DNA of 64,000 nucleotides, taken from IMG/VR virus record IMGVR_UViG_3300028197_001024, positions 1 through 64,000 of that record; one strand, written 5' to 3'. The translations under genes were made by a program, and so were the position numbers. This stretch comes from a virus. The notes beneath the pieces are model-generated. The model ran no database searches and had not been told where the DNA came from. It worked only from the letters and a program-made list of their open reading frames with translations. Numbering within the stretch: the stretch's first letter is position 1; the number at the start of each line of letters is the position of its first letter. Below, piece by piece: positions 1 to 64,000 of the stretch.

Positions 1-1
1 A

Positions 2-307
2 GGTAAACAAGGTGGTCAAGGTACAACGGGTACAGCTACCCAAGGTATTCAAGGTAAACAAGGTGGTCAAGGTACAACTGGTACAGCTACCCAAGGTATT
101 CAAGGTAAACAAGGAGCTCAAGGTACAACTGGTACAGCTACCCAAGGTATTCAAGGTAAACAAGGTGGTCAAGGTACAACTGGTACAGCTACCCAAGGTA
201 TTCAAGGTAAACAAGGTGGTCAAGGTACAACTGGTACAGCTACTCAAGGTATTCAAGGTAAACAAGGTAGTCAAGGAACAACGGGTACAGCTACACAAGG
301 TATTCAA
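2..307 (+). repeat. Six tandem 51-bp (17-aa) coding repeats
   Basis: The unit ggtaaacaaggtggtcaaggtacaac(g/t)ggtacagctacccaaggtattcaa starts at 2, 53, 104, 155, 206 and 257, with minor variation. Confidence 0.95.
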
Positions 308-988
308 GGTAAGACTGGTGCAAACGGTTTATCTATACAAGGTATTCAAGGTATAAAAGGAGCTCAAGGTTTAATCGGTATAGGTCAACAAGGTGCTACA
401 GGTGCACAAGGTGCTACTGGTGGAGGTGGCTCAGGTGGTGGTAGATTACCTATAATGGCTAATCAATTTGTCATTAGAGAAATTTCAGAAGGTAAATATT
501 ATTGGGGTAGTAAACAACCAACAGCCGGTGGTTCTGGTGGATGGGCTGGAATGGATTGGGTTTCATCAAGCACTACTGCAGGAACAAGCTTAGATGCAGC
601 TACATTAGCAGCACACGGTGTTAAAGTTCCAATAGACGGAGTGGCTAGAGAAGAAAAGGGTGATGCAATAGAATTATGTATAACAATGGCAACCGACCCA
701 ACAAAAGGTGTGGATAGTGATTTAGCTGTGAGGTTTTACTTGCTTGTTTATCAATGCTATGTAAGAACATCAGTTACTTCTCATATTGCTAGTGGATCAG
801 TAGATTTATCTTTTAATACTAAAGTTGAGGATAGTATAGGAGATTGTGATAAACTAAGTGTAGTACCAGAAAGATGGGACAGCCCTTGTGATCTTTATTT
901 TGTTTTAGTTGCTCAACCAGGAACACCAACAAATGTCGAATACCTTTATGTTACTTATTCTGCTGCATATATAAATAATGCGGAATAA
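2..988 (+). CDS. Collagen-like (Gly-X-Y) fibre protein, 5'-truncated by the window edge, with a C-terminal globular domain
   Basis: The frame starting at nt 2 reads GKQGGQGTTGTATQGIQ repeats without a stop and runs in frame into the 455..988 ORF. Confidence 0.85.
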   Translation, partial: GKQGGQGTTGTATQGIQGKQGGQGTTGTATQGIQGKQGAQGTTGTATQGIQGKQGGQGTTGTATQGIQGKQGGQGTTGTATQGIQGKQGSQGTTGTATQGIQGKTGANGLSIQGIQGIKGAQGLIGIGQQGATGAQGATGGGGSGGGRLPIMANQFVIREISEGKYYWGSKQPTAGGSGGWAGMDWVSSSTTAGTSLDAATLAAHGVKVPIDGVAREEKGDAIELCITMATDPTKGVDSDLAVRFYLLVYQCYVRTSVTSHIASGSVDLSFNTKVEDSIGDCDKLSVVPERWDSPCDLYFVLVAQPGTPTNVEYLYVTYSAAYINNAE

Positions 989-1002
989 TTAATAATAGCA
1001 TA

Positions 1003-1203
1003 ATGAGAATATTTAGATTTATAAAAGCTTTAATAAAGTATATCTTTATAGGTAGTCAAGTAGAGCAGAGAGAATATGATTTAAGATTAGAAATATGTTC
1101 TAATTGTAAAGATAGATGTGGTAGGAAATGTTGTTTGTGTGGATGTTATTTAAGTAAAAAGGCACAATGGTCAACAGAAAGTTGCCCTAAAAATAAATGG
1201 TAA
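1003..1203 (+). CDS. Small Cys-rich protein (DUF6171-like)
   Basis: Pattern Y..RL..CxxC...CxxCGC...CP..KW. Confidence 0.6.
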   Translation: MRIFRFIKALIKYIFIGSQVEQREYDLRLEICSNCKDRCGRKCCLCGCYLSKKAQWSTESCPKNKW

Positions 1204-1205
1204 TC

Positions 1206-1340
1206 ATGGGATGTGGATGTAATAAAAAGGTAACTAAAGAAAAACCAGTTTCAAAAACCAAAGAAGTATTAAGAAAAATGTGGAAAAAAAGCCAAACGGT
1301 TGTAAAACCTTTAAATGTTAAGGAAATAAATAAACCATAA
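1206..1340 (+). CDS. 44-aa basic protein MGCGCNKK..., absent from the ORF track
   Basis: ATG at 1206 and TAA at 1338-1340, overlapping the next ATG (TAATG). It fills the intergenic gap exactly. Confidence 0.7.
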   Translation: MGCGCNKKVTKEKPVSKTKEVLRKMWKKSQTVVKPLNVKEINKP

Positions 1341-1555
1341 TGAAACTAAAAGCATTAGAAAATAAAAAATCGTGTATCTTTAGCGAAAAGCCATCATGCA
1401 TAAATGAATTAAAAGAATTGGCAGATTCTTTAGCTGATCGTGATGTATTAATTAAAAAGGATTATAAATTAGTTAAAACTATTATTCACGATAAATTACT
1501 TAATAATGCGCAAAAGATAAAGAAAATTAAATCATTAATCGATGGCATCAAATGA
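1340..1555 (+). CDS. Hypothetical protein
   Basis: ORF overlaps both neighbours, consistent with translational coupling. Confidence 0.6.
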   Translation: MKLKALENKKSCIFSEKPSCINELKELADSLADRDVLIKKDYKLVKTIIHDKLLNNAQKIKKIKSLIDGIK

Positions 1556-1874
1556 ATCCCAGAATGGATGGAATGAATATTCTAAACTTGTTATAGCAGA
1601 GTTAGAAAGATTGAATGGAGGGATTGAAAATCTTAACATGGAAATACAAGATCTTAAACGAGAAATTGCTGAAATGAAAGTCAAAGAAGATTTTGCAAAA
1701 GAACTTTGGAGATGGAAACAAAATATTGACGAGGTAGCTTCACCATCCCAATTAGACCAAACAGTAAAAGATGTTACTGATTTAAAAACATTTAAGACAC
1801 AAGCTATAACAGTATGGATTGTAGTACAGACATTATTTGGTATGGCTTTAGCTTTACTTAAATTCTGGAAATAG
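1542..1874 (+). CDS. Coiled-coil protein with a C-terminal transmembrane helix
   Basis: Heptad-rich N-terminus and hydrophobic C-terminus AITVWIVVQTLFGMALALLKFWK. Confidence 0.65.
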   Translation: MASNESQNGWNEYSKLVIAELERLNGGIENLNMEIQDLKREIAEMKVKEDFAKELWRWKQNIDEVASPSQLDQTVKDVTDLKTFKTQAITVWIVVQTLFGMALALLKFWK

Positions 1875-1891
1875 TAAAATTTAAATTATAC

Positions 1892-1925
1892 AAAAAAGAT
1901 TTGAATTAACTTTCAGATCTTTTTT
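1892..1925 (+). terminator. Intrinsic terminator, possibly bidirectional
   Basis: AAAAAAGATTTGAA-ttaact-TTCAGATCTTTTTT. Confidence 0.75.
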
Positions 1926-1963
1926 AGTTTTGTTATATTTAAATAAATAATAAAATAACAAAT

Positions 1964-2302
1964 ATGATAAACGATTGGAATGATTCAGATCCTGATGATG
2001 GTTTTAACCCACAAGATCATGATATTGAAATAGATGAGATCGCCAAAATGTATGCAATGGCAGATATGGAAGAAGAACAAAAAATATGGGCAAAGAAACA
2101 AGCTGAAAAGTTTTATGCTGACTTTGACAATTTAAGTATAGAAGAATCTGTACTAGCAGTAAAGTCTTTAGTAAAAACTAAAAACGTTACTTTATCAGAA
2201 GCAAATACATTATTAGATAATATGATCCAGGTATTTCAAGAAGATGAAGAATTTGAAAGATGTCATATTTGCCTACAAATTAAAAATGGTATCAATGATT
2301 GA
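1964..2302 (+). CDS. Acidic hypothetical protein with a C-terminal UVR-like motif
   Basis: Ends in EDEEFERCHICLQIK. Confidence 0.6.
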   Translation: MINDWNDSDPDDGFNPQDHDIEIDEIAKMYAMADMEEEQKIWAKKQAEKFYADFDNLSIEESVLAVKSLVKTKNVTLSEANTLLDNMIQVFQEDEEFERCHICLQIKNGIND

Positions 2303-2585
2303 ATTTAATTCACAAAATCTAGAAGACCTTGAAGAAGAAGCAAGGCACCGAGCAACTGAAGTATCTATTGCTATAGTACAAGGTATATGTAATGGTTTAG
2401 ATCAAGGCGCTGATGTAGTAGCGTTAGGATTTATGAAATCACAGAATTTAGATATAAATATAGATAAAGACAATTACTTAAATGCTCTTACTTTAAACTT
2501 ACCTAGAGTAGAAGAAGCTGAAGAATTTGAATTATGCCAACGAGCAGTTAAGTGGATAAGCCACCTTAACTCAGAAGAAGTATAA
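2295..2585 (+). CDS. Hypothetical protein with a C-terminal UVR-like motif
   Basis: Likely start is ATG 2295, overlapping the end of the previous gene. Ends in EEAEEFELCQRA. Confidence 0.6.
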   Translation: MIEFNSQNLEDLEEEARHRATEVSIAIVQGICNGLDQGADVVALGFMKSQNLDINIDKDNYLNALTLNLPRVEEAEEFELCQRAVKWISHLNSEEV

Positions 2586-2634
2586 GTGAGATAGATGCAC
2601 TTTATTGCTATCACCTATTATTTTATAATTACTT

Positions 2635-2669
2635 TAAACAACTCTTTATATAATCAATATAATAATAAA
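2635..2669 (+). promoter_or_regulatory. Putative middle promoter (AAAC-N17/18-TATAAWAATAAA class)
   Basis: TAAAC-18 nt-TATAATAATAAA, one of 12 copies in the window. Confidence 0.7.
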
Positions 2670-2675
2670 TAAGTT

Positions 2676-2903
2676 ATGAGTTTAAGAGATGATATGAAAA
2701 TTAATTGGGAGTATAATGATACAGAATTTATACCTCCTAAAAATCCTTTATTAAGCAAAAGGTTGGTTATTGAGAATCTGAATCAGATTTTAGATCTTTT
2801 GGAAAAAGGTAATGATGGAGAATCACCTTATCTAGCGGCAGAGAGAATTTCATCTCTTATATCCAATATTAAAGACGACAAATTAAAACCTGGTAACCTT
2901 TAG
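2676..2903 (+). CDS. Hypothetical protein
   Basis: ORF directly downstream of the promoter motif. Confidence 0.6.
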   Translation: MSLRDDMKINWEYNDTEFIPPKNPLLSKRLVIENLNQILDLLEKGNDGESPYLAAERISSLISNIKDDKLKPGNL

Positions 2904-2904
2904 C

Positions 2905-3013
2905 AAATTGTTAATAACTTTTTTCATTTTTAGAGAAAAAAGTCTACGAAAAATTTTTATTTCCCAATTTTTTTTATTATATTTATATATAACAAATTTA
3001 TAAAAACGGAAAC
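2905..3013 (+). promoter_or_regulatory. Conserved leader / putative early promoter, copy 1
   Basis: Shares AAATTGTTAATAACTTTT, TTCCCAATT-N3-TTTATTATATTTATA and ACGGAA with 63888..63981. Confidence 0.7.
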
Positions 3014-3586
3014 ATGGATAACACATTCTACAAACAAATCGGAGACTACAAAACATCAAAAGACCCAGTATTAGGTAACCTAAGATTGGTCGTTCACCTT
3101 GCAAAAAAATATCAAGGTATGGGACTATCATTAGAAGATCTAATCCACGAAGGTACAATTGGATTATGCCAAGCAAGAGACAAATGGAACCCTTCAAAAT
3201 CAAACGGTGCAAAATTCTCCACTCACGCATCATGGTGGATCAAGGCAACAATTCGCCAAGCACTAAACAACAAAAGCCGTACCATCCGCGTACCTGCTCA
3301 TAAGACTCATATCCCTGATGCTGCACCTAAAGTATCTGTATTAGATGCTACTTATCAAGGTTCTTATCAACCACACATAGAAAAATCACATGATGAATCA
3401 CATCTGAATCATACTATTGCCGGTTTACTTACTAAACTAAAACCTAAGCAACAAGAAATCATTAAAATGAAATTCGGTATTGGTTGCCATGAAATGAAAA
3501 CTTCTGAAATCGCAAAAGAACTCGGCTTAACTGTACAAGCAGTAAATGGAAATATCCGAAATGCTATTAAAACCATGAAAGGATAA
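3014..3586 (+). CDS. Phage-encoded sigma-70 family factor (regions 2 and 4)
   Basis: NLRLVVHLAKKY, DLIHEGTIGL, KFSTHASWWIKATI, and a region-4 HTH TSEIAKELGLTVQAV. Confidence 0.92.
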   Translation: MDNTFYKQIGDYKTSKDPVLGNLRLVVHLAKKYQGMGLSLEDLIHEGTIGLCQARDKWNPSKSNGAKFSTHASWWIKATIRQALNNKSRTIRVPAHKTHIPDAAPKVSVLDATYQGSYQPHIEKSHDESHLNHTIAGLLTKLKPKQQEIIKMKFGIGCHEMKTSEIAKELGLTVQAVNGNIRNAIKTMKG

Positions 3587-3587
3587 T

Positions 3588-4097
3588 ATGATACCAAGAA
3601 TAAAATTATATGCCGAAACATTATACCCTTTACTTAAATGGTATTCCGAAAACCCAGAGGATACAGATACTAAATATGCAATATCTAGAATTATAAGGTT
3701 TTCATCAGATAATCCTAAACAACACGGTATTCCATATATGTATTCTTTAGGTGCATTGAAAGAAGCTAAGAAACTAGAAATACCTAATGCGGAAGAAAGA
3801 TTACAATGGGTAAGATGGAAAGAACAAAATCATAAAAGTGGACTAAGAGATGTTGGGCGACAAAATGGAACATTTCACCAAGAACATATTGTACCAGTTT
3901 CTCAGATAGCAAAAAAGCTTTATGCTTTAGAAAAAATAACAGTTAGCAAAATTCATAAAATCTTAGTTGAAAATCTTAAGATTGCTTGGATACTTAAAAC
4001 TGAACAGAAAACATTAGATGCCGTTTGTAGAAGCGGAGTAAGAACCCCAGAATTATTAACCTCCTTAAATATTCACATTAAAGGATTTAACATTTAA
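3588..4097 (+). CDS. Hypothetical protein, possible HNH-like nuclease
   Basis: Only the HQEHIVP motif supports the nuclease call. Confidence 0.45.
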   Translation: MIPRIKLYAETLYPLLKWYSENPEDTDTKYAISRIIRFSSDNPKQHGIPYMYSLGALKEAKKLEIPNAEERLQWVRWKEQNHKSGLRDVGRQNGTFHQEHIVPVSQIAKKLYALEKITVSKIHKILVENLKIAWILKTEQKTLDAVCRSGVRTPELLTSLNIHIKGFNI

Positions 4098-4099
4098 AT

Positions 4100-4936
4100 A
4101 TGCCAGAACTAGCAGAACTTAGATTAACCTCTGATTTTATTAATAAATCAGCAAACGGTTTAAAATTTGTAAACATTAAAAAGAACCCGATACATAAAGG
4201 TAAAGATATAGATGTACCTTTTAAGTTCTTTAGTATTTCATCGGAGAGTAGAGGAAAGGAACTTATGCTTACTATTTCAGACAATGATTCTAATGAAAAA
4301 ATGAATCTCTTAATGACTATGGGAATGAGCGGTCATTTTGCTCATACAAATACAGGTAATGAAAAAAAGCATTCTCATTTAATGTTTATTGAAAAAGACG
4401 GTACTACATTATCATTTGTAGATGTTCGAAGATTCGGTAAATGGAAATGGGTTGATGATTGGTCTCCTAATAGAGGACCAGATCCTACTAAAGAGTATGA
4501 TGCTTTTACTGATAATATTATACACAATTTACATAAAGCTGCATTTAACCATCCTATACATACTGTACTGATGAATCAATCATACTTTAATGGAATAGGA
4601 AACTATCTCAGGGCAGAAATACTTTATCGCTTATCTTGGATTAATCCGTTTGCATCAGCAAGAGAAATTTTAAAAAGAGAACCTGATCTTTTTGTATTAT
4701 GTAGAGACATTCCTTTACAAGCATATAAATTAGGTGGAGGGCAACTTAAAGATTGGGAAAATCCATTTAGCACAGATCCTGAGCCTCTTAGAAAATTTAT
4801 GAGGTGCTATGGAAATCCAGAGATGTCTAAGAGAAAGGATAAAAATGGAAGAATGTTTTGGTATGATTCTAAGTGGAATGATGACGCATTATGGGATCAT
4901 TATAGCGGACTCCCAAATCCTTCTGCTTACGCCTAA
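4100..4936 (+). CDS. Fpg/Nei DNA glycosylase, NEIL1-like (zincless finger)
   Basis: N-terminal MPE, RGKEL, MGMSG, FVDVRRFGKW, H2TH FNGIGNYLRAEILYR, no 4-Cys zinc finger, C-terminal RCYG...DKNGRMFW. Confidence 0.9.
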   Translation: MPELAELRLTSDFINKSANGLKFVNIKKNPIHKGKDIDVPFKFFSISSESRGKELMLTISDNDSNEKMNLLMTMGMSGHFAHTNTGNEKKHSHLMFIEKDGTTLSFVDVRRFGKWKWVDDWSPNRGPDPTKEYDAFTDNIIHNLHKAAFNHPIHTVLMNQSYFNGIGNYLRAEILYRLSWINPFASAREILKREPDLFVLCRDIPLQAYKLGGGQLKDWENPFSTDPEPLRKFMRCYGNPEMSKRKDKNGRMFWYDSKWNDDALWDHYSGLPNPSAYA

Positions 4937-4968
4937 ACTAATGCACACTAATGCTATATAAAAATAAA
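4934..4968 (+). promoter_or_regulatory. Putative middle promoter
   Basis: TAAAC-18 nt-TATAAAAATAAA. Confidence 0.7.
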
Positions 4969-4980
4969 TCAAATATTTAT

Positions 4981-5475
4981 ATGGCAAACGTTGATAACAA
5001 GTGTAAGGATCTCACTGTAAGAGATTACTTTTCGGAAAACGGTTATACTGATTCTAAAAATTCATTAGAAGATCTTTATTCATTACAAGCAAAAACACAA
5101 TCTATGTATTTTGAAAAACAAGGTAAGAAACCTTTTTCAGAATATAATATAGGTGATGTGATAGATTTTTTAATGGTCACTAATCATGCAATCATTGATG
5201 AGTTACATGAAATGGTAGATGCAGTTGGAGGAATTGAAGATGGTGAAGGGAATGCAGCATGGAAACCGTGGAAATCTAAGAATCCTGAAATAAGAAAACA
5301 AAAACTATCTGATTTAACCCCAGGTGATTTAAAAGAATTAAAAATGGAATGGATTGATGTAATGCATTTTGTATTTAATGCAGGGTTGGCAATCGGTGTT
5401 ACTCCTAACGAATTCTATAATCTTTACTTAAGTAAGAACGAGGAAAATTGGAATCGTCAAAAAAACAATTATTAA
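4981..5475 (+). CDS. Dimeric all-alpha dUTPase/dCTPase (T4 gp56-like)
   Basis: DELHE, WKPWK, EWIDVMHF, KNEENWNRQ..Y. The start was moved to 4981 because 4951 lies inside the promoter motif. Confidence 0.85.
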   Translation: MANVDNKCKDLTVRDYFSENGYTDSKNSLEDLYSLQAKTQSMYFEKQGKKPFSEYNIGDVIDFLMVTNHAIIDELHEMVDAVGGIEDGEGNAAWKPWKSKNPEIRKQKLSDLTPGDLKELKMEWIDVMHFVFNAGLAIGVTPNEFYNLYLSKNEENWNRQKNNY

Positions 5476-5495
5476 TAAATCTATATAAAAATAAA
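5463..5495 (+). promoter_or_regulatory. Putative middle promoter
   Basis: AAAC-17 nt-TATAAAAATAAA. Confidence 0.65.
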
Positions 5496-5497
5496 AT

Positions 5498-6904
5498 ATG
5501 CTTTTAGATATTACACAAGAAGATAAACAATTATTTGTTTCTTATTTTAATCTTGATGGAAAAACGAGATTTAAGACTTATGATCTTAAGACAGAAGATA
5601 TGTTTAATTGGGAAGTTTGTGATGATGCAGATCCAAAGGCAGATTCAAAAATAAAAAACTGGGATGGCCGATCTGTTAAAAAAGTAAGGTCACGATGGTT
5701 AAATAAGTATAGGATTATTGAATACATGGATCAGTTATCTTTTTCTGATAGAGAATTAATTTTTGGTTATCATTTTCCAAGAACTTATTTTGTAGATATT
5801 GAAGTTGAGGTAACTGACTCTTTTCCTGAGCCAAGTAAAGCACCTAACCCAGTTACTACAATCTGTATTGTTACTCCAGAAAAACAATGTATTGTTTTAG
5901 CAACAAAAGATCTAGATAATAAAACTCAAACTAAAATTCAAAATCAAATAGATGAACATTTTAAAAATATAGATGATGATTTTACTTTTACTTTTAAATG
6001 TTTTAAATCTGAGTATGATATGATGTCAACCTTTATGATGTCATTTGTACAAAAATTTCCAATGATGACAGGTTGGAATTATATTAAATTTGATTGGCAA
6101 TACATAATTAACCGATGTAAGAAATTAGGTGTTGATATTGGATCTGCATCACCTATAGGTAGAAATTTTGGTAGAGATGAATTTCCATGCCATGTAGGAG
6201 TAATGGATTATTTAGATATTTATGCAAAGTGGGATAGGACTGTTGATATTAAAGAAGATTTTAAATTAGATACGGTAGGAGAAGCAGTAGTAGGAATTAA
6301 GAAAGTTAAATATGAAGGTACTATTCAAGATATGTATGAAAAAGATTATCCTAAATATGTTTTCTATAATGTAATTGATACAGCATTAGTTTATCTTATT
6401 CATCAAAAGATTAAGACAATGGATATTGCATTAACTATTGCCCATATGACTCAAATTAGTATATTTAAAGCAGCCTCACCAGTAGCAATTACTGAAGCGC
6501 TATTGGCAAGAGAATTTTTAACTAGGAATTTAGTAATGGCAAAAGATCCTAAAGCTCCACCTGCGAAAAGAGAACAGTTTGAAGGCGCATTTGTAAAAGA
6601 ACCAATTACTGGTATGCATAATGCTGTTGCTGCATTTGATTTTGCTTCTCTATATCCTTCTATTATGAGGCAATTAAATGTATCACCTGAAAGTTTTAAG
6701 AAAAAGGTATCACCAGAAAAAAGAAATGATGAAAGAGGAGAGAATAATATTGTATCAGTTACAGGTGCTGTGTACGATACCGAGAGATCTATATTAAAAG
6801 ATGTTCTTACTAGGTTATATGATCAAAGAAAAGAATATAAGAAAGAATCTTTTAGACTACAGCAAAAAGCATATGATTTAGAACAAGAACAGAAAAGGTC
6901 TTAA
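5498..6904 (+). CDS. gp43A: Family B DNA polymerase, N-terminal subunit (3'-5' exonuclease, motif A, first finger helix)
   Basis: DIEV (ExoI), GWNYIKFD (ExoII), YNVID (ExoIII), FDFASLYPSI (motif A). The ORF ends shortly after RKEYKK. Confidence 0.93.
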   Translation: MLLDITQEDKQLFVSYFNLDGKTRFKTYDLKTEDMFNWEVCDDADPKADSKIKNWDGRSVKKVRSRWLNKYRIIEYMDQLSFSDRELIFGYHFPRTYFVDIEVEVTDSFPEPSKAPNPVTTICIVTPEKQCIVLATKDLDNKTQTKIQNQIDEHFKNIDDDFTFTFKCFKSEYDMMSTFMMSFVQKFPMMTGWNYIKFDWQYIINRCKKLGVDIGSASPIGRNFGRDEFPCHVGVMDYLDIYAKWDRTVDIKEDFKLDTVGEAVVGIKKVKYEGTIQDMYEKDYPKYVFYNVIDTALVYLIHQKIKTMDIALTIAHMTQISIFKAASPVAITEALLAREFLTRNLVMAKDPKAPPAKREQFEGAFVKEPITGMHNAVAAFDFASLYPSIMRQLNVSPESFKKKVSPEKRNDERGENNIVSVTGAVYDTERSILKDVLTRLYDQRKEYKKESFRLQQKAYDLEQEQKRS

Positions 6905-6922
6905 ATAAATAAACAACACTAA

Positions 6923-6959
6923 ACTAAACTACTTATGCAACTTCTGTTGCATATTTAGT
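6923..6959 (+). promoter_or_regulatory. Stem-loop in the nrdB leader
   Basis: ACTAAA..TATGCAAC-ttct-GTTGCATA-TTTAGT, with no U-tract after it. Confidence 0.45.
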
Positions 6960-6976
6960 CAAAAAGAAAAATAACA

Positions 6977-7972
6977 ATGAGCAAACTTTTTACTGAACGC
7001 GTCGAATATAAACCTTTTGAATTTCCAGAATATTATTTAGATGGATGGTTACCACAAGCACAAGCATTTTGGTTACATACTGAAATATCAATGCAAGGAG
7101 ATTTAAAAGATTGGAATGAAAATATTAAGCCCCATGAGAAGAATTTAGTTGGAAATATTCTTTTAGGATTTGCTCAAACTGAATGCGCAGTATCTGATTA
7201 TTGGACAGGAATGGTTACAAAATGGTTTCCTAAACATGAGATAAGACAAATGGCAATGATGTTTGGATCTCAAGAAACAATCCATGCAGTTGCTTATAGT
7301 TACTTAAATGAAACTTTAGGACTTGAAGATTATACTGCATTTTTACATGAACCTTCGATGGCTGATAAATTTGACTTCTTAATGTCCACTAATGCTGATT
7401 ATACAGATAAAGATTTATTAGAAAGCAAAGATGCAAGAAAAGAAGTTGCTAGAAGTCTTGCAATATTCTCTGCATTTGCGGAAGGTGTAAGCTTATATAG
7501 TTCTTTTGCTGTTCTTTATTCTTTTCAGATGAGAAACTTATTAAAAGGTATCGGTCAGCAAATGAAATGGTCTGTAAGAGATGAATCATTACATTCTAAA
7601 ATGGGTTGTAGATTATTTAATCACATGTGTTCCGAAGATAAAACATTAAGAGAAGATGTTAAGGAATCGGTTTATGAAGCTGCAAAATTAATTGTAGATA
7701 TGGAACATAATTATATTGATAAGATTTTTGAAATGGGTGATATTGAAAATTTAAAAGCATATGATTTAAAGAATTTTATTTACAGAAGAACAAACGAAAA
7801 ATTACAAGAATTAGGATTAGATCCAATATTTGAATATGATGAAAAATCTGCTGATGCGCTAGATTGGTTTTATCATTTAACAGGTGGGCATACGCATACT
7901 GACTTTTTTGCAATCAGACCAACTGATTATGCTAAAGCAGGTGAAGGTGATGATTGGGACGATATTTGGTAA
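6977..7972 (+). CDS. nrdB: Ribonucleotide reductase class Ia beta subunit
   Basis: AFWLHTEI, QETIHAVAY, EGVSLYSSF, RDESLH, HTDFF. Confidence 0.97.
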   Translation: MSKLFTERVEYKPFEFPEYYLDGWLPQAQAFWLHTEISMQGDLKDWNENIKPHEKNLVGNILLGFAQTECAVSDYWTGMVTKWFPKHEIRQMAMMFGSQETIHAVAYSYLNETLGLEDYTAFLHEPSMADKFDFLMSTNADYTDKDLLESKDARKEVARSLAIFSAFAEGVSLYSSFAVLYSFQMRNLLKGIGQQMKWSVRDESLHSKMGCRLFNHMCSEDKTLREDVKESVYEAAKLIVDMEHNYIDKIFEMGDIENLKAYDLKNFIYRRTNEKLQELGLDPIFEYDEKSADALDWFYHLTGGHTHTDFFAIRPTDYAKAGEGDDWDDIW

Positions 7973-7991
7973 TAATTAAAAACAAAAAGAA

Positions 7992-9767
7992 ATGACAGCA
8001 GATCAAATAGAAAAAGAATTAGGTTGGGAACGTGGTGTTGATTATCCAGAATGGGGGCATACCGATGTTTATTTAAATACAATATCAAGGGGATATTGTT
8101 TACCAGGAGAAACTCCAAAGGATGCTTATTGGAGAGTTGCAACAACCGTAGCAAACAGACTTAAGAAACCAGAAATGGCAGATAAGTTTATGAAGTACAT
8201 TTGGAAAGGTTGGTTAAATTTAGCATCACCTGTATTAAGCAATACTGGAACCGAAAGGGGTTTACCTATAAGTTGTTTTGGTATAGATGTAGCAGATTCA
8301 ATAAATGACATAGGGCAAAAGAACCTAGAGTTAATGTTATTGGCTAAGCACGGCGGCGGCGTCGGTATAGGACATAATCAAATTAGACCTGCCGGTACAG
8401 ATATAACTGATAATGGAACAAGTGATGGTGTAGTACCTTTTATTAAAATTAATGATTCTACTATTCTTGCTACTAATCAAGGCGCAGTAAGAAGAGGTGC
8501 TGCAAGTACTAACTTAAGTATTGATCATGGTGATTTTTGGGAATGGTTAGAAATTAGAGAACCTAAAGGCGATATTAATAGACAATGTTTAAATACAAAC
8601 CAATGTGTGGTTATTGGTGATAAGTTTATGAGAAATGTTTTAGAAGGAGATTCAGAATCTAGAAAAAGGTTTGCAGCAGTACAAAGAAAACGTAGACAAA
8701 CTGGGCAGCCTTATATAATGTATAGAGGAAATGTTAATAAGCAAAATCCTGAAGCATATAAGAGAAACGGTTTAAAAGTTTTTATGACAAACATTTGTTC
8801 TGAGATTGTTTTACATACAGATGAAAATCATTCTTTTGTTTGTTGCTTAAGTTCTCTTAATCTTTCTAAGTATGATGAATGGAAAAATACAAATCTTATT
8901 TATGATGCTACATGGTTTTTAGATGGTGTACTTGAAGAATTTATCCAAAAGGCTAAATATAGAAAAGGCTTTGAAAATTCTGTAAGAACTGCAGAAAAAG
9001 GTAGGGCATTAGGTTTAGGTGTTTTAGGATGGCATACTTATTTACAACAAAGAGGTATCGCATTTGAAGGGTTAGAAGCTCAATATGAAACTCGTAATAT
9101 ATTTTCTCAAATAAAAATAGAAAGTGAAAAGGCAAGCCGAGATCTTGCCGAAGAATACGGAGAACCTCTATGGTGTAGAGATACTGGTTTTAGAAATACT
9201 CACTTAAGAGCAGTCGCACCAACGGTTTCTAATTCAAAATTGGCAGGTGGAATATCTGCAGGAATTGAACCTGTGCCTGCAAATATATGGACTGATCAAT
9301 CTGCTAAAGGAACTTTCATTAGAAAGAATAAACAGTTAGAAGGTTACCTTGATAAAATTGGCCATGATAATAAAAAAGTATGGGATAAAATTATGGCTGA
9401 TGGCGGATCTGTACAAGGTCTTAAATTTTTAGATGATTGGTGTTTCTTAAAGGGGATATTAATGAAATGTAAAGATGTGCCACAATATCAAGAAGGTGTT
9501 CCGTTTAAAGAAGTGTTTAAAACTTTTAAAGAAATTAATCAATTAGAATTAGTAAAACAAGCAGGTGTTAGACAACAATATGTAGACCAGGCAGTATCTT
9601 TAAATCTTGCATTTCCAAAAGAAGCTACTCCAAAATGGATTAACCAAGTTCATTTAGAAGCATGGAAGCAAGGTATTAAAACTTTATACTATATGAGAAC
9701 TGAATCTGTGTTAAGAGGTGATATTGCACAAAAGGCAATGGAAGACTGTGTTAGTTGTGATGGTTAA
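7992..9767 (+). CDS. nrdA: Ribonucleotide reductase class Ia alpha subunit (compact, no ATP cone evident)
   Basis: ISCF, TNICSEI, APTVSNS, KTLYY and a C-terminal CxxC. Confidence 0.97.
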   Translation: MTADQIEKELGWERGVDYPEWGHTDVYLNTISRGYCLPGETPKDAYWRVATTVANRLKKPEMADKFMKYIWKGWLNLASPVLSNTGTERGLPISCFGIDVADSINDIGQKNLELMLLAKHGGGVGIGHNQIRPAGTDITDNGTSDGVVPFIKINDSTILATNQGAVRRGAASTNLSIDHGDFWEWLEIREPKGDINRQCLNTNQCVVIGDKFMRNVLEGDSESRKRFAAVQRKRRQTGQPYIMYRGNVNKQNPEAYKRNGLKVFMTNICSEIVLHTDENHSFVCCLSSLNLSKYDEWKNTNLIYDATWFLDGVLEEFIQKAKYRKGFENSVRTAEKGRALGLGVLGWHTYLQQRGIAFEGLEAQYETRNIFSQIKIESEKASRDLAEEYGEPLWCRDTGFRNTHLRAVAPTVSNSKLAGGISAGIEPVPANIWTDQSAKGTFIRKNKQLEGYLDKIGHDNKKVWDKIMADGGSVQGLKFLDDWCFLKGILMKCKDVPQYQEGVPFKEVFKTFKEINQLELVKQAGVRQQYVDQAVSLNLAFPKEATPKWINQVHLEAWKQGIKTLYYMRTESVLRGDIAQKAMEDCVSCDG

Positions 9768-9776
9768 AAATAAATT

Positions 9777-10523
9777 ATGAAAGATTATACTTATATACTC
9801 GGTCCTTGTAGTATTGAAAACGAGGATACTTTTTTAGAAGTGGCCAAAACATTAGATGGCTATATGGGAGATAAAGATTGGTACTTAAAAGGATCTTTTG
9901 ATAAGGCGAATAGAACTTCTATACATTCTGATAGAGGCCCTGGTTTAGAAGAAGGAATGGAGATTATGAGAACTGTTAAGCATCATTACCCTAACATTAG
10001 AATTGTAACAGATATTCATGAACCTAATCAAGCATTACCTTTATCCGAAGTAGTTGATGTTATCCAAATACCTGCATTCTTATGTCGCCAAACTGACCTT
10101 TTAGTAGAGTGTGCAAAAAACTTTAATGTCATTAATATCAAAAAAGGTCAATGGTTATCTGCTGAGGCAATGGAACATGCAGTTACAAAGATAAAAGAAG
10201 TAGATCCTAATTGTGAAGTATGGGTAACTGAAAGAGGATCTAATTTTGGTTATGACAGACTTATTGTAGATTTTAGAGGAGTGGATGTAATGAAAAAATT
10301 TGCAGATAAAGTTATTTTAGATTGTACTCATTCAACTCAAATGGCTGGAGAAGGTATAACTGGAGGAAGTCGTAAGTTAGCAAAGCAATACGCGTTAGCT
10401 GCAAAGATTTTTGAGTATGATGGTTCATTTATTGAAACCCACCCAGATCCAGATAATGCAATATCTGACTCTGGTAGTCAAGTAGAATTAGATTGGTTAG
10501 TGACTCAAATAAATAATATATGA
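9777..10523 (+). CDS. kdsA: KDO-8-phosphate synthase
   Basis: GPCSIE, SFDKANRTS, QIPAFLCRQTDL, KKGQ, ERG, DCTHS, ETHPDP. Confidence 0.92.
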   Translation: MKDYTYILGPCSIENEDTFLEVAKTLDGYMGDKDWYLKGSFDKANRTSIHSDRGPGLEEGMEIMRTVKHHYPNIRIVTDIHEPNQALPLSEVVDVIQIPAFLCRQTDLLVECAKNFNVINIKKGQWLSAEAMEHAVTKIKEVDPNCEVWVTERGSNFGYDRLIVDFRGVDVMKKFADKVILDCTHSTQMAGEGITGGSRKLAKQYALAAKIFEYDGSFIETHPDPDNAISDSGSQVELDWLVTQINNI

Positions 10524-11569
10524 ATCTAGACTATACTAAGTTACTTAATCGTAATCCTATTTCTACCGATCTTGATAAAATCCAAGAATACATAAAAGGA
10601 AAAAGAATACTTGTTACAGGTGGTGCTGGCTCAATAGGTAGTGAAATTGTACATCAACTTGTAAAATTTGGTGCTTCTACTGTTACTGTTTATGATAATG
10701 CCGAGGCTTCTGTTTTTCATTTAGAACAAGAGATAAGCAAATTATATCCTAAGTCTCATATTAAATATGTAATAGGTGATGTAAGAGATAAGTATAGATT
10801 AGAAGAAGTTTTTGATTCCTTTAAGCCTAGTATAGTTTTTCATGCAGCTGCTTATAAACATGTGCCAATGATGGAGGCTAATCCAGTTGAAGCAATAAAG
10901 ACTAATGTATTAGGTACTATGAATGTCTCAAATATCTCATATATGAATGAGGTAGAAAAATTTGTAATGGTATCAACTGATAAAGCAGTTAATCCAACAA
11001 ACATAATGGGTGCAACTAAAAGAATTGCAGAATTATATACTCAGTTTTTAGAAACAAAATCAGCAACTAAATTTATTGTTACAAGATTTGGTAATGTATT
11101 AGGATCTATAGGCTCTGTAATTCCAACATTTATAAAACAGATTGAAGGAGGAGGACCGGTTAGTGTTACTCATAGAGAAGTTATTAGATATTTTATGACT
11201 ATACCTGAAGCATGCCAATTAGTATTACAGGCAAGTGTACTAGGAGAAGGTGGTGAAATATTATTATTTGATATGGGAGAACCTGTAAGTATTACAGATT
11301 TAGCAAAAAATTTAATAAAACATTTTAATAGTGATGCTAAAATAGAATATGTAGGATTAAGACCAGGTGAAAAATTATATGAAGAACTGTTATGTGATGG
11401 TGAAAATATGGTACCTACCGATGATCATAATATTATGAAGTTAAACCACGAGGCTTATGATTTTAAAACTTTAATACCTAAAATAGAAAAGCTATCAAAA
11501 ATAAGATCAAATGATTTTTATAAAATACTCTTGTTAATGAAAAGTATTGTACCAGAATTTAAAAGATAA
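10520..11569 (+). CDS. UDP-GlcNAc 4,6-dehydratase (CapD/PglF-like catalytic domain)
   Basis: TGGAGSIGSE, HAAAYKHVP, STDKAV, MGATK, RFGNV, GLRPGEKLYEEL. Confidence 0.92.
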   Translation: MNLDYTKLLNRNPISTDLDKIQEYIKGKRILVTGGAGSIGSEIVHQLVKFGASTVTVYDNAEASVFHLEQEISKLYPKSHIKYVIGDVRDKYRLEEVFDSFKPSIVFHAAAYKHVPMMEANPVEAIKTNVLGTMNVSNISYMNEVEKFVMVSTDKAVNPTNIMGATKRIAELYTQFLETKSATKFIVTRFGNVLGSIGSVIPTFIKQIEGGGPVSVTHREVIRYFMTIPEACQLVLQASVLGEGGEILLFDMGEPVSITDLAKNLIKHFNSDAKIEYVGLRPGEKLYEELLCDGENMVPTDDHNIMKLNHEAYDFKTLIPKIEKLSKIRSNDFYKILLLMKSIVPEFKR

Positions 11570-11571
11570 AT

Positions 11572-12642
11572 ATGATAAAAGAATTATTAGTTAATACGTT
11601 ATCACCTGAAAATGGTACTTATTTTCATATAGAAAATTTAAATCAGTGGGCATCTAAAGTAGAACTTAATGGTAAATTAGAAACTATTGAAGTAAATGGT
11701 AAAATAGCTTCTTATGTTGCATACTATGTTAATGATGAGAGGTATTTTATTACAATGGTATGGACGGATCCTATCCATCGAGGAAAGGGTCTTTCAAAAA
11801 AGATAATTAAAAAATTAGTATCATCAACAGATCTTCCAATTGATTTAAGAGTTCATAAAGATAACCCTGCATATTGGTTATATAGGAATCTTAAATTTGA
11901 AGACGTTTCAGTCCATGGTGAAGAAATAGAATTAAGAAGAGTTAAAAAGATAGGAGTTATGCAACCTTATCTTTTTCCTTATGCCGGTTATTTTGGTTTA
12001 ATAAATTCATGCGATAAGATTTTGTTTTATGATGATGTTAATTTTATTATGAGAGGTTTTATTAATAGGCAAAAAATATTGGTAAATGGATCTTCTCATA
12101 CATTTAATATTTGTTTAAGTAAAGCAAGCCACAATAAATTTATTAACGAAATTGATCTTTTAAATGATAAAAGAAAAAATTTAAAGGTACTAAAGACAAT
12201 AGAATCTTCTTATAAAAAGGCTCCTTATTTTAATGATGTTTATCCTATAATTGAAAAGGTCATTAATAGCGATTATAAAAAGTTAGATGAATTGGTAATA
12301 TCTTCTATAGTAAGTGTATGTGATTATTTAGGAATGGATATAAATTGGGAAAGATCCTCGGTTGCAGAAGGTGATACTTGTGGAATGGAAAGAGGTAAGC
12401 GCCTTACTCAAATAGCAAAAAACCAAGGTTTTAATAATTACATAAATGTTGGCCCATCAGAACTTTACACAAAAGAACAATTTAAAAGAGATGGTATAAA
12501 TTTATTTTTTAATAAACATAATGTTAAAGAATATGATCAATTTGAAAAGCCATTTTTATCTCACTTATCATGTATAGATTTTCTCATGTTTAATTCAAAA
12601 AGAAAATGCAAAGAATTAATTTTAAGTTATAATGTAATATGA
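11572..12642 (+). CDS. GNAT-WbqC fusion protein
   Basis: N-terminal HRGKGLS acetyl-CoA motif, followed by WbqC signature MQPYLFPYAGYF...YDDV.F...INR...LS.ID.L. Confidence 0.8.
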   Translation: MIKELLVNTLSPENGTYFHIENLNQWASKVELNGKLETIEVNGKIASYVAYYVNDERYFITMVWTDPIHRGKGLSKKIIKKLVSSTDLPIDLRVHKDNPAYWLYRNLKFEDVSVHGEEIELRRVKKIGVMQPYLFPYAGYFGLINSCDKILFYDDVNFIMRGFINRQKILVNGSSHTFNICLSKASHNKFINEIDLLNDKRKNLKVLKTIESSYKKAPYFNDVYPIIEKVINSDYKKLDELVISSIVSVCDYLGMDINWERSSVAEGDTCGMERGKRLTQIAKNQGFNNYINVGPSELYTKEQFKRDGINLFFNKHNVKEYDQFEKPFLSHLSCIDFLMFNSKRKCKELILSYNVI

Positions 12643-13754
12643 AAAGAATTTACTTATCACCACCTCATATGTCAGGTAAAGAACTTGACTACATAAAAGA
12701 AGCCTTTGATCAAAATTGGATTGCACCGATAGGACCTCATCTTAATTTATTTGAAGAAAAGGTAAAAGAATATACTGGTGCTAAGCACGCAGTAGCTGTT
12801 ACTTCAGGTACTGCCGGTATTCATTTAGGATTAAATGTATTAGGAGTAGGAGAAGGTGACTATGTAATATGTTCTTCTTTAACATTTATAGGAACTGTAA
12901 ATCCAATATTATATTGTGGAGCTGAGCCTATTTTTATAGATTCGGAAGAAGGGTCATGGAATATGGATCCTCTTTTATTAGAAAAGGCAATACTTAATTC
13001 TTCTGCTATAGGTAAAAAACCTAAAGCTATTATACCTGTTCATATTTTTGGTATACCTTGTAATATGGACGCAATAAAAAAATTATCAAATGAATATGAC
13101 ATACCTATTCTTGAAGATGCAGCAGAAAGTCTGGGATCTAAATTTAATAATCAACATACTGGAACCTTTGGCACTATTGGGGTTTATTCTTTTAATGGAA
13201 ATAAATTATTATCTACCTCTGGTGGTGGAGTAATAATAACAGATAATAAAGAAAAGGCTAACAAGATGAGGTTCTTGTCTACACAGGCAAAAGATCCTAT
13301 GCCATATTATCATCACACTGAAATAGGATATAATTATAGAATGAGTAATGTACTTGCTGCTATTGGGGTTGGTCAAATGGAAGTAATAGAAGATAGAATC
13401 AAAAGGACTAGAGAAATGAATGAAACTTATAGAAAGGAATTAGGAAAATATTTTTATTCATTTCAAGAAGAGTTAGAAACAGATAGGTCTAACATGTGGT
13501 TAACATGTGCTATCTTAAATGCTGAAAATAAACCAGATGATTTAATTGCTCATTTAGAAAAAGATAACATTGAAGCAAGAAGAATTTGGAAGCCTATGCA
13601 TGAACAGCCAATTCTAACTAAGTATTTGAAATATATAAATGGAAATAGTTCTTTATTATTTTTACAAGGTATATGTTTACCATCTGGGTCTAATATGACT
13701 GATGTAGATTTAAAAAGAGTAATAAGGTCAATAAAAACATTTTTTAACAAATGA
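12639..13754 (+). CDS. DegT/DnrJ sugar aminotransferase (PglE-like)
   Basis: IYLSPPHM, SGTAGIHL, EDAAESLG, SFNGNK, GYNYRMSN. Confidence 0.93.
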   Translation: MKRIYLSPPHMSGKELDYIKEAFDQNWIAPIGPHLNLFEEKVKEYTGAKHAVAVTSGTAGIHLGLNVLGVGEGDYVICSSLTFIGTVNPILYCGAEPIFIDSEEGSWNMDPLLLEKAILNSSAIGKKPKAIIPVHIFGIPCNMDAIKKLSNEYDIPILEDAAESLGSKFNNQHTGTFGTIGVYSFNGNKLLSTSGGGVIITDNKEKANKMRFLSTQAKDPMPYYHHTEIGYNYRMSNVLAAIGVGQMEVIEDRIKRTREMNETYRKELGKYFYSFQEELETDRSNMWLTCAILNAENKPDDLIAHLEKDNIEARRIWKPMHEQPILTKYLKYINGNSSLLFLQGICLPSGSNMTDVDLKRVIRSIKTFFNK

Positions 13755-14647
13755 TAAATTTTGAAGATTTCAAATTATTAGAGTCTTATATAGGAGAAGA
13801 AAACTTTGAAATTTTACTAGAAAAAAATCTTACTAGTGAAATTAACAAAAAGATTAAATTTGGTGTTGTGATGGCAACTCATAAGATAGCAGATGGTAGC
13901 GCTCAGACAGGCAGACAGAAGTACATGGATACACCTGCTATATTAAAAGATTCTTTAGGTTCAATCAAAAACCAAAAGTATGATAATTATGTAGTTTATT
14001 TAATTGGGGATAAATATGACGGTGACGAAGAAATTAAGACTGTAATGGATAGCGTAATTCCTAAAGGTAAACTTAAATATCACAATCTATCTACACCCGG
14101 TGAAAGAAATAAAGGTTTTACTAAAAAACAATTTAGATATACTGCAGGCTGTGGTGCAGTAAATAAAGGTCTACAAATGGCAAAGAATGATGGTTGTGAT
14201 TATATTGTTAGACTTGATCATGATGATAAATGGACACCTAATCATTTAGAACTTTTAGCAAAAGCATACACACAGTACCCTGAATTAGCATATGTATTTA
14301 CTAGAAGCCGTAAAAAGGTAGATGCAACAAATAGTTCAAAAAAGTTTATGTACCAACCTAGAGATGAAAGACATACTAATTTAATAGAGCCTAATAATCT
14401 AGGATACACTCACGGTGATGTTAGTCATTCTGCAGTTTCATGGAGACCTTCTATGTGTGGAGATCTAAGGTATCGTGATGCTGATGCTCAATGTAATACC
14501 GAACCTAAAATATCTAAAGAAAAAACTAATCCTGCTGACGTTGATATGTTTAATAGAATGATGAAAGCTATAAAGGATAAAGGTCACAAATACATGTACA
14601 TACCAAAACTTACCAGTTTCTATAGAAACAGAAAAGGTAAATTCTAA
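13751..14647 (+). CDS. GT-A (GT2-like) glycosyltransferase
   Basis: AVNKGL...YIVRLDHDD.W.PNHLE. Confidence 0.8.
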   Translation: MINFEDFKLLESYIGEENFEILLEKNLTSEINKKIKFGVVMATHKIADGSAQTGRQKYMDTPAILKDSLGSIKNQKYDNYVVYLIGDKYDGDEEIKTVMDSVIPKGKLKYHNLSTPGERNKGFTKKQFRYTAGCGAVNKGLQMAKNDGCDYIVRLDHDDKWTPNHLELLAKAYTQYPELAYVFTRSRKKVDATNSSKKFMYQPRDERHTNLIEPNNLGYTHGDVSHSAVSWRPSMCGDLRYRDADAQCNTEPKISKEKTNPADVDMFNRMMKAIKDKGHKYMYIPKLTSFYRNRKGKF

Positions 14648-14648
14648 T

Positions 14649-14658
14649 GAATATATAA
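14649..14658 (+). promoter_or_regulatory. Putative late promoter (GAATATATAA class)
   Basis: The same motif precedes the portal, sheath, tube and other structural genes. Confidence 0.6.
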
Positions 14659-14681
14659 AAAAACAATAAAAATTAACTATT

Positions 14682-14858
14682 ATGGAAAAATTTGAAGAAA
14701 TTAAAGCACTTATCGAATCAGTAGGTGAAGACGTAGATAAGTTCTATGCTAAAGGTAACAAAGCAGCTGCTGTGAGAATTAGAAAATCAATGCAAGAAGT
14801 TAAGAATCTTGCACAAGAATTAAGATTACACGTCCAAGAGACTAAGAACAATATGTAA
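14682..14858 (+). CDS. 58-aa Hc1/'histone H1-like' protein, absent from the ORF track
   Basis: MEKFEEIKALIESVGEDVDKFYAKGNKAAAVRIRKSMQEVKNLAQELRLHVQETKNNM, carrying the KF..KGNKAA..R.R motif. It has its own promoter motif and terminator. Confidence 0.85.
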   Translation: MEKFEEIKALIESVGEDVDKFYAKGNKAAAVRIRKSMQEVKNLAQELRLHVQETKNNM

Positions 14859-14876
14859 CCTTACATAACCACCTTT

Positions 14877-14910
14877 AAAAGGGCTATCTTTAATTAGATA
14901 GTCCTTTTTT
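14877..14910 (+). terminator. Intrinsic terminator
   Basis: AAAAGGGCTATCT-ttaatt-AGATAGTCCTTTTTT. Confidence 0.85.
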
Positions 14911-14934
14911 AGTTTTTATTATCCTATTATACTT

Positions 14935-14968
14935 GAAACTTTTTTTAAAACTTCTATATAATAATAAA
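14935..14968 (+). promoter_or_regulatory. Putative middle promoter of the modification operon
   Basis: GAAAC-17 nt-TATAATAATAAA. Confidence 0.7.
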
Positions 14969-14981
14969 TCAGTTAATTTAT

Positions 14982-15533
14982 ATGGAAAGGTGCTTAATAT
15001 TAGATTTTGACGATACTTTAGTTTCAACTATAGATACTCATGCAAATTCTTGGAAACTTGCAATAGAAAGAGTTCTAAATAGAGATATTCCTATAGAAAC
15101 AATAATGTCAGATATTAATTATGGCATGGACGTTCTATTAAAGAAATATCAACTAACCGAAAAGGAATCTAAATTAGCACAAGATTATAAAAGAAAAATA
15201 TTTTCAAAGAATCTCCATAAAACCAAAATAAATCAATTACTTTTATGGGTAATTAAAAATTCTAAATTTGAAAAAGTTATTATAGCTTCTAATTCATCTA
15301 GAGAAAATGTAGATAGAATTATGGCTTACCATAATATAAGCCCTGATTTATTCGATCTTATTGTAACTAGAGATGATGTTAAAAATAAAAAGCCACACTC
15401 AGAAATGGCAGATTTAATTTTTTCAGTATTTCATGGTTATGAACCTAATGATTTTCTTATGGTTGGTGATTCAGAAGTAGATTCAACATTCGCACTTAAA
15501 AACAAAATGAAATGCATACTGGTAAAGTTTTAG
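14982..15533 (+). CDS. HAD-family phosphatase
   Basis: LDFDDTLV, IASNS, KKP, VGDSEVD. Confidence 0.9.
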   Translation: MERCLILDFDDTLVSTIDTHANSWKLAIERVLNRDIPIETIMSDINYGMDVLLKKYQLTEKESKLAQDYKRKIFSKNLHKTKINQLLLWVIKNSKFEKVIIASNSSRENVDRIMAYHNISPDLFDLIVTRDDVKNKKPHSEMADLIFSVFHGYEPNDFLMVGDSEVDSTFALKNKMKCILVKF

Positions 15534-16258
15534 TAGGAAATAGTGGAGATAGAGTATATCTTCAAGATGACAAAGTTATTAAAGAAGCAGGTGTTTATCC
15601 TATAAAGTTTAAACAACAAATGGATTGGTTAGCAAACTGTACCCATCCTAATTTTATAAAAATTAAACCTATTTCAGATACTTCATTTGAAATGAAAAAG
15701 TACCCTACATGGTATGACAAGATTTGTGAACAGCCTTTAATTAAATCAATTGATCAATTGGATGATCTTATTCATATTGCTAATGATTTTGATGGATATG
15801 GTGCTGATGTAGATACAAGATCATATTTAGATAAATTAGAAGGTAGAACCGGGTATAAGTATGAAGGTAATTTAGATGCGGCATCTTCATGGGGTTTTGT
15901 ACACGGAGACTTAACAGTAAGCAATATTCTTTATGATAAAGATTTTATATTTATAGATCCAAGAGGCACAGAAGAACAGAATTATTATGATTATGGAAAA
16001 CTGATGCAATCATTTGTAATGAAATATGAGGCCCATATATACAATGAAAGGAATTCTAAATATCTTAAGTTCTGTAGAGAAGCTGAAAATATAATGTATG
16101 AATGGTATGACGAATATCAATTAAAATTCTTTTTAGCAGTTCACCTATTAGGGGCCGTGCCTTTCTTTGAGCTAAATGAAAGATATGAATTGGCTGGTAT
16201 GTTCCTTAAAAAAGGTCATGAATTATTTGATGAATTAGAAATAAAATATAGTAAATGA
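15512..16258 (+). CDS. APH/choline-kinase-like small-molecule kinase
   Basis: GNSG, HGDLTVSNIL, FIDPRG, YDYGKL. Confidence 0.85.
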   Translation: MHTGKVLVGNSGDRVYLQDDKVIKEAGVYPIKFKQQMDWLANCTHPNFIKIKPISDTSFEMKKYPTWYDKICEQPLIKSIDQLDDLIHIANDFDGYGADVDTRSYLDKLEGRTGYKYEGNLDAASSWGFVHGDLTVSNILYDKDFIFIDPRGTEEQNYYDYGKLMQSFVMKYEAHIYNERNSKYLKFCREAENIMYEWYDEYQLKFFLAVHLLGAVPFFELNERYELAGMFLKKGHELFDELEIKYSK

Positions 16259-16959
16259 AAAGAGTAAGTAAAGCAATTATATTAGCAGCAGGTCGTTCAA
16301 CAAGATATGGCAAAAACAAATTAGTAGATCCTATCTTAGGTAAATCAACTGTTGAATATTGTATTGAATTTTGTATTGAGAATGGAATAGAAGATTGCTA
16401 TATTACAATCAGTAAAGCAGATTTCTTTTTTAAAGATAACGTAAAACTTTCTCATCCTATTATTGAAAAACTAAACAAATACAAAAAGGATATTAATATC
16501 TTTTATGAATTTCAAAAGGATGATGAATATGGACCAGGCGCCGCTATAAAGGTTTGGTCTGGTAAATTTAATGAAGCTTTCTTATGTTTATTTGGAGATA
16601 ATTACTACCAAGGAAATATAGGATTAGAATATCATGATCCAAACAGTACAGTTGTTACTTATAAAGATTATGAAACAAGAGCTAGGAATTTACAATTAGC
16701 ATCTATATTAGAAAATGTTGTTATTGAAAAACCGCATGGAATTGTTTCAGGAAGGTACTTCTGTGGTTATATGATATTTTCAAAAGAAGCATTTAATAAT
16801 CTTGACAGTATTAAAATGTCAAATAGAAATGAATATGAAATTACCCATTTGATTAACTCAATGGATAATTTAAAATTTGAAGAATTAGATATATGTTGGT
16901 ATGACTTAACATATGAAAATGATAAAGAAGTAATAGAAGAATTAATAAAAACATGTTAA
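16255..16959 (+). CDS. Sugar-1-phosphate nucleotidyltransferase (RmlA-like)
   Basis: AIILAAGRSTRY..K, FGDN, IEKP, SNRNEYEIT. Confidence 0.9.
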   Translation: MKRVSKAIILAAGRSTRYGKNKLVDPILGKSTVEYCIEFCIENGIEDCYITISKADFFFKDNVKLSHPIIEKLNKYKKDINIFYEFQKDDEYGPGAAIKVWSGKFNEAFLCLFGDNYYQGNIGLEYHDPNSTVVTYKDYETRARNLQLASILENVVIEKPHGIVSGRYFCGYMIFSKEAFNNLDSIKMSNRNEYEITHLINSMDNLKFEELDICWYDLTYENDKEVIEELIKTC

Positions 16960-18222
16960 ATGGAAAATGTTAAAAAAATAGGTTTCTTTAAACTAGGTAA
17001 AGCGATTAAGTTTAATGAAAACAGTTGGAGTGCAATCGGTGGTGATTGTGAACCTAAACAATTAATCTGTTCAATTGCAAAAAGAAACCCTAATATTGAA
17101 TATTGGTTATTAAGCCCAAATGATTTAGGTAAGTTTAGAGCTAAACAAAAACCTAAAGTAAATTCTTTATTTGGCCCTCCTCCTACAGATGAACCCGTAG
17201 TTCCTAATAATATTAAGGAATTTCATTCAACTATGAAGGAGAGAAAATCTACTGATGAAACTGTTGAAATTATTCAAGGTTTAGATTTAGATTTTATTTT
17301 CTTTTATACTGGTCCAACAAGTACCGTTAATATTCCAGAGTATATTAATAAGAAAGATGGTACTGGTCAAGTTAAGTCATTAGACTTCTTTAAGTATTAT
17401 GCTGCTCCTATTATTAAATCAATGAATGAGTTGGAAAAGAAAGTTCCTATTGTTGGTTTACTTGTTGATAACCGTTATATTCTTGCATGTAAAGACTGGG
17501 GAATTAATAATAGACCAACTTATTACTTAGCACAAAATACATTTACTAAAGAAGAACAATATTTCTGTAACCCACCACTAAGAGATGTTAAAACTATTAC
17601 ATCTACTTATGAATATTCAGGCATTGAAACGGTATTCTTATTAGATAAGAAAAGATATGATACTGATGAATTATTTAAAATGAAAAAGACTGATTCATTT
17701 ATGATGTTACAGAATCAAGGTAAAGGTTCAGGTGGAATGGATCGTTGGGATCCAGTAAAAGAATATATTGTTGATCAAGAAATAGAGACTGATATTTACG
17801 GAAAATGGGATGATGAGATTAAGGAAATGTATCCTAAATGGTTTAAAGGAGAAACGAGAATTGAAACAATGACCGATGAATTACTTGGTACTAAATATAC
17901 ATTCTGTGTACCTATTAAAGAAGGTATGGTAACCTCTAAGTATGCCGAAATGCTACACTATGGTATTATACCATTCTTACACCCGTCTTACGACACCGAC
18001 TTTAATGTCTTTCCAGAAGGTCATTTTATTAGATGTAAATCAGCAGAGGATTTAAAAAAGAAAATTGAATTCTTAAATGCAAACCCAGAGCATTATAAGA
18101 AATTATTTTATAACCTACAAGAAAAGTATCTTAAGGATTCTTATTATACCGGAGAACATGTAGACAACAAGATCTGGGAATCTTATGAACGAGTAACTAA
18201 AACTGAAACTATAAATGTATAA
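16960..18222 (+). CDS. GT-B glycosyltransferase resembling T4 DNA beta-glucosyltransferase
   Basis: KIGFFKLG..., LLVDNRY, and C-terminal VTSKYAEML..IPFL..YDT...SAEDLKKKIEFL parallel T4 BGT as recalled from memory. Confidence 0.65.
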   Translation: MENVKKIGFFKLGKAIKFNENSWSAIGGDCEPKQLICSIAKRNPNIEYWLLSPNDLGKFRAKQKPKVNSLFGPPPTDEPVVPNNIKEFHSTMKERKSTDETVEIIQGLDLDFIFFYTGPTSTVNIPEYINKKDGTGQVKSLDFFKYYAAPIIKSMNELEKKVPIVGLLVDNRYILACKDWGINNRPTYYLAQNTFTKEEQYFCNPPLRDVKTITSTYEYSGIETVFLLDKKRYDTDELFKMKKTDSFMMLQNQGKGSGGMDRWDPVKEYIVDQEIETDIYGKWDDEIKEMYPKWFKGETRIETMTDELLGTKYTFCVPIKEGMVTSKYAEMLHYGIIPFLHPSYDTDFNVFPEGHFIRCKSAEDLKKKIEFLNANPEHYKKLFYNLQEKYLKDSYYTGEHVDNKIWESYERVTKTETINV

Positions 18223-19237
18223 TTCCGAAACAAAAATCCTAGTCACTGGTGGTGCTGGGTTCGTTGGTACAAATTTTATTAACGATTTATTAAATAGAGG
18301 TCATAATCCAAAATGCATTGCGGTTATTGATAACATGGAGCACGGTACTTATATTGCAAAGGTACATGACCAAATTGAAAATTTTCATAAAGTAGATATT
18401 AGAAATCAATATGTAGAAAACATTATCCAAGAGTTTTCACCCGATTATGTTTACCACTTTGCTGGTTTAGTTTCTATTTATGACTGCCATGAAGATCCGT
18501 ATGAAGCCGTAGATAATAATATCTTAGGAAGTATTAATGTAATGAATGGTTGTGTAAAGGCAGATGTAAAAAGAATTATCTTTAGTGAAACTTCTGCAGT
18601 ATATGAAAATTGTGAAATGCCTAAAGAAGGATTTAACGAAAAGCAATCTGATCCTACTACAATTTATTCTACTACTAAAGCATGCCTTGCTCTATTGGCA
18701 GAATCATATCAGAGAACTAAAGGTTTAAATTATACTGCATTAAGATACTTTAATGTTGCAGGGCCTCTACAAGATTATAATAGAACCATCCCACCTGTAT
18801 TTGCTGGGTTTATTTTAAGAATTAAAGGTAATCATAATCCTATAGTGTTTGGTGATTATATGAAAGCAAGAGATTATATTGATGTATCTGATGTTAATGC
18901 ATTTCATATTCTTTGTATGGAAAATGAAAACACTGCAAACCAAACATTTAATTTAGGTACTGGTAAAATGACAAACTTAATGGATCTTAAAAATATGATT
19001 GGTGAGATTATGGGAGTTGGTGAACCTACATTTGATCACTATGATCCTATTGCAGGTGAAGCTCTAAATATTAGAGGAGATATTTCTAAAGCTAAGTCAA
19101 TGGGATGGGAACCTAAAAAAGATATCAGAGATACGATAAAAGAAACGATAGTTTATCTTGAAGAAGAAATTAACCAAGGGACTATTGATCCACTAACATT
19201 TATGGAAAATTTAGAAATCGAAAAAGTAAAAATTTAA
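18215..19237 (+). CDS. NAD-dependent NDP-sugar epimerase/dehydratase
   Basis: TGGAGFVG, YSTTK (YxxxK), LRYFNV.G, RDYIDV.D. Confidence 0.92.
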   Translation: MYNSETKILVTGGAGFVGTNFINDLLNRGHNPKCIAVIDNMEHGTYIAKVHDQIENFHKVDIRNQYVENIIQEFSPDYVYHFAGLVSIYDCHEDPYEAVDNNILGSINVMNGCVKADVKRIIFSETSAVYENCEMPKEGFNEKQSDPTTIYSTTKACLALLAESYQRTKGLNYTALRYFNVAGPLQDYNRTIPPVFAGFILRIKGNHNPIVFGDYMKARDYIDVSDVNAFHILCMENENTANQTFNLGTGKMTNLMDLKNMIGEIMGVGEPTFDHYDPIAGEALNIRGDISKAKSMGWEPKKDIRDTIKETIVYLEEEINQGTIDPLTFMENLEIEKVKI

Positions 19238-19238
19238 T

Positions 19239-20501
19239 ATGGAAAAAGAATTAAAATGGGGTACTATGATTCCGTTAATCGGTGGGAGTGCAATAGGTTG
19301 TAAAAAATCTGCAGGTAATGAGCCAGCATTTCATTTAAGCTATGAAGCAATGGCTGCTAATGAAAGTCATATCGAAAAATATTGGCCAGAAGTACCTATG
19401 TACAGATTAGATCATGAAGATTTAGATATACCTGAGAAAACATTTCAAGAAGTAGATTATGTAAATTCTGTTTGCCCGTGTGCAGGTTTGTCACAGTTAA
19501 ATTCTGCGAAAGGTAGTGCATCATCTAGAGGATCCGATGCGGTTCAAAATCAATGGATGTATAATTCAGCAGAGTATGTTTTGGAGAATGTTAAACCTAA
19601 AGTACTTTGGGGAGAAAATGCACCAGGGCTTTTTACTAAAATGGGAGAAGGTGTTGTTGACAATCTTAAAGCCATCGGTGAGAAATATGGATATAGCTTT
19701 TCATTAATTAAAACTAACACTGAGTTGCATGGAATTCCACAAAGAAGAATAAGAACATTTTATTTCTTTTGGAATACACCAACAGTTCCTATGTTAAGTT
19801 GGAAGTTTAGAGAAAAGAAAAATCTTATTGATTATCTTAATGAAATACCAGAAGATGCTACACAACAGGATATGTTTATGGTTGAAGGCAAAGTCAGTGA
19901 TCATTTTAAACCTTACGAATATGTTTTAGAAAAAGAAGGTTTAACGCATTCTGAATTTGCTGCCAAATTTAAAAAGGGTACTATCGCTCAATATCTAGAA
20001 AAGAATGAATTAATACCTGATTGTATTAAATGGTTAGAAAAACATTATCCTAAAAGAGGGTTTTCAAATAAAAAATCTACAAAGACTTTTATTGATATGC
20101 TAGAACACCAAGAATACAAAACGAGCCAAGGTTTAGGTTACTGGGATGCATCACCGCATTTCTTCCATGATTCTTTTTCTGCCCTTATAGGTAGAAACAT
20201 GTTTAATGGTGTTCATCCTATAGAAAACAGATATCTTAATGTAAGAGAAATGCTTCACTTAATGGGGCTACCTTTAGATTTTGGTATTGAAAGTTCAAGG
20301 CAAGTAAATCATATTGCACAAAATGTACCAGTTACTACTGCAATGGATATGGCAGATGAAGTAAAGAAATTTTGTAATGGAGAAGCTAAGATGACAAATT
20401 ACACCTTCTTAAAACAAGATAATACTAGTCACAAAATAATTGACTCTACTGAAATTGGAGCAGAACCAAAAAAGAAGTATAAAGTAAAAAGTATAATTTA
20501 A
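19239..20501 (+). CDS. C5-cytosine DNA methyltransferase homologue with atypical SAM-binding motifs
   Basis: Motifs IV CPCAGLS, VI GENAPGL, VIII GIPQRRIR and IX RYLNVRE..LMGLP are present. Motif I reads IPLIGG and motif X reads IAQNVP. Confidence 0.85.
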   Translation: MEKELKWGTMIPLIGGSAIGCKKSAGNEPAFHLSYEAMAANESHIEKYWPEVPMYRLDHEDLDIPEKTFQEVDYVNSVCPCAGLSQLNSAKGSASSRGSDAVQNQWMYNSAEYVLENVKPKVLWGENAPGLFTKMGEGVVDNLKAIGEKYGYSFSLIKTNTELHGIPQRRIRTFYFFWNTPTVPMLSWKFREKKNLIDYLNEIPEDATQQDMFMVEGKVSDHFKPYEYVLEKEGLTHSEFAAKFKKGTIAQYLEKNELIPDCIKWLEKHYPKRGFSNKKSTKTFIDMLEHQEYKTSQGLGYWDASPHFFHDSFSALIGRNMFNGVHPIENRYLNVREMLHLMGLPLDFGIESSRQVNHIAQNVPVTTAMDMADEVKKFCNGEAKMTNYTFLKQDNTSHKIIDSTEIGAEPKKKYKVKSII

Positions 20502-20508
20502 ATTAATT

Positions 20509-21525
20509 ATGAAAGATAAAGGATTAGCCATAGGTATATCAAGCCTAGAGTTTACTAATATCTTATGTAGTTATTATCCTAAAGGGATCAAAGAAAAATT
20601 TGATATCTATTTATTTGTGGATGATACTAAAATAGATTTAGAAAAGCTTCAGTGTATTTTTGAAGAGCATGATTTAGATATTTTTAAAAATGCAAAGATT
20701 ATAATTTTAAATGACCTTTATAACCATTACATAGAAAAACATGGTTACGAAGGAAGATCAAAAGAATTTCTATTAAGTCATGGCTGCCTCTTTAAAATAT
20801 TAATGCCTATATACTTAAAGGAAAAATTTGGAGTAAAAAGAACATTAGTATCAGATGATGATGTATTTATTTTAAACGATCTTAGTTATATGTGGGATGA
20901 ATATGAAGAGTTTGGCATAAAAAAGGAAAACTTATTTTACATTAGAAATAAAGATAAGTATGAAGTCATGGATTGTTTTAACGGTATTTTTGAATCTAAT
21001 TTTAGCTTAGATGAAATGAATGCCCTTTCCATAAATGCAGGCAATATAATATATGGAGAAGATCCTAAATTAGAATATTACTTTGAGAGATTTATGAAAC
21101 ACCCATTTATACATCATCAGTATTTTAATTTTACTGGGTATACAAGTTGGACTGTAGAACAAAGATTCCATCACTTTAATGTTCATAGGTATTTAGCAGA
21201 AGGAAGAAAGGTTAAATTTACTGAAAGTAAAGACTTAAGATTAATGCAGAATAGAGACAAGATGATGAAAGCAGGTACACCACCAGACAAATATCTTAAA
21301 GTAGTTGTACCTTCTATAATTCATTATGCAATAGGTGTAAAGAAGCCTCTATGGTTAAATGATTTTTTACCAGGATTAGAATGGAGATACGGTTTTAAGT
21401 ATGAAGCAAAATACGAACTTAAAAATATCTTATACGATAAAAATTGGTCACCGCCTTCGTTTAAAAGTATACAAAAGAATGGATTTATATTAAAAAAGGA
21501 ATTAAAAACAAAATCAATATTTTAA
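20509..21525 (+). CDS. Putative GT-A (GT8-like) glycosyltransferase
   Basis: VSDDDVF (DxD), INAG, EQ, IIHYA..K. Confidence 0.6.
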   Translation: MKDKGLAIGISSLEFTNILCSYYPKGIKEKFDIYLFVDDTKIDLEKLQCIFEEHDLDIFKNAKIIILNDLYNHYIEKHGYEGRSKEFLLSHGCLFKILMPIYLKEKFGVKRTLVSDDDVFILNDLSYMWDEYEEFGIKKENLFYIRNKDKYEVMDCFNGIFESNFSLDEMNALSINAGNIIYGEDPKLEYYFERFMKHPFIHHQYFNFTGYTSWTVEQRFHHFNVHRYLAEGRKVKFTESKDLRLMQNRDKMMKAGTPPDKYLKVVVPSIIHYAIGVKKPLWLNDFLPGLEWRYGFKYEAKYELKNILYDKNWSPPSFKSIQKNGFILKKELKTKSIF

Positions 21526-21551
21526 AAGATAAAATTACAAAAAGAAAATAG

Positions 21552-22349
21552 ATGAAAGATAGAAAAAGTATACCTGTTATTGGAGTTCCTGTAGTAAATG
21601 GAGTTCATTGGGTAAAAAGATTAATGCTATCAGTTGATTACCCTGTAGATAATTTATTTATAATTAATAATAATGGAAGAGGAGAAATTAATGAAGAATT
21701 AGATAAGTTAAAAAATATATCTAATAAATTTATTAAGAATATACACATTACACATTTACCTAGTAATTTAGGAGTCCCGGCAGCTTGGAATTTAATTATT
21801 AAATCATTTTTAATGGAGCCTTATTGGATAATTTCTAACCATGATGTTGCCTTTTCACCTGGTTTATTAGAAGAATTTTCAAATATGGCTCAGGATAAAC
21901 AAATAAGTATGATTCATCCTAGAGCAGGTGTATTTGGTGTAGGTACATATGATTTATTTGCTATAACTGAAATAGGGGTAAAAACGATAGGATTATTTGA
22001 TGAAAATTTATATCCTGCTTATGGAGAAGATACTGATTATATAATGAGAGTTCTAAATTTAAATCCAAAGGTTTGTAGAGGATTGACTTATACTTATTTA
22101 CATGGAAAAGAAATAGCCGATTGTGTCAATTATGAAAATAATGGTCGACAAACGTCTAAAGAAGAACCTCAAATGCAAGAAAAATTAAATAATGTTAATT
22201 ATAAAAATTACAAATATTTAGATGAAAAATGGGGAGAGCATTGGAGAGGTTTAACTCCTTATAAATTTCCTTTTAATAATAAAGAATATTCTAATTCTTA
22301 CACTTCATGGGATATAGATTATATAAGAGAAAAATATTTAGACTTTTAA
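21552..22349 (+). CDS. GT2-like glycosyltransferase
   Basis: IINNN, NLGVPAAWN, NHDV, IGLFDEN.YPAYGEDTDY. Confidence 0.85.
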   Translation: MKDRKSIPVIGVPVVNGVHWVKRLMLSVDYPVDNLFIINNNGRGEINEELDKLKNISNKFIKNIHITHLPSNLGVPAAWNLIIKSFLMEPYWIISNHDVAFSPGLLEEFSNMAQDKQISMIHPRAGVFGVGTYDLFAITEIGVKTIGLFDENLYPAYGEDTDYIMRVLNLNPKVCRGLTYTYLHGKEIADCVNYENNGRQTSKEEPQMQEKLNNVNYKNYKYLDEKWGEHWRGLTPYKFPFNNKEYSNSYTSWDIDYIREKYLDF

Positions 22350-22395
22350 AAATAAGGTATTAAGTATTTACTAATAATAATTTTGTACAAATAAG

Positions 22396-22429
22396 TAAAC
22401 TAAGTAACAATAATCAATATAATAATAAA
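22396..22429 (+). promoter_or_regulatory. Putative middle promoter
   Basis: TAAAC-17 nt-TATAATAATAAA. Confidence 0.7.
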
Positions 22430-22444
22430 CAAATAATATTTTAA

Positions 22445-23194
22445 ATGGAAACAAAAATTAACAAAATTGACGGTTATGAATTAAGTTCATTCGTTCGCAA
22501 ATTACTTCCAATTGACAAATTCATCTTTATGAAAATCGCAAAAGAGGGTACTGTATCTTCTGTGTATTTCCCTGAGAGGGATGCCGTAAAATTGGTTAAC
22601 ACACCTACCTCAGATATATTTGAGGCTGATATTGAAAACCCAGTAAAGGTAAGCTTTTACAATGGTACTAAAGTTATTGATGCATTAAGCCATTTTAATG
22701 GTGATGTAAAAGGTCGCATTAAATATACTGAATATGATGGAGAATTAATGGCAAGTGATTTTATTTTAGAAAATGAAGATCTTCAGATTAATTTAGCCTG
22801 TACAGATCCTTCGTTATCTTTTATGGAAATGAGTAAAGAAGAAACTGACCGAGCGTTTGATGTGGATTCTAAAATGTTTAGTTTTGATTTACTTACTACT
22901 CATGTAGATAAAATGAAATCATTATTTAATTTAGATAAAGATGAGGATATCTTTACTCTCTATATTGGAGAAAAAGGAATTAACATTAAAGGTACTTCTT
23001 ATGACGCTACGCTATGTCACTCTTATGATTCTGATGTAGAGAAAGGTTCAAAGGTTGTCATATACAAAAAATATGTTAATCTTCTAGATAAAGAAAATTA
23101 TAAGGTAAGTGTATGTGAAAACAAGGTTGTTTTCAAATCATTAGATACAAATACACACCTTACTGTGGCTGTGGCCATTACTGATGAGGATTAA
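22445..23194 (+). CDS. Probable sliding clamp (gp45-like)
   Basis: About 250 aa, acidic, alternating beta/alpha pattern, next to the polymerase. LLDKENYKVSV resembles clamp C-termini. Confidence 0.6.
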   Translation: METKINKIDGYELSSFVRKLLPIDKFIFMKIAKEGTVSSVYFPERDAVKLVNTPTSDIFEADIENPVKVSFYNGTKVIDALSHFNGDVKGRIKYTEYDGELMASDFILENEDLQINLACTDPSLSFMEMSKEETDRAFDVDSKMFSFDLLTTHVDKMKSLFNLDKDEDIFTLYIGEKGINIKGTSYDATLCHSYDSDVEKGSKVVIYKKYVNLLDKENYKVSVCENKVVFKSLDTNTHLTVAVAITDED

Positions 23195-23209
23195 TAATAC
23201 CTCAAATAT

Positions 23210-23238
23210 AAAAAGGGCATCATAATCGGTGCCCTTTT
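23210..23238 (+). terminator. Intrinsic terminator
   Basis: AAAAGGGCATC-ataatc-GGTGCCCTTTT. Confidence 0.8.
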
Positions 23239-23271
23239 AAACTTTCTTTAATCTTACCGTATAAAAATAAA
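23238..23271 (+). promoter_or_regulatory. Putative middle promoter
   Basis: TAAAC-17 nt-TATAAAAATAAA. Confidence 0.7.
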
Positions 23272-23272
23272 A

Positions 23273-24391
23273 ATGACAGAGGAATTACAAAAAATCAACG
23301 AAGAAGCATCAAAATTCTATAATTACGAACAGGCTGTTAAATTAATGCTTAACTCTATTTACGGTGCATTTGGTAATCCTTATTTTTATTTCTTTAATGT
23401 TGATATTGCAGAAACTATTACACTCCAAGGTAAAGATGCAATTCTATATACTGAACAATTAGTTAATAAGTATTTTAAGGAATTCTGGCATAAGGATTTA
23501 CCAGCTCATGCTGCTATGGGTATTACTGTAACTGGTAAAATTGAAAAACCTGTAGGTATTTATATTGATACAGATTCAGTGTATGTTAAATTTGATGAAG
23601 TAATTCAAAAATCAGAAGGCTGGGTTGGTGATGAAAAAGAATTTATACTTAAGCTTTATAAGGTTAGGTTAAATGGTTACATAGAAAAGATTCTACAAAA
23701 ATATGCAGATGATAATAATGCAGAAAACTTTTTATCTTTTGAATTAGAAAGTATTGCTAAAAATGCAATATGGTTGGCAAAGAAAAAGTATATGCAGAAT
23801 ATAGTTTGGAAGGATCCTGATATTCATTACGATGATCTCTCTAAGATTAGTTCAAAAGGATTTGAAATCATTCAGTCATCTACCCCTATTTTTGCAAGAG
23901 AAAAACTAAAAGAACTATTAACTTATATCTTTTCTGTTAGTGAATTAGATATGGGAGCCTTTGCTTCTTTACTTAAAGATGTTAAAAGGCAATTTAGATT
24001 AGCCAATGTTGATCAAATTAGTTTTTCAAGAAAAGTAAATAATTATCAAAAGTATATTGTAAATGATTATGAGCAATTTGAAATTGCATCAAAATGTCCA
24101 ATTGGTGTAAGATCTGCAGGCTATCATAATTACTTACTAAATAATTCAGGCAAGAAAGGTAAATATCAACCACTAGGAAATGGTGAAAAATGTAAAATGT
24201 ATTTTTCTGAAGATAAGTCATGTGATGTGTTTGCTTATGCACCAGGTGATTTTCCTTATGAGTTCGCGCCTAAAATAGATTATGATAGGCAATTTGAAAA
24301 AACAATATTGGATCCTATAAACAGAGTTGTTACTGCTATGGGTTTTAAAGGATTTAACAGAAATCTTATTTACACAACCAGCCTATTTTAA
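23273..24391 (+). CDS. gp43B: Family B DNA polymerase, C-terminal subunit (motifs B and C, thumb)
   Basis: KLMLNSIYGAFG, YIDTDS, AKKKY, KGFEIIQSSTP. Confidence 0.93.
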   Translation: MTEELQKINEEASKFYNYEQAVKLMLNSIYGAFGNPYFYFFNVDIAETITLQGKDAILYTEQLVNKYFKEFWHKDLPAHAAMGITVTGKIEKPVGIYIDTDSVYVKFDEVIQKSEGWVGDEKEFILKLYKVRLNGYIEKILQKYADDNNAENFLSFELESIAKNAIWLAKKKYMQNIVWKDPDIHYDDLSKISSKGFEIIQSSTPIFAREKLKELLTYIFSVSELDMGAFASLLKDVKRQFRLANVDQISFSRKVNNYQKYIVNDYEQFEIASKCPIGVRSAGYHNYLLNNSGKKGKYQPLGNGEKCKMYFSEDKSCDVFAYAPGDFPYEFAPKIDYDRQFEKTILDPINRVVTAMGFKGFNRNLIYTTSLF

Positions 24392-24407
24392 TAAAAATAA
24401 AATAAAG

Positions 24408-26114
24408 ATGAAAAAAGATTATGAATTTGTTAAAAGAATAGTTATGAATAATAAAATAAATAGCCCAGATAAGACAAACACAAAAGATTTTCATAACCTA
24501 TGTAAACTAGCATTAGATCATGGTGGTGATATATCAAAATTATTATTACCATCAAGTGAAACCATCGGTGATGGAATAACTAATGGTTCAATTTTATATC
24601 ATGAAGGTAAATGGTTATTAAATTTACGAAGAGTCGGTTATTTATTTTATCATAGCGAAAATGAACAAAAGTTTCCTTCTCCGTGGGGGCCTTTAGTTTA
24701 TCTAAACCCAGAAGACGATGTCGTATTAAGAACTAAAAATTATGTTTGTGAATTAGACGATAATTTTGAAGTATCAGATTGGAAAAAAACAAATACCGGT
24801 GGGCTAGATAAAAAACCTAAATGGTCTTTTATTGGTTTAGAAGACGCAAGACTTCAGTTTTGGAATAACACATTATACCAAACAGGAGTGAGGCGAGATA
24901 CTACTACAAACGGTGAAGGTAGAATGGAACTATCAACTGTAAAAAAATTAGATACAGAATATTTAGAAACAGATAGAGTTAGAATAACTCCACCAGATCC
25001 TAGGACTCATGCAAATGGAGGTTCTTACTGTGAAAAGAATTGGATGCCAATTAATGATATGCCTAATCATTACATTAAATGGACATTACCAACTGAAGTA
25101 GTAAAAGTTGATCCTGAAAGAGGCACATCAGAAGTAGTACATTTAGTAGACCAACCACATCTAAAGAATATAGTAAGAGACCCAAGAGGATCATCCAATA
25201 TTATTAAATACAAAGATTACTGGGTAGGTATAATACATGAAGTTGATTTATGGTTTAATGTAGAAAAGGAAAAAGATTCTATTTATTATCATAGATTTAT
25301 TGTATGGGATAAGGATTGGAATATTAAATATACTAGTGATACTTTTGATTTTATGACAGCCCGAGTTGAATTCACATGCGGTTTAGGTTTTGATGGTAAA
25401 GATTTTTTAATCCCATTTGGATTCCAGGATAGTACTTCATATTTATTAAAATTACCGACGGCTGTGTTTGAAAATATTACAAGTATGTCAAACAAAAAGC
25501 TTAAACCAAAAAAGACATATGATGAAACTAATAAAAAAAATAAAAATTTATACAATTTCATAAATGATCCTTATAATTCAATTAATGCATTTAATTTAGC
25601 AGATGAATATTTTAAAGATGGTCATTGGGCGTCAGCCTTAAGTTTTTATTTAAGGTCTGTTGAATTTACAGATGATCCTATATTGGAATATGACTCGCAT
25701 TTTATGGTATGCAGATCTATGGCAAATAGACAAAGCAGACCGATTTGCGAATTAAAGATGTGGTATCAATTAATAGAACATAGCCCAAATAGACCAGAAG
25801 GATACCAGGCAATTTCAAATTATCATTCATGGAGAGGCAATTTTCAAGAAGCTTATTTATGGTCTGATATAGGTTTAAGAAATAGTACAGTTGAACCTAA
25901 GCAGATAAGTATTAATCAAGGGCCTATAGGATATAAAAAACACTTTGAAATTCAGAAAAATTTATATGGTGGTAATGCTTATACTAAAACAGAAGACAAA
26001 TTAAATCAGCTTAAACATTATCTATCACTTGATGATAAATCTTCTTATCCACCAGATCTTCATACTTGGATTAAGGAAGAAGCTGAAAAATATAATTTAA
26101 TAAACAAATCATAA
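24408..26114 (+). CDS. Beta-propeller glycoside hydrolase/phosphorylase-like domain plus TPR-like C-terminus
   Basis: NGSI, GLEDARL, EKNWMP, RGSS, YYHRF, VEFTCGL, then helical repeats. ATG 24408 is preferred over the overlapping 24327. Confidence 0.6.
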   Translation: MKKDYEFVKRIVMNNKINSPDKTNTKDFHNLCKLALDHGGDISKLLLPSSETIGDGITNGSILYHEGKWLLNLRRVGYLFYHSENEQKFPSPWGPLVYLNPEDDVVLRTKNYVCELDDNFEVSDWKKTNTGGLDKKPKWSFIGLEDARLQFWNNTLYQTGVRRDTTTNGEGRMELSTVKKLDTEYLETDRVRITPPDPRTHANGGSYCEKNWMPINDMPNHYIKWTLPTEVVKVDPERGTSEVVHLVDQPHLKNIVRDPRGSSNIIKYKDYWVGIIHEVDLWFNVEKEKDSIYYHRFIVWDKDWNIKYTSDTFDFMTARVEFTCGLGFDGKDFLIPFGFQDSTSYLLKLPTAVFENITSMSNKKLKPKKTYDETNKKNKNLYNFINDPYNSINAFNLADEYFKDGHWASALSFYLRSVEFTDDPILEYDSHFMVCRSMANRQSRPICELKMWYQLIEHSPNRPEGYQAISNYHSWRGNFQEAYLWSDIGLRNSTVEPKQISINQGPIGYKKHFEIQKNLYGGNAYTKTEDKLNQLKHYLSLDDKSSYPPDLHTWIKEEAEKYNLINKS

Positions 26115-26134
26115 TTTTTCTATATAATAATAAA
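26101..26134 (+). promoter_or_regulatory. Putative middle promoter
   Basis: TAAAC-17 nt-TATAATAATAAA. Confidence 0.7.
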
Positions 26135-26145
26135 ATAAAACAAAT

Positions 26146-27342
26146 ATGGCAAAAGAATTCTCATTCGCAGATTTAAATAAAGAAATGTCAAAACACTCCA
26201 CATACGGAGAGACATTAGATAAATCAACTATTTCAGAAATAGATCATTATATACCAACAGGAAATTGGCATCTTAATGCATGTTTAACTGGCTCTCTGTT
26301 TGGAGGATATCCTAATAATAGAGCAGTTGCATTAGCCGGGCCTTCCGGTACTGGTAAAACTTATCTTATTTTAAATGCAATTAAACAAGCACAAGCACAG
26401 GGTTATAGCATTGTATTTTATGATTCTGAAAATGCTGTAGATAAAACATTAGTAGAGAAGTTTGGTATTGATCCAACAAAATTCCGTTATGAGCCATGTA
26501 ATACTGTTCAAGAATTTAGAACCTCGGTAACTGCTATTACTGATGTATTAATTGAACAAAAGGCAAAAGGTATTGCTTTACCTAAAATCATGGTGGTATT
26601 AGATTCTGCAGGTAACTTGGCAACGCAAAAAGAAATTGATGATGCTAAAACCGGAAGTAGTAAAGCTGATATGACAAGAGCTAAACTTTTAAAATCTACA
26701 TTCCGAATCATTATGACGCAATTCGGTATATGTAAAATTCCATTCTTATTTACAAATCATACTTACCAAACACAAGATTTATTTTCAAGGCAAGTAGGTG
26801 GTGGTGGAACTGGTCCTGAGTATGCTGCTTCTATTATTTTATTTTTAGGTAAAGCTAAACTAAAAGAAGGCATAGAACAAACCGGTATTATTGTTACTGC
26901 TAAACCAAATAAGAATAGATTTGCAAAACCAACAAACATTAAATTCCATATATCTTTTAATAAAGGTATGAATCCTTATATTGGATTAGAAGAATATATT
27001 AGCTGGGATACTTGTGGAGTTGAAAGAGGAAGGTTTATAAATGAAAACGCATTTAAGAAATTAACTGATATAGGCAAGGCTGAGTGTAGAGAACATACTT
27101 ATGAAAAAGACGGTAAAGATGTTACTATTTATTTTCAACCTGCTGCAACTGCACGTAAGATTTGTGTTAAACATTTAAATGATACCGTTGACCTTAATCA
27201 ATTATTTACACCACAAGTAATGACCGATGATGTATTAAAAGCATTAGAACCAATCGTTGCCGCTAAATTTAAATATGGTGAAGAACTTGATGTTGAAAAT
27301 TTAACCGAAATGCTAGAAGCCGATGTTACCGAAAAATCTTAA
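26146..27342 (+). CDS. uvsX: RecA-like recombinase
   Basis: AGPSGTGKT, YDSENA, LDSAGNL, DMTRAK, TNHTY, GGG.G..YAAS, KNRF. Confidence 0.93.
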   Translation: MAKEFSFADLNKEMSKHSTYGETLDKSTISEIDHYIPTGNWHLNACLTGSLFGGYPNNRAVALAGPSGTGKTYLILNAIKQAQAQGYSIVFYDSENAVDKTLVEKFGIDPTKFRYEPCNTVQEFRTSVTAITDVLIEQKAKGIALPKIMVVLDSAGNLATQKEIDDAKTGSSKADMTRAKLLKSTFRIIMTQFGICKIPFLFTNHTYQTQDLFSRQVGGGGTGPEYAASIILFLGKAKLKEGIEQTGIIVTAKPNKNRFAKPTNIKFHISFNKGMNPYIGLEEYISWDTCGVERGRFINENAFKKLTDIGKAECREHTYEKDGKDVTIYFQPAATARKICVKHLNDTVDLNQLFTPQVMTDDVLKALEPIVAAKFKYGEELDVENLTEMLEADVTEKS

Positions 27343-27622
27343 TACTGCAAAACTTAAAGTAAAGCACGTATTAGGAAATCATACAACATTGCCTAACTAT
27401 CCAGATGCTGAGGATATTATATATGAACTAATACGAGATTATTGTGGAAAGGTTGCAAAGGAGATTAAATTTACTAATGTATCCTTAAAGAAAAAGTATA
27501 GCCTAGATGACAAAAAGGCTAATGCTATAATTATGCAACTTAGAAACGATAAGATAATTAAAGTATCATTATCTAATTCTGCTTATACAACGTATGAAGT
27601 AATAAAAAATCCATATAAATGA
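27323..27622 (+). CDS. Hypothetical basic protein, possible winged helix
   Basis: Overlaps both neighbours and has a helix-helix-beta pattern. Confidence 0.55.
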   Translation: MLPKNLNTAKLKVKHVLGNHTTLPNYPDAEDIIYELIRDYCGKVAKEIKFTNVSLKKKYSLDDKKANAIIMQLRNDKIIKVSLSNSAYTTYEVIKNPYK

Positions 27623-28344
27623 TATATTTAAACCCTACCGCTACATGGCATGAACCTTTGCCTTTTACACAAAATGATTATGAAAATTTTAAATTTAAGT
27701 TTAATGGCTTAAAGGGTGTAAGTAAAAATTATTCACAGTGTTATCAAGATTTATTTGTTTTGGCAGCTCATAATGGCAAAAGAAACGGAACATTTTTAGA
27801 AATAGGTGGTGGTGCTCCATTTTACGGAAATAACACTGCTCTTTTATCAGAATTTGGATGGTCAGGGATATCATTAGAGTGGGATGAATCTCTATGTAAC
27901 GACTGGAAGGCATTTAGACCTGACAGTAATATTCTTCATGCCAATGCGCTTGAGTTTGATTATTATACTGAATGTAAAAAAATATCTAAAGATAATCATA
28001 TTGATTATTTACAATTAGATATTGACCCTGCGGTTAATACTTATAATCTACTAGAGTTAATACCTTTTGATAAAATTACTTTTGGTGTAATAACCTATGA
28101 ACATGATTGGTACATAGAGACTAGCGAATACCGAGATTTATCCAGAAAGTTTTTAATTGATAAAGGCTATATTTTAATTGTTGCAAATATATCACCAGAT
28201 GATGATAGCCCATATGAAGATTGGTGGATACATAAAGATTGTATTAATTCTTTAAATGAAAACATAAAAATTGATACTAATAAGCATGTATTATTCGCAA
28301 AAGATTATATGATAGAAAAACCTAATTTATCTACACTTAAGTAA
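27619..28344 (+). CDS. FkbM-like methyltransferase
   Basis: YSQ..QD, GTFLEIG, NNT..L...GW.G, IDYLQLDID, ITYEH, EDWW. Confidence 0.8.
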   Translation: MIYLNPTATWHEPLPFTQNDYENFKFKFNGLKGVSKNYSQCYQDLFVLAAHNGKRNGTFLEIGGGAPFYGNNTALLSEFGWSGISLEWDESLCNDWKAFRPDSNILHANALEFDYYTECKKISKDNHIDYLQLDIDPAVNTYNLLELIPFDKITFGVITYEHDWYIETSEYRDLSRKFLIDKGYILIVANISPDDDSPYEDWWIHKDCINSLNENIKIDTNKHVLFAKDYMIEKPNLSTLK

Positions 28345-28347
28345 GAT

Positions 28348-28382
28348 TAAACTAAATATAGTTTTTGCTATATAAAAATAAA
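28348..28382 (+). promoter_or_regulatory. Putative middle promoter
   Basis: TAAAC-18 nt-TATAAAAATAAA. Confidence 0.7.
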
Positions 28383-28387
28383 CAAAG

Positions 28388-29671
28388 ATGAACTCCAGTA
28401 CAGATCACGAAAAAATATTTTTTAATTACTTTCTTAAAAAGCCTCACTATCTAAAAAGTACTGGTCCTGGTTTCTTTTCCAACAATGATTTAGATCATAT
28501 AGCAAAATTATCAAAAAAGTTTTATACTGATTTTGGTGAAAGTCCATCAAGAGAACAAATGAAGGCTCTTATTAAAGATGACCCTAATGAAATTCCCGAT
28601 AGCATAGTATCCAGTATTTATGATATTAATATTAATGAATATGATCAAGATTGGTTAAAAAGAACTGGAGAGTCCTGGGTTAAATGGAAACATTTTGATA
28701 AGCAGTTAGTAAGAACAATTGAATATGTAAAAACTCAAGATGTATCTCCAGAGAATGTTGAAGATGTAGTAACTCGTGCAATTGGTATGATTTCAACAGA
28801 AGGATCATTAAACTTTGATACTGATATTGGATTAGACTTTTTTAAACCAGAAGATCATGTTCAGAGAACATCAAAGAAAATAGAGACAGGTTGGACTTTC
28901 GTAGATAATGTATCAGGTGGTGGGTATGATACAAAATCATTAATTGTTTATGCAGGAGAACAAAATATCGGTAAATCTATATGGTTAGCAAATGATGCTG
29001 CAAATTTTGTTAGGATGGGTCATAACGTAGTTTTTATTACTGCTGAAATGTCAGCACAAAAAGTATTAAAAAGAATAGGTTCTAATCTACTAAGTATTCC
29101 GATGCCACAGTATGATGAAAAAACTGGTAATAGAGATTATATGAAAAGGCGTTTAGAAAAAATATCTCGAGGTTTATTACCACCAGGTAAACTTTTTGTA
29201 AAAGAAATGCCAACATCACAAGGTACTGTTTTAGATATAGAAGCATACCTAAAAGATTTAGAGGAAGCACAAGATCATAAAGTAAATGTATTAGTTGTAG
29301 ATTATATTAACATTCTTGCAAATTATAGAAATCCTAATACTGAAAATACTTATATGAAGATTAAACAAATTGCAGAAGATCTTAGAGCATTAGCGGTTAA
29401 GAGAGATATGTTAGTTATATCAGCAACTCAAATTAATCGTGGCGCATGGGATGCAACAGAAGTAAGAATGGAAAATATAGCAGAATCTGCAGGTCTTGCG
29501 CATACTGCTGATGTAATGTATGCTTTGATACAGGATTCTATGATGCATGCAAATAGAGAATATTGGTTAAAGGTTTTAAAAATTAGAGATGGGCAAGGTA
29601 AAGGAACTCGTTGTAGATTCAATATAGATTATGATCACATGAGGTTAACAGAAACAGATGATATAAATTAA
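28388..29671 (+). CDS. gp41: DnaB-like replicative helicase
   Basis: AGEQNIGKS, ITAEM, VVDYINI, ATQINR, AESAGL..TAD, KIR.G. Confidence 0.93.
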   Translation: MNSSTDHEKIFFNYFLKKPHYLKSTGPGFFSNNDLDHIAKLSKKFYTDFGESPSREQMKALIKDDPNEIPDSIVSSIYDININEYDQDWLKRTGESWVKWKHFDKQLVRTIEYVKTQDVSPENVEDVVTRAIGMISTEGSLNFDTDIGLDFFKPEDHVQRTSKKIETGWTFVDNVSGGGYDTKSLIVYAGEQNIGKSIWLANDAANFVRMGHNVVFITAEMSAQKVLKRIGSNLLSIPMPQYDEKTGNRDYMKRRLEKISRGLLPPGKLFVKEMPTSQGTVLDIEAYLKDLEEAQDHKVNVLVVDYINILANYRNPNTENTYMKIKQIAEDLRALAVKRDMLVISATQINRGAWDATEVRMENIAESAGLAHTADVMYALIQDSMMHANREYWLKVLKIRDGQGKGTRCRFNIDYDHMRLTETDDIN

Positions 29672-29681
29672 ATAAAAATAT

Positions 29682-30179
29682 ATGTGGGGTAAAAAGAAAA
29701 AGCCTAAATTAGATGAGAATGGAAAACCTATTCCACCTAAATTAGCAGATAAAGATAAAATCTTTAATAATACATACGGTGATCAAGATGTAACCGAAAA
29801 CAAAGTAAACTTCACTGTTGCTGCTACTTATGGTGATAGTATGGATCCGGATGATAGGATGCATTATGAATTATTAATAAAGAAAATTGATAAGATTATA
29901 AAAGGTAGTGAATACGAGCATTTAAATGAAGCAACACCAGAAGGTGTTATTAAAAAATTAAATAAGGTACAAATTAATCGAGTATATTCTCATATTATTG
30001 AACATTTAGGTGATGGATATACAAGAGTAGATTTATTTAGTGTCATATCAGATTACTTTGATGTATTCCCTAATAAATTTTATAACTCACTTTCTAATAA
30101 ATTTAAGGATGAACTTATTAAAGAATTAGATGACAAATATAATATCCTAGAAAAAAGAAAAATCAGAAAATTATTTTAA
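29682..30179 (+). CDS. Hypothetical protein
   Basis: Intact ORF in the helicase-gp47 operon. Confidence 0.7.
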   Translation: MWGKKKKPKLDENGKPIPPKLADKDKIFNNTYGDQDVTENKVNFTVAATYGDSMDPDDRMHYELLIKKIDKIIKGSEYEHLNEATPEGVIKKLNKVQINRVYSHIIEHLGDGYTRVDLFSVISDYFDVFPNKFYNSLSNKFKDELIKELDDKYNILEKRKIRKLF

Positions 30180-30180
30180 T

Positions 30181-31266
30181 ATGGCAAAAGTTTGGATGGT
30201 AAGTGATTCGCATTTAGGCTGCAGGTCAAATTCTGTATTATGGTTAAGCATTATTGAGGATTACTTTTTTGAATTTTTTATACCTTTAGTTAAAAAGGAA
30301 TATAAAGAAGGTGATGTTCTTTATCATTTAGGAGATGTGTTTGATAATCGTCAGAGCGTTAATTTAGCTGCACAGGATTTAGCGATAAGAGTATTTGAAG
30401 AACTCGGTAAAATATTTCCAGATATACATATCATAGTTGGCAATCATGATATTATGAGAAAGAACTCCAATGATATAGCATCTGTAGATTGTTTAAAATA
30501 TTTACCTAATGTTACTGTTCATAAGCAACCTAAGATTTTAAAGTATGGGAATACTAAATGTTTACTTATGCCGTGGCGTAGAGACCACGCACATGAAAAA
30601 GAAACTTTAGATTCTATTAAAGAAAATATTGATTATATGTTTTGTCATACTGAAACAAGAGGTGTACAAACTTCTCCTAGTACAAAACATTTACATGAAG
30701 GTGGTAATGATGTAGGTATATTTAAAAGATTTAAAAGAGTTTACTCTGGACATATTCATTATAGACAAGATAAACAAAACTTTGTGCTTGTAGGTAACCC
30801 TTACCAAATGACAAGATCTGATAGAGGCAATCAAAAAGGTATCTATGTATTGGATTTAGATACTGGTAAGCATGAATTCTTTATGAATAAGAGGAGTCCA
30901 GAATTTATAAGGTATTATATTAATGATATCTTGGAGATGCGTATGGATGATATAAAGAAAGAAATAAAGGATAATTTTGTGGATGTTTTTATACCATCAA
31001 ATGTACTAGGTAAATATAACATTAATATGTTTATGGATTATTTAGATGGTGTTGCCAGAAAATTAGAACCTAGAATATATGATGAAGAAAATCCGTATGA
31101 TAGAGAAGATGGGGAACTTTCTGATTTTAACGGAGAACTTAATTTAATGAATATAGCAGCCGAGTATATTAATTCTTTAGAATATGAAGATGATTTAAAA
31201 GAAAGATTAAAAACATCAGTACAGGATTTATATAAAAGAACATTATCACCTAACTATGAAGATTAA
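30181..31266 (+). CDS. gp47: Mre11/SbcD-like recombination nuclease
   Basis: SDSHLG, LGDVFD, GNHD, SGHIH. Confidence 0.92.
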   Translation: MAKVWMVSDSHLGCRSNSVLWLSIIEDYFFEFFIPLVKKEYKEGDVLYHLGDVFDNRQSVNLAAQDLAIRVFEELGKIFPDIHIIVGNHDIMRKNSNDIASVDCLKYLPNVTVHKQPKILKYGNTKCLLMPWRRDHAHEKETLDSIKENIDYMFCHTETRGVQTSPSTKHLHEGGNDVGIFKRFKRVYSGHIHYRQDKQNFVLVGNPYQMTRSDRGNQKGIYVLDLDTGKHEFFMNKRSPEFIRYYINDILEMRMDDIKKEIKDNFVDVFIPSNVLGKYNINMFMDYLDGVARKLEPRIYDEENPYDREDGELSDFNGELNLMNIAAEYINSLEYEDDLKERLKTSVQDLYKRTLSPNYED

Positions 31267-32926
31267 AAAGGTAGAATTTAAAAACTTTGCAAGCTATGGT
31301 AACCGAACACAGGTAATAGAATTTGATAAAGATAAAAGTGATCTTTATTTAGTTCTTGGTGGAAACGGTGCTGGTAAAAGTACTCTTGCAAAAGTTATAA
31401 CTTATTTATGCTATGGTAAGGTGGAAGGATCCACTTTAAAGGACTTACCTAACAGGGTAAATGGCGCTCTTTGGGGTAAGATACATTTAGAATCTAAAAA
31501 TAATACCGTTGAGATAGAAAGAGGAATTAATCCTGGTATATTTAATGTTAAAATAAATGGATCTGAATATGATGTTGCAGGTAAAGTAAACTTGCAAGAT
31601 TTTTTAGAAACAGAAATTTATGAAATCCCTTATCATGTTTTTAAGAATGTAATTATTTTATCTGTAAATGATTTTAAGTCTTTTATTACAATGTCACCTT
31701 ATGATAAGAAAAGGATTATTGATAAAATATTTGGATTTTCTATTATTAATGAAATGGCTGAAGCTGTTAAAGAAAAGCGGAGATCTATTATTGAAGAGAT
31801 AAGAACGTATGATGATGAAATAAGAACCCTTAATGAATCTATAGAATCTGTAATTGATAAGATAAAGCATTTTGAAAAAGTTAGTAAAAACAAAGATGCT
31901 GAAAAGATTAAAATTCTTAAAGAAAAATTGTTACAGTTAAATGAAAATAGAAAAAAATTAAAAGATCTTACTTCTGCTACAAAAATCAATCTAGAAAAAT
32001 TAGATGAAAATTCAAGAAAGCAAAATAATAAAAAGTCAACATTAAATTCTAAGATTAATACAGTTAAGAAAGAACTTAAGCTATATGAAAACAATGCATG
32101 CCCTACATGTACTGCCCCTCTTAATTCTGATTTTCATTTAGATATTAAAAAGGAAAAACAAGATTCTTTAGATTTATTATTTATTGAATGGAATCAAATA
32201 AAGGACGATGCAGAAAAAGCAGAAGCTGAATTAACTGATCTTAGGCAAAAAGGTAGAAAGATACATGTTAAGGTTGGGCAGTTAGAAACTCAGATGGAAG
32301 CCATTAAAGATAAGTTAATTGAAATGGCTGATAAAGATGAATCTGAATCAGGTTCCCATCTTAAGCAATTAGTAAAAGATTTTAAAATTAGGAAAGACGA
32401 TAAATCAACCGGTAAGTTAAAGAGTGAAGGGGAGGATTATTATTTAACTATCCTAGAAAATATTATGGGTGAAAATGGAATTAAGAACTTAGCAGTAAGA
32501 TCTATTCTCCCTTCGTTTAATAATCATATTCTTTTAATGGGCCGGGAGATGGGCATACCTTTTGGTATTAGATTTAATGAAAAGTTTTATTGTTCATTAC
32601 ATCATCTAGGTACAGAGATTAGCCCTAAGACGTTAAGTACTGGTGAAAAGAAAAAGGTTGATTTTGTAATTATTATGGCATTAATGAAAATGATTAAAGT
32701 TAGATTCCCATCTCTTAATATTTTATTCTTGGATGAAATATTTTCTTCTATTGATTCAGATGGTGTTCATCACATAATTAATATACTTCATAACACTATT
32801 CAAGATATAGGACTTAATACCTTTGTTATCAATCATACAGTTTTACCAAGTGAGTATTTTGATAAAAAGATTGAAATAACTAAAGATGGTGGCTTCAGTG
32901 AATTTAACATTGAATCTATTGGATAA
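31256..32926 (+). CDS. gp46: Rad50/SbcC-like recombination ATPase
   Basis: GGNGAGKS, CPTC zinc hook, LSTGE, LDE. Confidence 0.93.
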   Translation: MKIKKVEFKNFASYGNRTQVIEFDKDKSDLYLVLGGNGAGKSTLAKVITYLCYGKVEGSTLKDLPNRVNGALWGKIHLESKNNTVEIERGINPGIFNVKINGSEYDVAGKVNLQDFLETEIYEIPYHVFKNVIILSVNDFKSFITMSPYDKKRIIDKIFGFSIINEMAEAVKEKRRSIIEEIRTYDDEIRTLNESIESVIDKIKHFEKVSKNKDAEKIKILKEKLLQLNENRKKLKDLTSATKINLEKLDENSRKQNNKKSTLNSKINTVKKELKLYENNACPTCTAPLNSDFHLDIKKEKQDSLDLLFIEWNQIKDDAEKAEAELTDLRQKGRKIHVKVGQLETQMEAIKDKLIEMADKDESESGSHLKQLVKDFKIRKDDKSTGKLKSEGEDYYLTILENIMGENGIKNLAVRSILPSFNNHILLMGREMGIPFGIRFNEKFYCSLHHLGTEISPKTLSTGEKKKVDFVIIMALMKMIKVRFPSLNILFLDEIFSSIDSDGVHHIINILHNTIQDIGLNTFVINHTVLPSEYFDKKIEITKDGGFSEFNIESIG

Positions 32927-32951
32927 ATAGAATATAAACAAAGTCTAATAG

Positions 32952-33908
32952 ATGTCAGCATATAATCAAGAATTTAATAAAGATAACACCATACTTCGGT
33001 ATCTAACCGTAGGCATGTTAGCCGAGCTTAGTAAAAAGGTATATTATTATAATCAAATAGATGAAGATACTTTAAAGAAAATTGAAGTACCTTTCTTTTA
33101 TTCTATTTCTGGTAATGAGAGATTTCTTTTAGATAATTTTATGTTTGATGCTGAAGCAGCAGGAAAGGCAATTGGAGATTATGAAGTTGTACCTCGTGGT
33201 ATTATACAGATGAATTCAATGTCCATTAATGCAGATGAACAAACTAATAAATTTACAAGAGCTGAGTTTGTAAGAGAATGGGATGGTGTTCTAAAAACAT
33301 TTTCTTTAATGACCAACTTTTTACCTATAACTATAGGATTTGGTGTAACTATAATATGTTCTAATAATTTAGAAATGTTAAAAGTTACTGATTCTATTAT
33401 GAGTAAATTATATAAAGGTACGTTATTTAATGTAGATTTAGGCATGTTCAGGGTTAATGCTTCAATGTCAGTACCAGAAGATTATTCACAAGATAGATTA
33501 TTTGAATGGGGTCTTAATGATAAAAAGGAATTTCAAGTTACTTTTGATATGGAATTAAAATCATTTATGCCAGTATTTGAAAGTGGTATTTTATTGCCTG
33601 AAATTGATTTTATTACTAGGGAAGCTATAAAATCAAATCCTAGCTCAAGTGGAGTAGGCCAATTAAGATGTGATAGCAACGGCAATATGGGAATTTATTT
33701 TGGAGGGGTATTTCAAACGTTCGATTTTAATAGCGATGATATAAAAGTTGCACCAATTAAAACAATGGATAGTAATAGTGGATTTAATAGTACTACGAGC
33801 AAAGAAGCTGGTGGACCGTTTGATGAAAGACAAATAGATTCTTCACCACCACAGACAGAAACATCTGCTAGTAAGACTTATCGTAATGCTAGTAATGATG
33901 AAGGATAA
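32952..33908 (+). CDS. Probable tail completion / sheath stabiliser (gp15-like)
   Basis: IEVPFFY..ERFL...VPR pattern, preceded by a late-type motif GATAAATA. Confidence 0.55.
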   Translation: MSAYNQEFNKDNTILRYLTVGMLAELSKKVYYYNQIDEDTLKKIEVPFFYSISGNERFLLDNFMFDAEAAGKAIGDYEVVPRGIIQMNSMSINADEQTNKFTRAEFVREWDGVLKTFSLMTNFLPITIGFGVTIICSNNLEMLKVTDSIMSKLYKGTLFNVDLGMFRVNASMSVPEDYSQDRLFEWGLNDKKEFQVTFDMELKSFMPVFESGILLPEIDFITREAIKSNPSSSGVGQLRCDSNGNMGIYFGGVFQTFDFNSDDIKVAPIKTMDSNSGFNSTTSKEAGGPFDERQIDSSPPQTETSASKTYRNASNDEG

Positions 33909-33925
33909 TTAACTCTAAGTTCTTA

Positions 33926-33935
33926 GAATATATAA
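33926..33935 (+). promoter_or_regulatory. Putative late promoter
   Basis: GAATATATAA. Confidence 0.65.
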
Positions 33936-33955
33936 AACAAATCAAATTCTATAAT

Positions 33956-36028
33956 ATGGAAAAAGTTATTAAAGAAGGACAAACTCAAGTTTATGCAGAT
34001 GGTGCTATTGACCGTCAATTTGGTATTAATACTGATGCTCCTTACCTTAATATGCCACCACAGCAATTAATTGATATTGTTGGGGTTTTATTTGCACAGA
34101 GTGGCAAAACTAAACTAGATGGTAAAAACGGTAAAGTAGTTGAAAGTGGACCAATGTCGGATTCACAAGTACTTGCAATTCTTGTAGGTATGGGAACTCC
34201 TCAACAATTAGCAATGAGTGCTATTAATGCCTTCAAAGGAAATCAAACAGAAATTACAGAAAATAATAATAAACAAAAAAATCATAACGAAATGAAATTT
34301 ACAATTGCTGAACTGCACGAAAATGTTATGAAGAGCATCGAAGCTTTAAAGGTAATGAATTCGGATAACTCCAGAGTTTCTTATTCTGCTAAGAATGCCC
34401 TCAACATTTTAGAAGAATCTCTTAAGGTATTCCCTATGAGATTTAAAAACGAAGAAACTGAAGTTATCAGTGAAGAGATAGAAAATAGTGTTAACCCTAT
34501 GTTAAAGTTTAACATTGCAAAATCCCTTCATTCAAAATTAGCTTCTTCTGATTGGTTAAATCCAATTAAAGAATTAAGATCTTATATTACAGGAGCTTAT
34601 GAAGATACTAAATGGTCATTCAGAGTAACTGAGGCTATCACTCGTACACAATCACAAAAAGGTAAAATGTATGAAGGATTAGTAAATGACCTAGAAGGTT
34701 TATTAAATGAGTCTTCGGATACTATTAAATCTAAATTTTCTACTATAGCTGCTAAGAATCCATGGTCAATGGATTGTAAAGCCATTCTTAATGAAATGAA
34801 AGCTGAAGATAATAAAGCTACTGCGAATGGAGGTGGAACTATTTCTACTATTCTTTCACCAGTTTTAGAATCAGAAAACGGATTAACATTCCACTTACAT
34901 GGAAAGAATTATAACTTTGACGGAAAAACAATTACTGAAGCTGAAGTTAAAGATCCAAGATTCTTTGATATATTAGAAGGCTTAGGTATGTTTAAGAATA
35001 TGAATAATACTTTAGTTACTTTTGGTGAAGGTAATGACAGAACGTTAGAATACAATTTAACTGAAGGTACTATTAAATTAGGAAGTAATGATTTAACAAA
35101 TGCTAGTATAATTGAATTAAAAGAATCTTTAATGGCTCTAAACTTTTTCGGTTATAGAAATCAATGGAAAATTGATAAAGTATGTAAATTCTTTGAATCT
35201 GTAGATCTTCTTGCTGAAATGGATAATTTTACTAACATTACATCAAACGAATACAAAAATCTTAGTTTAACTATGATTAATGTAAATGAAGGTATTTATG
35301 TAAATAAAGTTAATTCAGCAATGCACGTAAATGAAATGGTATTTGTATCATCTGCAACAGAGACAGTTAAATTGGTTAAAGAATTTATTAATTATGATGC
35401 TTCTCCAATTTTATCAGAACAACTAATTGCTGAAAATAATGAAGTTGCTAAGGTTGAAAAATCAAGATCTGATATTTCAGATAAGATTTCATTTTTAGAA
35501 GAAAAGAAAGCAAAGGTAAAAGAAGCTATTAATAAACTCGGCGAAACTGAAGAACTTACAGAAGCAATGAATCTTTTAGAAGAAGAAATTTCTAAGTTTG
35601 AAAAATCTTTACAAGAAACTTATGATAGAGTTGTTTTAGGTGGTAATAAAGGCGATAAGTCTAAAACCAAAAAAGGTGATGAGGATTATGAAGATGAAGA
35701 AAAGAAAGATGAAGCATATGATAAAGTTGTCTTAGGTGGTAATAAAGGCGATAAGTCTAAAACACACGACGGCGAAGATTATGAAGATGAAGATGAAAAG
35801 AAAGATGAAGCAGTAACAGAAAAAAAAAGTCGTAACGATTATTTAAACGACGGTTTTGTTGAAGCTGAAATTAATAAAAACGGAAATGGTCTTAAAAGAG
35901 GCCAGGAAGTTATGGTAAGTGCTGAAGATTATACTTCTTTAGGAGATGATGATTCTTTAGAATGTATTGATCCTAAAAGTGGAAAATCTACAATCTGCCC
36001 AAAAGGTCAACTGAATGTTAAGATTTAA
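33956..36028 (+). CDS. Large acidic late protein, possibly a head-core or internal protein
   Basis: Late motif upstream, many (I/L)xE sites, and a coiled coil. Confidence 0.6.
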   Translation: MEKVIKEGQTQVYADGAIDRQFGINTDAPYLNMPPQQLIDIVGVLFAQSGKTKLDGKNGKVVESGPMSDSQVLAILVGMGTPQQLAMSAINAFKGNQTEITENNNKQKNHNEMKFTIAELHENVMKSIEALKVMNSDNSRVSYSAKNALNILEESLKVFPMRFKNEETEVISEEIENSVNPMLKFNIAKSLHSKLASSDWLNPIKELRSYITGAYEDTKWSFRVTEAITRTQSQKGKMYEGLVNDLEGLLNESSDTIKSKFSTIAAKNPWSMDCKAILNEMKAEDNKATANGGGTISTILSPVLESENGLTFHLHGKNYNFDGKTITEAEVKDPRFFDILEGLGMFKNMNNTLVTFGEGNDRTLEYNLTEGTIKLGSNDLTNASIIELKESLMALNFFGYRNQWKIDKVCKFFESVDLLAEMDNFTNITSNEYKNLSLTMINVNEGIYVNKVNSAMHVNEMVFVSSATETVKLVKEFINYDASPILSEQLIAENNEVAKVEKSRSDISDKISFLEEKKAKVKEAINKLGETEELTEAMNLLEEEISKFEKSLQETYDRVVLGGNKGDKSKTKKGDEDYEDEEKKDEAYDKVVLGGNKGDKSKTHDGEDYEDEDEKKDEAVTEKKSRNDYLNDGFVEAEINKNGNGLKRGQEVMVSAEDYTSLGDDDSLECIDPKSGKSTICPKGQLNVKI
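35621..35812 (+). repeat. Two 96-bp coding tandem repeats
   Basis: YD(R/K)VVLGGNKGDKSKT...EDYEDE..KKDEA occurs twice. Confidence 0.9.
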
Positions 36029-36047
36029 TATTCTTTACTAAAATAAT

Positions 36048-36083
36048 AAAGCCGGTAGTAATAATAAACTATCGGCTTTTTTT
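36048..36083 (+). terminator. Intrinsic terminator
   Basis: AAAGCCGGTAGT-loop-ACTATCGGCTTTTTTT. Confidence 0.85.
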
Positions 36084-36098
36084 GTATATAATAATAAA
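36065..36098 (+). promoter_or_regulatory. Putative middle promoter overlapping the terminator
   Basis: TAAAC-17 nt-TATAATAATAAA. Confidence 0.7.
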
Positions 36099-36113
36099 TA
36101 AAACATTTACAAA

Positions 36114-36479
36114 ATGGCAAGAAAAAGAAATTACTTAAATAATAGGGATCTTCTTGAAGAAATAGTTAAATCTAAAGAATTAGATGAATTAACCCCAAAG
36201 GCATTGGAATTTCTAATGTTATTGGCAGACAAATGTTCTAGAAAATTATCATATGCAAATCCTGATGATAGACAAGACTGTATAGCATCTGCTTATATGG
36301 ACTTATTTAAATATTGGAGAAACTTTAACCCTGAAAAATCTACTAATGCATTTGCTTATTTTACTGAAATATGTAAAAGGGGGTTTGCAAAAGGTTGGAA
36401 TAAATTACATCCTAGGAAATATGCTGGTACTGTATCAATTAATGGTAGTGCTGACAGTGATGGGATTTATACAATATAA
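36114..36479 (+). CDS. gp55: Late-transcription sigma factor (gp55-like)
   Basis: NYLNNRDLL, NFNPEKSTNAFAYFTEI. Confidence 0.8.
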   Translation: MARKRNYLNNRDLLEEIVKSKELDELTPKALEFLMLLADKCSRKLSYANPDDRQDCIASAYMDLFKYWRNFNPEKSTNAFAYFTEICKRGFAKGWNKLHPRKYAGTVSINGSADSDGIYTI

Positions 36480-36486
36480 TTTTTAA

Positions 36487-36963
36487 ATGAGCATCAAAAA
36501 GGTAAAGCCTACTTCTAAGTCCGGATTTAAGCAAGGGTATTATAATCCTATAAATCCTCAAAAGTATATAGGACCTCATCCTATCATATATAGAAGTAGT
36601 TGGGAAAGAAAATTTTGCCATTGGTGCGACCACAATGAAGATGTAATAAAATGGGCATCTGAACCTTTTTCTATAAAATATTTTAATATGCTAGATAAAA
36701 AGTTTCATAATTATTATCCTGATTTTTATATTAAAATGGATAAGGACGGAATAACAGAAGAATATGTAGTTGAAATAAAACCAAAGGCACAATTACAAAA
36801 ACCAAAGGCACCAAAAAGAAAAACAGCAAAGGCATTAAAAAACTTTCAACATGGTTATGAAACTTATGTTAGAAACCTTTGTAAAACTGAAGCATTAAAT
36901 AAAATGGCTAAACAAAGAAATTTTAAAGTAATGCTTTTAACAGAAGACTCAAAATTATTCTAA
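36487..36963 (+). CDS. gp4: Head completion nuclease (gp4-like, TnsA fold)
   Basis: P.NP.KY.G, IIYRSSWE, WASE, YYPDF, VEIKP, LTE. Confidence 0.88.
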   Translation: MSIKKVKPTSKSGFKQGYYNPINPQKYIGPHPIIYRSSWERKFCHWCDHNEDVIKWASEPFSIKYFNMLDKKFHNYYPDFYIKMDKDGITEEYVVEIKPKAQLQKPKAPKRKTAKALKNFQHGYETYVRNLCKTEALNKMAKQRNFKVMLLTEDSKLF

Positions 36964-37538
36964 TGGCAATAATAGGATCCTTTCAAGAAGATTTAGATAT
37001 TTACCTCGCAGATTATAAAGGGAGGTCTGGAGCATCCAAACAATCTGAAAAAGACCTCAGTGGTATTGGGAGTATCGCAAAAGGATTATTAGATAACGGT
37101 AAGATGTATTCTTTTGAATATTTTACTCCAGACGAAACTTTCTATGATACTTATCCTTTAGTATTAGGTTTAGGCAAAAGTGACAATGATCATCAATTAG
37201 GTGTAAACATCCACTACATTCCTTATGATGCTAGAATACCTTTTCTTTCTGATGTTTTTAAATCATTTAAAAGTACGATCACTTCTGCAATAAATAAGGC
37301 ACCAGGTAATCCTATGGCTCAACCTAGGTTAAATGAATTTACATATGATAATTTAAAAAAATCACTAGGTAGAAAATATAATCTTACTTATGCAGTTAGA
37401 CAGTATAGATTAGATAGAATGAGAAAACCTAGAATGTTAGGTTATGAAGATTGGTATATAGGTGCTGTAAACAATCAAAATCATTTCTTTGGTGGAAATA
37501 TTAATGAAGCACAAGCATTATATTACAAGAATATATAA
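36963..37538 (+). CDS. DNA end protector (gp2-like)
   Basis: GKMYSFEY, YDTYPLV, GVNIHYIP...R. Confidence 0.7.
   Translation: MAIIGSFQEDLDIYLADYKGRSGASKQSEKDLSGIGSIAKGLLDNGKMYSFEYFTPDETFYDTYPLVLGLGKSDNDHQLGVNIHYIPYDARIPFLSDVFKSFKSTITSAINKAPGNPMAQPRLNEFTYDNLKKSLGRKYNLTYAVRQYRLDRMRKPRMLGYEDWYIGAVNNQNHFFGGNINEAQALYYKNI
37529..37538 (+). promoter_or_regulatory. Putative late promoter
   Basis: GAATATATAA. Confidence 0.65.
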
Positions 37539-37558
37539 ACAATAAAAGATAAAACAAT

Positions 37559-39205
37559 ATGGCAGGTTTTACTGACAGAAGAGGACCCTTAAGTACAGGT
37601 AATCCAGTAAGGAAGATTTTAAAGGATCTTTCTAATTTAGGCATGGCTTATGATGATATGATCATTCGTAATTCACGTGCAGTAGGGTTTACTGAAAACC
37701 AAATGGGTTATACGTTTAATCCAATGGGCTCAGACGCTGATGATATGTATAGTGCATTTGCTGCTCTATCATTAACGGATACTACAATGAAAAAGAATAT
37801 CTCTATTTTTGATAGAGATTATGAAAGAAAGAGAGATGAGCTTAGACAATATGCGGTACAAGATGAGATAGAAGATATCCTAGATGTAATTACAGATGAA
37901 GCAATTGTATTTGATGAATCTAATTTTATGGCATACTCTGATTTTCATGGACATATTGCAAGTTCTATTGAAGATGAAATTGGTGATGTATATAATAACC
38001 TTTATAATTATTTTGGTTTTAACGATTCAGTTCAGCCTTGGAATTATTTTAGGAAATGGTTAGTAGACGGATTCCTTGCCTTTGAGATAGTATATAATGA
38101 TAAACAGACGGAGATTATAGGATTTAAGGAATTAGACCCTATTTCATTAATGCCTGGTATTGATACTGACACTGGAAAGAAGCAATGGGTACAATATAAA
38201 GGACAGGGTGCAAAAGAAAGAAAGTTATGGGATTCACAAATTATATACCTTTCATATTCTCAGGTTAATTCACCAATGAGAATATCTTATGTTGAAAGAT
38301 TAATAAGATCATTTAACCTTTTAAGAATTATGGAAACTACTAGAATTATCTGGGCTGTTTCTAATGCTTCATTTAAAACCCAATTTATTATACCGGTAGG
38401 TGGTAAATCTAAAACAAGAGCAAAACAATCTCTAGCTTCATTAATGAATTCGTATAGAGAGGTTGTTGATTTTAATCAAGAGAGTGGTGAAATTGTAACT
38501 AACGGTAAACCAATGATGCCATTCAATAAAGAATACTGGTTACCTTCTAAAGATGGCGAATCTCCAGAGATTAGTACAATTGGTGGTGATGGACCAGATC
38601 TTGGTGATACAGAATCTCTTAAGTATTTTGCAGATAGATTAAAATTAGCTTCTAAAATACCTTTTTCTAGGTTTGATAAAGAAGGTGGTAATACTTATGA
38701 TATGGATGCTAGTGGAATGCTAAGAGATGAAATTAAATTTTCTAAATTTGTTGATAGGTTAAGATCTATATTCCAGGAAGTACTTGTTAAACCTATGTAT
38801 CTTCAAATGTGTCTTAATCACCCTGAATTAAAAAATGATGTTTCTTTTAAATCTGGTTTAGGTCTTAATTTCGTTAAGGATAATGTTTTTGAAGAAATGA
38901 AAGAAATGGAATTACAAACAAAAAGAGTTGATTTTATTGGTAATCTAAAAACTCAATTAAGTACCATGACTGCTGAAATGGAGGAAATTCCATACTTCGA
39001 TTTAGGATTCTTGGTTAAGAGGTATGGTGGATTTACTCGTGAAGATTTAAAGGCTAATGCTAGAGCAAAAGAAAGGGCTGATTTAGAGAAGGAAAATTAT
39101 TCAGATGAAGATATTGAAAAGATCCTTTTAGGTGCTGATAAGGCAGATTTTAAACCTGAGAAGAAAGAGGGAGCAGCAGATGAAGATCCATTAGCAGACC
39201 TCTAA
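37559..39205 (+). CDS. gp20: Portal protein
   Basis: FRKWLVDG, N.LRIME, EYWLP, EISTIGG, KIPFSR, RDEIKFSKFVDRLR. Confidence 0.93.
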   Translation: MAGFTDRRGPLSTGNPVRKILKDLSNLGMAYDDMIIRNSRAVGFTENQMGYTFNPMGSDADDMYSAFAALSLTDTTMKKNISIFDRDYERKRDELRQYAVQDEIEDILDVITDEAIVFDESNFMAYSDFHGHIASSIEDEIGDVYNNLYNYFGFNDSVQPWNYFRKWLVDGFLAFEIVYNDKQTEIIGFKELDPISLMPGIDTDTGKKQWVQYKGQGAKERKLWDSQIIYLSYSQVNSPMRISYVERLIRSFNLLRIMETTRIIWAVSNASFKTQFIIPVGGKSKTRAKQSLASLMNSYREVVDFNQESGEIVTNGKPMMPFNKEYWLPSKDGESPEISTIGGDGPDLGDTESLKYFADRLKLASKIPFSRFDKEGGNTYDMDASGMLRDEIKFSKFVDRLRSIFQEVLVKPMYLQMCLNHPELKNDVSFKSGLGLNFVKDNVFEEMKEMELQTKRVDFIGNLKTQLSTMTAEMEEIPYFDLGFLVKRYGGFTREDLKANARAKERADLEKENYSDEDIEKILLGADKADFKPEKKEGAADEDPLADL

Positions 39206-39253
39206 TAAAAACTTTACAGAACTTATAATATATAAATCAAATAACTAGAGAAA

Positions 39254-41059
39254 ATGTCAGGAAAAAAATTATTAATTCTTGAAAGACAGAAATCAAATTT
39301 AGATATAACCACCGGTGAAGACGGTTCAGTTGTATTAGAAGGTGTATTTACTGAGTTTGATGTCAAGAACAAGAATAACCGAATTTATGAGGAGAAAGAA
39401 GTAATGCCTCACATTAATGAATTACAGGAAAAGGTTAAGACCAATAAGCTTTTAGGAGAATTAGACCATCCTAAGGATTTTGATGTTAGTTTGGCTAACG
39501 TCTCTCATGTTGTAGAATCTTTAGATTATGATAAAGATAAAAAACAAGTTATTGGTAAAATAAGATTATTAAATACTTCTAAAGGTAAAGAAGCGCAAGC
39601 TCTTATTAAAGATGGTATTCCTTTACATATTTCAAGTAGAGCTGCTGGTACAGTAGATGAAAATGGTAAAGTTAAAATTAAAAAGTTTTTTACTTATGAC
39701 TTGGTCGCAGATCCTGGTTTTGAAAATGCTGAACTGTCTAGAGTAAATGAATCTTTTGGCCTAAGCAATGACGATGGCATATTAATTTACGAAATGGAAG
39801 AAACTGAAAATAACAACAATAATAAAAAAGATCTAACAATGGAAAATAAAAACTATGTATCCGTCGAAGATTTTCAAAAGTATACTGAATATGTATCTGG
39901 AGTTCTAAGTAATGTTAAAGAATCTACTAATTCTAATAATGATGAGGTAATGGAAAAACTTATTAAGTACACTGAGCATATTGCAGATAAAGTAAATCAG
40001 GTTACTGATTATGCTGAGTACTTATCAGAAAACTTAGACAAAAATATTTCTTACTCTGACTACTTAGCAGAGAATGTAAATTCAATTAAAGATTATGCTA
40101 CATATTTAGCTGAAGAGCTTGATGGTAGTATTCAATACGCAGAGCATGTTGCTGAGATGGCTGACAAAGGAATTCAATATTCTAACTATGTTGCTGAAAA
40201 CGTAGAAAAGAGTATTGATTATTCAGAATATGTTGCTGAAAAGGTTGATCAGAATATTGCTTATTCTGAATATCTTGGAGAAAATGTAGATAAGAGTATT
40301 AAGTATTCTGAATACATTGCTGAAAACATTAATACACCAAAGGCTGATTCAATTAACGAAGGTACTGTTAATGAATACGGTAAAATGGAAGGTGCAACTC
40401 CAACAATGGAAGAAGTTTCAAAATGTATGGGAGAAGGTATGACTTACGAACAAGTTTGTGAAAAGTATCCTGACGCAGATAAAGCAAAATTAAAAGAAAT
40501 GTGTGAATCATGTGGTAAAACTCATGAGACTGTAGATTATAAAAATTCTATTGAAGAAAAATTAGAAAAGTTAATTGCAGCTGCTGAAGTTAAGAATGTA
40601 TCTGAAATGCACTTTATGAATTTCTTAGGAGAATCTAAAAAGAATGAATTTAATTCTTTATCTACAGAGAAGCAAGCTATGATTGTAGAATCAATGAATT
40701 CTAAACCAATTATGTCAACTATACAAGCTGAAAATATTTGGGAATCTAATTTTATTGAAAAGAAAAATGAATTAGATGTAGTTACTGATATGCCAGAAAA
40801 ATTTAAAGAAAAGTGGAATAACCTTTCTGAGGCAAGACAAGGTCAAATTATTTCAGAATCAAGGTTTCACCCAGTTGGCAATCAATATGGAATTAATAAT
40901 TTCTGGGCAACGAGAGATTTAAGAAGTTCTCAAATAGTAACAGAATCTATTAATGAAAGTAAAACTGCTGCTGAGTCTGCAAACAAAAAAGAACCATTAG
41001 TAAATGAATCTTTTGCAACTGACTTAGTAAACAAAATGAAATTCAGATTAAATAGATAA
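39254..41059 (+). CDS. Prohead protease fused to a scaffold/core domain (gp21 plus gp22-like)
   Basis: LEGVF, KNKNNRIY, GELDHP, ISSRAAG, YDLVADPGF, then an acidic coiled coil. Confidence 0.88.
   Translation: MSGKKLLILERQKSNLDITTGEDGSVVLEGVFTEFDVKNKNNRIYEEKEVMPHINELQEKVKTNKLLGELDHPKDFDVSLANVSHVVESLDYDKDKKQVIGKIRLLNTSKGKEAQALIKDGIPLHISSRAAGTVDENGKVKIKKFFTYDLVADPGFENAELSRVNESFGLSNDDGILIYEMEETENNNNNKKDLTMENKNYVSVEDFQKYTEYVSGVLSNVKESTNSNNDEVMEKLIKYTEHIADKVNQVTDYAEYLSENLDKNISYSDYLAENVNSIKDYATYLAEELDGSIQYAEHVAEMADKGIQYSNYVAENVEKSIDYSEYVAEKVDQNIAYSEYLGENVDKSIKYSEYIAENINTPKADSINEGTVNEYGKMEGATPTMEEVSKCMGEGMTYEQVCEKYPDADKAKLKEMCESCGKTHETVDYKNSIEEKLEKLIAAAEVKNVSEMHFMNFLGESKKNEFNSLSTEKQAMIVESMNSKPIMSTIQAENIWESNFIEKKNELDVVTDMPEKFKEKWNNLSEARQGQIISESRFHPVGNQYGINNFWATRDLRSSQIVTESINESKTAAESANKKEPLVNESFATDLVNKMKFRLNR
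39968..40330 (+). repeat. About nine 14-aa repeats in the scaffold domain
   Basis: Y(S/A/T)(E/D/N/T)(Y/H)(L/V/I)xE repeats with 14-residue periodicity. Confidence 0.85.
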
Positions 41060-41078
41060 TCATTTAATCTAAAAGATA

Positions 41079-41139
41079 TTAATCGAATGGTCAAGAAGAA
41101 AAGGACCGAGGCGATTAAAAACCGGAATTGAAAAATTCC
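41079..41139 (+). promoter_or_regulatory. Structured leader of the major capsid gene
   Basis: TTAATCG/CGATTAA enclosing GGTC/GACC, followed by GGAATT-GAAA-AATTCC. Confidence 0.6.
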
Positions 41140-41163
41140 AAAATGCGAAAATAAAATTTAAAA

Positions 41164-42939
41164 ATGTACGCAAATCAATTAATCAATGAGGCCGAGGTTC
41201 AAAAGACTTGGGGCCCAATCATTGAGGAGGCTACTGGAATTACTGAAAAGTCTAAGTTATCTTGGATGTCTAAGTACTGCCATTACCATAACCTTAATGA
41301 AAGTGTATATAATACTGTACACTTAAATCCAAACATGAATGTTCAAGGTATGAACGCTACGTCTTTTCCTAGTGATCCTACTACAATGAACAACTTCAAC
41401 AACGGTATGACTCCAGGTTCTGGAGATAGACCATTTTCTTTGTTACCACTTGCTATGCAAGTTGCTGCTCAGACTGTAGGTTTAGACTTAGTACCAGTTG
41501 TACCAATGCAAGGTCCTATGGGAGTATTAACTTACCTAGACTTCGTATATGGTGGAGGTAGAATACAAGATGCAGGTGGTAAAGCTACTGATTCTGCACC
41601 TTTATTAATTAAATGTGGAATTACTGCCGTAGGTGGTGCTGCTTTAGCACTTGCTGTCGATGATGTAATTTTTGCTCAAGCTGCTGTAACTGCTGCTGCT
41701 GGAACTTCTGTTGCTCCTTATGAATTAACTTTTGTTGGTTTATCAAGAATCGATGGAAAGTCAATCTTCAGAGTAAGAGGTAACGATAACGCTGCTGCGG
41801 TATTCGCTAACACTCCTGCTCCTTACCAACAAGGTGAAGTAGGATATGAGCCAATTTATACTTCTATTGCTGATAATGTAGATTTCTATAATCTTTCTTC
41901 TTGTTTAGCTGCTGATGTAGCTGGAGAATGGGATGGTGCTGCTGAATTAGTAAAAGCTTTAGAAGACCATATTTCTGGTTTCTCAGGTAATGCTTTTGAA
42001 TCATCTAACGTTGCTAACGCTGCTCCTAGCTTTACTGCTGAGAGTATTGACGGAACTGATCCATACCAAAGAGGTGTTGGGGAATCAACTCCAGATAACA
42101 TTATGGGACTAAGCTTATTCAATAAGTCTATTGCTGCAAAAACTTTCCAAGTTGCTGCCGCTGTAACTAGAGAACAAGTTCAGGATCTTAAGCAATTCGG
42201 AATTGATGCTGTTGCTCAAGTAGAAGCTGTATTGGTAAATGAGTTAACTCAATCTATCAACAAATACATCTTGGACAGAATCTTCAGAAATGGAGCTACT
42301 AACGCTGCTAACACGTTTGCTGTTGATACTTTAAACCTATCTGCTAATTTCCAAACTGCTGCTGGTGGTGGTGCCGCTGTTAACATTGACTTAGGACCAG
42401 GTTCTGGATCTAACGCTGCAGTGCAAATAGCTACAGCTGTAACTGTTATTGGAACAGGTGGAGAAACACAAGGATCATTACAACGTAGGTTGTATACTAA
42501 GATTCTTGCTGCATCTAATCTAATTGCTACAAGAGGAAGAAGAGGACCTGCTACGTTCGCAGTAACTTCTGGAGAAATTGCTACGGCACTTCAGGATGTT
42601 GCAGGATTTATTGCATATCCTTTATCTAACACAATCAACCAAGCTGGTGGATCTTTATATCCAATTGGCGCGTTGGCTGGTGTAACTATTTATGTTGATC
42701 CAAACATGGCTTGGACTGACTATAGAGTTGCTGTAGGTAGAAAAGGTGATGGTAATTCTCCTGGTTTAGTATTCATGCCTTACTTAATGGCTGAATCTGT
42801 TGAAACAATCGCAGAAGGAACTATGGCTCCTAAAATCGCGGTTAAATCTAGATTCGCTTTAGTAGACGCTGGATTCCACCCAGAAACTATGTATTACACA
42901 ATTGGATTCAGCTTCGGTGCTGGAGTTAATATCCTGTAA
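41164..42939 (+). CDS. gp23: Major capsid protein
   Basis: DLVPVVPMQGP.G, EQVQDLK, NELTQSIN, RRGPATF, MPY, PKIAVKSRF. Confidence 0.92.
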   Translation: MYANQLINEAEVQKTWGPIIEEATGITEKSKLSWMSKYCHYHNLNESVYNTVHLNPNMNVQGMNATSFPSDPTTMNNFNNGMTPGSGDRPFSLLPLAMQVAAQTVGLDLVPVVPMQGPMGVLTYLDFVYGGGRIQDAGGKATDSAPLLIKCGITAVGGAALALAVDDVIFAQAAVTAAAGTSVAPYELTFVGLSRIDGKSIFRVRGNDNAAAVFANTPAPYQQGEVGYEPIYTSIADNVDFYNLSSCLAADVAGEWDGAAELVKALEDHISGFSGNAFESSNVANAAPSFTAESIDGTDPYQRGVGESTPDNIMGLSLFNKSIAAKTFQVAAAVTREQVQDLKQFGIDAVAQVEAVLVNELTQSINKYILDRIFRNGATNAANTFAVDTLNLSANFQTAAGGGAAVNIDLGPGSGSNAAVQIATAVTVIGTGGETQGSLQRRLYTKILAASNLIATRGRRGPATFAVTSGEIATALQDVAGFIAYPLSNTINQAGGSLYPIGALAGVTIYVDPNMAWTDYRVAVGRKGDGNSPGLVFMPYLMAESVETIAEGTMAPKIAVKSRFALVDAGFHPETMYYTIGFSFGAGVNIL

Positions 42940-42965
42940 TTAACAATAGTTAATATTACTTTAAG

Positions 42966-42994
42966 AAAGGTTCGCTTAACGGCGGACCTTTTTT
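42966..42994 (+). terminator. Intrinsic terminator
   Basis: AAAGGTTCGC-ttaacg-GCGGACCTTTTTT. Confidence 0.88.
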
Positions 42995-43008
42995 GTCTTA
43001 TATAAGTT

Positions 43009-43018
43009 GAATATATAA
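43009..43018 (+). promoter_or_regulatory. Putative late promoter
   Basis: GAATATATAA. Confidence 0.65.
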
Positions 43019-43035
43019 AAAAATTAAATCTAACT

Positions 43036-44214
43036 ATGAAAAGAGTAAAATCATATAATGAGTTTATAGCAGAATCTAACACTAAGAATGTAGATGAAGG
43101 TATTACCGATATTAAAGGTATTATGAGTAATCCTATTAAATATAAGAAGATTAAAAATAATGCTAAGAAGTATCAACAGACTAAAGTTCAAGTAGCTTTA
43201 AATAATGTTGATTATGAAAAGAAGAAACAAGCATCCAAAGGAGAATTAGATAAAAAGACTAGTGATACATTAAAAGCTGCAAACGCTGCTAAGAATCAAG
43301 CTCTAAAAGATAAAGCATCTGCAATTAGCCAAAGAATGAAAGATCTGGCTACAACAGATCCACTTAAAGCAGTGGTAACTATTGCAACTACAAAATCAAA
43401 CCTAGCAGCAGCAGAAACCGCGCTGAAGGCAGCAGATGGTGAAGAATCAAAACAGCTTAAGATAAGAATTAAAAAATTAGCAGGTAAAGCAGCTGATGCT
43501 AAAAAAGATCTTCAAGATTATGAATCTGATAGTGGAGATAAAGAACAGGTTGAATTACCAGGTGAAAAGGAAAAGGCTGCTAAAGCAGAAAAGGAAAAGT
43601 TAGATAAAGAAAAAGCTGATAAGGCTAAAGAAGCGGCCGAGGCTGAGATTACTAAAGCTAAAACTGCATATGATGCTGTAAAAGATGGTGATGATGAAAA
43701 AGCCAAATTACAAGCAGAGATTAAATTTAAACAAGCTCAACAGAAAAAAGCTAAGTTAGATGCTAATGATGAATTATTTCAAGGACTAGGGGATGACATT
43801 GGAGAAATAATGAAAAAGGTAAAGGCACTTGATCCAGATGCTAATACTGAAACGGAGACTGAAACTGACACAAACGATGATACGGAAGTTGATGATAATA
43901 CTCCTGATGATCCAGGCGCAAAATTAGAAGCTGATATTAAAGCATTTAATGATAACATAGAAACTGAAAGAACTACAATGAATAAAGCTACTAAAGATTT
44001 AGAACAGGCTAAAAGAGATCTAAAAACTGGTAGAGGTTCTGATGAAAAAGTTCAAAAGTTACAAAAGGCAATTGAAGATAGTAAAGAAGATATTGCTGGA
44101 CTTAAGAGAAAGGAAGCAGATGCTAAAAAGAAATTAGCTGCATTACCAGAATCTTTTAATCCACTAGAAGAAACTGTTTCTGAAAAGTTTAGAAGGTTAA
44201 TGAATAATGTATAA
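43036..44214 (+). CDS. Lys/Ala/Glu-rich coiled-coil protein, probable internal head protein
   Basis: N-terminus MKRVKSYNEFIAE resembles the T4 capsid-targeting sequence. Confidence 0.6.
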   Translation: MKRVKSYNEFIAESNTKNVDEGITDIKGIMSNPIKYKKIKNNAKKYQQTKVQVALNNVDYEKKKQASKGELDKKTSDTLKAANAAKNQALKDKASAISQRMKDLATTDPLKAVVTIATTKSNLAAAETALKAADGEESKQLKIRIKKLAGKAADAKKDLQDYESDSGDKEQVELPGEKEKAAKAEKEKLDKEKADKAKEAAEAEITKAKTAYDAVKDGDDEKAKLQAEIKFKQAQQKKAKLDANDELFQGLGDDIGEIMKKVKALDPDANTETETETDTNDDTEVDDNTPDDPGAKLEADIKAFNDNIETERTTMNKATKDLEQAKRDLKTGRGSDEKVQKLQKAIEDSKEDIAGLKRKEADAKKKLAALPESFNPLEETVSEKFRRLMNNV

Positions 44215-44698
44215 AGTCCGTAAGATAAACTTTGGATGGTATAAAAGGAGGCATGGTATTCTATTAGAGAATCTGCCTCCTTTAAAGCAAAAACTTTTAT
44301 TAGAAAATAATCATATGAAATGGTTAGATTCTGATGTGAATGCTTTTGAGATTATATTTAAGGTTGAGGATATGAATGAACATGAAAAGAATCCTAACCG
44401 TATACTTTGGAATCCTTTTAGAGAAACTTTTACAAATATTAAAGAATTAGAAAAAGATTCGGATTTAGTAGATTGGAATTGTGGTATCTGTAAAGTTGAG
44501 ATAAAATCTAGAATGGATTCTAAAAAAGTTGAAAACTTTGTATGTAGTAAATGTTCAGAAGCTCATAACTCACGGAATAACAGAGTTGATCAAAGAATAA
44601 TAGATTCATCTGTTAGATTTTTGAAACACTGTAAATCTTTATTAAAAGGCGAACAGAGGGAGTTTATGACTTATGTCCGTAGGTCATCAAAAGGCTAA
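44207..44698 (+). CDS. Hypothetical protein with a zinc finger
   Basis: CGIC...CSKC. Confidence 0.65.
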   Translation: MYKVRKINFGWYKRRHGILLENLPPLKQKLLLENNHMKWLDSDVNAFEIIFKVEDMNEHEKNPNRILWNPFRETFTNIKELEKDSDLVDWNCGICKVEIKSRMDSKKVENFVCSKCSEAHNSRNNRVDQRIIDSSVRFLKHCKSLLKGEQREFMTYVRRSSKG

Positions 44699-45472
44699 TG
44701 ATTCTTCTATTGTTATTTTTCTAAACACGCCTAATTTACTTGTAGGGCATGCATTAAAAATTTGTATACCTTTCCCTTTAATATCTTTGCTAATAGCATC
44801 AAACGCAGGTAAAAATTGATTTTTATAAATATTATCTGCAGTTACCTTAGTAGGATAGCCTTCATGAAAATGACTTTCTTTATTATGTCTTCCCATATCA
44901 TATCCTAAAAGTATTATTCTTTTTGCACCAAGATGAATTGCTAAATTAATTGCAGCAGCTCCACTATTATTACCATGAGCTATAGAATCAGCTGACCATT
45001 CTATGCCAAGTTTTTTCCCTCTCTTTAATAATGTTACTTCGCATGGATAAGATCTTGGTGCTAGAGTAAATCTTTTGCCTTTAAATTTTATTATATCATT
45101 TTTAAGCCATGACCAAACTCTACCATCAGTCCAATAAACTGCATTGGCTTCTGGCCAAAATTGTATAGCTTTATTTAATGCAATAGTTTTTTTACCTCTA
45201 AGTTTATTCCACTCAAATCCTTTTAGTGATGGTCCACCACCAATAATATAAACAGTCTCACCTTTCCATAATGGAATTACTTTACTATAATGCTTATGAG
45301 CATTTTTAGGAATGTTATGCGATGACCGTCTTTCTACTTGTGTAGGGGAATTTACCTTTATGATATTATTCTTTCGTGTATTACCTCTAGATATTCTACT
45401 CTGTGAATTTGCAGATTGGCTAGCTGGCACAGTAACCTTAACAATCTTTCTTATTTTTCTCGTTCTTCTCAT
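44687..45472 (-). CDS. DUF115/MptE/Maf-like protein (possible CMP-sugar transferase) with a basic N-terminal tail
   Basis: YIIGGGPSL, IALN, NSGAAAINLAIHLGAKRIILLGYDM...HFH. Confidence 0.7.
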   Translation of the reverse strand: MRRTRKIRKIVKVTVPASQSANSQSRISRGNTRKNNIIKVNSPTQVERRSSHNIPKNAHKHYSKVIPLWKGETVYIIGGGPSLKGFEWNKLRGKKTIALNKAIQFWPEANAVYWTDGRVWSWLKNDIIKFKGKRFTLAPRSYPCEVTLLKRGKKLGIEWSADSIAHGNNSGAAAINLAIHLGAKRIILLGYDMGRHNKESHFHEGYPTKVTADNIYKNQFLPAFDAISKDIKGKGIQIFNACPTSKLGVFRKITIEESLAF

Positions 45473-45499
45473 TGGTGTATTTTTTTATTTATTTACATT

Positions 45500-45533
45500 A
45501 AAACAAATGCTATTTTTTCCATATAAAAATAAA
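45500..45533 (+). promoter_or_regulatory. Putative middle promoter
   Basis: AAAC-17 nt-TATAAAAATAAA. Confidence 0.7.
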
Positions 45534-45545
45534 TCTAACTCATAT

Positions 45546-46508
45546 ATGAAGAATATCCAAAACGTGCTATTAACAGAGAAGTACAGGCCGCAATCCTTAG
45601 ATGATTTAATTACACCACAGAGAGTTGGTGAAAAATTAAGCAAAGGGGTTTATCAACATTTATTACTACACGGTAGTCCAGGTACCGGCAAAACATCTGC
45701 TGCAAAGGCATTAGTAAAACATTTTAAGCATCCTTATTTATACATTAATGCGTCAACTGATACATCTGTTGATATTGTAAGAAATAGAATAACTGATTTT
45801 TGTGCTAATCGTTCTATAATGGATGAACCAGGAAAAATGAAGGTTATTATTCTTGATGAGATTGACGGTGTATCTGATCAATTCTTTAAAGCATTAAGAG
45901 CTACTATGGATCAATTTGCTGTAAATGCAAGATTCGTTGCAACATGTAATTATATTAATAAAGTACCAGATCCAATTCAGTCAAGATTTGAAATGATTGA
46001 TTTTGATTTTAGTAAAGAAGAAGAAACTGAAATAATGAAAAGTTACATTATGAGGATTTTTCAAATATGTAAAGAAGAAGGTATTGGGATTGATAAACAT
46101 GCAGCGGTTGAATTAGTAAAAAGAAAGTTTCCTGATTTAAGAAATATGTTAAATCAGTTACAGGGATTCAAATCACAAGGTGTAGAAACAATAACAGTTG
46201 AAAATATAAAACAATTTAGTTCAGTATATAAAGACATTTATGATTTGGTTATAGATGGAGAAGATCCTGTAAAAAATTATCAATATATGTTATCAAATTA
46301 TGCAAATAGATCTGATGATGTTTTATCTTCTTTAGGTGCTGAGTTTATCGAGTTTATAAAACAAGATAGGCAATCATATATTCAATTTATTCCGCAGATA
46401 ATTATAACTGTGGCAAAGTACCAAGCACAAAGACAACAAGTAATTGATCCTGCAGTATCAATGCTTGCTTGTATTTATGAACTGCAATCAATATTAAATG
46501 GAGTATGA
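45546..46508 (+). CDS. gp44: Clamp loader large subunit (RFC-like AAA+)
   Basis: EKYRP, GSPGTGKT, INAS, ILDEID, TCN, SRF, PDLR. The start was reassigned from 45312 to ATG 45546. Confidence 0.93.
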   Translation: MKNIQNVLLTEKYRPQSLDDLITPQRVGEKLSKGVYQHLLLHGSPGTGKTSAAKALVKHFKHPYLYINASTDTSVDIVRNRITDFCANRSIMDEPGKMKVIILDEIDGVSDQFFKALRATMDQFAVNARFVATCNYINKVPDPIQSRFEMIDFDFSKEEETEIMKSYIMRIFQICKEEGIGIDKHAAVELVKRKFPDLRNMLNQLQGFKSQGVETITVENIKQFSSVYKDIYDLVIDGEDPVKNYQYMLSNYANRSDDVLSSLGAEFIEFIKQDRQSYIQFIPQIIITVAKYQAQRQQVIDPAVSMLACIYELQSILNGV

Positions 46509-46660
46509 GATCACAATTCTTAAAAGCACTAATAGAAAAGTTTCCTAATTGGATGGAGTTAGGTGGAGCAGTTAAAAGATATCATGATTTAAGGCAATCA
46601 AAATTAAGTAAAGAAGAATGCGAGAAAATTGTATTAGGTTCCTCTTTCAGTATTAATTAA
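46505..46660 (+). CDS. 51-aa hypothetical protein, absent from the ORF track
   Basis: ATGA overlap with the clamp-loader stop. Reads MRSQFLKALIEKFPNWMELGGAVKRY... Confidence 0.6.
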   Translation: MRSQFLKALIEKFPNWMELGGAVKRYHDLRQSKLSKEECEKIVLGSSFSIN

Positions 46661-46693
46661 AACTTGTTATAATTAAATTAAATAACACATAAT

Positions 46694-47917
46694 ATGAAAA
46701 AAACAGGCAGACATACATTTGTTATAGATGGAAATTATTTTCTATTTAGGACCTTATATGTAATTCCTAGCAGATCTAAAAAAGCAGGTCTATTAGGTAC
46801 AGATGAAGACGTACAAACTTTTGTCAAAAAATTGGCAACTGACTTTGCATATCAAATCAGATTATTTGAAGGTCTTATCGATAAGGTTGTTTGGACGGTA
46901 GATTCAAGATCATGGAGAAAGGACTTTTACCCAGAGGCAGAATATAAAGGTAATCGTAAACAAAATGATGCTCTTAACTGGGAGAACTTTTCAAAAGCAA
47001 CAGCAGACTTTATTTCTATCCTATCTAAGCAAGGTGTTATTATTTCTAAAATTGACGGTGCTGAAGGAGATGATCTAATGTATGCATGGAATACTGAATG
47101 TCTTGCAAATGACAAATCAGTTATTATGTTTACTGGTGATAGAGACTTAGTTCAATTAGTAGATAAGAGTACAAATAATAATACTCATACTATTCTATTT
47201 TCCCCAGCTCATAAAAAATTATATACTTACCAAGGTTTTTCTGAATGGATGGATTCTCAAACTGAAGAAGAACAATCTGATGATATATTTGATGTACTAA
47301 AAACTTCTGTATCACCAGAGAATCAGGCTAAGAAATTACTTAAAGCATTGGTCGCAAAGAAAAAGGTTTCTATTATAGAAGTTGACCCTGAAGACTTTCG
47401 TTTCCGTAAAGTACTCACAGGAGATGCTGGTGATAATGTACCACCTGCTTACTATTATAAAAAAGGTAATAGGAGATACGGAATCAGCGAAAATAAGGCA
47501 ACTGCTATCATCGCTGAGTTCAAAGAAAAGCATGGTCACTTATCTCATATGTATCTTTACAATGATGAGTATATTACTGACCTTGCAAATATGACTGTAA
47601 GAGTTATGAATGCAAAACATATGAGTAGAGAACAGATTATTACTAATCTAAAATCCAACGTCAATCTTATGGTACTTGCTGCTGAATCAATACCAGAAGG
47701 TATCTTAGATGAAATGTTTAAATCAGTAGAATCAAAAATGAATGTAAAAGGTTTGCAATTAAAAACGATATCTACAATGAAATCTATTTTAGAGAATACT
47801 GAATACTCAAAAGAAACTGATAGTTCTTTTAAGGCTTCGTTCTTTAAAGATGATGATAGTGATTCTGATGATATGTCTTTTATAAAAGGTGGTAAAAAAC
47901 AAGATAAGATTTTTTAA
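46694..47917 (+). CDS. rnh: 5'-3' exonuclease / T4 RNase H-like
   Basis: IDGN, SWRK, YKGNR, EGDD, TGDRDLVQL, GDAGDNVP. Confidence 0.9.
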   Translation: MKKTGRHTFVIDGNYFLFRTLYVIPSRSKKAGLLGTDEDVQTFVKKLATDFAYQIRLFEGLIDKVVWTVDSRSWRKDFYPEAEYKGNRKQNDALNWENFSKATADFISILSKQGVIISKIDGAEGDDLMYAWNTECLANDKSVIMFTGDRDLVQLVDKSTNNNTHTILFSPAHKKLYTYQGFSEWMDSQTEEEQSDDIFDVLKTSVSPENQAKKLLKALVAKKKVSIIEVDPEDFRFRKVLTGDAGDNVPPAYYYKKGNRRYGISENKATAIIAEFKEKHGHLSHMYLYNDEYITDLANMTVRVMNAKHMSREQIITNLKSNVNLMVLAAESIPEGILDEMFKSVESKMNVKGLQLKTISTMKSILENTEYSKETDSSFKASFFKDDDSDSDDMSFIKGGKKQDKIF

Positions 47918-47945
47918 ACTTTTTACAATTTCTTCATATAATAAA
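47915..47945 (+). promoter_or_regulatory. Putative middle promoter
   Basis: TAAAC-17 nt-TATAATAAA. Confidence 0.65.
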
Positions 47946-47959
47946 TATAAAATAACTCA

Positions 47960-48376
47960 ATGAAATTATTTGATTATATAAAAGTTCTTTTCGGTAAGGA
48001 TGAACACTGGGACAAAGTTACAAATTATGATAAATCTAAAAATTCATTTATGACTAATAGATTTATGAGTATTAAATTTCCTGTTCAGGCAAATCTTTTT
48101 AATACTCTTAAAATAGATCCCGTAGGCCAAGCAGAAGCATGGCGTTTAGTTTCGTCTAAATTTAATAGAGTACCAGGCTTTATTTATACTAAAGTAAAAA
48201 AGTCTGCAAAACAAAAGGCAAAGGAATGGAATCCTAACCCAAAGGCATTAGAACTTTATATGAAATTTAACGAAATAGGAGAAAGAGAATACAAAGAAGC
48301 TCTAAAACACGACCCATTACTAGTTCAGACATCGATAGATATACTAGAAAAACAAATGGGTAATGATGTTAATTGA
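47960..48376 (+). CDS. Probable clamp loader small subunit (gp62-like)
   Basis: MKLFDYI, FMTNRFMS..N pattern, and size. Confidence 0.55.
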   Translation: MKLFDYIKVLFGKDEHWDKVTNYDKSKNSFMTNRFMSIKFPVQANLFNTLKIDPVGQAEAWRLVSSKFNRVPGFIYTKVKKSAKQKAKEWNPNPKALELYMKFNEIGEREYKEALKHDPLLVQTSIDILEKQMGNDVN

Positions 48377-49031
48377 TAATACTTTTGAATTAGGAATACC
48401 AACTCACATTTCATTTACTTTATTTAAGTATGATTATTTTGATAGCATACTTATAAGTAGAGTAAAAAAAGAATGTAAAAATATCTCCAAGGTAGATGGA
48501 GAGTATATTGTTAAAAAGGAATCTTTTTTAACTGCAATCAAAACAAGCAAAAGGGTACTTAATATAATTAAAAAGGCTGAAGACTTTGGTTACATACCTA
48601 ATCCAGCAGTAAAACCTAATTCTGTCTATTTCTTATGTTCTATATTTAATAGGTTACCTAACCTTGAATTTTTAACTATCAAAGTTAACGATGATAAAAA
48701 ATACTCTAGGCTAATAAAAAATGAAGCCGGGTTTAATGTAGTAAGTTTTCATTTTAGCATACTTGAAGGTATTTTTGATTTAACAAAATTATTAGATAGG
48801 AAAGAATTAGATCTTTTTAATAAAACTCTTATAGATTTTAAAATTCTTAAAAATAAATATCTTGAAAGAAAGCCATACTTTTATATGAAAGCCACGGCTA
48901 TTATAGATATTTTAACTTCTATGGAAATAGAAGGTAAGCTAACCACATTTCACATGATTGATCATATTGATTCTAAATTAGAAGAAGATGATCCTATCTT
49001 AGTTGTAAAAACCGACTATACACCTTATTGA
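48363..49031 (+). CDS. Hypothetical protein
   Basis: Intact coupled ORF. Confidence 0.65.
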   Translation: MMLIDNTFELGIPTHISFTLFKYDYFDSILISRVKKECKNISKVDGEYIVKKESFLTAIKTSKRVLNIIKKAEDFGYIPNPAVKPNSVYFLCSIFNRLPNLEFLTIKVNDDKKYSRLIKNEAGFNVVSFHFSILEGIFDLTKLLDRKELDLFNKTLIDFKILKNKYLERKPYFYMKATAIIDILTSMEIEGKLTTFHMIDHIDSKLEEDDPILVVKTDYTPY

Positions 49032-49033
49032 TG

Positions 49034-49043
49034 GAATATATAA
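49034..49043 (+). promoter_or_regulatory. Putative late promoter
   Basis: GAATATATAA. Confidence 0.65.
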
Positions 49044-49060
49044 ACAAATAATGTTTGTAT

Positions 49061-49318
49061 ATGAAAAAGATAATTAGTTGGCTTAGTGGATTGTTAAGAG
49101 ATGAAAAAGGTACACCTTCATCTAAAAGATTTATTGGAATAGTCGCAGGTCTTTCTTTGTGTACAGCACTTTTTATTAATCTTTATACTGAGCATCCAGT
49201 AGAACCATCATTAGTCAATGCGGTAGCTGCTATATGTGTTGGTGGCTTAGGGTTGGCATCTGCTGATAAAATCTGGGCAAAGAAGATTGACAAAAAAGAC
49301 CAACAAATAAATTCATAA
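49061..49318 (+). CDS. Small two-TM membrane protein, holin candidate
   Basis: SSKRF followed by two hydrophobic helices and a basic C-terminus, with a late motif upstream. Confidence 0.55.
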   Translation: MKKIISWLSGLLRDEKGTPSSKRFIGIVAGLSLCTALFINLYTEHPVEPSLVNAVAAICVGGLGLASADKIWAKKIDKKDQQINS

Positions 49319-49321
49319 TTA

Positions 49322-51283
49322 ATGGCAGTTAATGGAAGAACAACAGACGCCAACGGCGATGCTATATTAATTAGTTTACAAGAACCTTATAAAAACGTAG
49401 TAGAAGTAATAGGATATACTGATATTACTAAAGGTGAAACTACAAGCACCTTTTATAATAAACAATTTAGGTGGGGAACTGATGGTGTAACATATTCGGA
49501 TTATATAACACTTTCTAATGCGAATCTAGAAGCTTTATTGCTAAATCCAAATAAACCATTTTGGGTACAATATAGATATGAACAAGTAGGCGATGGAACT
49601 TTAGAATTCGAATCTATTGCATTAGAGTTAGTAACAGATGGTGGTGTAATTTGTAGAGTACCTCAAGTTGAGTGTGGATCTGAGGGGTGTATAGGTACTC
49701 CTAATTTAGTTGTTGACTGTTGTGGGCAAGCTTGGAATCCTTATGACTTATCTAGAGCCTCATCAATGTATAATCAATTATCAGCTATAACATCAAACAT
49801 GTTTGGTTTTTGTGTTGACTATTTTAAAACAAAAGCAGACCAAAGAAGCCGTGATGTTATCCTAAAAGAATATTCTTTATTTGATGTTATTAAAGAAGCT
49901 GAGGTTAAAATTTTAATTCCTGACAACGAACTCCCAACTAGAGAGATTCAATTTAATCCTATGATGATGGATTTTCCGGTTCAGTTTGAAATACATATTG
50001 TTAAATCTGCATTTGAGGCTGTCTTTGGTTTAGGATCTAAACCTGAAATGAGAGACTATTTATATTTTAAAGATTATATGAATAGAATGTATGAGGTTGA
50101 TGCAATCGCAGAAGCTGATGATTTTATGTATGCAGGATCTTATTGGAGGGTAAGCTTAGTACCTTATCAAAAAAGAACTGCTGTGATGTTTGAAAATACG
50201 GCAGATAGCAAAAAGGCCGAGGCTGATACTGATGCACTAATTTCAAATGTAGAAGATAAGTTTAGAGTAGAAAGAGAAAATGAATTTAGAGACGTAATAA
50301 AAGATAATCAATATAAGACTATAGGTACACAATGTAATGATTATGTTAGAAGATCATTAGATAAGAGATTAGTTATAAAGGAAGAAAATGTTTATAATGA
50401 ATGGACAATTATTTCAAAATATCATTACAAATTATCTTCAATTAAAAATGGAAATGTTTCTATGAAATATCAATATGAAGGAGGTTGGAAGAAAGAAGAA
50501 GACAGGGCCTTTACATTTTGGGTGAGACCTCAGTTTATAAAACCCATAGGAAACAATGTACTTATTTTATCAATTGTAAATAAAAATGGGAAGACCCAAT
50601 TTAATAGTGCAAAATTACCTACATTCGGTAATGCTATATCAGTTGGCGATTGGGTAAACATAAGAGGAACAGAATCATACAATGGAATTTCTAAAGTAAT
50701 TGAAGTTATAGGTGATTCAATTGTTATTGATGAAAAATACATTAATGATACCTTAACAACAAGTTCACCTAGTTTTAATAAAGAAGCAAGCAATAATTTT
50801 ATGATTTATGAAAATGATTTATTACCTCCTACTCAATATGTGTCATTTACATATACATCTAATTGGTTTATTATGAAAGTTAATGAAACCTATTATAAAT
50901 GGAAAATTACAAAACCTTTTATCAATAATAAATGGTATGCTATAGTAATTAATTTAAACGCAACCGCAAGACAGTTAGGATTATTTTTATACAACACTAT
51001 AGAAAATTCAACTCAGCCTAATCCAGAGATGACTGCAAATTTAAATCTAATTTATAATAACACACAAGTATATACACCAGCTGAGGTAATAGATAACAAC
51101 AGTTGGAAGGTATTAGGATGTGAAACAGATTTAACTAATATAAGAATTTGGAAAAAACCAATAGAGGAAGAATTACAAGAATTAATATTAAGTCAGTATG
51201 TAGTTAAAGATACTCATCTTACTTTACTTTTAGATAATGCATCACCTGAATTAATGCTTCAAGATGTAACGGATGCCAGATAA
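49322..51283 (+). CDS. Virion structural protein (neck gp14-like region plus LamG-like C-terminus)
   Basis: MFG..V.YF, D.ILKEY, P.MRDYLYF...RMYEV; C-terminal FTFWVRP, KWYAIVIN, NIRIW. Confidence 0.55.
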   Translation: MAVNGRTTDANGDAILISLQEPYKNVVEVIGYTDITKGETTSTFYNKQFRWGTDGVTYSDYITLSNANLEALLLNPNKPFWVQYRYEQVGDGTLEFESIALELVTDGGVICRVPQVECGSEGCIGTPNLVVDCCGQAWNPYDLSRASSMYNQLSAITSNMFGFCVDYFKTKADQRSRDVILKEYSLFDVIKEAEVKILIPDNELPTREIQFNPMMMDFPVQFEIHIVKSAFEAVFGLGSKPEMRDYLYFKDYMNRMYEVDAIAEADDFMYAGSYWRVSLVPYQKRTAVMFENTADSKKAEADTDALISNVEDKFRVERENEFRDVIKDNQYKTIGTQCNDYVRRSLDKRLVIKEENVYNEWTIISKYHYKLSSIKNGNVSMKYQYEGGWKKEEDRAFTFWVRPQFIKPIGNNVLILSIVNKNGKTQFNSAKLPTFGNAISVGDWVNIRGTESYNGISKVIEVIGDSIVIDEKYINDTLTTSSPSFNKEASNNFMIYENDLLPPTQYVSFTYTSNWFIMKVNETYYKWKITKPFINNKWYAIVINLNATARQLGLFLYNTIENSTQPNPEMTANLNLIYNNTQVYTPAEVIDNNSWKVLGCETDLTNIRIWKKPIEEELQELILSQYVVKDTHLTLLLDNASPELMLQDVTDAR

Positions 51284-51313
51284 CCTGGAATATATATTAC
51301 AAATAACTTATTA

Positions 51314-51922
51314 ATGGAAGATAACTCAAAAGATAAATTTAGAGACAGTATAGGTGATTTACTTAGTGAATTACCAGATGAAGTACCAGGTTTAGATGAA
51401 ACTCCAGAATTACCTAAAGTTAGGTTAGAAAGTACACAAGCAGTTGCATTAACTAAGGCAAAAGGCAAAGCTAAAAAAGTAATGTCAAGTTTACTTAAGT
51501 TTTATTTAAGTGAAGAGATTATTGCAGAGCATGAATATATTCAAGCAAAATCTAATTTAGATGAATATGCTTTAGGAATGCTTATAAGACAAATGGAAAA
51601 TAGTGAGATTGCAATTTCATCATTAATGGATATTATTAATGAAGGTGATGTTTCACCAAGAATGTTTGAGGTACTTAGTGATTTGCAAAGAACTTTATTA
51701 GATATTATTAAAAGTCAAACTATGTACATGGTGGCTATTGAAGAAAACGCCAAAAAGACTTCTAGGGATATTGATGTTTATCATGGAAATTCAGAGAGCA
51801 GTAGCAATAAAAAACAAAGCGGTGTTAAGTCAAGAGGTACTAAAGATTTAATGAGAGCATTACAAGAAACAATTAACGAAGAAGATATACAAGATGTCGA
51901 TAGTGATGAAAATGAAGAATGA
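51314..51922 (+). CDS. Probable terminase small subunit
   Basis: SPRMFEVL..L motif, helical, lies upstream of the large terminase. Confidence 0.6.
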   Translation: MEDNSKDKFRDSIGDLLSELPDEVPGLDETPELPKVRLESTQAVALTKAKGKAKKVMSSLLKFYLSEEIIAEHEYIQAKSNLDEYALGMLIRQMENSEIAISSLMDIINEGDVSPRMFEVLSDLQRTLLDIIKSQTMYMVAIEENAKKTSRDIDVYHGNSESSSNKKQSGVKSRGTKDLMRALQETINEEDIQDVDSDENEE

Positions 51923-52181
51923 TTACATTCTTACACAGGAAATAGAGCAAGGAGAAAGAATAACTGATAGTGGATTAATTATTCCTGAAGAAAAATATAA
52001 TAGGATAGCTTTAGTAATTGAGGCATCCAATAACCTTGAGGTAAAGAAAGGTGATAAAATAGTAAAAACAATAGGCAAGGGTACTGAATACACGTTTGAT
52101 GGAAATAAGTTTGAAATCCTTCATATAAATCATATTCTTGCTGTAATAGAAGAAGATGGCACAGAAACCACAAGCACCTAG
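51906..52181 (+). CDS. groES: GroES-like co-chaperonin
   Basis: DYIL, TDSGLIIP, VKKGDKI, GTE...G..F.IL....ILAV. Confidence 0.8.
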   Translation: MKMKNDYILTQEIEQGERITDSGLIIPEEKYNRIALVIEASNNLEVKKGDKIVKTIGKGTEYTFDGNKFEILHINHILAVIEEDGTETTST

Positions 52182-53973
52182 CGCAGGATTTGATTTTAAT
52201 GTTGGTAAAGCTAAACAAGCATTTTCATGGTCAAGTGAAAGTGTGGAACAGTTAATGTTTGCAATAGAAGAAGGCTATAAACCTGCTTCTACTCCATTCT
52301 ATGAAGGTAATCCTAATTTAAGAAAAGGTAATATTGTATTTAATTATTCTTCTGAAGAAATAAAAGAAATTAAAAAGTGTGCAAAAGATATTGTATACTT
52401 TGCAAATACATATTGTACTGTAATGACCGATCATGGTTTACAGACAATTAATTTAAGACCTTATCAGGAAGATATGTTAAGGCAATTTCAAGCAGAAAGA
52501 TTTAATGTATGTTTAGCAAGTAGACAAGTAGGTAAAACAATTTGCTCATCTATTTTTATTGCTTGGTATTCATTATTTAATTTTGATAAGAATTCTTTAA
52601 TACTTTCAAACAAAGGCGCAACTACAAGAGAAATTATTGATAAAGGTAAAACTATATTAGAGCATCTACCTTTCTTTTTAAAACCTGGTACACTTAAATG
52701 GGATGTATTTAATTCTAAGTTTGATAACGGTTGTAGAATAATTGGTCAGACAACTACAAAGAAAGCAGCAATCGGTTTTACTATTCATTTATTATTTATG
52801 GATGAGTTTGCGCATATACCTGCAAACTTTGTTGATACTTTTTATGAAAACGTGTATCCAACGGTATCCGCATCAACAAACTCAAAAGTAATAATAACAA
52901 GTACACCTAATGGCTTTAATAAATTCTATGACATATATACTGCTGCTGATAAAGGATTAAGTGAATATACACCATTCCGAGTTGATTGGTGGGATGTACC
53001 TGGAAGAGATGACGCATGGATGAAGCAAGAAGTTGCTAACTTAGGTAGTGATGAAGCATTCAATAGACAATATGGAAATCAGTTTATAGCAGGATCATCA
53101 TTACTATTAGGTGCTGATAGCCTTAAAAAATTAACAACAAATCAAATAGATTTTGTACATAGAGAAGTAATTGAGTTTGAAGATGAGCAAGTAGATTATT
53201 CTGGTTTACTATGGGATCCTAGTTTTAATTTAGATGATGCTGAAGAAGATGAAAATTACTGGTGTTTTTCTGTTGATATTGCTGAAGGTACTGGTGGTGA
53301 TTATTCTATTATAAATATCTTTAAGATAGAACTTATGGATGAAGCAGATTGGAAAAAGGTTACATCCCCAGGTAGCTTTATTGATTTTTATAGAATTAGA
53401 CAGGTTGGAAGATTTAGAAGCAATGACCATACTATTGAAGAATTTGCAAAAGCTCTTTATATTTTAGCTTATGATGTTTTTTACTCTGAAAATGTAAAAC
53501 TAATTATTGAGTGGAATTTATTTGGGGGTGAATTAATAAAAAGAATGGAAACCGTATTTCCGCAGAGAAATGATTTTGATGAAGAATCTGTTGTAAAGTT
53601 TAAGCACCGAATAGATGCTAAAACAAAACAATTTGGTTTAAAGGTTAAAAAAGATAACAAACCTATATTTTGTCAAAACTTTAAAAAATATATTACACAA
53701 AATAGAATTATATTAAAAGATAAGCAAACCGTTTATGAAGCAGCAACATTTGGTAAGTTACCGAATGGCACATATGCTGGGCAATTAGGTCATGATGATC
53801 TAATAATGACATGCATAAATAGTTCTGAATTCTTTTTTACATTAGACTTTTCCGATTTTGCTGAAGAGATTCATGATGTGGCTGAGCAGAATGTTCAAGA
53901 TAAAATTGATACTATCTTAGAGCAAGATGCAAAAGGAGGCCAGCTGAATTTTGATATCTATGACTTAGTATAA
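52156..53973 (+). CDS. gp17: Terminase large subunit
   Basis: LRPYQ, SRQVGKT, MDEFAH, ITSTPNG, VDIAEG.GGDYS, GHDDLIM. Confidence 0.96.
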   Translation: MAQKPQAPSAGFDFNVGKAKQAFSWSSESVEQLMFAIEEGYKPASTPFYEGNPNLRKGNIVFNYSSEEIKEIKKCAKDIVYFANTYCTVMTDHGLQTINLRPYQEDMLRQFQAERFNVCLASRQVGKTICSSIFIAWYSLFNFDKNSLILSNKGATTREIIDKGKTILEHLPFFLKPGTLKWDVFNSKFDNGCRIIGQTTTKKAAIGFTIHLLFMDEFAHIPANFVDTFYENVYPTVSASTNSKVIITSTPNGFNKFYDIYTAADKGLSEYTPFRVDWWDVPGRDDAWMKQEVANLGSDEAFNRQYGNQFIAGSSLLLGADSLKKLTTNQIDFVHREVIEFEDEQVDYSGLLWDPSFNLDDAEEDENYWCFSVDIAEGTGGDYSIINIFKIELMDEADWKKVTSPGSFIDFYRIRQVGRFRSNDHTIEEFAKALYILAYDVFYSENVKLIIEWNLFGGELIKRMETVFPQRNDFDEESVVKFKHRIDAKTKQFGLKVKKDNKPIFCQNFKKYITQNRIILKDKQTVYEAATFGKLPNGTYAGQLGHDDLIMTCINSSEFFFTLDFSDFAEEIHDVAEQNVQDKIDTILEQDAKGGQLNFDIYDLV

Positions 53974-53989
53974 AAAGTTACAGGTAGTT

Positions 53990-53999
53990 GGATATATAA
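53990..53999 (+). promoter_or_regulatory. Putative late promoter
   Basis: GGATATATAA. Confidence 0.65.
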
Positions 54000-54027
54000 A
54001 AAAAGCAAATAAAAAAAATAATATAAG

Positions 54028-57000
54028 ATGGCACTAGATCCGAAAATCGCTTCGATTAAAGCAGCAGGTACTTACAGATTTGAATTTGATAAATCTCAAG
54101 TAGTTAGTATTCCTGCTAATCAGACAAGATTAATTGTCGGTTTCTCTAAAACAGGTCCTTTTAATACTCCGGTATTTGTACCTGACACCTCATTCTTTAA
54201 ACAAGTATATGGTGATATTGACAGAAACTTAGAAAGAAAGGACTCATTTTTCCACAGAAGCTGTTTAGCTGCATTGGAAAGAGGACCAATTCTTGCACTT
54301 AATCTATTAAACTTAACAGCTGCCGATAAGGTAGAGTATATTAAATTTGGTACAGCAGCAACGCCTGAAGTTCAGGATAATGCTGGAGCCTTAGGAGAAT
54401 ATCAAAAAATGTACAACAGAGATAAATTCTTTTATCCTGATTCAGATTCATTCTTAGACAATGTAGGTGCAAATAAATTACAATTTAGTTCTTCAACTAC
54501 TAATGATTTATTGGACTTTACTAATTTAGGACAAAATCCCGTTTCAGTTATTGTAAGAAAAGCATCAGCTGCAAACTCTACCGGTTTTAATGTAACCGCA
54601 GAACAATGGTATGGTGCTGCAAATGTACCAGGTTATTTAAATAAAGATAGTTTAGTATCTGACTTCTTAGTAGATGTATTTTTAATAGACGGAAACTTTG
54701 GTGGAGATTTTTCTTCGGCAACTCCTTATGAAAGGTTTGTAGCAGATCCAATATTCCAAACATATTTTGATAAGACACAAGGATTAAAAAGAAAATTCTT
54801 TGATGCTGATTCAACTGATACTAAAATTGCTGAATTCTTTAATGAATCAGAAGTTAATGTAATTGCAACTTATACTGCATCATTGCTTCCTAACTTTACA
54901 GATTTATTAGGTAATAACCTTTTCGTGGAAAAAGTTATTAATGCTGATACGGCAAGTACAGGTATATTCGTCGCAGTAAATGAAGATTTATTTGATGGTG
55001 ATACATTAATTGATGGTGTTGCAGGTGGAATTGATTTAATAGGTCATAACCTTGAATATACTCAAGCTACTTCAATCCAAGATGATGTTAGATTCTTATC
55101 TTATGGTGGATCTATTGTATCTGACTTAAGTTATGCAGGTACTGGGGTAACTCCTAATACTACAACACAAACTACAGAGCTTATTTCATCAACAACAGTA
55201 ACAAGCGGAGAAATCCAAATACAAGTTCAGGGTACTGCAGGTGATGCGTTATTTGATGCATTCTCTACCTTTACCCCAAATTCTGCCACAGCGGTAGGAA
55301 CTTATATACTTGTAGCAGGTAAAGGATATGTTCCAGTAACATCTGTTCAAATTATAGGTAATACTGTTACCTTATTATTATCGGATGCAGGTGGTGTAAT
55401 AGATACAGACTTTCCAACTGCGGCTGCAACTTATACTTATATAAATGAAGCTGACTTTGGTTTTGTAACTGATCAAGTACCAGTTGCTGACTCTGCCAGT
55501 TCAAATATTATAGGTGGATATGGTTCAGCATTATATAGTCAATTTGCAAACGGTACTTTAACCGATGGTGATGAAGCTGTATTTGTAGATTCATTTGGAA
55601 CTCAATATTCTTCATGGTTAGTATTTAATGCTATAAACTATGGATTCGTTCATACTGCTAATCCAACAACATTAGGAACTACAATTGCTATAACAGATCC
55701 AGATTACTATTTACCATCTGTTGCTGTTACTCCTTATGAGGAAGATGCATTTAATAATGTAACACCACATAGTGAATTTAATTTAGGTCCAAATGGAACA
55801 TTTTTAAATTCTGATGCCGTTGCATATGCTAATGGAATATTTGGAATTCAAACACTAAAAGGTGCAAATAATGTTTCTATAGATATTATTTCAGATTCAT
55901 TAACTGAAACTGGATTAAAACCTAACCAAGTATTAATAGCATCTGATAATCCTGATGCTGCTGATGTTAAGGTTGGAAATTATTTAGTACATTTTGAAGG
56001 TGATGTTAATACCCCACACTCAAGGTTAACAAGAATTAATGTTGTACAAGGTGGATTAACAAATGCTGAATATAGTACTATTCCTGGAAACAAAACTGCA
56101 CTGTTAGTAACATGTCAAAGTGAAATATCAACAACAACTGCTGCAGGTATTGTTAAAGTAGAATTATACTACCCAATAGATGCATGGGTTGATTACTTAA
56201 ATGTATTTACATTAGATGGTTTTAAATTAACTGCTAATCATGTACCTAATGGAACTAATGATAGACAAGTTGAAATCTTAAATGGTACTTTAAATGGAAC
56301 TAATTTATTTAAAGCATTAACTGATAGAGATGTAATTAACTTTAGATATATTGTAGATACATTCGGAAACGGTATTGAAAGTGGATCTAAAAACATCTAT
56401 ACAGTATTAGCTTCTACTAGAAAGAATGCATTCGCAATACTGAATGCTCCATCTGCTAAAGACTTTAAGAGTAATTTAGATCCAACGTTTAAAGATCTAA
56501 CTGGAAGTTTATCATCTAAGTTTATATCTGAAGGTGGTGATCTTGCAAAGAATCCAACAATAAGATACTCATTACCTTCACCAACACAAGGTGCAAGTTT
56601 CGGAGCATTCTATTATCCGTTTATTACTGTTAGGGATTTAGGAAGAAATATAAATGTTGTACCAGCTGCATACGTTTCAAATAACTTTATTGCAAAATAT
56701 GAAAACGCTTTACCGTGGTCATTAGTTGCAGGAGTTCGTAGAGGTGTTGTAGGTGGAACAGGAGTTGTAGGATTAGAGATTAATCTTGGAAAAGAGGACA
56801 GAGAATTCTTAGAACCATTTGGATTAAATCCAATTGTATTCCAAAGTGGAACTGGTCCAACAATCTTTGCAAATAAAACTGCACAGCAGGTTACAAAATC
56901 TGCTTTAAGTTCTATTAACTGTAGAGAGGTTGTAATTTACATCCAAGATGGTATTGAAGCAATTCTTAAAAACTATCTATTCGAATTTAATACAGCACAA

Positions 57001-57234
57001 ACTAGATTAGAAATTAAAACACTTGCTGACAATTTCTTAGCAACGGTTCAAAATGATGATGGTGTTTATGATTATAAAAACGTAATGGATGAAACTAATA
57101 ATACACCAGAAGTTATTGATCAAAATGTAGGTATCTTAGATACATATATTGAACCAGTAAGAGGAATGGAAATTCTCGTACAGAGAACTACAATTCTTAA
57201 GACAGGTGCTATTAGTGCAGGAAATTTTGAATAA
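54028..57234 (+). CDS. gp18: Tail sheath protein with large insertion domains
   Basis: GTYRFEFDKS, GFSKTGPFN.P, PWSLVAG.RRG, FEFN...TR, DETNNTPEVID.N. Confidence 0.92.
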   Translation: MALDPKIASIKAAGTYRFEFDKSQVVSIPANQTRLIVGFSKTGPFNTPVFVPDTSFFKQVYGDIDRNLERKDSFFHRSCLAALERGPILALNLLNLTAADKVEYIKFGTAATPEVQDNAGALGEYQKMYNRDKFFYPDSDSFLDNVGANKLQFSSSTTNDLLDFTNLGQNPVSVIVRKASAANSTGFNVTAEQWYGAANVPGYLNKDSLVSDFLVDVFLIDGNFGGDFSSATPYERFVADPIFQTYFDKTQGLKRKFFDADSTDTKIAEFFNESEVNVIATYTASLLPNFTDLLGNNLFVEKVINADTASTGIFVAVNEDLFDGDTLIDGVAGGIDLIGHNLEYTQATSIQDDVRFLSYGGSIVSDLSYAGTGVTPNTTTQTTELISSTTVTSGEIQIQVQGTAGDALFDAFSTFTPNSATAVGTYILVAGKGYVPVTSVQIIGNTVTLLLSDAGGVIDTDFPTAAATYTYINEADFGFVTDQVPVADSASSNIIGGYGSALYSQFANGTLTDGDEAVFVDSFGTQYSSWLVFNAINYGFVHTANPTTLGTTIAITDPDYYLPSVAVTPYEEDAFNNVTPHSEFNLGPNGTFLNSDAVAYANGIFGIQTLKGANNVSIDIISDSLTETGLKPNQVLIASDNPDAADVKVGNYLVHFEGDVNTPHSRLTRINVVQGGLTNAEYSTIPGNKTALLVTCQSEISTTTAAGIVKVELYYPIDAWVDYLNVFTLDGFKLTANHVPNGTNDRQVEILNGTLNGTNLFKALTDRDVINFRYIVDTFGNGIESGSKNIYTVLASTRKNAFAILNAPSAKDFKSNLDPTFKDLTGSLSSKFISEGGDLAKNPTIRYSLPSPTQGASFGAFYYPFITVRDLGRNINVVPAAYVSNNFIAKYENALPWSLVAGVRRGVVGGTGVVGLEINLGKEDREFLEPFGLNPIVFQSGTGPTIFANKTAQQVTKSALSSINCREVVIYIQDGIEAILKNYLFEFNTAQTRLEIKTLADNFLATVQNDDGVYDYKNVMDETNNTPEVIDQNVGILDTYIEPVRGMEILVQRTTILKTGAISAGNFE

Positions 57235-57249
57235 GAGAAAACTAAAAGA

Positions 57250-57259
57250 GAATATATAA
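57250..57259 (+). promoter_or_regulatory. Putative late promoter
   Basis: GAATATATAA. Confidence 0.65.
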
Positions 57260-57274
57260 AAAAAATAAAATAAT

Positions 57275-57829
57275 ATGCCACTACCACATTATACCCAATC
57301 AAGGGCCAGTAGCCAAAGGTACGAACCTGTTCAGCCTAACCTATTCGAGGTGACTGTATTTTCACCATTAGGAGATGATACGGGTTTAATCTTGGAGCAA
57401 GTTAAAACTATCGGGGGTTTAAATAACTTAAATCCTGCTGTAGATGCAATAGGACAGAAATATAAATTTGCTGACCGTTCATTTGCAAGTATGCCAGCTT
57501 CCACAGTTATGGATCTGACTGTTAACTTTAGTCTTAACTTAAATGAAGCTAACGAAAATTACATTTACAATACATTCCGTAATTGGTATAAATTAATCTA
57601 TGATCCATTGACTGGTGAAATGGGATTAAAGAAAGACTATGTTGGAAGTATGATCATTGTACAATATAACAGAGCAGGTGATGTTTTCAGAAAGATCACA
57701 TGTAAAGATGTATTCCCTACAGGTCAACCTGATTTTGTAGATGAATTAAGTTATGAAACTCCAGACGCAGTTGATTTAACAATGACTTATCGTTGTGATC
57801 ACTGGGTTGAAGAAAATGTAGGAGCATAA
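57275..57829 (+). CDS. gp19: Tail tube protein
   Basis: PNLFEV, FRNW..LIYDP.TG, KKDY, FPT, L.Y, and position after the sheath. Confidence 0.88.
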   Translation: MPLPHYTQSRASSQRYEPVQPNLFEVTVFSPLGDDTGLILEQVKTIGGLNNLNPAVDAIGQKYKFADRSFASMPASTVMDLTVNFSLNLNEANENYIYNTFRNWYKLIYDPLTGEMGLKKDYVGSMIIVQYNRAGDVFRKITCKDVFPTGQPDFVDELSYETPDAVDLTMTYRCDHWVEENVGA

Positions 57830-57850
57830 TAAACTCTTAAATATTTTTAT

Positions 57851-57878
57851 AAAAACTGGCTTTAGGGCCAGTTTTTTT
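57851..57878 (+). terminator. Intrinsic terminator
   Basis: AAAAACTGGC-tttagg-GCCAGTTTTTTT. Confidence 0.88.
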
Positions 57879-57921
57879 GTCTTCACTCTAATATATATTA
57901 TAAATTATATAATCTAAACAT

Positions 57922-58392
57922 ATGACAATCTTTAAAGTAATTAATGAAACAGATGGAAAGGTTTATGTAGGTTATTCGATTAATGATAATCCTAATAATT
58001 TAGGGGCAGGTAAATATATTAAAAGAGCAGTTAAAGATTTTGGAACAAGATCTTTTCAAAAAACTATTCTTGAAGAATTTGAATCTGAAGAATCATTAAG
58101 CCATATAATGGAAAGGCTAGAATTTTGGATAAAAAATTATAAAGCTGATAATCCTAAATATGGATATAACGAAAGCGTACAGGAATTAATTCCACAAAAA
58201 AAGAGACTTACAAAAAAATTACAAGTACTCTTAACACCAGAAGATGAAGATAATTTAAATGCAATTATCATTGAAAAATCAATGGAAAATAAATCAAAAC
58301 CGTTGCCTGTATCCAGGTATGTAAGACAATTAATTGTCGAGCATATAGTAGAGGAAACAGCACCTGAAAAACAATTAATAAAAACTAAATAA
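57922..58392 (+). CDS. GIY-YIG (Seg-like) domain fused to a ribbon-helix-helix-like domain
   Basis: IFKVIN...KVYVG, LGAG..IKRAVKDFG, GYN; C-terminal KKLQVLLT.ED...VSRYVRQLI. Confidence 0.6.
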   Translation: MTIFKVINETDGKVYVGYSINDNPNNLGAGKYIKRAVKDFGTRSFQKTILEEFESEESLSHIMERLEFWIKNYKADNPKYGYNESVQELIPQKKRLTKKLQVLLTPEDEDNLNAIIIEKSMENKSKPLPVSRYVRQLIVEHIVEETAPEKQLIKTK

Positions 58393-58394
58393 TT

Positions 58395-59402
58395 ATGAGT
58401 AGTCACGAAGACAACATTAAGAAAGAATTTGAGGCGGCTGAAGGTATAGTAGATACTAAGGCTGAAGTAAAAACAACAAATGCCGATGGTAAAATTACCG
58501 ACTTAGGCAAGGTAGATACTAGTAGAGGTTCTGGTGTAACATCAATAGATGATCCAGAAATACAAAGAATACAATCTTTGACTGGTTATGTTAAATTAGA
58601 TTTATCAATTTTTCCATCAGGTGGACAATTTTATAGAGAAGATTTTGAAATTCATATCAGAGCCGCAAGAGTTGGTGAGATTAGAGAATTTTCTACATTA
58701 GATGAAGAAAACATTTTAGATGTGGATGAAAAGCTAAACTCACTTCTAGTGAACTGTACAAAAATTATGTATGGTAACCAAAGAGGATCGTATAGAGATG
58801 TATTAGAAGAAGATAGAATATATCTAATCCTATCTATTAGGGAACTAACCTTTAAGGATGGTGAAAATAAACTGATGATGCCAGTTGGAAAAAAGAATTG
58901 TAAAACAGGAACTTGTAAATCACAAGAATCCGTCGAACTTAGAACAGGTAATCTTCAATTTAATGATAAAGATGATTTATTAGAAAAGTATTATGATTAT
59001 GAAAATAAATGTTTTACTATTCCAACTAAAAGTCATGGATCATTAACTATTGCACCACCAACAATTGGTGTAATGAGAGCTATTACAGATTGGATACGAA
59101 AAAGAGAAGAAGAAAATAAACCTTGGGATAAATCATCACTAGGTATTTTACCTTACATTCAAAGAGAATGGCGAGGATTTAATGATAAAGAAATATTTTC
59201 AGCCATTACAAATTTTCAAGGTTGGGATGCTAGCAAATTTTCAGTTATTTATAGATTAGTTGAAAAAGCAAAAATAGGAGTAAAGCCGGAATTTGCATTT
59301 CCGTGTGAAAGCTGTGGTGAGGAGGTCGCAGTCCCGCTCACGTTTCCCGGCGGGATCAAAGCTCTCTTTATTATTCAAGATATCTCTTCTGAACTTTTAT
59401 AA
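58395..59402 (+). CDS. Baseplate hub / tail assembly protein (gp26-like)
   Basis: PSGG.FY, DRIYLILSIR, C-terminal CESCG...GIKALF. Confidence 0.65.
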   Translation: MSSHEDNIKKEFEAAEGIVDTKAEVKTTNADGKITDLGKVDTSRGSGVTSIDDPEIQRIQSLTGYVKLDLSIFPSGGQFYREDFEIHIRAARVGEIREFSTLDEENILDVDEKLNSLLVNCTKIMYGNQRGSYRDVLEEDRIYLILSIRELTFKDGENKLMMPVGKKNCKTGTCKSQESVELRTGNLQFNDKDDLLEKYYDYENKCFTIPTKSHGSLTIAPPTIGVMRAITDWIRKREEENKPWDKSSLGILPYIQREWRGFNDKEIFSAITNFQGWDASKFSVIYRLVEKAKIGVKPEFAFPCESCGEEVAVPLTFPGGIKALFIIQDISSELL

Positions 59403-59652
59403 AGTACGAGTACTATTATTAGAAAAGTTGCATCTCCAGCCTTCAGAGCTGGATTTGCTTCCTTTCTATGAGTATGAATATACTTTAGAAATGTTTAATG
59501 AGATTCTCAAGGATCGTAACGACGAGGATAAACAGAATACTCAATCCTATTCGGATAAATATAATACGGACAGCATGTCTAAGTCTATGAATAAACAGAT
59601 GAGCTCATTTAAAACTCCATCTATGCCAAAGATTAGTATGCCGAAGTTCTGA
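59365..59652 (+). CDS. Small tail-assembly ORF in the +1 frame, probably expressed as a frameshift extension of 58395..59402 (start uncertain)
   Basis: SLLNFYK...QPSELDLLPFYEY resembles the small ORF after gp26-like genes. No ATG precedes the conserved part. Confidence 0.55.
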   Translation, partial: SLLFKISLLNFYKVRVLLLEKLHLQPSELDLLPFYEYEYTLEMFNEILKDRNDEDKQNTQSYSDKYNTDSMSKSMNKQMSSFKTPSMPKISMPKF

Positions 59653-59668
59653 TAAATAAATAGATTGA

Positions 59669-62600
59669 ATGGCTGCTGTAACTCTTAAAGATTTAATGGA
59701 TCCTCTATCAAAAATAGAGGCTGCTGCAAAAGAGACTAATGAAAAATTAGATGCTCTTATTGCAGTTTCTGGTAGTAGTAACTCTGGTGGTGGATTAGAT
59801 GCCGCTATTGTAGCTCAATTAACAGCACAAACAGATTTATTAACTGCTATTGAAGCAAACACATCCAGAAATCCTTTAGGCGGAATGTTTAGTAAAAAAG
59901 GTGGTGGTGCTAAGAAAAGTAATGCTGGTGCTACATTAGAAGATTTAGGTCTTGGTGCAAAAATAACAGCCAAAGCAATGATGCTATGGTTATTAGTACC
60001 AAAGAAAGCTTTAGGTAAATTTAAAGGTTTTGTAGTAGATACACTTGAGGCCTTTGAAGGTATAAAACCTAAAAAAGTAAAAGCAGGTGCTGATGCTCTT
60101 GCTGTTGCTTCTGGTGCTGCAATGATATCTGCAAAGGCATTAATGATTTGGGCTTTTGTACCTGAATCAGCTATTGATAAATTTACAGCTTATATAACAA
60201 AATTAGATAAAGCTTTATCTAAGACTACACCTAAAAAGGCTAAGAAAGGTGCAGAGACTTTAGGTATGATGGGGGATGCACTTTTAAAATTTGCAAAAGG
60301 ATTAGCTTTAGCTGCAATATTAGTTCCATTAGGTTTAATAGCAATACCGTTCTTATTATTAGCCGTGACTGCCGTTGGTGGTATTATGGCTCTAATAGGT
60401 GGTAAGAAATTTTCTCAAAGAATAGGTAGAGGAGCAAGGACTTTAGATAAAGTAGGAGATGCATTAAAATCTTTTGCAATAGGAATCGGTTTATTTGCAC
60501 TTTCTACAATGTTTATTATATTAGCTCCACCTATTTTAATAGGAATGGTTGCTTCGTTGGTATTAATACCTGGTGCGATTGCAATCTTAGGTGGTAAGAA
60601 AATGTCTAAAAGAATCAGAAGAGGTGCATTAGGTCTCGCAATTTTAGGTGTAGCATTAATACCTTTTGCTTTAGGTTTAGCAATCTTTTCAATGGCTACA
60701 AAAGGTAATGGTATTGGTGATGTTCTTATTCAAGGTGCTACAATATTAGCAATTGGCGTATCTGCTGCCTTAGTTGGAAAATTTGGAATATCTAATATTT
60801 TACAAGGTGCATTAGCATTAGCAGTTAACGGTTTAGGGTTAATGGTATTTAGTTTAGGATATACCCCATTTGCTGAATCAACAAAAGGGTTAGGATTAAC
60901 TGATATATTAGTACAATCTGGAATATTAATTGCAATAGGTGGAATTATGGCATTAGCAGGATTAGCTGTTGCTGCAACTGCAGGTGCTGCGTTACTAGGT
61001 CCTGCATTATATGCAGCTGCTGGTTTAGCATTACAGGAATTAGCACCTGGTTTAATTGCAATGAAAAAGGTAGACTATAAGAAAAAAGATGCGGAAGACT
61101 TGTCATTTACATTAGGTGCTGTTGCTGCTGCGTTTTCAGGAGTAGATCCTGAGGCTGGTTTCTTATCTAATATAGGTAATGTATTTAGTAGAGTTGTACA
61201 AAGTGGGACTGGTTTAGCTGCAGCTGCTATGTATGGAGCTGCTGGGTTAGCATTACAAGAATTATCAAAAGGTCTAACTAAATTTAAGGCTATAGGATTT
61301 ACTGAAGAAGATTCAAAAGAACTTGCTGTTGCGTTAGGTTCTGTTAGTGGAGCCTTTGCCCAGGCCGGTGGGGAACCTGCAAGCCCTGGTGGATTATTTG
61401 GTGCAGTATTTGGAAATACATTTAGCCCTAATGCTACAGAGAGAGGTATTGATTCTGTAATGGATTCTGGTAAAGCTCTTGCTTCTATAGTTGATGGTCT
61501 TGCTTCATTTTTAGATCTTAAGAAAAAATATAAATTAGATGCAGCTGCATTTCAAGAAGGTGGATTCTTAGCTGTATCAATCGCAGATACATTAGGTTTC
61601 TTAAGTAAAGCTTTTGCTTCTATCGGTGGAATGGAAACCGAGGATTCCTGGGGTCCGTTTAAATGGGATGAGAATAAAGTTGAAAAAGGTATTGATGCAG
61701 TTAAAGGTTCAGGTAAAGCATTAGCTGATATAACTACAGGGTTAAAATCATTCTTGGATTTACAACAAAATTATGGATTAACTTCTGAATCTTTCAAAGA
61801 AGGCGGATTCCTACAAACGGCAGTAGTAGATACTTTAGGATTTGTTAGTAAAGCCTTTGGTACAATTGGCGGAATGGAAGTACAAGACGGTTGGGGTCCA
61901 TTTAGTTGGGATGAGAATGTGGTAGAGAAAGGAGTTGATGCTGTTAAAGGCGCAGGCCAAGAACTTACTAATATTGCAACAGGATTAAAAACATTCCAAG
62001 AGCTGGTAGAAAAAGAAATTGACTTTAAACCTGGTGGTAAACTTGCAAACGCTGTTACTAATTCACTATCATTTGTATCAACTGCATTTAGTGCGATTGG
62101 AGGAATGGAAGAATCAGATGGATGGTTTATATTTTCATGGGATGAAAACTCTGTAGAGAAAGGTATTGATGCTGTAAAAGGAGCTGGTGCAGAACTTAGT
62201 AATATTGCAAACGGATTAAAAACATTCGCGGATATGTCTACAACAGTTGACTTCAGTAAAAAAGGTAAACTTGCTACTGCGGTTAAAAATGCCCTATCAT
62301 TTGTAGGTAGCGCATTTATGAAAATTGGTGGAATGGAAGAGACTGATGGTAATTGGTTATTTTCTTGGGATGAAAACTTAGTACAAAAAGGTATTGAAAA
62401 TGTAGATGGTGCTGGTGCTGCATTAACTGATATTGCTAAAGGTTTACAATCATTTGCAGATTTAGAAAATCCTGGAGCCATAGCACAAGGCATTGAATCT
62501 ATATTTACCTCTATAGGTGATACATTTGCTAAGTATTATAAAGACACCGCATTCCGAACTGACTTAGATCATATGCAAGGATTTATTACAGAATTATCTA

Positions 62601-62995
62601 CTTATGCACAAGATGGGTCATTGGCAAAAGCCGCAACGGATATTCAATCAATCTCTAATGCTGTTAATTCTATTGATTCTATGAAAGCTGAATCATTTGC
62701 AAATCTATTTAAAGGCGCAGGCGAATTAAGTTCTAATAAAAGAGCATATTCTGCATTAGCTGATGCGGTCGAAGAGATAAGAGATATTTTAGGTAGCCAA
62801 GGTTCAAGTATTGGTGATGCCGTTGGTGGTGCTATTAGTAATGCATTCGGTGGAGGTGGAGATGAAAAGAAATCAACAAACAGTAATGGTGGAATAAACA
62901 AATCAATGAATAAAATCAATTCTACATTATCTCAGTTAAATACTACAATGAAATCATTACCTGTATCCATATCTAATTTAATACCTGATGATTAA
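59669..62995 (+). CDS. Tape-measure-like tail protein
   Basis: 1108 aa, Ala/Gly-rich, with hydrophobic segments and internal repeats, following the tube and hub genes. Confidence 0.7.
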   Translation: MAAVTLKDLMDPLSKIEAAAKETNEKLDALIAVSGSSNSGGGLDAAIVAQLTAQTDLLTAIEANTSRNPLGGMFSKKGGGAKKSNAGATLEDLGLGAKITAKAMMLWLLVPKKALGKFKGFVVDTLEAFEGIKPKKVKAGADALAVASGAAMISAKALMIWAFVPESAIDKFTAYITKLDKALSKTTPKKAKKGAETLGMMGDALLKFAKGLALAAILVPLGLIAIPFLLLAVTAVGGIMALIGGKKFSQRIGRGARTLDKVGDALKSFAIGIGLFALSTMFIILAPPILIGMVASLVLIPGAIAILGGKKMSKRIRRGALGLAILGVALIPFALGLAIFSMATKGNGIGDVLIQGATILAIGVSAALVGKFGISNILQGALALAVNGLGLMVFSLGYTPFAESTKGLGLTDILVQSGILIAIGGIMALAGLAVAATAGAALLGPALYAAAGLALQELAPGLIAMKKVDYKKKDAEDLSFTLGAVAAAFSGVDPEAGFLSNIGNVFSRVVQSGTGLAAAAMYGAAGLALQELSKGLTKFKAIGFTEEDSKELAVALGSVSGAFAQAGGEPASPGGLFGAVFGNTFSPNATERGIDSVMDSGKALASIVDGLASFLDLKKKYKLDAAAFQEGGFLAVSIADTLGFLSKAFASIGGMETEDSWGPFKWDENKVEKGIDAVKGSGKALADITTGLKSFLDLQQNYGLTSESFKEGGFLQTAVVDTLGFVSKAFGTIGGMEVQDGWGPFSWDENVVEKGVDAVKGAGQELTNIATGLKTFQELVEKEIDFKPGGKLANAVTNSLSFVSTAFSAIGGMEESDGWFIFSWDENSVEKGIDAVKGAGAELSNIANGLKTFADMSTTVDFSKKGKLATAVKNALSFVGSAFMKIGGMEETDGNWLFSWDENLVQKGIENVDGAGAALTDIAKGLQSFADLENPGAIAQGIESIFTSIGDTFAKYYKDTAFRTDLDHMQGFITELSTYAQDGSLAKAATDIQSISNAVNSIDSMKAESFANLFKGAGELSSNKRAYSALADAVEEIRDILGSQGSSIGDAVGGAISNAFGGGGDEKKSTNSNGGINKSMNKINSTLSQLNTTMKSLPVSISNLIPDD
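61625..62470 (+). repeat. Four 76-81-aa repeats in the tape-measure-like protein
   Basis: GGME..D.W..F.WDEN.V.KG...V.G.G starts at 61625, 61868, 62099 and 62327. Confidence 0.85.
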
Positions 62996-63019
62996 TAACA
63001 ATCATTTTATAAAATCTTA

Positions 63020-63053
63020 AAACCTTTTTACTTTTTAGCTATATAAAATATAA
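63020..63053 (+). promoter_or_regulatory. Putative middle promoter
   Basis: AAAC-18 nt-TATAAAATATAA. Confidence 0.55.
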
Positions 63054-63091
63054 CAGAGAGATTCTGAAATAGTATAGTTTAAAAGTATAAT

Positions 63092-63889
63092 ATGGAAAAT
63101 GTAAAAAACATAGTTTGGTTTGACTTAGAAACCACAGGAGTAAACACAAGTAGCGATAGAATTATCGAGATCGCAATGATAAAAACCGATTCTGAAGGAA
63201 ATGAAATAGATTCTTTTCAGTCATTAGTTAATCCCGGCCCAGATGCAGTTATGAGAGAAGAAGCTCAGGACAAGCATGGCATATCACCAGAACAATTAAA
63301 AGATGCACCACAATTTGATTTAATAGCAAAAGAAGTTTTAGACTTTATTGATGATAGTGACTTAGGTGGATATAACGCACTTTACTTTGATGTACCAATG
63401 CTCGTAGAGGAATTTATGAGAAGTGGTATTGCATTCTCGCATCGCCAAAGAGCTGTAGTAGATCCTTTTTTAATTTATTCAAAATATGAACGTAGAGATT
63501 TAAGTACTGCATATAAAAAATATACAGGAAAAGATTTAGAAGGTGCTCATAGAGCCGACGTTGATATCCGTGCAACAATGGAAATATTCCAAAAACAAAA
63601 AGAACTTTATGATATGCCTACAACAGCAAAAGAAATTGATGATGTAGTAAATGAATCAAGAAAAGATCAAGTAGACCTTAGTGGTAAATATAAATTTGCT
63701 GAAATAAACGGTAAACGAGAAATTGTATTTAACTTTGGTAAAAACAAAGGCAAACCGTTTAAAGAAGTTTATGAAACGGATGCAAGGTATATTCAATGGA
63801 TTATTGATAAGGGTGAATTCTCAAAAGAGGTAAAAATTATATCTCGTAAACTCTTAGAGAAAATGAGAGCAGAAAACCCTGTTTTGTAA
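63092..63889 (+). CDS. DEDDh 3'-5' exonuclease (DnaQ-like)
   Basis: FDLETTG, GYN..FD, AHRA..D, C-terminal FNFGKNKG. Confidence 0.92.
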   Translation: MENVKNIVWFDLETTGVNTSSDRIIEIAMIKTDSEGNEIDSFQSLVNPGPDAVMREEAQDKHGISPEQLKDAPQFDLIAKEVLDFIDDSDLGGYNALYFDVPMLVEEFMRSGIAFSHRQRAVVDPFLIYSKYERRDLSTAYKKYTGKDLEGAHRADVDIRATMEIFQKQKELYDMPTTAKEIDDVVNESRKDQVDLSGKYKFAEINGKREIVFNFGKNKGKPFKEVYETDARYIQWIIDKGEFSKEVKIISRKLLEKMRAENPVL

Positions 63890-63981
63890 ATTGTTAATAA
63901 CTTTTAGAAAAAAGATCTCATTTTATTTTCAATTCCCAATTAAATTTATTATATTTATAATATAATTAAACAATACGGAAT
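63888..63981 (+). promoter_or_regulatory. Conserved leader / putative early promoter, copy 2
   Basis: Same blocks as 2905..3013. Confidence 0.7.
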
Positions 63982-64000
63982 ATGTCTAAATATCAAGAAC
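63982..64000 (+). CDS. Start of an ORF truncated by the window end (MSKYQE...)
   Basis: ATG placed after ACGGAA, as in the sigma-70 leader. Confidence 0.5.

Follow-up and report, generated by a model that had tools for sequence, protein, structure and literature searches.

A T4-like phage operon most likely glycosylates hydroxymethylcytosine in phage DNA with a sugar activated by its own enzymes

The DNA analyzed here, a 64-kb window, is the first part of a 74.5-kb viral contig (CheckV completeness, ~27%). It comes from a phage encoding homologs of T4 structural proteins (gp20 portal, gp21, and gp15) and of T4 replication and recombination proteins (UvsX, gp41, and gp46), which mark the source as a distant, large, uncultured T4-like myophage. 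A 16.4-kb insert, bordered on the left by the N-terminal half of a split DNA polymerase and on the right by its C-terminal half, holds the operon of interest (Table 1). Flanked by gene 43 and uvsX, the operon occupies the slot that holds 42 and beta-gt in T4 and the arabinose cluster in RB69.

As an earlier reading of these letters alone (the sequence-only reading) had it, eight tightly packed ORFs with overlapping or near-abutting ends lie on the plus strand at 14982-22349, behind a terminator and a promoter. The promoter is strong; it had been called middle type but does not belong to the MotA-box middle class. It can be aligned with the sequences preceding the genes for the clamp candidate, the two polymerase halves, uvsX, and the helicase, and is of a class that replication genes share. 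The clamp candidate itself is offered as a lead only: in an atlas feature search, its closest named cluster has gp45-slide_C in 10% of members, and its BLAST match to T4 gp45 is not significant. The sugar genes upstream of the operon differ in content from relative to relative, and no TM-like segments were found in them or in any island protein. They are possibly a second sugar supply with a putative link to DNA. These Kdo and amino-sugar neighbors also resemble surface-glycan genes, which counts against the reading of the operon that we prefer below.

Table 1. Features of the locus and of the adjoining contig (window positions unless marked otherwise)
Feature	Position	Strand	Evidence
gp56-like dCTPase/dUTPase (all-alpha NTP pyrophosphohydrolase)	4951..5475	+	T4 gp56, phrog_173
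Split T4-type DNA polymerase, N-terminal half (gene 43A-like)	5498..6904	+	PF03104; PF00136 profile positions 16-137
Upstream sugar genes: Kdo-8-P synthase, PseB-like 4,6-dehydratase, GNAT-WbqC fusion, DegT aminotransferase, GT2	9777..14647	+	Pfam
Intrinsic terminator after Hc1-like gene	14877..14908	+	13-bp stem, then T run
Operon promoter	14933..14962	+	TTGAAA-N18-TATAAT, 11/12 matches
HAD phosphatase or phosphomutase	14982..15533	+	PF13419 E 2e-21
Putative APH/AfhE-type anomeric sugar kinase	15512..16258	+	Motifs; phrog_21938 E 4e-11
Sugar-1-phosphate nucleotidylyltransferase	16255..16959	+	TIGR03992 E 1e-17
BGT-like GT-B DNA glycosyltransferase (P0002)	16960..18222	+	Profile and fold
GalE-like NDP-sugar 4-epimerase (extended SDR)	18215..19237	+	PF01370 E 2e-46; 4zrm E 4e-40
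Atypical C5-cytosine MTase-fold enzyme (P0001)	19239..20501	+	PF00145 E 2.5e-19
GT8-like GT-A glycosyltransferase (P0003)	20509..21525	+	Fold; no Pfam match
GT2 glycosyltransferase	21552..22349	+	PF00535 E 1e-5; phrog_29879 E 5.5e-27
Conserved 249-aa protein, candidate sliding clamp, own promoter	22445..23194	+	Atlas feature search
Terminator closing the unit	23211..23238	+	11-bp stem
Split DNA polymerase, C-terminal half, ends ...YTTSLF	23273..24391	+	PF00136 profile positions 145-388
gp42-type dCMP hydroxymethylase (TS homolog)	Contig 70728-71636, 6.7 kb past window end

The first genes of the operon point to sugar activation. The HAD enzyme matches the beta-PGM family TIGR02009 with an E value of 2e-13, which lies under that family's own cut-off, and it belongs to a different HAD subfamily from RB69 gp51. 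By analogy, it would turn a sugar bisphosphate into a sugar-1-phosphate, the role of AfhF. Pfam support for the kinase is weak (APH, E 0.008), and the enzyme is assigned to the AfhE type through its motifs, without a significant family match. Its invariant residues (H131-G-D133, N138, I148-D-P-R-G152, Y159-D, and K163) form the motifs HGDxxxxN, IDPRG, and YDxxK, which are common to the kinase domains of RB69 gp52, Enterococcus phage 9183 gp47, and an XG4 fusion protein. The nucleotidylyltransferase matches PDB entries 2ggo (E 3e-10) and 5z09 (E 2e-9), and 4zrm, the match of the epimerase, is a UDP-glucose 4-epimerase. No sugar-phosphate isomerase lies within the operon. The same kinase/HAD/nucleotidyltransferase logic has been characterized for the arabinosyl-5hoC phages RB69, DLP3, and HY126 (PMC13326640), and in a preprint, a metavirome cluster combining HAD/APH, a cytidylyltransferase, and a BGT-like GT yielded heptosyl-5hmC (bioRxiv 10.1101/2023.12.21.572611).

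Judging from profile and predicted fold, P0002 is a true remote homolog of T4 beta-glucosyltransferase (BGT). In a comparison of its family profile with the PDB, T4 BGT was the sole clear match (E 4e-7), and the best six Foldseek matches to its AF2 model (pLDDT 93.6) are all T4 BGT (E 2e-10). An invariant D170-x-R172 resembles D100-I-R of BGT, and residues 64-71 (KPKVNSLF) form an internal disordered loop. In Pseudoalteromonas phage XG4 and Enterococcus phage 9183, P0002 homologs adjoin hmC-type TS homologs and also have AfhE/AfhF-like genes beside them. This enzyme probably transfers a phage-made sugar. P0003 was modeled with a pLDDT of 86.5, and Foldseek relates it to XXYLT1, LARGE1, glycogenin, and LgtC (E 1e-8 to 1e-5); D117-D118 of its DDD motif are invariant, and it is found in some relatives only. 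The GT2 gene is absent from all 37 related loci compared (L003-L039). Because these GT-A enzymes are additional, a longer glycan is suggested, and their extension of the sugar is likewise probable.

What, then, provides the hydroxyl to which a sugar could be attached? The sequence-only reading saw neither TET nor a hydroxymethylase in the operon or window, which is literally correct for the 64 kb. It further supposed that no hydroxymethylase exists; however, a gp42-type gene lies on the same contig, with a Tmk-like kinase gene beside it. The product matches T4 gp42 (1b49) at E 9e-23, far ahead of ThyA (4e-11), and is 33% identical to it. Moreover, a gp56-like dCTPase had been overlooked inside the window; this protein is 34% identical to T4 gp56 over 109 aa (E 6e-25) and matches phrog_173 at E 8e-19. 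All six related contigs that extend far enough encode the TS homolog, and in XG4 it heads a cluster that also holds the MTase and the BGT-like enzyme. A check for the two handle-making families located a TS-family gene on the contig, while Tet_JBP was found in none of ten records, including records of 181 and 140 kb, at a completeness of ~27% here and 65% for the best relative.

These results bear directly on the earlier model, which does without a pre-replicative route and has the MTase homolog itself put a hydroxymethyl or hydroxyl group on DNA cytosines for the GTs. A window without a TS-family or TET gene and an altered motif I in the MTase homolog would suit that model, but a hydroxymethylase with the full active-site signature is encoded on the same contig, a gp56 homolog in the window, and the TS homolog both heads the XG4 cluster and co-occurs in 6/6 informative relatives, and co-occurrence also holds in most divergent loci. 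We find an MTase-installed handle barely credible, and with a hydroxymethylase elsewhere that co-occurs in every informative relative, the proposal of a distinct route does not stand. Instead, the gp42-type, gp56-like, and Tmk-like genes, this co-occurrence, and the lack of TET/JBP in the ten records argue for a pre-replicative pathway of the T-even/RB69 type.

The active site of the TS homolog also speaks to the chemistry of the handle. It has the catalytic Cys, Asp at Cys-3, Asp169, and Asp in place of Asn177, and it carries the hmC-type signature DFVC...RSND...D; this signature is defined in PMC13326640, where 5hoC synthases have D169N. Production of 5-hydroxy-dCMP (5hoC), as in RB69, DLP3, and Thanatos, with the sugar ether-linked directly to the ring, would fit the sugar-activation logic shared with the arabinosyl-5hoC phages (PMC13326640), and one relative encodes an arabinose-5-P isomerase homolog 35% identical to RB69 gp55. 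Nevertheless, the diagnostic D169N is absent, Asp being kept (RSND) as in T4 gp42; the protein is nearer T4 gp42 (96 bits) than RB69 gp48 (62 bits); and the isomerase gene adjoins a KdsB-like gene, an arrangement that fits Kdo synthesis. We regard a 5hoC handle as highly improbable.

The MTase-fold enzyme P0001 is unusual in several respects. Its match to PF00145 (70 bits) begins only at profile position 47, and canonical MTases cannot be aligned with its N-terminal cofactor half. Motif I reads IIPLIGG in place of FxGxGG and is invariant across the family, in line with the altered SAM motifs noted earlier; motif II has no conserved acid, while PCAGLS, GENAPGL, PQxRxRTF, and QNVPV are invariant. 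A gp42-type hydroxymethylase lies within 10 kb in 33 of 51 divergent viral loci and in 21 of 23 loci of at least 14 kb, and all 31 TS copies linked to the family (full-length or partial) have the D/D/D signature.

Since 5mYOX was found in none of the ten lineage records, P0001 cannot start an MT-to-TET route. Our best guess, held at a little under even odds, is that P0001 is a SAM-dependent C5-methylase for those cytosines that replacement has missed. Full replacement by gp56 and gp42 would leave such an enzyme without an obvious substrate, and this part of the reading is therefore weak. Alternatively, P0001 might act on modified DNA without methylating it, flipping 5hmC or its glycoside so that Cys81 attacks C6 and the C5 substituent is removed, exchanged, or elaborated, or it might only present the base to the GTs. 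This role is unlikely in our view, even if the tight linkage to gp42-type hydroxymethylases favors it, as do catalytic motifs IV, VI, and VIII that stay invariant while motif I is altered and motif II lacks a conserved acid, the N-terminal half unmatched by canonical MTase profiles, and the gp56 homolog, by which C5 should already be occupied in such phages. Liutkeviciute and colleagues reportedly found, in 2009 and 2011, that C5-MTases in vitro add or remove aldehydes and couple thiols at C5, which would also favor it. Against it, P0001 retains motifs IX and X (the latter as QNVPV) and has an acidic residue where motif III would lie, so SAM binding is still plausible; the homolog in S-TIM5 has a nearby TS homolog of another signature (S/D/D) and no GT; and we know of no natural precedent.

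C-terminal tails offer a different kind of evidence. P0001 ends in ...KVKSII and P0003 in ...KTKSIF, which is polymerase-like and kept in 27 of 29 homologs. The polymerase-type tail, ...S[LIV][FI], ends the MTase and the GT8-like enzyme here, and it ends the BGT-like enzyme in several relatives. A second lineage has another tail, ...LE[DE]FFV, on its polymerase, MTase, and AGT-like GT. The polymerase-type tail is absent from the TS homologs, epimerases, deaminases, and ThyX compared. We count the shared tails as suggesting DNA as the target.

Still, GT2 and GT8 enzymes customarily act on glycans, lipids, and proteins, and all or some of the GTs could decorate virion proteins or a host glycan, the operon and the Kdo/amino-sugar genes being one glycan island. 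The upstream Kdo8P synthase, PseB-like dehydratase, GNAT-WbqC, DegT, and GT2 genes would suit this arrangement, as would the KdsD-like, KdsB-like, and GT4 genes of one relative and the status of P0003 and the GT2 as variable accessories. We judge a non-DNA target improbable: the GT-B is specifically BGT-like and recurs beside hmC-type TS homologs, the GT8-like enzyme has the polymerase-type tail, the promoter class is common to replisome genes, and the island has no TM segments, flippase, polymerase, or priming transferase. There is precedent too: phage clusters that place Kdo, heptose, and oligosaccharides on 5hmC have been documented (bioRxiv 10.1101/2023.12.21.572611).

As the most likely reading, we propose that the enzymes of the operon synthesize an activated sugar and transfer it to hydroxymethylcytosine in phage DNA, and we place the probability of the full explanation (hydroxymethyl handle, operon-made sugar, GT pathway, and MTase at the fork) at roughly 70%. 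The homologies, active-site signature, synteny, co-occurrence, and shared tails are observed, whereas we infer that the DNA contains hmC, which sugar it bears, in what order the GTs act, and what the MTase catalyzes. Cytosine would be replaced before replication, as in T4: the gp56-like dCTPase would remove dCTP so that hm-dCTP takes over, the gp42-type enzyme would make 5-hydroxymethyl-dCMP, the Tmk-like kinase would begin its phosphorylation, and the split polymerase would incorporate hm-dC. The operon, on its replisome-class promoter, would supply the sugar, with the AfhE-type kinase and HAD phosphatase converting a host sugar phosphate to a sugar-1-phosphate, the nucleotidyltransferase activating it, and the GalE-like epimerase adjusting C4. 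The BGT-like GT-B would then start the glycan by adding a sugar to 5hmC in duplex DNA, the GT8-like enzyme and strain-specific GT2 would extend the glycan, and the MTase-fold enzyme would act on DNA at the fork. The sequence-only reading is supported in seeing a DNA-cytosine hypermodification module with probable transfer of a phage-made sugar and probable GT-A extension, but not in its MTase-made handle or distinct route.

Among known systems, canonical C5-MTases (M.HhaI, M.HaeIII, and Dcm; PF00145) share with P0001 motifs IV (PC), VI (EN), VIII (QxRxR), IX, and X, a variable target-recognition region between VIII and IX, and similar size. P0001 differs in motif I, in the motif II acid, in 45-70 N-terminal residues unmatched by profiles, in its polymerase-like tail, and in a family mostly near dCMP hydroxymethylases. 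The T-even glucosyl-hmC pathway (gp56, gp42, gp1, and alpha-/beta-GT) has homologs here of gp56, gp42 (with the same active-site signature), and beta-GT, the same gene 43-to-uvsX slot, and a pre-replicative handle with a post-replicative sugar. However, T4 uses host UDP-glucose, whereas this phage has a dedicated kinase, HAD, nucleotidyltransferase, and epimerase; the operon embeds a C5-MTase-fold gene and extra GT-A enzymes; the hydroxymethylase lies 51 kb away, beside a Tmk-like rather than gp1-like kinase; and modification enzymes have polymerase-like tails, which T4 alpha-/beta-GT do not.

The Afh clusters of RB69, DLP3, and HY126 (PMC13326640) likewise combine a TS homolog, Tmk-like kinase, HAD, APH-type kinase, nucleotidyltransferase, and GT-B transferases between gene 43 and uvsX, with several GTs building oligosaccharides on DNA. 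Their TS homologs are of the D169N (5hoC) type, unlike the Asp169 (hmC) type here; their kinase and nucleotidyltransferase are fused, whereas ours are separate; and this operon has another HAD subfamily, no isomerase, an added GalE-like epimerase and MTase, and a BGT-like rather than GT4-like GT-B. In the metavirome survey of MT/5mYOX(TET)- and ThyS-associated clusters (PMC8256090; bioRxiv 10.1101/2023.12.21.572611), GT-B clusters are mostly ThyS linked, and the closest is "subclass III" contig 53. In both, a BGT-like GT-B stands alongside HAD/APH and nucleotidyltransferase genes, with partner epimerases, further GTs, and a C5-MTase nearby; the lineage here differs in that no 5mYOX was found in any of ten records. 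The parts of those papers that were read do not describe the tight MTase-hydroxymethylase pairing or replisome-type tails, and this linkage, together with tails that match the DNA polymerase of their own lineage, is still of interest.

A Pfam thymidylate synthase (TS) search of the whole contig found a single TS gene, of the gp42 type, located 6.7 kb beyond the end of the window. The sequence-only reading had proposed a route without a hydroxymethylase, in which the operon's methyltransferase (MTase) homologue installs the handle on DNA. In the PDB, the TS homologue matches T4 dCMP hydroxymethylase (E 9e-23) and MilA best, with ThyA far behind (4e-11), and it is 33% identical to T4 gp42. Its signature, DFVC...RSNDLILGTPTD, holds the catalytic Cys, Asp at Cys-3, and Asp at ThyA positions 169 and 177. 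In this family, dCMP specificity comes from N177D, an acidic residue at L143 accompanies a non-methyl product, and 5-hydroxy-dCMP synthases are marked by D169N (PMC13326640). The contig's protein carries every residue of the TS-fold dCMP hydroxymethylases of the T-even-type pathway, namely the Cys, an acid at ThyA L143, Asp at N177, and a retained Asp169. The D169N signature of 5hodCMP synthases is absent, with RSND in the TS homologue versus RSQN in RB69 gp48, and this retention of D169 identifies the predicted enzyme as being of the hydroxymethylase type.

Directly upstream of the TS homologue are genes for Tmk-like (phrog_761, E 2e-13) and guanylate-kinase-like proteins, candidates for the gp1-type step on hm-dCMP, and the window encodes a gp56-like dCTPase homologue that would keep dCTP out of the DNA (34% identity to T4 gp56, E 6e-25). 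The hydroxymethylase was found in all six related contigs that reach far enough; the three without it end before its expected position. Because a dCMP hydroxymethylase is encoded on the same contig and co-occurs in every informative relative, the hydroxymethylase-free route is refuted. The companion claim, that no TET gene is recognizable, agrees with the searches: Tet_JBP (PF12851) gave zero matches at E<=1 in ten records (the contig and nine relatives, including ones of 181 and 140 kb, all of them incomplete genomes). By this measure the lineage differs from the MT + 5mYOX/TET clusters, which are defined by a TET/JBP 2OG-Fe(II) dioxygenase.

Two neighboring genes deserve mention. An ATP-grasp enzyme is encoded directly downstream of the hydroxymethylase; it has weak matches to sugar-transfer-associated ATP-grasp and RimK-like families and might attach an amino acid or a comparable group to a modified base or sugar. 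The window also encodes an Fpg/Nei-family DNA glycosylase with a Neil1-type DNA-binding domain, which is odd for a phage that probably bears modified cytosines.

The window makes up the first 64 kb of an IMG/VR virus contig of 74,467 bp, whose completeness CheckV puts at about 27%. Nearly all genes are on the + strand, and the GC content is ~30%. The window encodes a T4-type portal protein (gp20), a prohead protease, gp15, UvsX, a gp41-like helicase, and a gp46 homologue, as well as both ribonucleotide reductase (RNR) subunits and a family-B polymerase. These structural and replication homologues, together with the RNR and polymerase genes, indicate that the window derives from a distant T4-like myophage and not from a cellular locus. 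A eukaryotic giant-virus origin, prompted by the low GC content, the Hc1 and Nei genes, and the sugar genes, was ruled out by the T4-type portal, prohead protease, gp15, UvsX, and gp41 homologues. When the operon was compared by blastn with 50,697 phage records, zero matches were returned.

The polymerase is split, with its halves 16.4 kb apart, and between them lie the RNR genes, sugar genes, an Hc1-like gene, and the operon; uvsX comes next. The order in T4 is 43, imm, 42, beta-gt, uvsX, and in RB69 the arabinosylation cluster fills the gap between 43 and uvsX, just as the operon does in the window. Since this is the gap of T4 42/beta-gt and of the RB69 cluster, the operon occupies the ancestral modification slot. 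The Hc1-like gene, just 5' of the operon, codes for a chlamydial-type histone H1-like protein (PF07432, E 3e-23) that is kept in relatives and has a possible role in DNA compaction in the phage. The long open reading frame (ORF) between the polymerase C-half and uvsX is without a family match; in close relatives its conservation is poor (49-60%), or it is missing.

Features of the operon and its surroundings (contig coordinates; the window is positions 1 to 64,000)
Feature	Position	Remarks
Sigma-70-family (ECF-like) sigma factor	3014-3586	
Fpg/Nei-family DNA glycosylase	4100-4936	
gp56-like dCTPase	4951-5475	
Split T4-type DNA polymerase, N part	5498-6904	exonuclease + N-palm
Sugar gene block	9777-14647	upstream of operon
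Hc1-like protein	14682-14858	58 aa
Terminator	14877-14908	upstream of operon
Promoter, near-consensus	14933-14962	upstream of operon
Operon, eight ORFs	14982-22349	
GT-B enzyme (P0002)	16960-18222	
MTase (P0001)	19239-20501	
GT8-like enzyme (P0003)	20509-21525	
Candidate sliding clamp ORF	22445-23194	249 aa; clamp-like, not dioxygenase-like, by appearance
Second terminator	23211-23238	downstream of operon
Split DNA polymerase, C-half	23273-24391	tail ...YTTSLF
ORF between polymerase C-half and uvsX	24327-26114	595 aa
uvsX	from 26146	
TS homologue (hydroxymethylase type)	70728-71636	
ATP-grasp enzyme	71654-73132	492 aa; L002:8655-10133
Sigma-70-family (ECF-like) sigma factor	73744-74382	

The ORF positions bear out the description of the operon as eight genes packed end to end. 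Assignments of the HAD phosphatase, nucleotidyltransferase, epimerase, PF00145 MTase, and GT2 are backed by Pfam, NCBIfam, and PHROGs. The kinase has a marginal APH match only, and its invariant HGDxxxxN, IDPRG, and YDxxK motifs also occur in three other kinase domains, those of RB69 gp52, Enterococcus phage 9183 gp47, and a 559-aa nucleotidyltransferase-kinase fusion from Pseudoalteromonas phage XG4. The nucleotidyltransferase is weakly similar to the N-domain of Ef9183 gp47 (E 1e-4). AfhE is a characterized arabinose-5-P kinase and UDP-arabinose pyrophosphorylase, of which RB69 gp52:53 is the equivalent (PMC13326640). The operon holds the AfhE-type kinase, nucleotidyltransferase, and HAD set of Afh/RB69-type clusters, although its HAD is of another subfamily. 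Among 37 close relatives, the core of HAD, kinase, nucleotidyltransferase, GT-B, epimerase, and MTase genes is constant, while the GT8-like gene is present in some only and the GT2 gene was found in none.

The operon's promoter aligns with the regions upstream of both polymerase halves, uvsX, the helicase, and the candidate clamp ORF, defining a class (TAAAC-N~17-TATATAAxAATAAA) that precedes replication genes and the operon. This class becomes visible solely by aligning upstream regions; an exact-pattern search matched the operon's own copy alone. A MotA-type "middle" promoter was ruled out, as the TGCTT box is absent. Two phage sigma factors of the sigma-70 family are encoded, one in the window and one near the contig end.

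These genes suggest how a sugar donor would be made. The kinase would convert a sugar phosphate to a bisphosphate, the HAD phosphatase would yield the sugar-1-P, and the nucleotidyltransferase would produce an NDP-sugar, on which the GalE-like 4-epimerase would then act. The block upstream of the operon, whose gene content varies among close relatives, encodes Kdo-8-P synthase, a PseB-like dehydratase, a GNAT-WbqC fusion, DegT, and a GT2. A 65%-complete relative (L052, G001:67659-71057) has a gene for a KdsD-like isomerase (35% identity with RB69 gp55), along with KdsB-like cytidylyltransferase and GT4 genes. Judging from the Kdo-8-P synthase and the relative's KdsD-like and KdsB-like genes, the lineage can probably make CMP-Kdo as well; the two gene sets together would provide routes to both CMP-Kdo and a diamino sugar. 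Segments resembling membrane spans are absent from every island protein, which argues against a lipid-linked surface-glycan pathway.

Homology searches and structural models bear on the identity of the transferases. A search of 1.8 billion representatives yielded 379 clusters of GT-B relatives, and a profile built from 61 clusters found T4 BGT as the sole clear match among all PDB sequences (1nzd, E 4e-7; 1bgt, E 2e-6; next, E 1e-3). The AF2 model of the GT-B enzyme (pLDDT 93.6) has T4 BGT at Foldseek ranks 1 to 6 (E 2e-10 to 4e-8), giving P0002 the GT-B fold with detectable BGT sequence homology that GT63 calls for. Its invariant D170 and near-invariant R172 (LLVDNRY) resemble the BGT catalytic D100 (YLFTD100IR), the N-domains being unaligned by HMM. 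By profile and model, then, the enzyme is genuinely BGT-like. The model of P0003 (pLDDT 86.5) has a GT-A fold, with the GT8 enzymes XXYLT1, LARGE1, glycogenin, and LgtC as Foldseek matches (probability 1.0, E 1e-8 to 1e-5, TM 0.4-0.5). With its modeled fold, invariant D117-D118 as the DxD motif, and GT8 enzymes as closest neighbors, P0003 can be called GT8-like, although it is without a Pfam GT8 match or any other Pfam match. The earlier proposal that the BGT-like enzyme would add a phage-made sugar for the GT-A enzymes to extend has homology, synteny, and co-occurrence in its favor.

The MTase family is large, with 2,301 matches and at least 588 stretches in IMG/VR. Its invariant segments are C79-P-C81-A-G-L, G125-E-N-A-P, P167-Q-x-R-x-R-T-F, R336-E...M-G-x-P, and Q361-N-V-P, and the PF00145 catalytic motifs IV (PC), VI (ENV), VIII (QxRxR), IX, and X are in place (70 bits vs a cutoff of 22). 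The canonical SAM motifs are missing: motif I is an invariant I-I-P-L-I-G-G instead of FxGxGG, and the motif II column holds E/N/S/D/P and no conserved acid. Canonical C5-MTase profiles align only from about residue 46-72 onward, and hhalign of the family against E. coli Dcm aligned motifs IV-VIII alone.

Outside the window's lineage, 51 loci encode MTases with 36-54% identity to that of the window. The MTase has a TS homologue no more than 10 kb away in 33 of them; among the 23 loci spanning 14 kb or more, the figure is 21. Every readable MTase-linked TS copy there carries the hmC-type signature. Other frequent neighbors are an SDR epimerase (30 loci), UvsX (27), dCMP deaminase (25), an AGT-like DNA alpha-glucosyltransferase (24), a DnaB-like helicase (21), and nucleotidyltransferase/HAD proteins (14). 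The MTase thus belongs regularly to hmC-glycosylation modules, a paradox for an enzyme whose target is C5. Why an entire C5-MTase-fold family should be genetically linked to dCMP hydroxymethylases, in phages whose C5 is expected to be occupied beforehand, is an enzymological puzzle. Of the candidate readings, an ordinary SAM-dependent methylase that would cover cytosines left unreplaced is the likeliest. With motif I altered and the hydroxymethylase linkage so regular, a role on hmC other than methylation is a serious rival.

Two further observations concern the family's range. Cyanophage S-TIM5 (gp076, gp080) has a family member about 3 kb from a "thymidylate synthase" with Ser at Cys-3 and Asp at ThyA-N177 (RSND...D), the latter suggesting that S-TIM5 may also modify dCMP. 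Longer homologues (P0037-P0087; 600-710 aa, ~55% identity), one with a zf-CXXC domain, come from short marine contigs and from a eukaryotic transcriptome set (eukprot GFUD...), which hints at exchange between phages and protists or protist viruses. The literature searches turned up no account of the MTase-hydroxymethylase pairing, of DNA modification in S-TIM5, or of phage XG4.

The C-terminal tails of these enzymes resemble those of the polymerases. In the window's lineage, the polymerase C-half has the tail ...YTTSLF, the MTase ends ...KVKSII or ...KVNSVI, 27 of 29 GT8-like homologues end [S/T/K/P][L/V/I]F, and ...KATSLF or ...KSKSLF is the terminus of the BGT-like enzyme in several relatives; in the GT-B of the window itself, KPKVNSLF lies within a disordered loop. 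In a second T4-like lineage in IMG/VR (L085-L114), the MTase occurs with an AGT-like (PF11440) glucosyltransferase, dCMP deaminase, ThyX, and a DUF1599 "nucleotide modification associated" protein. Here the polymerase ends ...TLEDFFV, the MTase ...LQLDAFMV or ...SSLEEFLK, and the AGT-like enzyme ...TSLEEFFV, all three being of the type ...LE[DE]FFV. No such tail was found on TS homologues, epimerases, UvsX, deaminases, or ThyX. T4 and RB69 polymerases end ...SLDFLFG and ...SLFDMFDF, the peptides that bind the sliding clamp. For the candidate clamp ORF of the window, the one ORF next to the operon that has no assignment, BLAST to T4 gp45 gave E 0.09 and phmmer against the PDB gave zero matches.

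The covariation of the tails with each lineage's polymerase suggests that the DNA-acting modification enzymes are tethered to the clamp, and on the GT8-like enzyme the tail supports DNA as the target. Its presence on DNA-acting and not on nucleotide-level enzymes points to a physical link between base modification and the replisome, and the tail could be a sequence marker separating DNA-directed glycosyltransferases from other phage glycosyltransferases. A bolder proposal, which we think unlikely (roughly a one-in-seven chance), is that a fork-tethered MTase would use Cys-C6 covalent catalysis on nascent 5hmC to exchange, trim, or elaborate the C5 substituent, or to hand the flipped base to the glycosyltransferases. 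If true, this would add an enzymatic step new to cytosine hypermodification.

With the operon, the range of T4/RB69-type glycosyl-cytosine systems comes to include large T4-like phages of an abundant, uncultured group. The predicted adduct on hmC is a sugar other than glucose, possibly an oligomer, with a bearing on restriction and CRISPR resistance and on virome sequencing bias. Among known clusters, that of XG4 runs TS homologue, small HAD, nucleotidyltransferase/kinase fusion, BGT-like glycosyltransferase, second GT-B, and MTase, and Enterococcus phage 9183 has Tmk, an hmC-type TS homologue, dUTPase, an AfhE-like fusion, and then a BGT-like gene. According to a metavirome preprint (bioRxiv 10.1101/2023.12.21.572611), a HAD/APH protein, a cytidylyltransferase, and a BGT-like glycosyltransferase produce heptosyl-5hmC, another BGT-like enzyme produces a Kdo-like adduct, and most GT-B clusters are linked to ThyS and have epimerases, APH kinases, secondary glycosyltransferases, and methyltransferases close by. 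On these parallels, we assign the operon to an already described sort of DNA glycosylation cluster, predicted to be of the T-even/RB69 type.

Follow-up and report, generated by a model that had tools for sequence, protein, structure and literature searches.

The gene at positions 16960–18222 of the analysed DNA encodes a GT-B glycosyltransferase (GT), here called P0001, and our results support it as a remote homologue of the T4 DNA beta-glucosyltransferase (BGT). Most likely, judging from sequence and gene context, it attaches a phage-made sugar to 5-hydroxymethylcytosine (5hmC) in the phage's own DNA; we consider this explanation as a whole, a BGT-like 5hmC-DNA transferase fed by a phage-made NDP-sugar, quite probable. 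As the Pfam model of the T4 enzyme does not match, P0001 and its relatives constitute a separate BGT-like family, while the kind of system is already known from comparable metavirome enzymes that glycosylate 5hmC (Pyle et al. 2023). The analysed DNA (the window, 64,000 nt) belongs to a 74-kb record, 27% complete, of an uncultured marine jumbo phage. The features referred to below are:

14877..14908, + strand: terminator-like hairpin (13-pair stem, then a T-run) closing the upstream amino-sugar/GT2 block
14933..14962, + strand: promoter-like site ahead of the operon, TTGAAA-18-TATAAT (11/12 matches, the region's best; a consensus match only)
14982..15533, + strand: HAD-superfamily phosphatase/phosphomutase, sugar activation (Pfam HAD_2, E 1.9e-21)
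15512..16258, + strand: APH-fold sugar kinase, split counterpart of the AfhE-like kinase half (weak Pfam APH match; phrog_21938, E 4e-11)
16255..16959, + strand: sugar-1-phosphate nucleotidyltransferase (Pfam NTP_transf_3, NTP_transferase)
16960..18222, + strand: P0001, BGT-like GT-B glycosyltransferase of 420 aa, predicted 5hmC-DNA transferase by profile, fold and residues (the ORF has this exact span, with an ATG one base past the stop of the nucleotidyltransferase ORF)
18215..19237, + strand: GalE-like NDP-hexose 4-epimerase, overlapping the GT gene by 8 nt (Pfam Epimerase, E 1.8e-46)
19239..20501, + strand: C5-cytosine methyltransferase-like (C5-MTase-like) enzyme, conserved partner of the GT (Pfam DNA_methylase, E 2.5e-19; M.HhaI, E 8e-4)
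20509..21525, + strand: GT-A (GT8-like) glycosyltransferase, candidate for adding a second sugar (GT8 clusters as atlas neighbours)
21552..22349, + strand: GT2-family glycosyltransferase (Pfam Glycos_transf_2, E 1.1e-5; phrog_29879 'galactosyl transferase', E 5.5e-27)
70728-71636 of the contig, outside the window, strand n/a: gp42-type dCMP hydroxymethylase (T4 gp42 match and residue signature)

At the sequence level, the relation to BGT was seen with family profiles. A profile of 72 homologues searched against 177,635 PDB sequences placed T4 BGT on top (E 1.4e-6 and 2.5e-6), followed by GT10 fucosyltransferases (E 0.005–0.015); T4 AGT was not detected, and neither were the retaining GT4 enzymes at E ≤10. 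Using hhalign, BGT was matched with 92.6% probability (E 4.6e-7, 196 columns), compared with 0.65% for the T4 alpha-glucosyltransferase. The P0001 sequence alone found nothing in the PDB by phmmer, BGT included, and the similarity is therefore remote. PHROGs and NCBIfam contain no family for P0001, and its only Pfam match is a sub-threshold one to Glyco_trans_1_2. Even at a limit of E ≤10, the model of the T4 enzyme, PF09198 (T4-Gluco-transf), matched nothing in the 74-kb record. An hmmscan of P0001 and its 72 relatives in the profile likewise listed neither PF09198 nor Glycos_transf_1 or Glyco_trans_4. Family members did match two generic models, the GT-B model PF13524 (44/72) and the GT10 model PF00852 (21/72). 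Net charge and isoelectric point (pI 5.1 to 9.6 across the family) were uninformative on DNA binding.

The AlphaFold (AF2) model of P0001 (pLDDT 93.4) has a GT-B fold with two Rossmann-like domains and a low-confidence, Pro-rich stretch at residues 61–80. All four top Foldseek matches of this model were T4 BGT (E 1.4e-10 to 6e-10). With VIA-align, BGT reached Z 22.0–22.5 for the whole model (rmsd 3.7 over 317 residues at Z 22.5), compared with 20.3 for PglH, 19.8 for BshA and 18.2 for T4 AGT; the GT4 enzymes BshA, MshA, PimA and PglH, at Z 18.8–20.3, thus lie close below BGT, by about 2 Z units. When 48,161 chains were compared with the acceptor-side N-domain alone, BGT came out on top (Z 8.6; 141 residues at rmsd 3.0) and was the sole chain at Z ≥8, the next one scoring 6.6. 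A Foldseek search with the N-domain model alone returned nothing at E ≤0.001, with BGT at rank 42.

The first-pass annotation had called P0001 a divergent T4 BGT-like enzyme on the basis of three segments aligned by hand, and BGT was indeed the top match by profile, hhalign, Foldseek and VIA-align (whole model and N-domain). Each of the three segments was reproduced by the tools: LFTDIRL of T4 BGT pairs with the xxDxRY block of the P0001 family in the hmmsearch alignment, ITLRVWE...FDT...ELIDRVNEL of BGT pairs with VTSKYAE...YDT...DLKKKIEFL of P0001 in both the hmmsearch and hhalign alignments, and in the structural alignments the N-terminal strand corresponds, the P0001 model from residue 5 onward pairing with BGT from residue 1 onward. 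The contrary outcome named beforehand, best structural matches to LPS or protein GT-B families, did not occur, as T4 BGT came out on top.

Seven residues are invariant among the 72 sequences (P44, G118, D170, G281, W283, K327 and G398), and in the N-domain set D29 and E31 do not vary either. D170 aligns with Asp100 of BGT and is the predicted counterpart of this catalytic base. The placement of Asp100 follows the HMM alignment, as MAFFT --add misplaced this region when T4 BGT was joined to the aligned family. R102 of BGT pairs with R172, which at least 90% of the family share. Among the BGT ligands of the UDP phosphate and ribose, R195 corresponds to R262, R269 to the invariant K327 and E272 to E330; R191 is replaced by Gly and is not conserved in the P0001 family.

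A candidate source of 5hmC is encoded on the same contig. Its thymidylate-synthase homologue matches the T4 dCMP hydroxymethylase with E 8.8e-23, compared with 4e-11 for true thymidylate synthases; the match to the flavin-type enzyme of HY126 has E 8e-10. It carries L143D, the Cys, D169 and N177D, which is the 5hmdCMP synthase signature according to the criteria of PMC13326640, where D169N was reported as diagnostic of 5hodCMP synthases. Asp occupies the ThyA-D169 position in 30/30 aligned thymidylate-synthase homologues (25 located beside the GT in distant loci and 5 from this lineage's own records), including the contig's own. Kinase genes adjoin the hydroxymethylase gene, and relatives also retain a canonical ThyA. 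An ORF at 4951–5475, tried as a gp56-like dCTPase, gave only a weak dUTPase_2 match without a PDB relative and was rejected.

In this phage lineage, the hydroxymethylase gene lies ~53 kb from the GT and is not adjacent to it. Among 22 distant loci (29–36% identity, at least 5 kb of upstream flank), 21 have a hydroxymethylase of the same type upstream of the GT, at a median distance of 3.15 kb, and isolates are represented among the linked loci (Pseudoalteromonas phage XG4, Enterococcus phage Planchet). Gene order in the distant loci, PolB - hydroxymethylase - GT - UvsX - helicase, mirrors 43 - 42 - b-gt - uvsX - 41 of T4, and besides these genes a dCMP deaminase and a MazG-like NTPase accompany the GT there. 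Searching for another source of 5hmC, we found Tet_JBP (PF12851) to be absent from the 74-kb record and four relatives (up to 65% complete), as well as from 23 distant records including three complete genomes (≥90% complete). The earlier proposal that the gene cluster targets DNA has thereby gained support, with a hydroxymethylase on the contig and its tight linkage to the GT family in distant viral loci.

The GT gene is embedded in a putative operon for sugar activation. The terminator-like hairpin is situated in the region's only sizeable intergenic gap (14648–14981); promoter-like sites overall were not enriched compared with shuffles. The HAD ORF matches an NCBIfam beta-phosphoglucomutase-family hydrolase (E 1.6e-13), and the gene was found in 33/39 close loci. 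The kinase matches positions 376–446 of an HMM of the fused nucleotidyltransferase-kinase (E 1.7e-11), built from the genes preceding the GT in distant loci. Unlike the kinase, the window's nucleotidyltransferase had no score against this AfhE-like HMM; it matches NCBIfam models of the GlmU/RmlA/AglF type (E 1e-17 to 1e-10). The best PDB relative of the epimerase is the UDP-glucose 4-epimerase 4zrm (E 4e-40; NCBIfam galE, E 9e-40), and of the 8 distant loci with an epimerase, 7 have it directly upstream of the GT. The two distant loci annotated in detail contain only a nucleotidyltransferase-kinase, a small HAD, the BGT-like GT and the C5-MTase-like gene. No SIS or SIS_2 isomerase was found in three distant genomes that are complete or in two isolates.

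Given the HAD, kinase and nucleotidyltransferase module upstream, the donor is probably an NDP-sugar made by the phage and not plain UDP-glucose. The suggestion of the first-pass annotation that UDP-glucose is not the donor is thus plausible, as the sugar module precedes the GT throughout the family and the epimerase is translationally coupled.

Further sugar-related genes lie on both sides. The GT8-like ORF has no match in Pfam or NCBIfam; it adjoins GT8 (Glyco_transf_8) clusters in a language-model atlas (score 0.96), has a DDD motif in its translation and occurs only in close relatives (25/39). This 338-aa ORF at 20509 was also considered as a TET enzyme and rejected, because it resembles a GT8-type GT-A enzyme. 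A further GT2 gene lies in the window at 13751. The window also holds genes for Kdo-8-phosphate synthase (KdsA) and for PseB-like, LegC/PseC-like and GNAT-WbqC proteins, typical of surface-glycan pathways. Genes of this type are restricted to the close lineage (0/43 distant loci, where weak PseB-like matches represent the epimerase ORF).

The most constant neighbour of the GT is the C5-MTase-like gene, found 3′ of it in 41/43 distant loci and within 18 nt in 34. In an alignment of 24 sequences its catalytic Cys never varies, nor do the motifs ENA(P), QxRxR and QNxP. This partner is without a role in a simple T4-type pathway. One could speculate, with rather low expectation, that the GT and the C5-MTase-like enzyme together perform a two-enzyme step outside the described pathways. 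Such a step could operate in phages with gp42-type cytosine replacement and without TET, the C5-MTase-like enzyme being catalytically intact as far as its motifs indicate. In the jumbo-phage lineage, up to four transferases using donors made by the phage could assemble a complex glycan on hydroxymethylcytosine. One candidate donor is CMP-Kdo, in view of KdsA in the window and the KdsD-like and KdsB genes in relatives; alternatively, a di-N-acyl amino sugar could be provided by the PseB-like, LegC-like and GNAT-WbqC genes.

Other acceptors have to be weighed against 5hmC. P0001 might participate in DNA hypermodification without acting next to the base, by extending an existing sugar or by using a base made by the C5-MTase-like enzyme. 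The three other GTs of the window (GT2 at 13751, GT8-like at 20509, GT2 at 21552) are in keeping with such a role, and the tie of the C5-MTase-like gene to the GT in 41/43 distant loci hints at a coupled step. We consider it improbable, however, as none of these three families, the only ones sought, has a homologue beside the BGT-like gene in distant loci and the two loci annotated in detail carry no GT besides the BGT-like one. Moreover, the nearest solved relative of both domains is BGT, which acts directly on 5hmC in DNA, and a Tet/JBP dioxygenase for converting 5mC to 5hmC was absent from the 23 related records with their three complete genomes. Still less probable is an acceptor other than DNA (a virion protein, a host envelope glycan or a small molecule), with P0001 belonging to a jumbo-phage sugar island. 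The surface-glycan genes that would suggest it (Kdo-8-phosphate synthase, PseB-like, LegC/PseC-like, GNAT-WbqC) occur in 0/43 distant loci, while the GT keeps the company of hydroxymethylase and replication genes. Generic GT4 enzymes nearly equal BGT in the fold searches and the Pfam matches are to generic GT-B models only, yet the profile match is specific to BGT, and by sequence neither T4 AGT nor the GT4 families were detected.

We regard it as very improbable that the sugar is ether-linked to 5-hydroxycytosine, the situation in RB69 and DLP3, and not carried by 5hmC. The kinase/nucleotidyltransferase/HAD module does resemble the AfhE/AfhF route to UDP-arabinose (PMC13326640), and the fused form taken from one distant locus matches Dhakavirus and Klebsiella T-even phages (22–24% identity over 84% of the length). 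In contrast, the Asp at the ThyA-D169 position, kept in all 30 homologues, differs from the D169N that is diagnostic of 5hodCMP synthases, and the contig's homologue is closer to T4 gp42 than to the flavin-type HY126 enzyme (E 8.8e-23 vs 8e-10). The HY126 arabinosyltransferase (9iqz) is also structurally distant from the P0001 model (VIA-align Z 16.4, rank 40).

Several observations weigh against the preferred reading, a BGT-like transferase acting directly on 5hmC: the missing PF09198 match and the generic Pfam models found in its place, the GT4 enzymes close behind BGT in the structure rankings, the unconserved R191, the ~53 kb between hydroxymethylase and GT in this lineage, and the C5-MTase-like partner. 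For this reading, the following course of events can be proposed. The gp42-type hydroxymethylase (70728-71636) would make 5-hydroxymethyl-dCMP, which the neighbouring kinases would convert to the triphosphate, and the hydroxymethylated base would be incorporated during replication. After replication, the cleft that separates the two Rossmann domains of P0001 may take up duplex DNA, with 5hmC flipped out of the helix. The invariant Asp170 (BGT Asp100) would serve as general base in a presumably inverting reaction, and the NDP-sugar, held by R262, K327 and E330, would donate its sugar to the hydroxymethyl oxygen. The donor would probably come from the upstream HAD/kinase/nucleotidyltransferase module and/or the coupled 4-epimerase, and the downstream GT8-like and GT2 transferases may extend the glycan.

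At 50% identity the P0001 family divides into 379 clusters, and it accounts for 324 loci in IMG/VR. Besides being abundant in metagenomes from the sea, it is present in cultured phages, namely Pseudoalteromonas phage vB_Psh_XG4 and the Enterococcus phages 9183 and Planchet; a literature search returned no report on DNA modification in Enterococcus phages carrying the family. These data suggest that the T4 strategy of hmC glycosylation, combined with sugar donors made by the phages themselves, is widespread far outside the T-even coliphages. With sugars on its cytosines, phage DNA withstands restriction enzymes and CRISPR nucleases; type IV restriction systems, like antiviral DNA glycosylases, in turn recognise such cytosines. 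Protection from host nucleases may be the purpose of the modification. Enzymes of this family could serve to label 5hmC with new sugars. The conserved C5-MTase-like partner poses the main question, one that can be addressed directly in the cultured phages carrying the family.

Among known enzymes, T4 Bgt (CAZy GT63; PDB 1bgt, 1j39, 1qkj, 1nzd) shares the GT-B fold with P0001 and is its best match by sequence profile and structure; the catalytic Asp aligns, as do three of the four ligands of the nucleotide (R195, R269 and E272 of BGT), and in distant loci the GT gene, like that of T4, has replication genes and a gp42-type hydroxymethylase for neighbours. The two differ in that identity is only ~12% and P0001 is longer (420 vs 351 aa), with extra loops such as residues 61–80. 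Unlike T4 Bgt, P0001 is negative for PF09198, lacks a conserved R191 and has its own NDP-sugar module upstream, with the epimerase coupled. The C5-MTase-like gene that follows the GT in 41/43 distant loci is missing in T4.

The arabosyl-5-hydroxycytosine pathway of RB69, DLP3 and HY126 (PMC13326640) also uses a pre-replicative thymidylate-synthase homologue and a dNMP kinase, a kinase/nucleotidyltransferase/HAD route to the NDP-sugar and GT-B DNA transferases encoded near the polymerase gene. It differs by its D169N homologue, whereas the P0001 phage has a hydroxymethylase signature that keeps D169, and by arabinosyltransferases that resemble GT4 enzymes, whereas P0001 resembles BGT.

Also comparable are the metavirome GT-B enzymes GT66, GT94 and GT53 of 419–429 aa described by Pyle, Lund, O'Toole and Saleh (bioRxiv 10.1101/2023.12.21.572611). 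In that study, GT66 and GT94 had T4 BGT as top PDB match and were classed as GT63, while GT53, with BshA on top, was classed as GT4; GT53, together with a HAD-APH enzyme and a cytidylyltransferase, adds heptose and GT94 adds Kdo to 5hmC, and GT66 was inactive. For GT66 and GT94, BGT is followed by BshA, MshA and PglH, a list of PDB matches that P0001 shares, and all three enzymes are similar to it in size. Likened by published description and table, they also have the same neighbours, genes for a HAD-APH kinase, a nucleotidyltransferase and a C5-methyltransferase. The metavirome clusters (subclass III) obtain 5hmC after replication via C5-MTase and 5mYOX/TET, whereas here Tet_JBP was absent from the 74-kb record (27% complete), its four relatives and the 23 distant records, and a gp42-type hydroxymethylase was found instead.

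The plus-strand ORF at 16960-18222 encodes a 420-aa GT-B glycosyltransferase (GT; protein P0001) that we propose to name a BGT-like (GT63-like) DNA glycosyltransferase; its family stands apart from that of T4 BGT and is mostly uncultured. Searched as a single sequence, P0001 matched no PHROG or NCBIfam family and no PDB sequence, gave a Glyco_trans_1_2 match below threshold in Pfam and did not qualify as a member of the curated Pfam family of T4 BGT. An exhaustive HMMER search recovered relatives in 379 clusters at 50% identity, and a profile of 72 full-length members run against all PDB sequences found T4 BGT as the best match (E 1.4e-6 and 2.5e-6), followed solely by GT10 fucosyltransferases (E 0.005-0.015). 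With hhalign, the same alignment matched the T4 b-gt product at a probability of 92.6% (E 4.6e-7) and T4 alpha-GT at 0.65%. Two of the segments that the first-pass annotation had matched to BGT reappeared in the HMM and hhalign alignments: at the catalytic Asp, LFTDIRL is paired with the xxDxRY block, placing BGT Asp100 on the family-invariant D170, and towards the C terminus ITLRVWE...FDT...ELIDRVNEL is paired with VTSKYAE...YDT...DLKKKIEFL.

The predicted structure (AlphaFold; pLDDT 93.4, pTM 0.90) agreed with this. The top four Foldseek matches were T4 BGT entries (E 1.4e-10 to 6e-10), with BshA following at 3e-8, and in a viral structure library the rank-2 match was named DNA beta-glucosyltransferase (E 6e-26). 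Over the whole model, VIA-align gave Z scores of 22.0-22.5 for BGT, 20.3 for PglH (6eji), ~19.5 for BshA and 18.2 for T4 alpha-GT, a modest lead because GT-B enzymes are all alike in fold. Therefore, the acceptor-side N-domain (residues 1-232) was modelled separately (pLDDT 74) and compared with 48,161 PDB representatives without the Foldseek prefilter; Foldseek alone missed the BGT relation of this model. T4 BGT ranked first and was the sole chain at Z >= 8 (Z 8.6, rmsd 3.0 over 141 residues; runner-up 6.6). The comparison of T4 BGT with GT4 enzymes that had been proposed earlier thus came out with BGT on top, above BshA and PglH.

The strongest evidence that 5hmC in DNA would be the acceptor comes from gene linkage. 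From 324 IMG/VR loci with a GT relative, 80 were examined, and 41 of these with GT identities of 29-36%, together with two cultured phages, formed a set of 43 distant loci. In 21 of the 22 distant loci whose sequence extends 5 kb or more upstream, a gp42-type (T4 dCMP hydroxymethylase-like) gene lay 5′ of the GT (median distance 3.15 kb), and every linked hydroxymethylase carries the D/C/D/D signature. The usual order, PolB - (MazG-like NTPase) - hydroxymethylase - dCMP deaminase - fused nucleotidyltransferase-kinase - small HAD - GT - C5-MTase-like - exonuclease - UvsX - helicase, resembles T4 genes 43 - 42 - b-gt - uvsX - 41, and the same neighbourhood occurs in Enterococcus phage Planchet and Pseudoalteromonas phage XG4. 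Genes that may bear on 5hmC supply were as follows.

G000:C1:70728-71636 (full-contig numbering; L001:1330-2238), just past the window end: gp42-type dCMP hydroxymethylase, a thymidylate-synthase homologue
L067:7000-7551, L047:4694-5239 and 7670-8134 (two distant loci): dCMP deaminase and MazG/PRA-PH-type NTP pyrophosphatase, with the hydroxymethylase
Window 4951-5475: 174-aa ORF with a weak dimeric-dUTPase (dUTPase_2) match

Among solved structures, the contig's own homologue came closest to T4 dCMP hydroxymethylase (E 8.8e-23) and MilA, whereas true thymidylate synthases reached 4e-11 at most. It has the catalytic Cys, an Asp at ThyA-N177 (dCMP specificity) and an Asp at L143, and it keeps the Asp at D169, where D169N marks a 5-hydroxy-dCMP synthase (PMC13326640). 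By these criteria of Lee et al., the residues identify a predicted 5hmdCMP synthase, not a 5-hydroxy-dCMP synthase. Guanylate-kinase-like and dTMP-kinase-like genes lie 5′ of it. Longer relatives of the phage encode both a canonical ThyA (~299 bits) and a divergent hydroxymethylase-type enzyme (~86 bits), the same pairing as td and gene 42 in T4. Together with dCMP deaminase and the MazG/PRA-PH-type pyrophosphatase of the distant loci, a candidate dCTPase, the hydroxymethylase would complete a T4-like set for rewiring the nucleotide pool. In the phage's own lineage the dCTPase/dUTPase may be the ORF at 4951-5475, for which no solved relative was found. Two distant loci have homologues of this ORF close to the GT.

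The GT comes fourth in a closely packed operon (14982-22349), preceded by a hairpin and the region's best promoter-like site, in the order HAD, APH-fold kinase, nucleotidyltransferase, GT, GalE-like epimerase, C5-MTase-like, GT8-like and GT2. Positions of the operon's C5-MTase-like gene and of two further groups of sugar genes, whose products may go onto DNA or elsewhere, were as follows.

Window 9777-14647, 5′ of the operon: second sugar block (Kdo-8-phosphate synthase, PseB-like 4,6-dehydratase, GNAT+WbqC fusion, LegC/PseC-like aminotransferase, GT2)
L091:1387-2759 (182-kb relative): KdsD-like arabinose-5-phosphate isomerase adjoining the CMP-Kdo synthetase KdsB
Window 19239-20501: C5-cytosine methyltransferase-like gene

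A fused nucleotidyltransferase-kinase (~500 aa) stands directly 5′ of the GT in 29 of the 43 distant loci; the small HAD between them was confirmed by Pfam in one checked locus, and a second has an ORF of similar size. The window's kinase matches the kinase half of the fusion (E 1.7e-11), which itself shares 22-24% identity over 84% of its length with genes of arabinosylating T-even phages. The donor would accordingly be made from a sugar phosphate via a 1,x-bisphosphate and a sugar-1-phosphate to an NDP-sugar, by the logic described for UDP-arabinose in RB69, DLP3 and HY126 (PMC13326640). No SIS isomerase was found in the complete distant genomes; in the own lineage, the window also encodes KdsA, and relatives carry KdsD-like and KdsB genes. 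An epimerase is directly 5′ of the GT in seven distant loci and coupled 3′ of it in the window.

The C5-MTase-like gene follows the GT in 41 of the 43 distant loci, with a gap of at most 18 nt in 34. All 24 aligned family members share the catalytic Cys and the ENA(P), QxRxR and QNxP motifs; motif I reads PLIGG, and an acidic-aromatic LEEFF-type tail closes many of the proteins. A TET enzyme was found in none of 23 related records, three complete genomes included. Such a partner is odd, as these phages have a dCMP hydroxymethylase and would make 5hmC before replication, without a TET enzyme. Co-folding with the GT gave no answer and speaks neither way.

The fragment (74.5 kb in IMG/VR, of which the window covers 64 kb; estimated completeness ~27%) has a GC content of ~30%, and all large ORFs of the window lie on the plus strand. 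UvsX, a gp41-like helicase, a gp46-like nuclease, portal, prohead protease, major capsid protein and tail sheath form a T4-type set; the capsid protein is nearest to huge uncultured phages (57%) and shares ~31-40% identity with Tenacibaculum PTm1, Sphingomonas PAU and Lak phages. Gene set and capsid relatives together identify the source virus, by homology, as a marine jumbo myovirus. Near copies of P0001 are frequent in ocean metagenomes, on contigs of up to ~219 kb. Two separate genes encode the family-B DNA polymerase, one for the exonuclease/N-terminal part (5498-6904) and one for the polymerase C-terminal part (23273-24391); the 16 kb between them hold ribonucleotide reductase, sugar genes, the modification operon and an ORF (22445-23194). 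In distant relatives the halves are neighbouring or fused. Two other genes lie near the start.

Window 3014-3586: phage sigma-70-family factor (regions 2 and 4; ECF sigma-like)
Window 4100-4936, directly 5′ of the polymerase N-half: Fpg/Nei-family DNA glycosylase (Pfam Neil1-DNA_bind, a NEIL1-type DNA-binding domain, E 1e-6)

The BGT matches confirm the likeness to T4 BGT that was noticed first, and together with the hydroxymethylase linkage they support the initial reading of a divergent, DNA-targeting BGT-like enzyme, and we consider it likely that the GT glycosylates 5hmC in the phage DNA. Experiments would be most worthwhile on the methyltransferase-like partner and on the glycan, which may be complex. 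The metavirome GT-B enzymes reported by Pyle et al. are 419-429 aa long, and their genes adjoin HAD-APH and nucleotidyltransferase genes; GT66 and GT94 had T4 BGT as top PDB match and were classed as GT63, GT53 had BshA on top and was classed as GT4, and BshA, MshA and PglH came next in the match lists (bioRxiv 10.1101/2023.12.21.572611). GT53 and GT94 put heptose or Kdo on 5hmC, GT66 was inactive, and HMM mining found thymidylate synthases on ~28% of GT-B contigs versus 5mYOX enzymes on ~10% (bioRxiv 10.1101/2023.12.21.572611). On metavirome contig 53, the route to the heptose donor has the same logic as the one proposed here (bioRxiv 10.1101/2023.12.21.572611). By its likeness to these enzymes in the features described, the present gene belongs to an already described kind of system.

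Follow-up and report, generated by a model that had tools for sequence, protein, structure and literature searches.

Few DNA enzymes are as well understood as the C5-cytosine methyltransferases. In them, the acid that binds the ribose, the first glycine of motif I and the asparagine of motif X are each normally a contact of their cofactor, SAM. In vitro, according to work from the Klimasauskas laboratory, canonical members without SAM can reportedly attach aldehydes at C5 and swap the hydroxyl of 5hmC, and the only natural change of donor known to us in these enzymes is that of CmoX, which uses Cx-SAM. CmoX is defined by an SPPC motif and by an arginine at the position of M.HhaI N304; this residue, Arg350, occupies the place of the motif-X asparagine and touches the transferred group (PMC12783734). 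Other phages carry clusters with a C5-methyltransferase and a TET dioxygenase, in which a neighbouring glycosyltransferase and epimerase, or a kinase, decorates DNA 5hmC (Burke et al. 2021, PMC8256090; Pyle et al. 2023 preprint).

Here we describe a methyltransferase-like gene that sits in a comparable setting and has a rewritten cofactor site. The window, a stretch of 64,000 nucleotides, comes from an uncultured marine T4-like myovirus of ~30% G+C and encodes a gp20 portal, a prohead protease, UvsX/RecA, a DnaB-type helicase and a split family-B polymerase; the full IMG/VR record (IMGVR_UViG_3300028197_001024) spans 74,467 bases, with an estimated completeness of 27%. The gene is a real open reading frame of 420 amino acids, starting 1 nt after the stop of the epimerase gene, within a same-strand run that reads HAD phosphatase, kinase-like protein, nucleotidyltransferase, GT-B enzyme, epimerase, methylase relative, GT8-like enzyme and GT2 enzyme. 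The features of the window discussed below are:

4951..5475, + strand: all-alpha NTP pyrophosphatase (dUTPase_2/MazG-like), candidate dCTPase of the hmC pathway (PF08761, E 0.0014, below cut-off; phrog_173 NTP pyrophosphohydrolase, E 8e-19)
14982..15533, + strand: HAD-family phosphatase or phosphomutase (PF13419, E 1.9e-21)
15512..16258, + strand: kinase-like protein (APH-type, weak match), probable sugar kinase (PF01636, E 0.0078, below cut-off; phrog_21938)
16255..16959, + strand: sugar-1-phosphate nucleotidyltransferase (PF12804, PF00483)
16960..18222, + strand: GT-B glycosyltransferase, nearest structure T4 DNA beta-glucosyltransferase (Foldseek; weak Pfam Glyco_trans_1_2)
18215..19237, + strand: NAD-dependent NDP-sugar epimerase (PF01370, E 1.8e-46; phrog_540, E 1.9e-61)
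19239..20501, + strand: C5-cytosine-methyltransferase-fold enzyme with a remodelled cofactor pocket (PF00145, E 2.5e-19; AF2 pLDDT 95.7)
20509..21525, + strand: GT8-like glycosyltransferase, lead only (nearest named ESM Atlas clusters Glyco_transf_8, score 0.96; no Pfam or PHROG match)
21552..22349, + strand: GT2 glycosyltransferase (PF00535, E 1.1e-5; phrog_29879 galactosyl transferase, E 5.5e-27)

Catalytic core and cofactor pocket

The protein scored 70.3 bits against PF00145 (cut-off 22), which places it in the superfamily; the alignment begins at profile position 47, leaving the N-terminal SAM-binding part unaligned. Motifs IV (C79-P80-C81), VI (E126-N127-A128), VIII (P167-Q168-R169-R170-I171-R172) and IX (R331...R336-E337...G343-x-P345-x-x-F348) can be read directly in the sequence. 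In a family alignment of 142 homologues (identity range 32-90%), Cys81, Glu126, Arg170 and Arg172 are invariant (142/142 sequences), as are P12, L13, G15, A128, T159, M342, Q361 and N362. By phmmer, C81 pairs with C81 of M.HhaI, E126 with HhaI E119, and R170/R172 with HhaI R163/R165. This family-wide invariance indicates that the intact catalytic motifs and the odd IPLIGG and AQNV motifs alike are real and under selection.

An AlphaFold2 (AF2) model built from the 142 homologues (pLDDT 95.7) aligned by VIA with M.HaeIII (Z 25.8), DNMT1 (Z 25.7), M.HhaI (Z 24.6) and CmoX (PDB 8YF3; Z 24.2) over about 275-300 residues each. The M.HaeIII superposition covered 274 aa at an rmsd of 3.0, and model residues 3-382 aligned to HhaI residues 10-325; Foldseek returned E values of 1e-13 to 5e-15. 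Both comparisons show the catalytic domain and target-recognition domain of the C5-methyltransferase fold. The best matches are DNA enzymes, with Dnmt2 lower (VIA Z 20.4). Mean conservation in the target-recognition region is 0.35, too low to read any common DNA target. The best explanation of these data is a predicted DNA cytosine-C5 transferase that would be catalytically competent, judging from its residues.

The cofactor pocket was mapped on the same alignment. With the GG pair as anchor, motif I falls at I11-P12-L13-I14-G15-G16, and across the family the canonical FxGxGG has become [IV]-P-L-x-G-G, keeping only the final GG, with P12 and L13 fixed in all 142 sequences. Motif X reads A360-Q361-N362-V363-P364 in place of GN(A/S)VP, and a profile alignment to M.HaeIII sets its GNAVP opposite AQNVP, such that the canonical asparagine (HhaI N304) is replaced by the invariant Gln361 and the following Ala/Ser by the invariant Asn362. 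Glu36 of the window protein falls one residue short of where the canonical ribose-binding Glu would stand, and acidic residues are found at position 36 in 42/142 sequences and at position 37 in 16/142. One helix turn past the ribose-acid position stand N41 (136/142) and D/E42 (137/142). An hhalign comparison with the CmoX orthologue of S-CRM01 put the ribose-binding Glu of that protein opposite family position 37 and its adenine-stacking Phe opposite position 38; F38 is present in 126/142 sequences (Met in the window protein) and lies opposite CmoX F48 and HhaI W41. Strand 3 is followed by D58 (Asp in 93/142). A six-residue polar insert, D100-A-x-Q103-N104-x, precedes W106, which lies opposite HhaI L100. 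A conserved new polar set (N41, D/E42, D100, Q103, N104, Q361 and N362) lines the site. From these positions, the adenine contacts (F38, D58 and G15-G16) look kept, and the ribose and methionine end of the site looks rebuilt.

A first-pass annotation, made from the letters of the window, had described motifs IV, VI, VIII and IX as well preserved, motif I as IPLIGG instead of FxGxGG, and motif X as AQNV. Each reading is borne out by the alignment, in which the catalytic Cys, Glu and both Arg, together with P12, L13 and G15, never vary, and the M.HaeIII profile sharpens the last one by assigning Gln361 to the N304 position and Asn362 to the next. Its remark that the motif II acid is unclear stands in that the canonical acid is unconserved; the refinement is that the window protein has E36 and that the family conserves N41-D/E42. 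Two checks suggested there were run: the predicted structure has the fold of M.HhaI (VIA Z 24.6, the pocket being compared by alignment), and aligning the IPLIGG homologues revealed one fixed pocket remodelling throughout the family.

The protein is a member of a distinct, almost virus-only clade of the C5-methyltransferase superfamily. A word-indexed search recovered 2,301 relatives at E < 1e-5, and an exhaustive search at least 324 clusters at 50% identity (E < 1e-30); ESM Atlas neighbours were 94-100% viral. Across 185,579 species genomes there were 14 matches only, all on MAG contigs bearing the same phage module, and no restriction-modification context or restriction-enzyme partner was seen among them. 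Among cultured phages, the family occurs in Pseudoalteromonas phage vB_Psh_XG4 (33% identity), in S-TIM5-like cyanophages (30%; gp080 in S-TIM5 itself) and in Bacillus phage G, as gp301 (25%). In the literature we found no report of activity for any family member and nothing relevant on the family in hmC phages or on DNA modification in S-TIM5; a literature search for carbamoylmethylcytosine likewise found nothing.

The nearest non-phage relatives are long eukaryote-type proteins, 51-60% identical to the window protein. They carry C2H2 or CXXC zinc fingers, retain IPLIGG, NE-x-H and CQNVP, and number many Neocalanus flemingeri (copepod) transcripts among them. A quick maximum-likelihood tree, with a CmoX-like sequence as its root, grouped 12 eukaryote-type proteins in one clade (SH-aLRT 99), sister to the subgroup of the window protein and nested with it in a 20-row clade (SH-aLRT 98). 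A more distant member of 838 aa, with 47 cluster members, ends in a C-terminal TET2-like domain (E 6.8e-12). These CXXC and zinc-finger relatives, along with the distant TET-domain member, suggest that the viral clade has also been taken up by marine eukaryotes. In one further homologue (889 aa), a 5-hmdU-DNA-kinase-like domain and the methylase relative form a single chain; the order of the two parts is the usual gene adjacency, and the fusion may therefore be a read-through of adjacent genes.

A portable module for probable hydroxymethylcytosine synthesis

The contig encodes, at 70728-71636 and thus outside the window, a thymidylate synthase (TS) homologue whose best PDB match is T4 dCMP hydroxymethylase (E 9e-23, against E 4e-11 for ThyA), with the CMP hydroxymethylase MilA also among its best solved relatives. 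It has Asp at the position of ThyA N177, which a preprint gives as a mark of cytosine specificity. As Asp-type TS homologues can produce either 5hm-dCMP or 5m-dCMP (preprint), we infer the hydroxymethyl product on the grounds of the resemblance to gp42 and the presence of the glucosyltransferases. The gene follows guanylate-kinase-like and thymidylate-kinase-like genes and precedes that of an ATP-grasp enzyme. The Asp is shared by all divergent TS homologues that lie near family members, whereas true ThyA copies in the same genomes have Asn. An Asp-type homologue is present in 5/5 complete or near-complete genomes with family members in 13/19 long contigs, and in all contigs of at least 80 kb (10/10).

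With a gp42-like homologue on the same contig, a DNA-level hydroxymethyl writer is unneeded to explain the surrounding glycosyltransferases. Moreover, the gp42-like enzyme, the dNMP kinases and the NTP pyrophosphatase together imply that C5 of the phage cytosines should be occupied already, which would leave an ordinary methylase with little substrate.

For a view of gene context across the family, ORFs were clustered from 80 IMG/VR loci plus the window, and loci were collapsed at >90% identity of their methylase relatives into 35 non-redundant groups. A user of the hydroxymethyl handle, meaning a PF11440/phrog_2888 DNA alpha-glucosyltransferase, a PF18723 5-hmdU-DNA-kinase-like protein or a GT-B/GT4 enzyme, lies within 10 kb of the methyltransferase-like gene in 27/35 groups and within three genes of it in 23/35. 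The alpha-glucosyltransferases in relatives' loci match PF11440 (E 7e-33) and phrog_2888 (E 1.5e-61), and the MAG contigs show a similar handle-user neighbourhood. An epimerase is found within three genes in 18/35 groups, and a divergent TS homologue within 10 kb, often adjoining a dCMP deaminase, also in 18/35. Bacillus phage G has the same neighbours: an alpha-glucosyltransferase, a glucose-1-phosphate thymidylyltransferase and a HAD protein. Because the module recurs both in T4-like phages and in phages with a Pol III alpha replicase, it is portable. These counts show that the gene is a fixed part of a portable DNA-modification (hmC) module, consisting of an Asp-type, gp42-like TS homologue, dNMP kinases, often a dCMP deaminase, a handle user, and an NDP-sugar supply with epimerase.

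In the window, the candidate handle user next to the epimerase is the GT-B enzyme at 16960..18222. Its AF2 model (pLDDT 70) had T4 DNA beta-glucosyltransferase (BGT) as its top five Foldseek PDB matches (best E 2.5e-8), closely followed by other GT-B enzymes. Sequence searches with this protein gave no PDB, Pfam AGT or PHROG match, and BLASTP detected no similarity to the alpha-glucosyltransferase of phage G. At distant loci, the nucleotidyltransferase and kinase occur in fused form.

Donor and substrate of the enzyme

Tentatively, we favour SAM-dependent methylation, directed at cytosines that escaped replacement by hydroxymethylcytosine or at C-containing DNA such as that of the host. The enzyme would flip cytosine out of DNA; Cys81 would attack C6 while Glu126 protonates N3 and Arg170/Arg172 hold the base, and C5 would thereby be activated as in M.HhaI. 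The donor would still carry an adenosyl group, SAM being the most probable one, and would sit differently in the pocket, with D/E42 replacing the lost ribose-binding Glu and Gln361/Asn362 reshaping the methionine end. The eukaryote-type relatives with CXXC or zinc fingers and the distant TET2-like member favour a universal cofactor such as SAM. TET enzymes act on 5mC, and for a pocket shared with eukaryote-type and TET-fused proteins the simplest reading is a cytosine substrate, SAM and 5mC.

Several observations run against this reading. The strongest is that one peculiar clade with a rewritten pocket, rather than any C5-methyltransferase, tracks the module, and it does so across unrelated lineages (T4-like phages, Pol III-type phages, Bacillus phage G and cyanophage S-TIM5). 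An ordinary methylase would be short of substrate in a phage whose C5 positions should already be filled. The ribose acid, the first glycine of motif I and the motif-X asparagine are all lost. The fusion to a 5-hydroxymethyl-DNA-kinase-like domain hints at work on the hydroxymethyl handle, with the caveat that it may be read-through.

Such observations could be accommodated if this virus-specific clade no longer methylated from SAM and instead performed non-SAM C5 chemistry by Cys-C6 covalent catalysis, which we consider rather unlikely. In one version, a hydroxymethyl-type group would be placed onto residual cytosines from a one-carbon donor such as methylene-tetrahydrofolate; in another, Cys81 would activate 5-hydroxymethylcytosine, or a phosphorylated form of it, expel the leaving group and couple a nucleophile. 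The rewriting hits the SAM-contacting motifs exactly and its changes are invariant, a new polar set (N41, D/E42, D100, Q103, N104, Q361, N362) is conserved, and the gene sits beside users of the hydroxymethyl handle of whichever type (27/35 loci, within 10 kb); the 5-hmdU-DNA-kinase-like fusion and the chemistry that canonical enzymes are said to perform without SAM point the same way. Against it, the gene has no specific link to any enzyme that makes a donor, the phage would already make its hydroxymethyl group before replication, the adenine-contact positions are retained, and eukaryote-type relatives with the same pocket occur outside an hmC context. The first-pass annotation had proposed a non-SAM or modified-SAM donor for transfer of a hydroxymethyl, carboxymethyl or similar group. 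Intact catalysis and a pocket remodelled family-wide agree with the proposal, but no unusual donor was found. Its hydroxymethyl version is unneeded at the DNA level given the gp42-like dCMP hydroxymethylase homologue encoded by the contig, and its carboxymethyl version is contradicted by Gln rather than Arg at the HhaI-N304 position and by the absence of CmoA described next.

A Cx-SAM-dependent cytosine carboxymethyltransferase like CmoX would have the superfamily and phage setting in common with our protein, and CmoX is a structural neighbour (Z 24.2), yet we regard this as extremely improbable. The family has [CP]-P-C-A-G and an invariant Gln, against the SPPC and Arg of CmoX, and the same pocket is kept in the eukaryote-type relatives. 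CmoA (TIGR00740) is absent from the virus's own contig and from four complete genomes, namely those of S-TIM5, phage G and XG4 and a 293-kb IMG/VR genome; in the positive control, the same search found it adjoining the CmoX orthologue of S-CRM01. We rejected this candidate on VCPC instead of SPPC, Gln361 instead of Arg, and the lack of CmoA with a working control.

The gene could also supply the methylase half of a post-replicative methylase and TET route to 5hmC of the type described by Burke et al. 2021, with the dioxygenase encoded elsewhere. Phage clusters of C5-methyltransferase, TET, glycosyltransferase and epimerase are known, one family member is fused to a TET2-like domain, and the contig at hand is only ~27% complete. 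Nevertheless, every complete genome tested has the Asp-type TS homologue instead, and tblastn of 1.65 Mb of family loci with the TET part of the eukaryote-type fusion protein was negative, though with no working positive control. PF12851 gave no match in the virus's own contig, phage G or S-TIM5, a weak search in that the control genomes also gave none. Taken together, this route appears very improbable. Somewhat less remote, though still improbable, is a protein that writes nothing at DNA C5 and would be a decoy or reader that binds DNA by base flipping, or else an RNA m5C methyltransferase resembling DNMT2: an hmC phage should lack the DNA substrate that one would expect for it, and DNMT2 shows that the fold can act on tRNA. 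The invariant Cys, Glu and Arg argue for catalysis, however, DNA is the likelier target given family members fused to CXXC, zinc-finger or TET domains, and the best structural matches are DNA enzymes, with Dnmt2 at Z 20.4.

Comparison with known systems

The textbook substrate of this family should be absent, since the gene is tied to sets that replace cytosine before replication. If 5mC is still made, SAM-dependent methylation would amount to a back-up protection layer in hmC phages together with a new mode of SAM binding; if it is not, the family would hold new DNA chemistry, usable in epigenome tagging, and a non-SAM reaction, if true, would add a new step to the enzymology of phage DNA hypermodification. 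What this analysis adds is a pocket map at residue level, co-occurrence counts over non-redundant loci, an exclusion of Cx-SAM backed by a working control, and the relatives that are fused or of eukaryote type.

Relative to M.HhaI and M.HaeIII (PF00145), the protein has the same two-domain fold and the same catalytic residues and keeps motif IX. It differs from canonical C5-methyltransferases in having [IV]PLxGG for their FxGxGG and AQNVP for their GN(A/S)VP, an unconserved ribose-binding Glu, a six-residue polar insert before the counterpart of HhaI L100, Ala for the Gln of PCQ, and no restriction-enzyme partner. Like CmoX (PDB 8YF3; PMC12783734), it is a phage enzyme of the C5-methyltransferase fold, and CmoX sets its donor preference at the motif-X position; unlike this family, CmoX keeps canonical motifs I and II (FAGGGG, NEF), has the Arg and partners CmoA.

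As in the phage clusters of C5-methyltransferase, TET (5mYOX) and glycosyltransferase (Burke et al. 2021, PMC8256090; Pyle et al. 2023 preprint), a methylase-fold gene lies by a glycosyltransferase and epimerase, or a kinase. Those clusters make the handle after replication with methylase and TET, whereas here an Asp-type TS homologue would supply the modified nucleotide before replication. In this respect the locus resembles the T-even glucosyl-hmC pathway (gp42, gp1, gp56 and the alpha-/beta-glucosyltransferases), with its gp42-like TS homologue, dNMP kinases, NTP pyrophosphatase and BGT-like glycosyltransferase. The T4 pathway has no enzyme of the C5-methyltransferase fold, and this phage adds its own NDP-sugar supply and GT8-like and GT2 enzymes.

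Sugar-pathway and ligase genes of the phage contig

Upstream, the window carries a second sugar pathway, and the contig encodes an ATP-grasp ligase beyond the window.

window 9777-14647: second sugar pathway (KDO-8-P/DAHP-synthase-like enzyme, PseB-like 4,6-dehydratase, WbqC + GNAT protein, DegT aminotransferase and GT2)
contig 71654-73132 (L001:8655-10133), outside the window: ATP-grasp ligase, 492 aa

The upstream enzyme set, in which the 4,6-dehydratase matches PF02719 at E 9e-113, suggests a sugar product of either the N-acylated amino or the nonulosonic type. The ligase gene lies directly 3' of the dCMP-hydroxymethylase homologue, and its product could add an amino acid or a similar group in a later modification step.

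Replication, repair and transcription genes

Several further genes on the same contig concern replication, repair, transcription or DNA cleavage.

window 3014-3586, window 36114-36479 and contig 73744-74382: sigma-70/ECF-type or sigma-like ORFs
window 4100-4936: phage-encoded Fpg/Nei-type DNA glycosylase (PF01149 plus H2TH and Neil1 DNA-binding domains)
window 5498-6904: family-B DNA polymerase, N-terminal gene (exonuclease and start of the polymerase)
window 23273-24391: family-B DNA polymerase, C-terminal gene
window 36487-36963: protein with a TnsA-like endonuclease domain (PF08722, E 1.3e-15)

The two polymerase parts stand about 16 kb apart, with ribonucleotide reductase, sugar-pathway and DNA-modification genes in between. 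This single phage contig holds two clear sigma-70/ECF-type sigma factor genes along with one weak sigma-like ORF. The TnsA-like gene is flanked by structural genes, and its product may be a homing-type nuclease. The Fpg/Nei-type glycosylase is unusual for a phage with probably modified cytosines.

Eukaryote-type and multidomain relatives in the methylase clade

Outside the window, relatives of eukaryote type (P0040, P0084, P0036, P0075 and P0121) show 51-60% identity to the window protein. The copepod Neocalanus flemingeri contributes ten or more transcripts to this group, and C2H2 or CXXC zinc fingers are present. In a quick tree, the eukaryote-type relatives make up a single clade that sits within marine phage sequences, a placement suggesting that the viral clade was captured, whether by a eukaryote, by a virus of eukaryotes or by a transposon.

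Other homologues are joined to further domains. P0219 (838 aa; 47 cluster members) joins a C2H2 finger to a divergent methylase-clade member, which reads YPNAGG, APC and CQGVP, and to a TET2-like dioxygenase domain that matches TET2 in the PDB at E 6.8e-12; because the ORF ends shortly after the HxD motif, a further exon may hold the rest of the gene. P0327, a single metagenomic protein of 889 aa, links a 5-hmdU-DNA-kinase-like domain (PF18723) to a methylase-clade member; its domain order is that of the two genes as they usually lie side by side, and it may be either a true fusion or a read-through.

A CmoX orthologue in Synechococcus phage S-CRM01

The annotated DNA-cytosine methyltransferase of S-CRM01 matches CmoX, the phage cytosine C5-carboxymethyltransferase.

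S-CRM01 record 115080-116908 (L085): annotated DNA-cytosine methyltransferase (match to 8YF3, E 1.7e-158)

It is a close CmoX orthologue, with both the SPPC motif and the Arg at the HhaI-N304 position, and is adjoined by a gene resembling that of the Cx-SAM synthase CmoA (E 2.5e-35). Judged from these two genes, S-CRM01 probably carries 5-carboxymethylcytosine derivatives.
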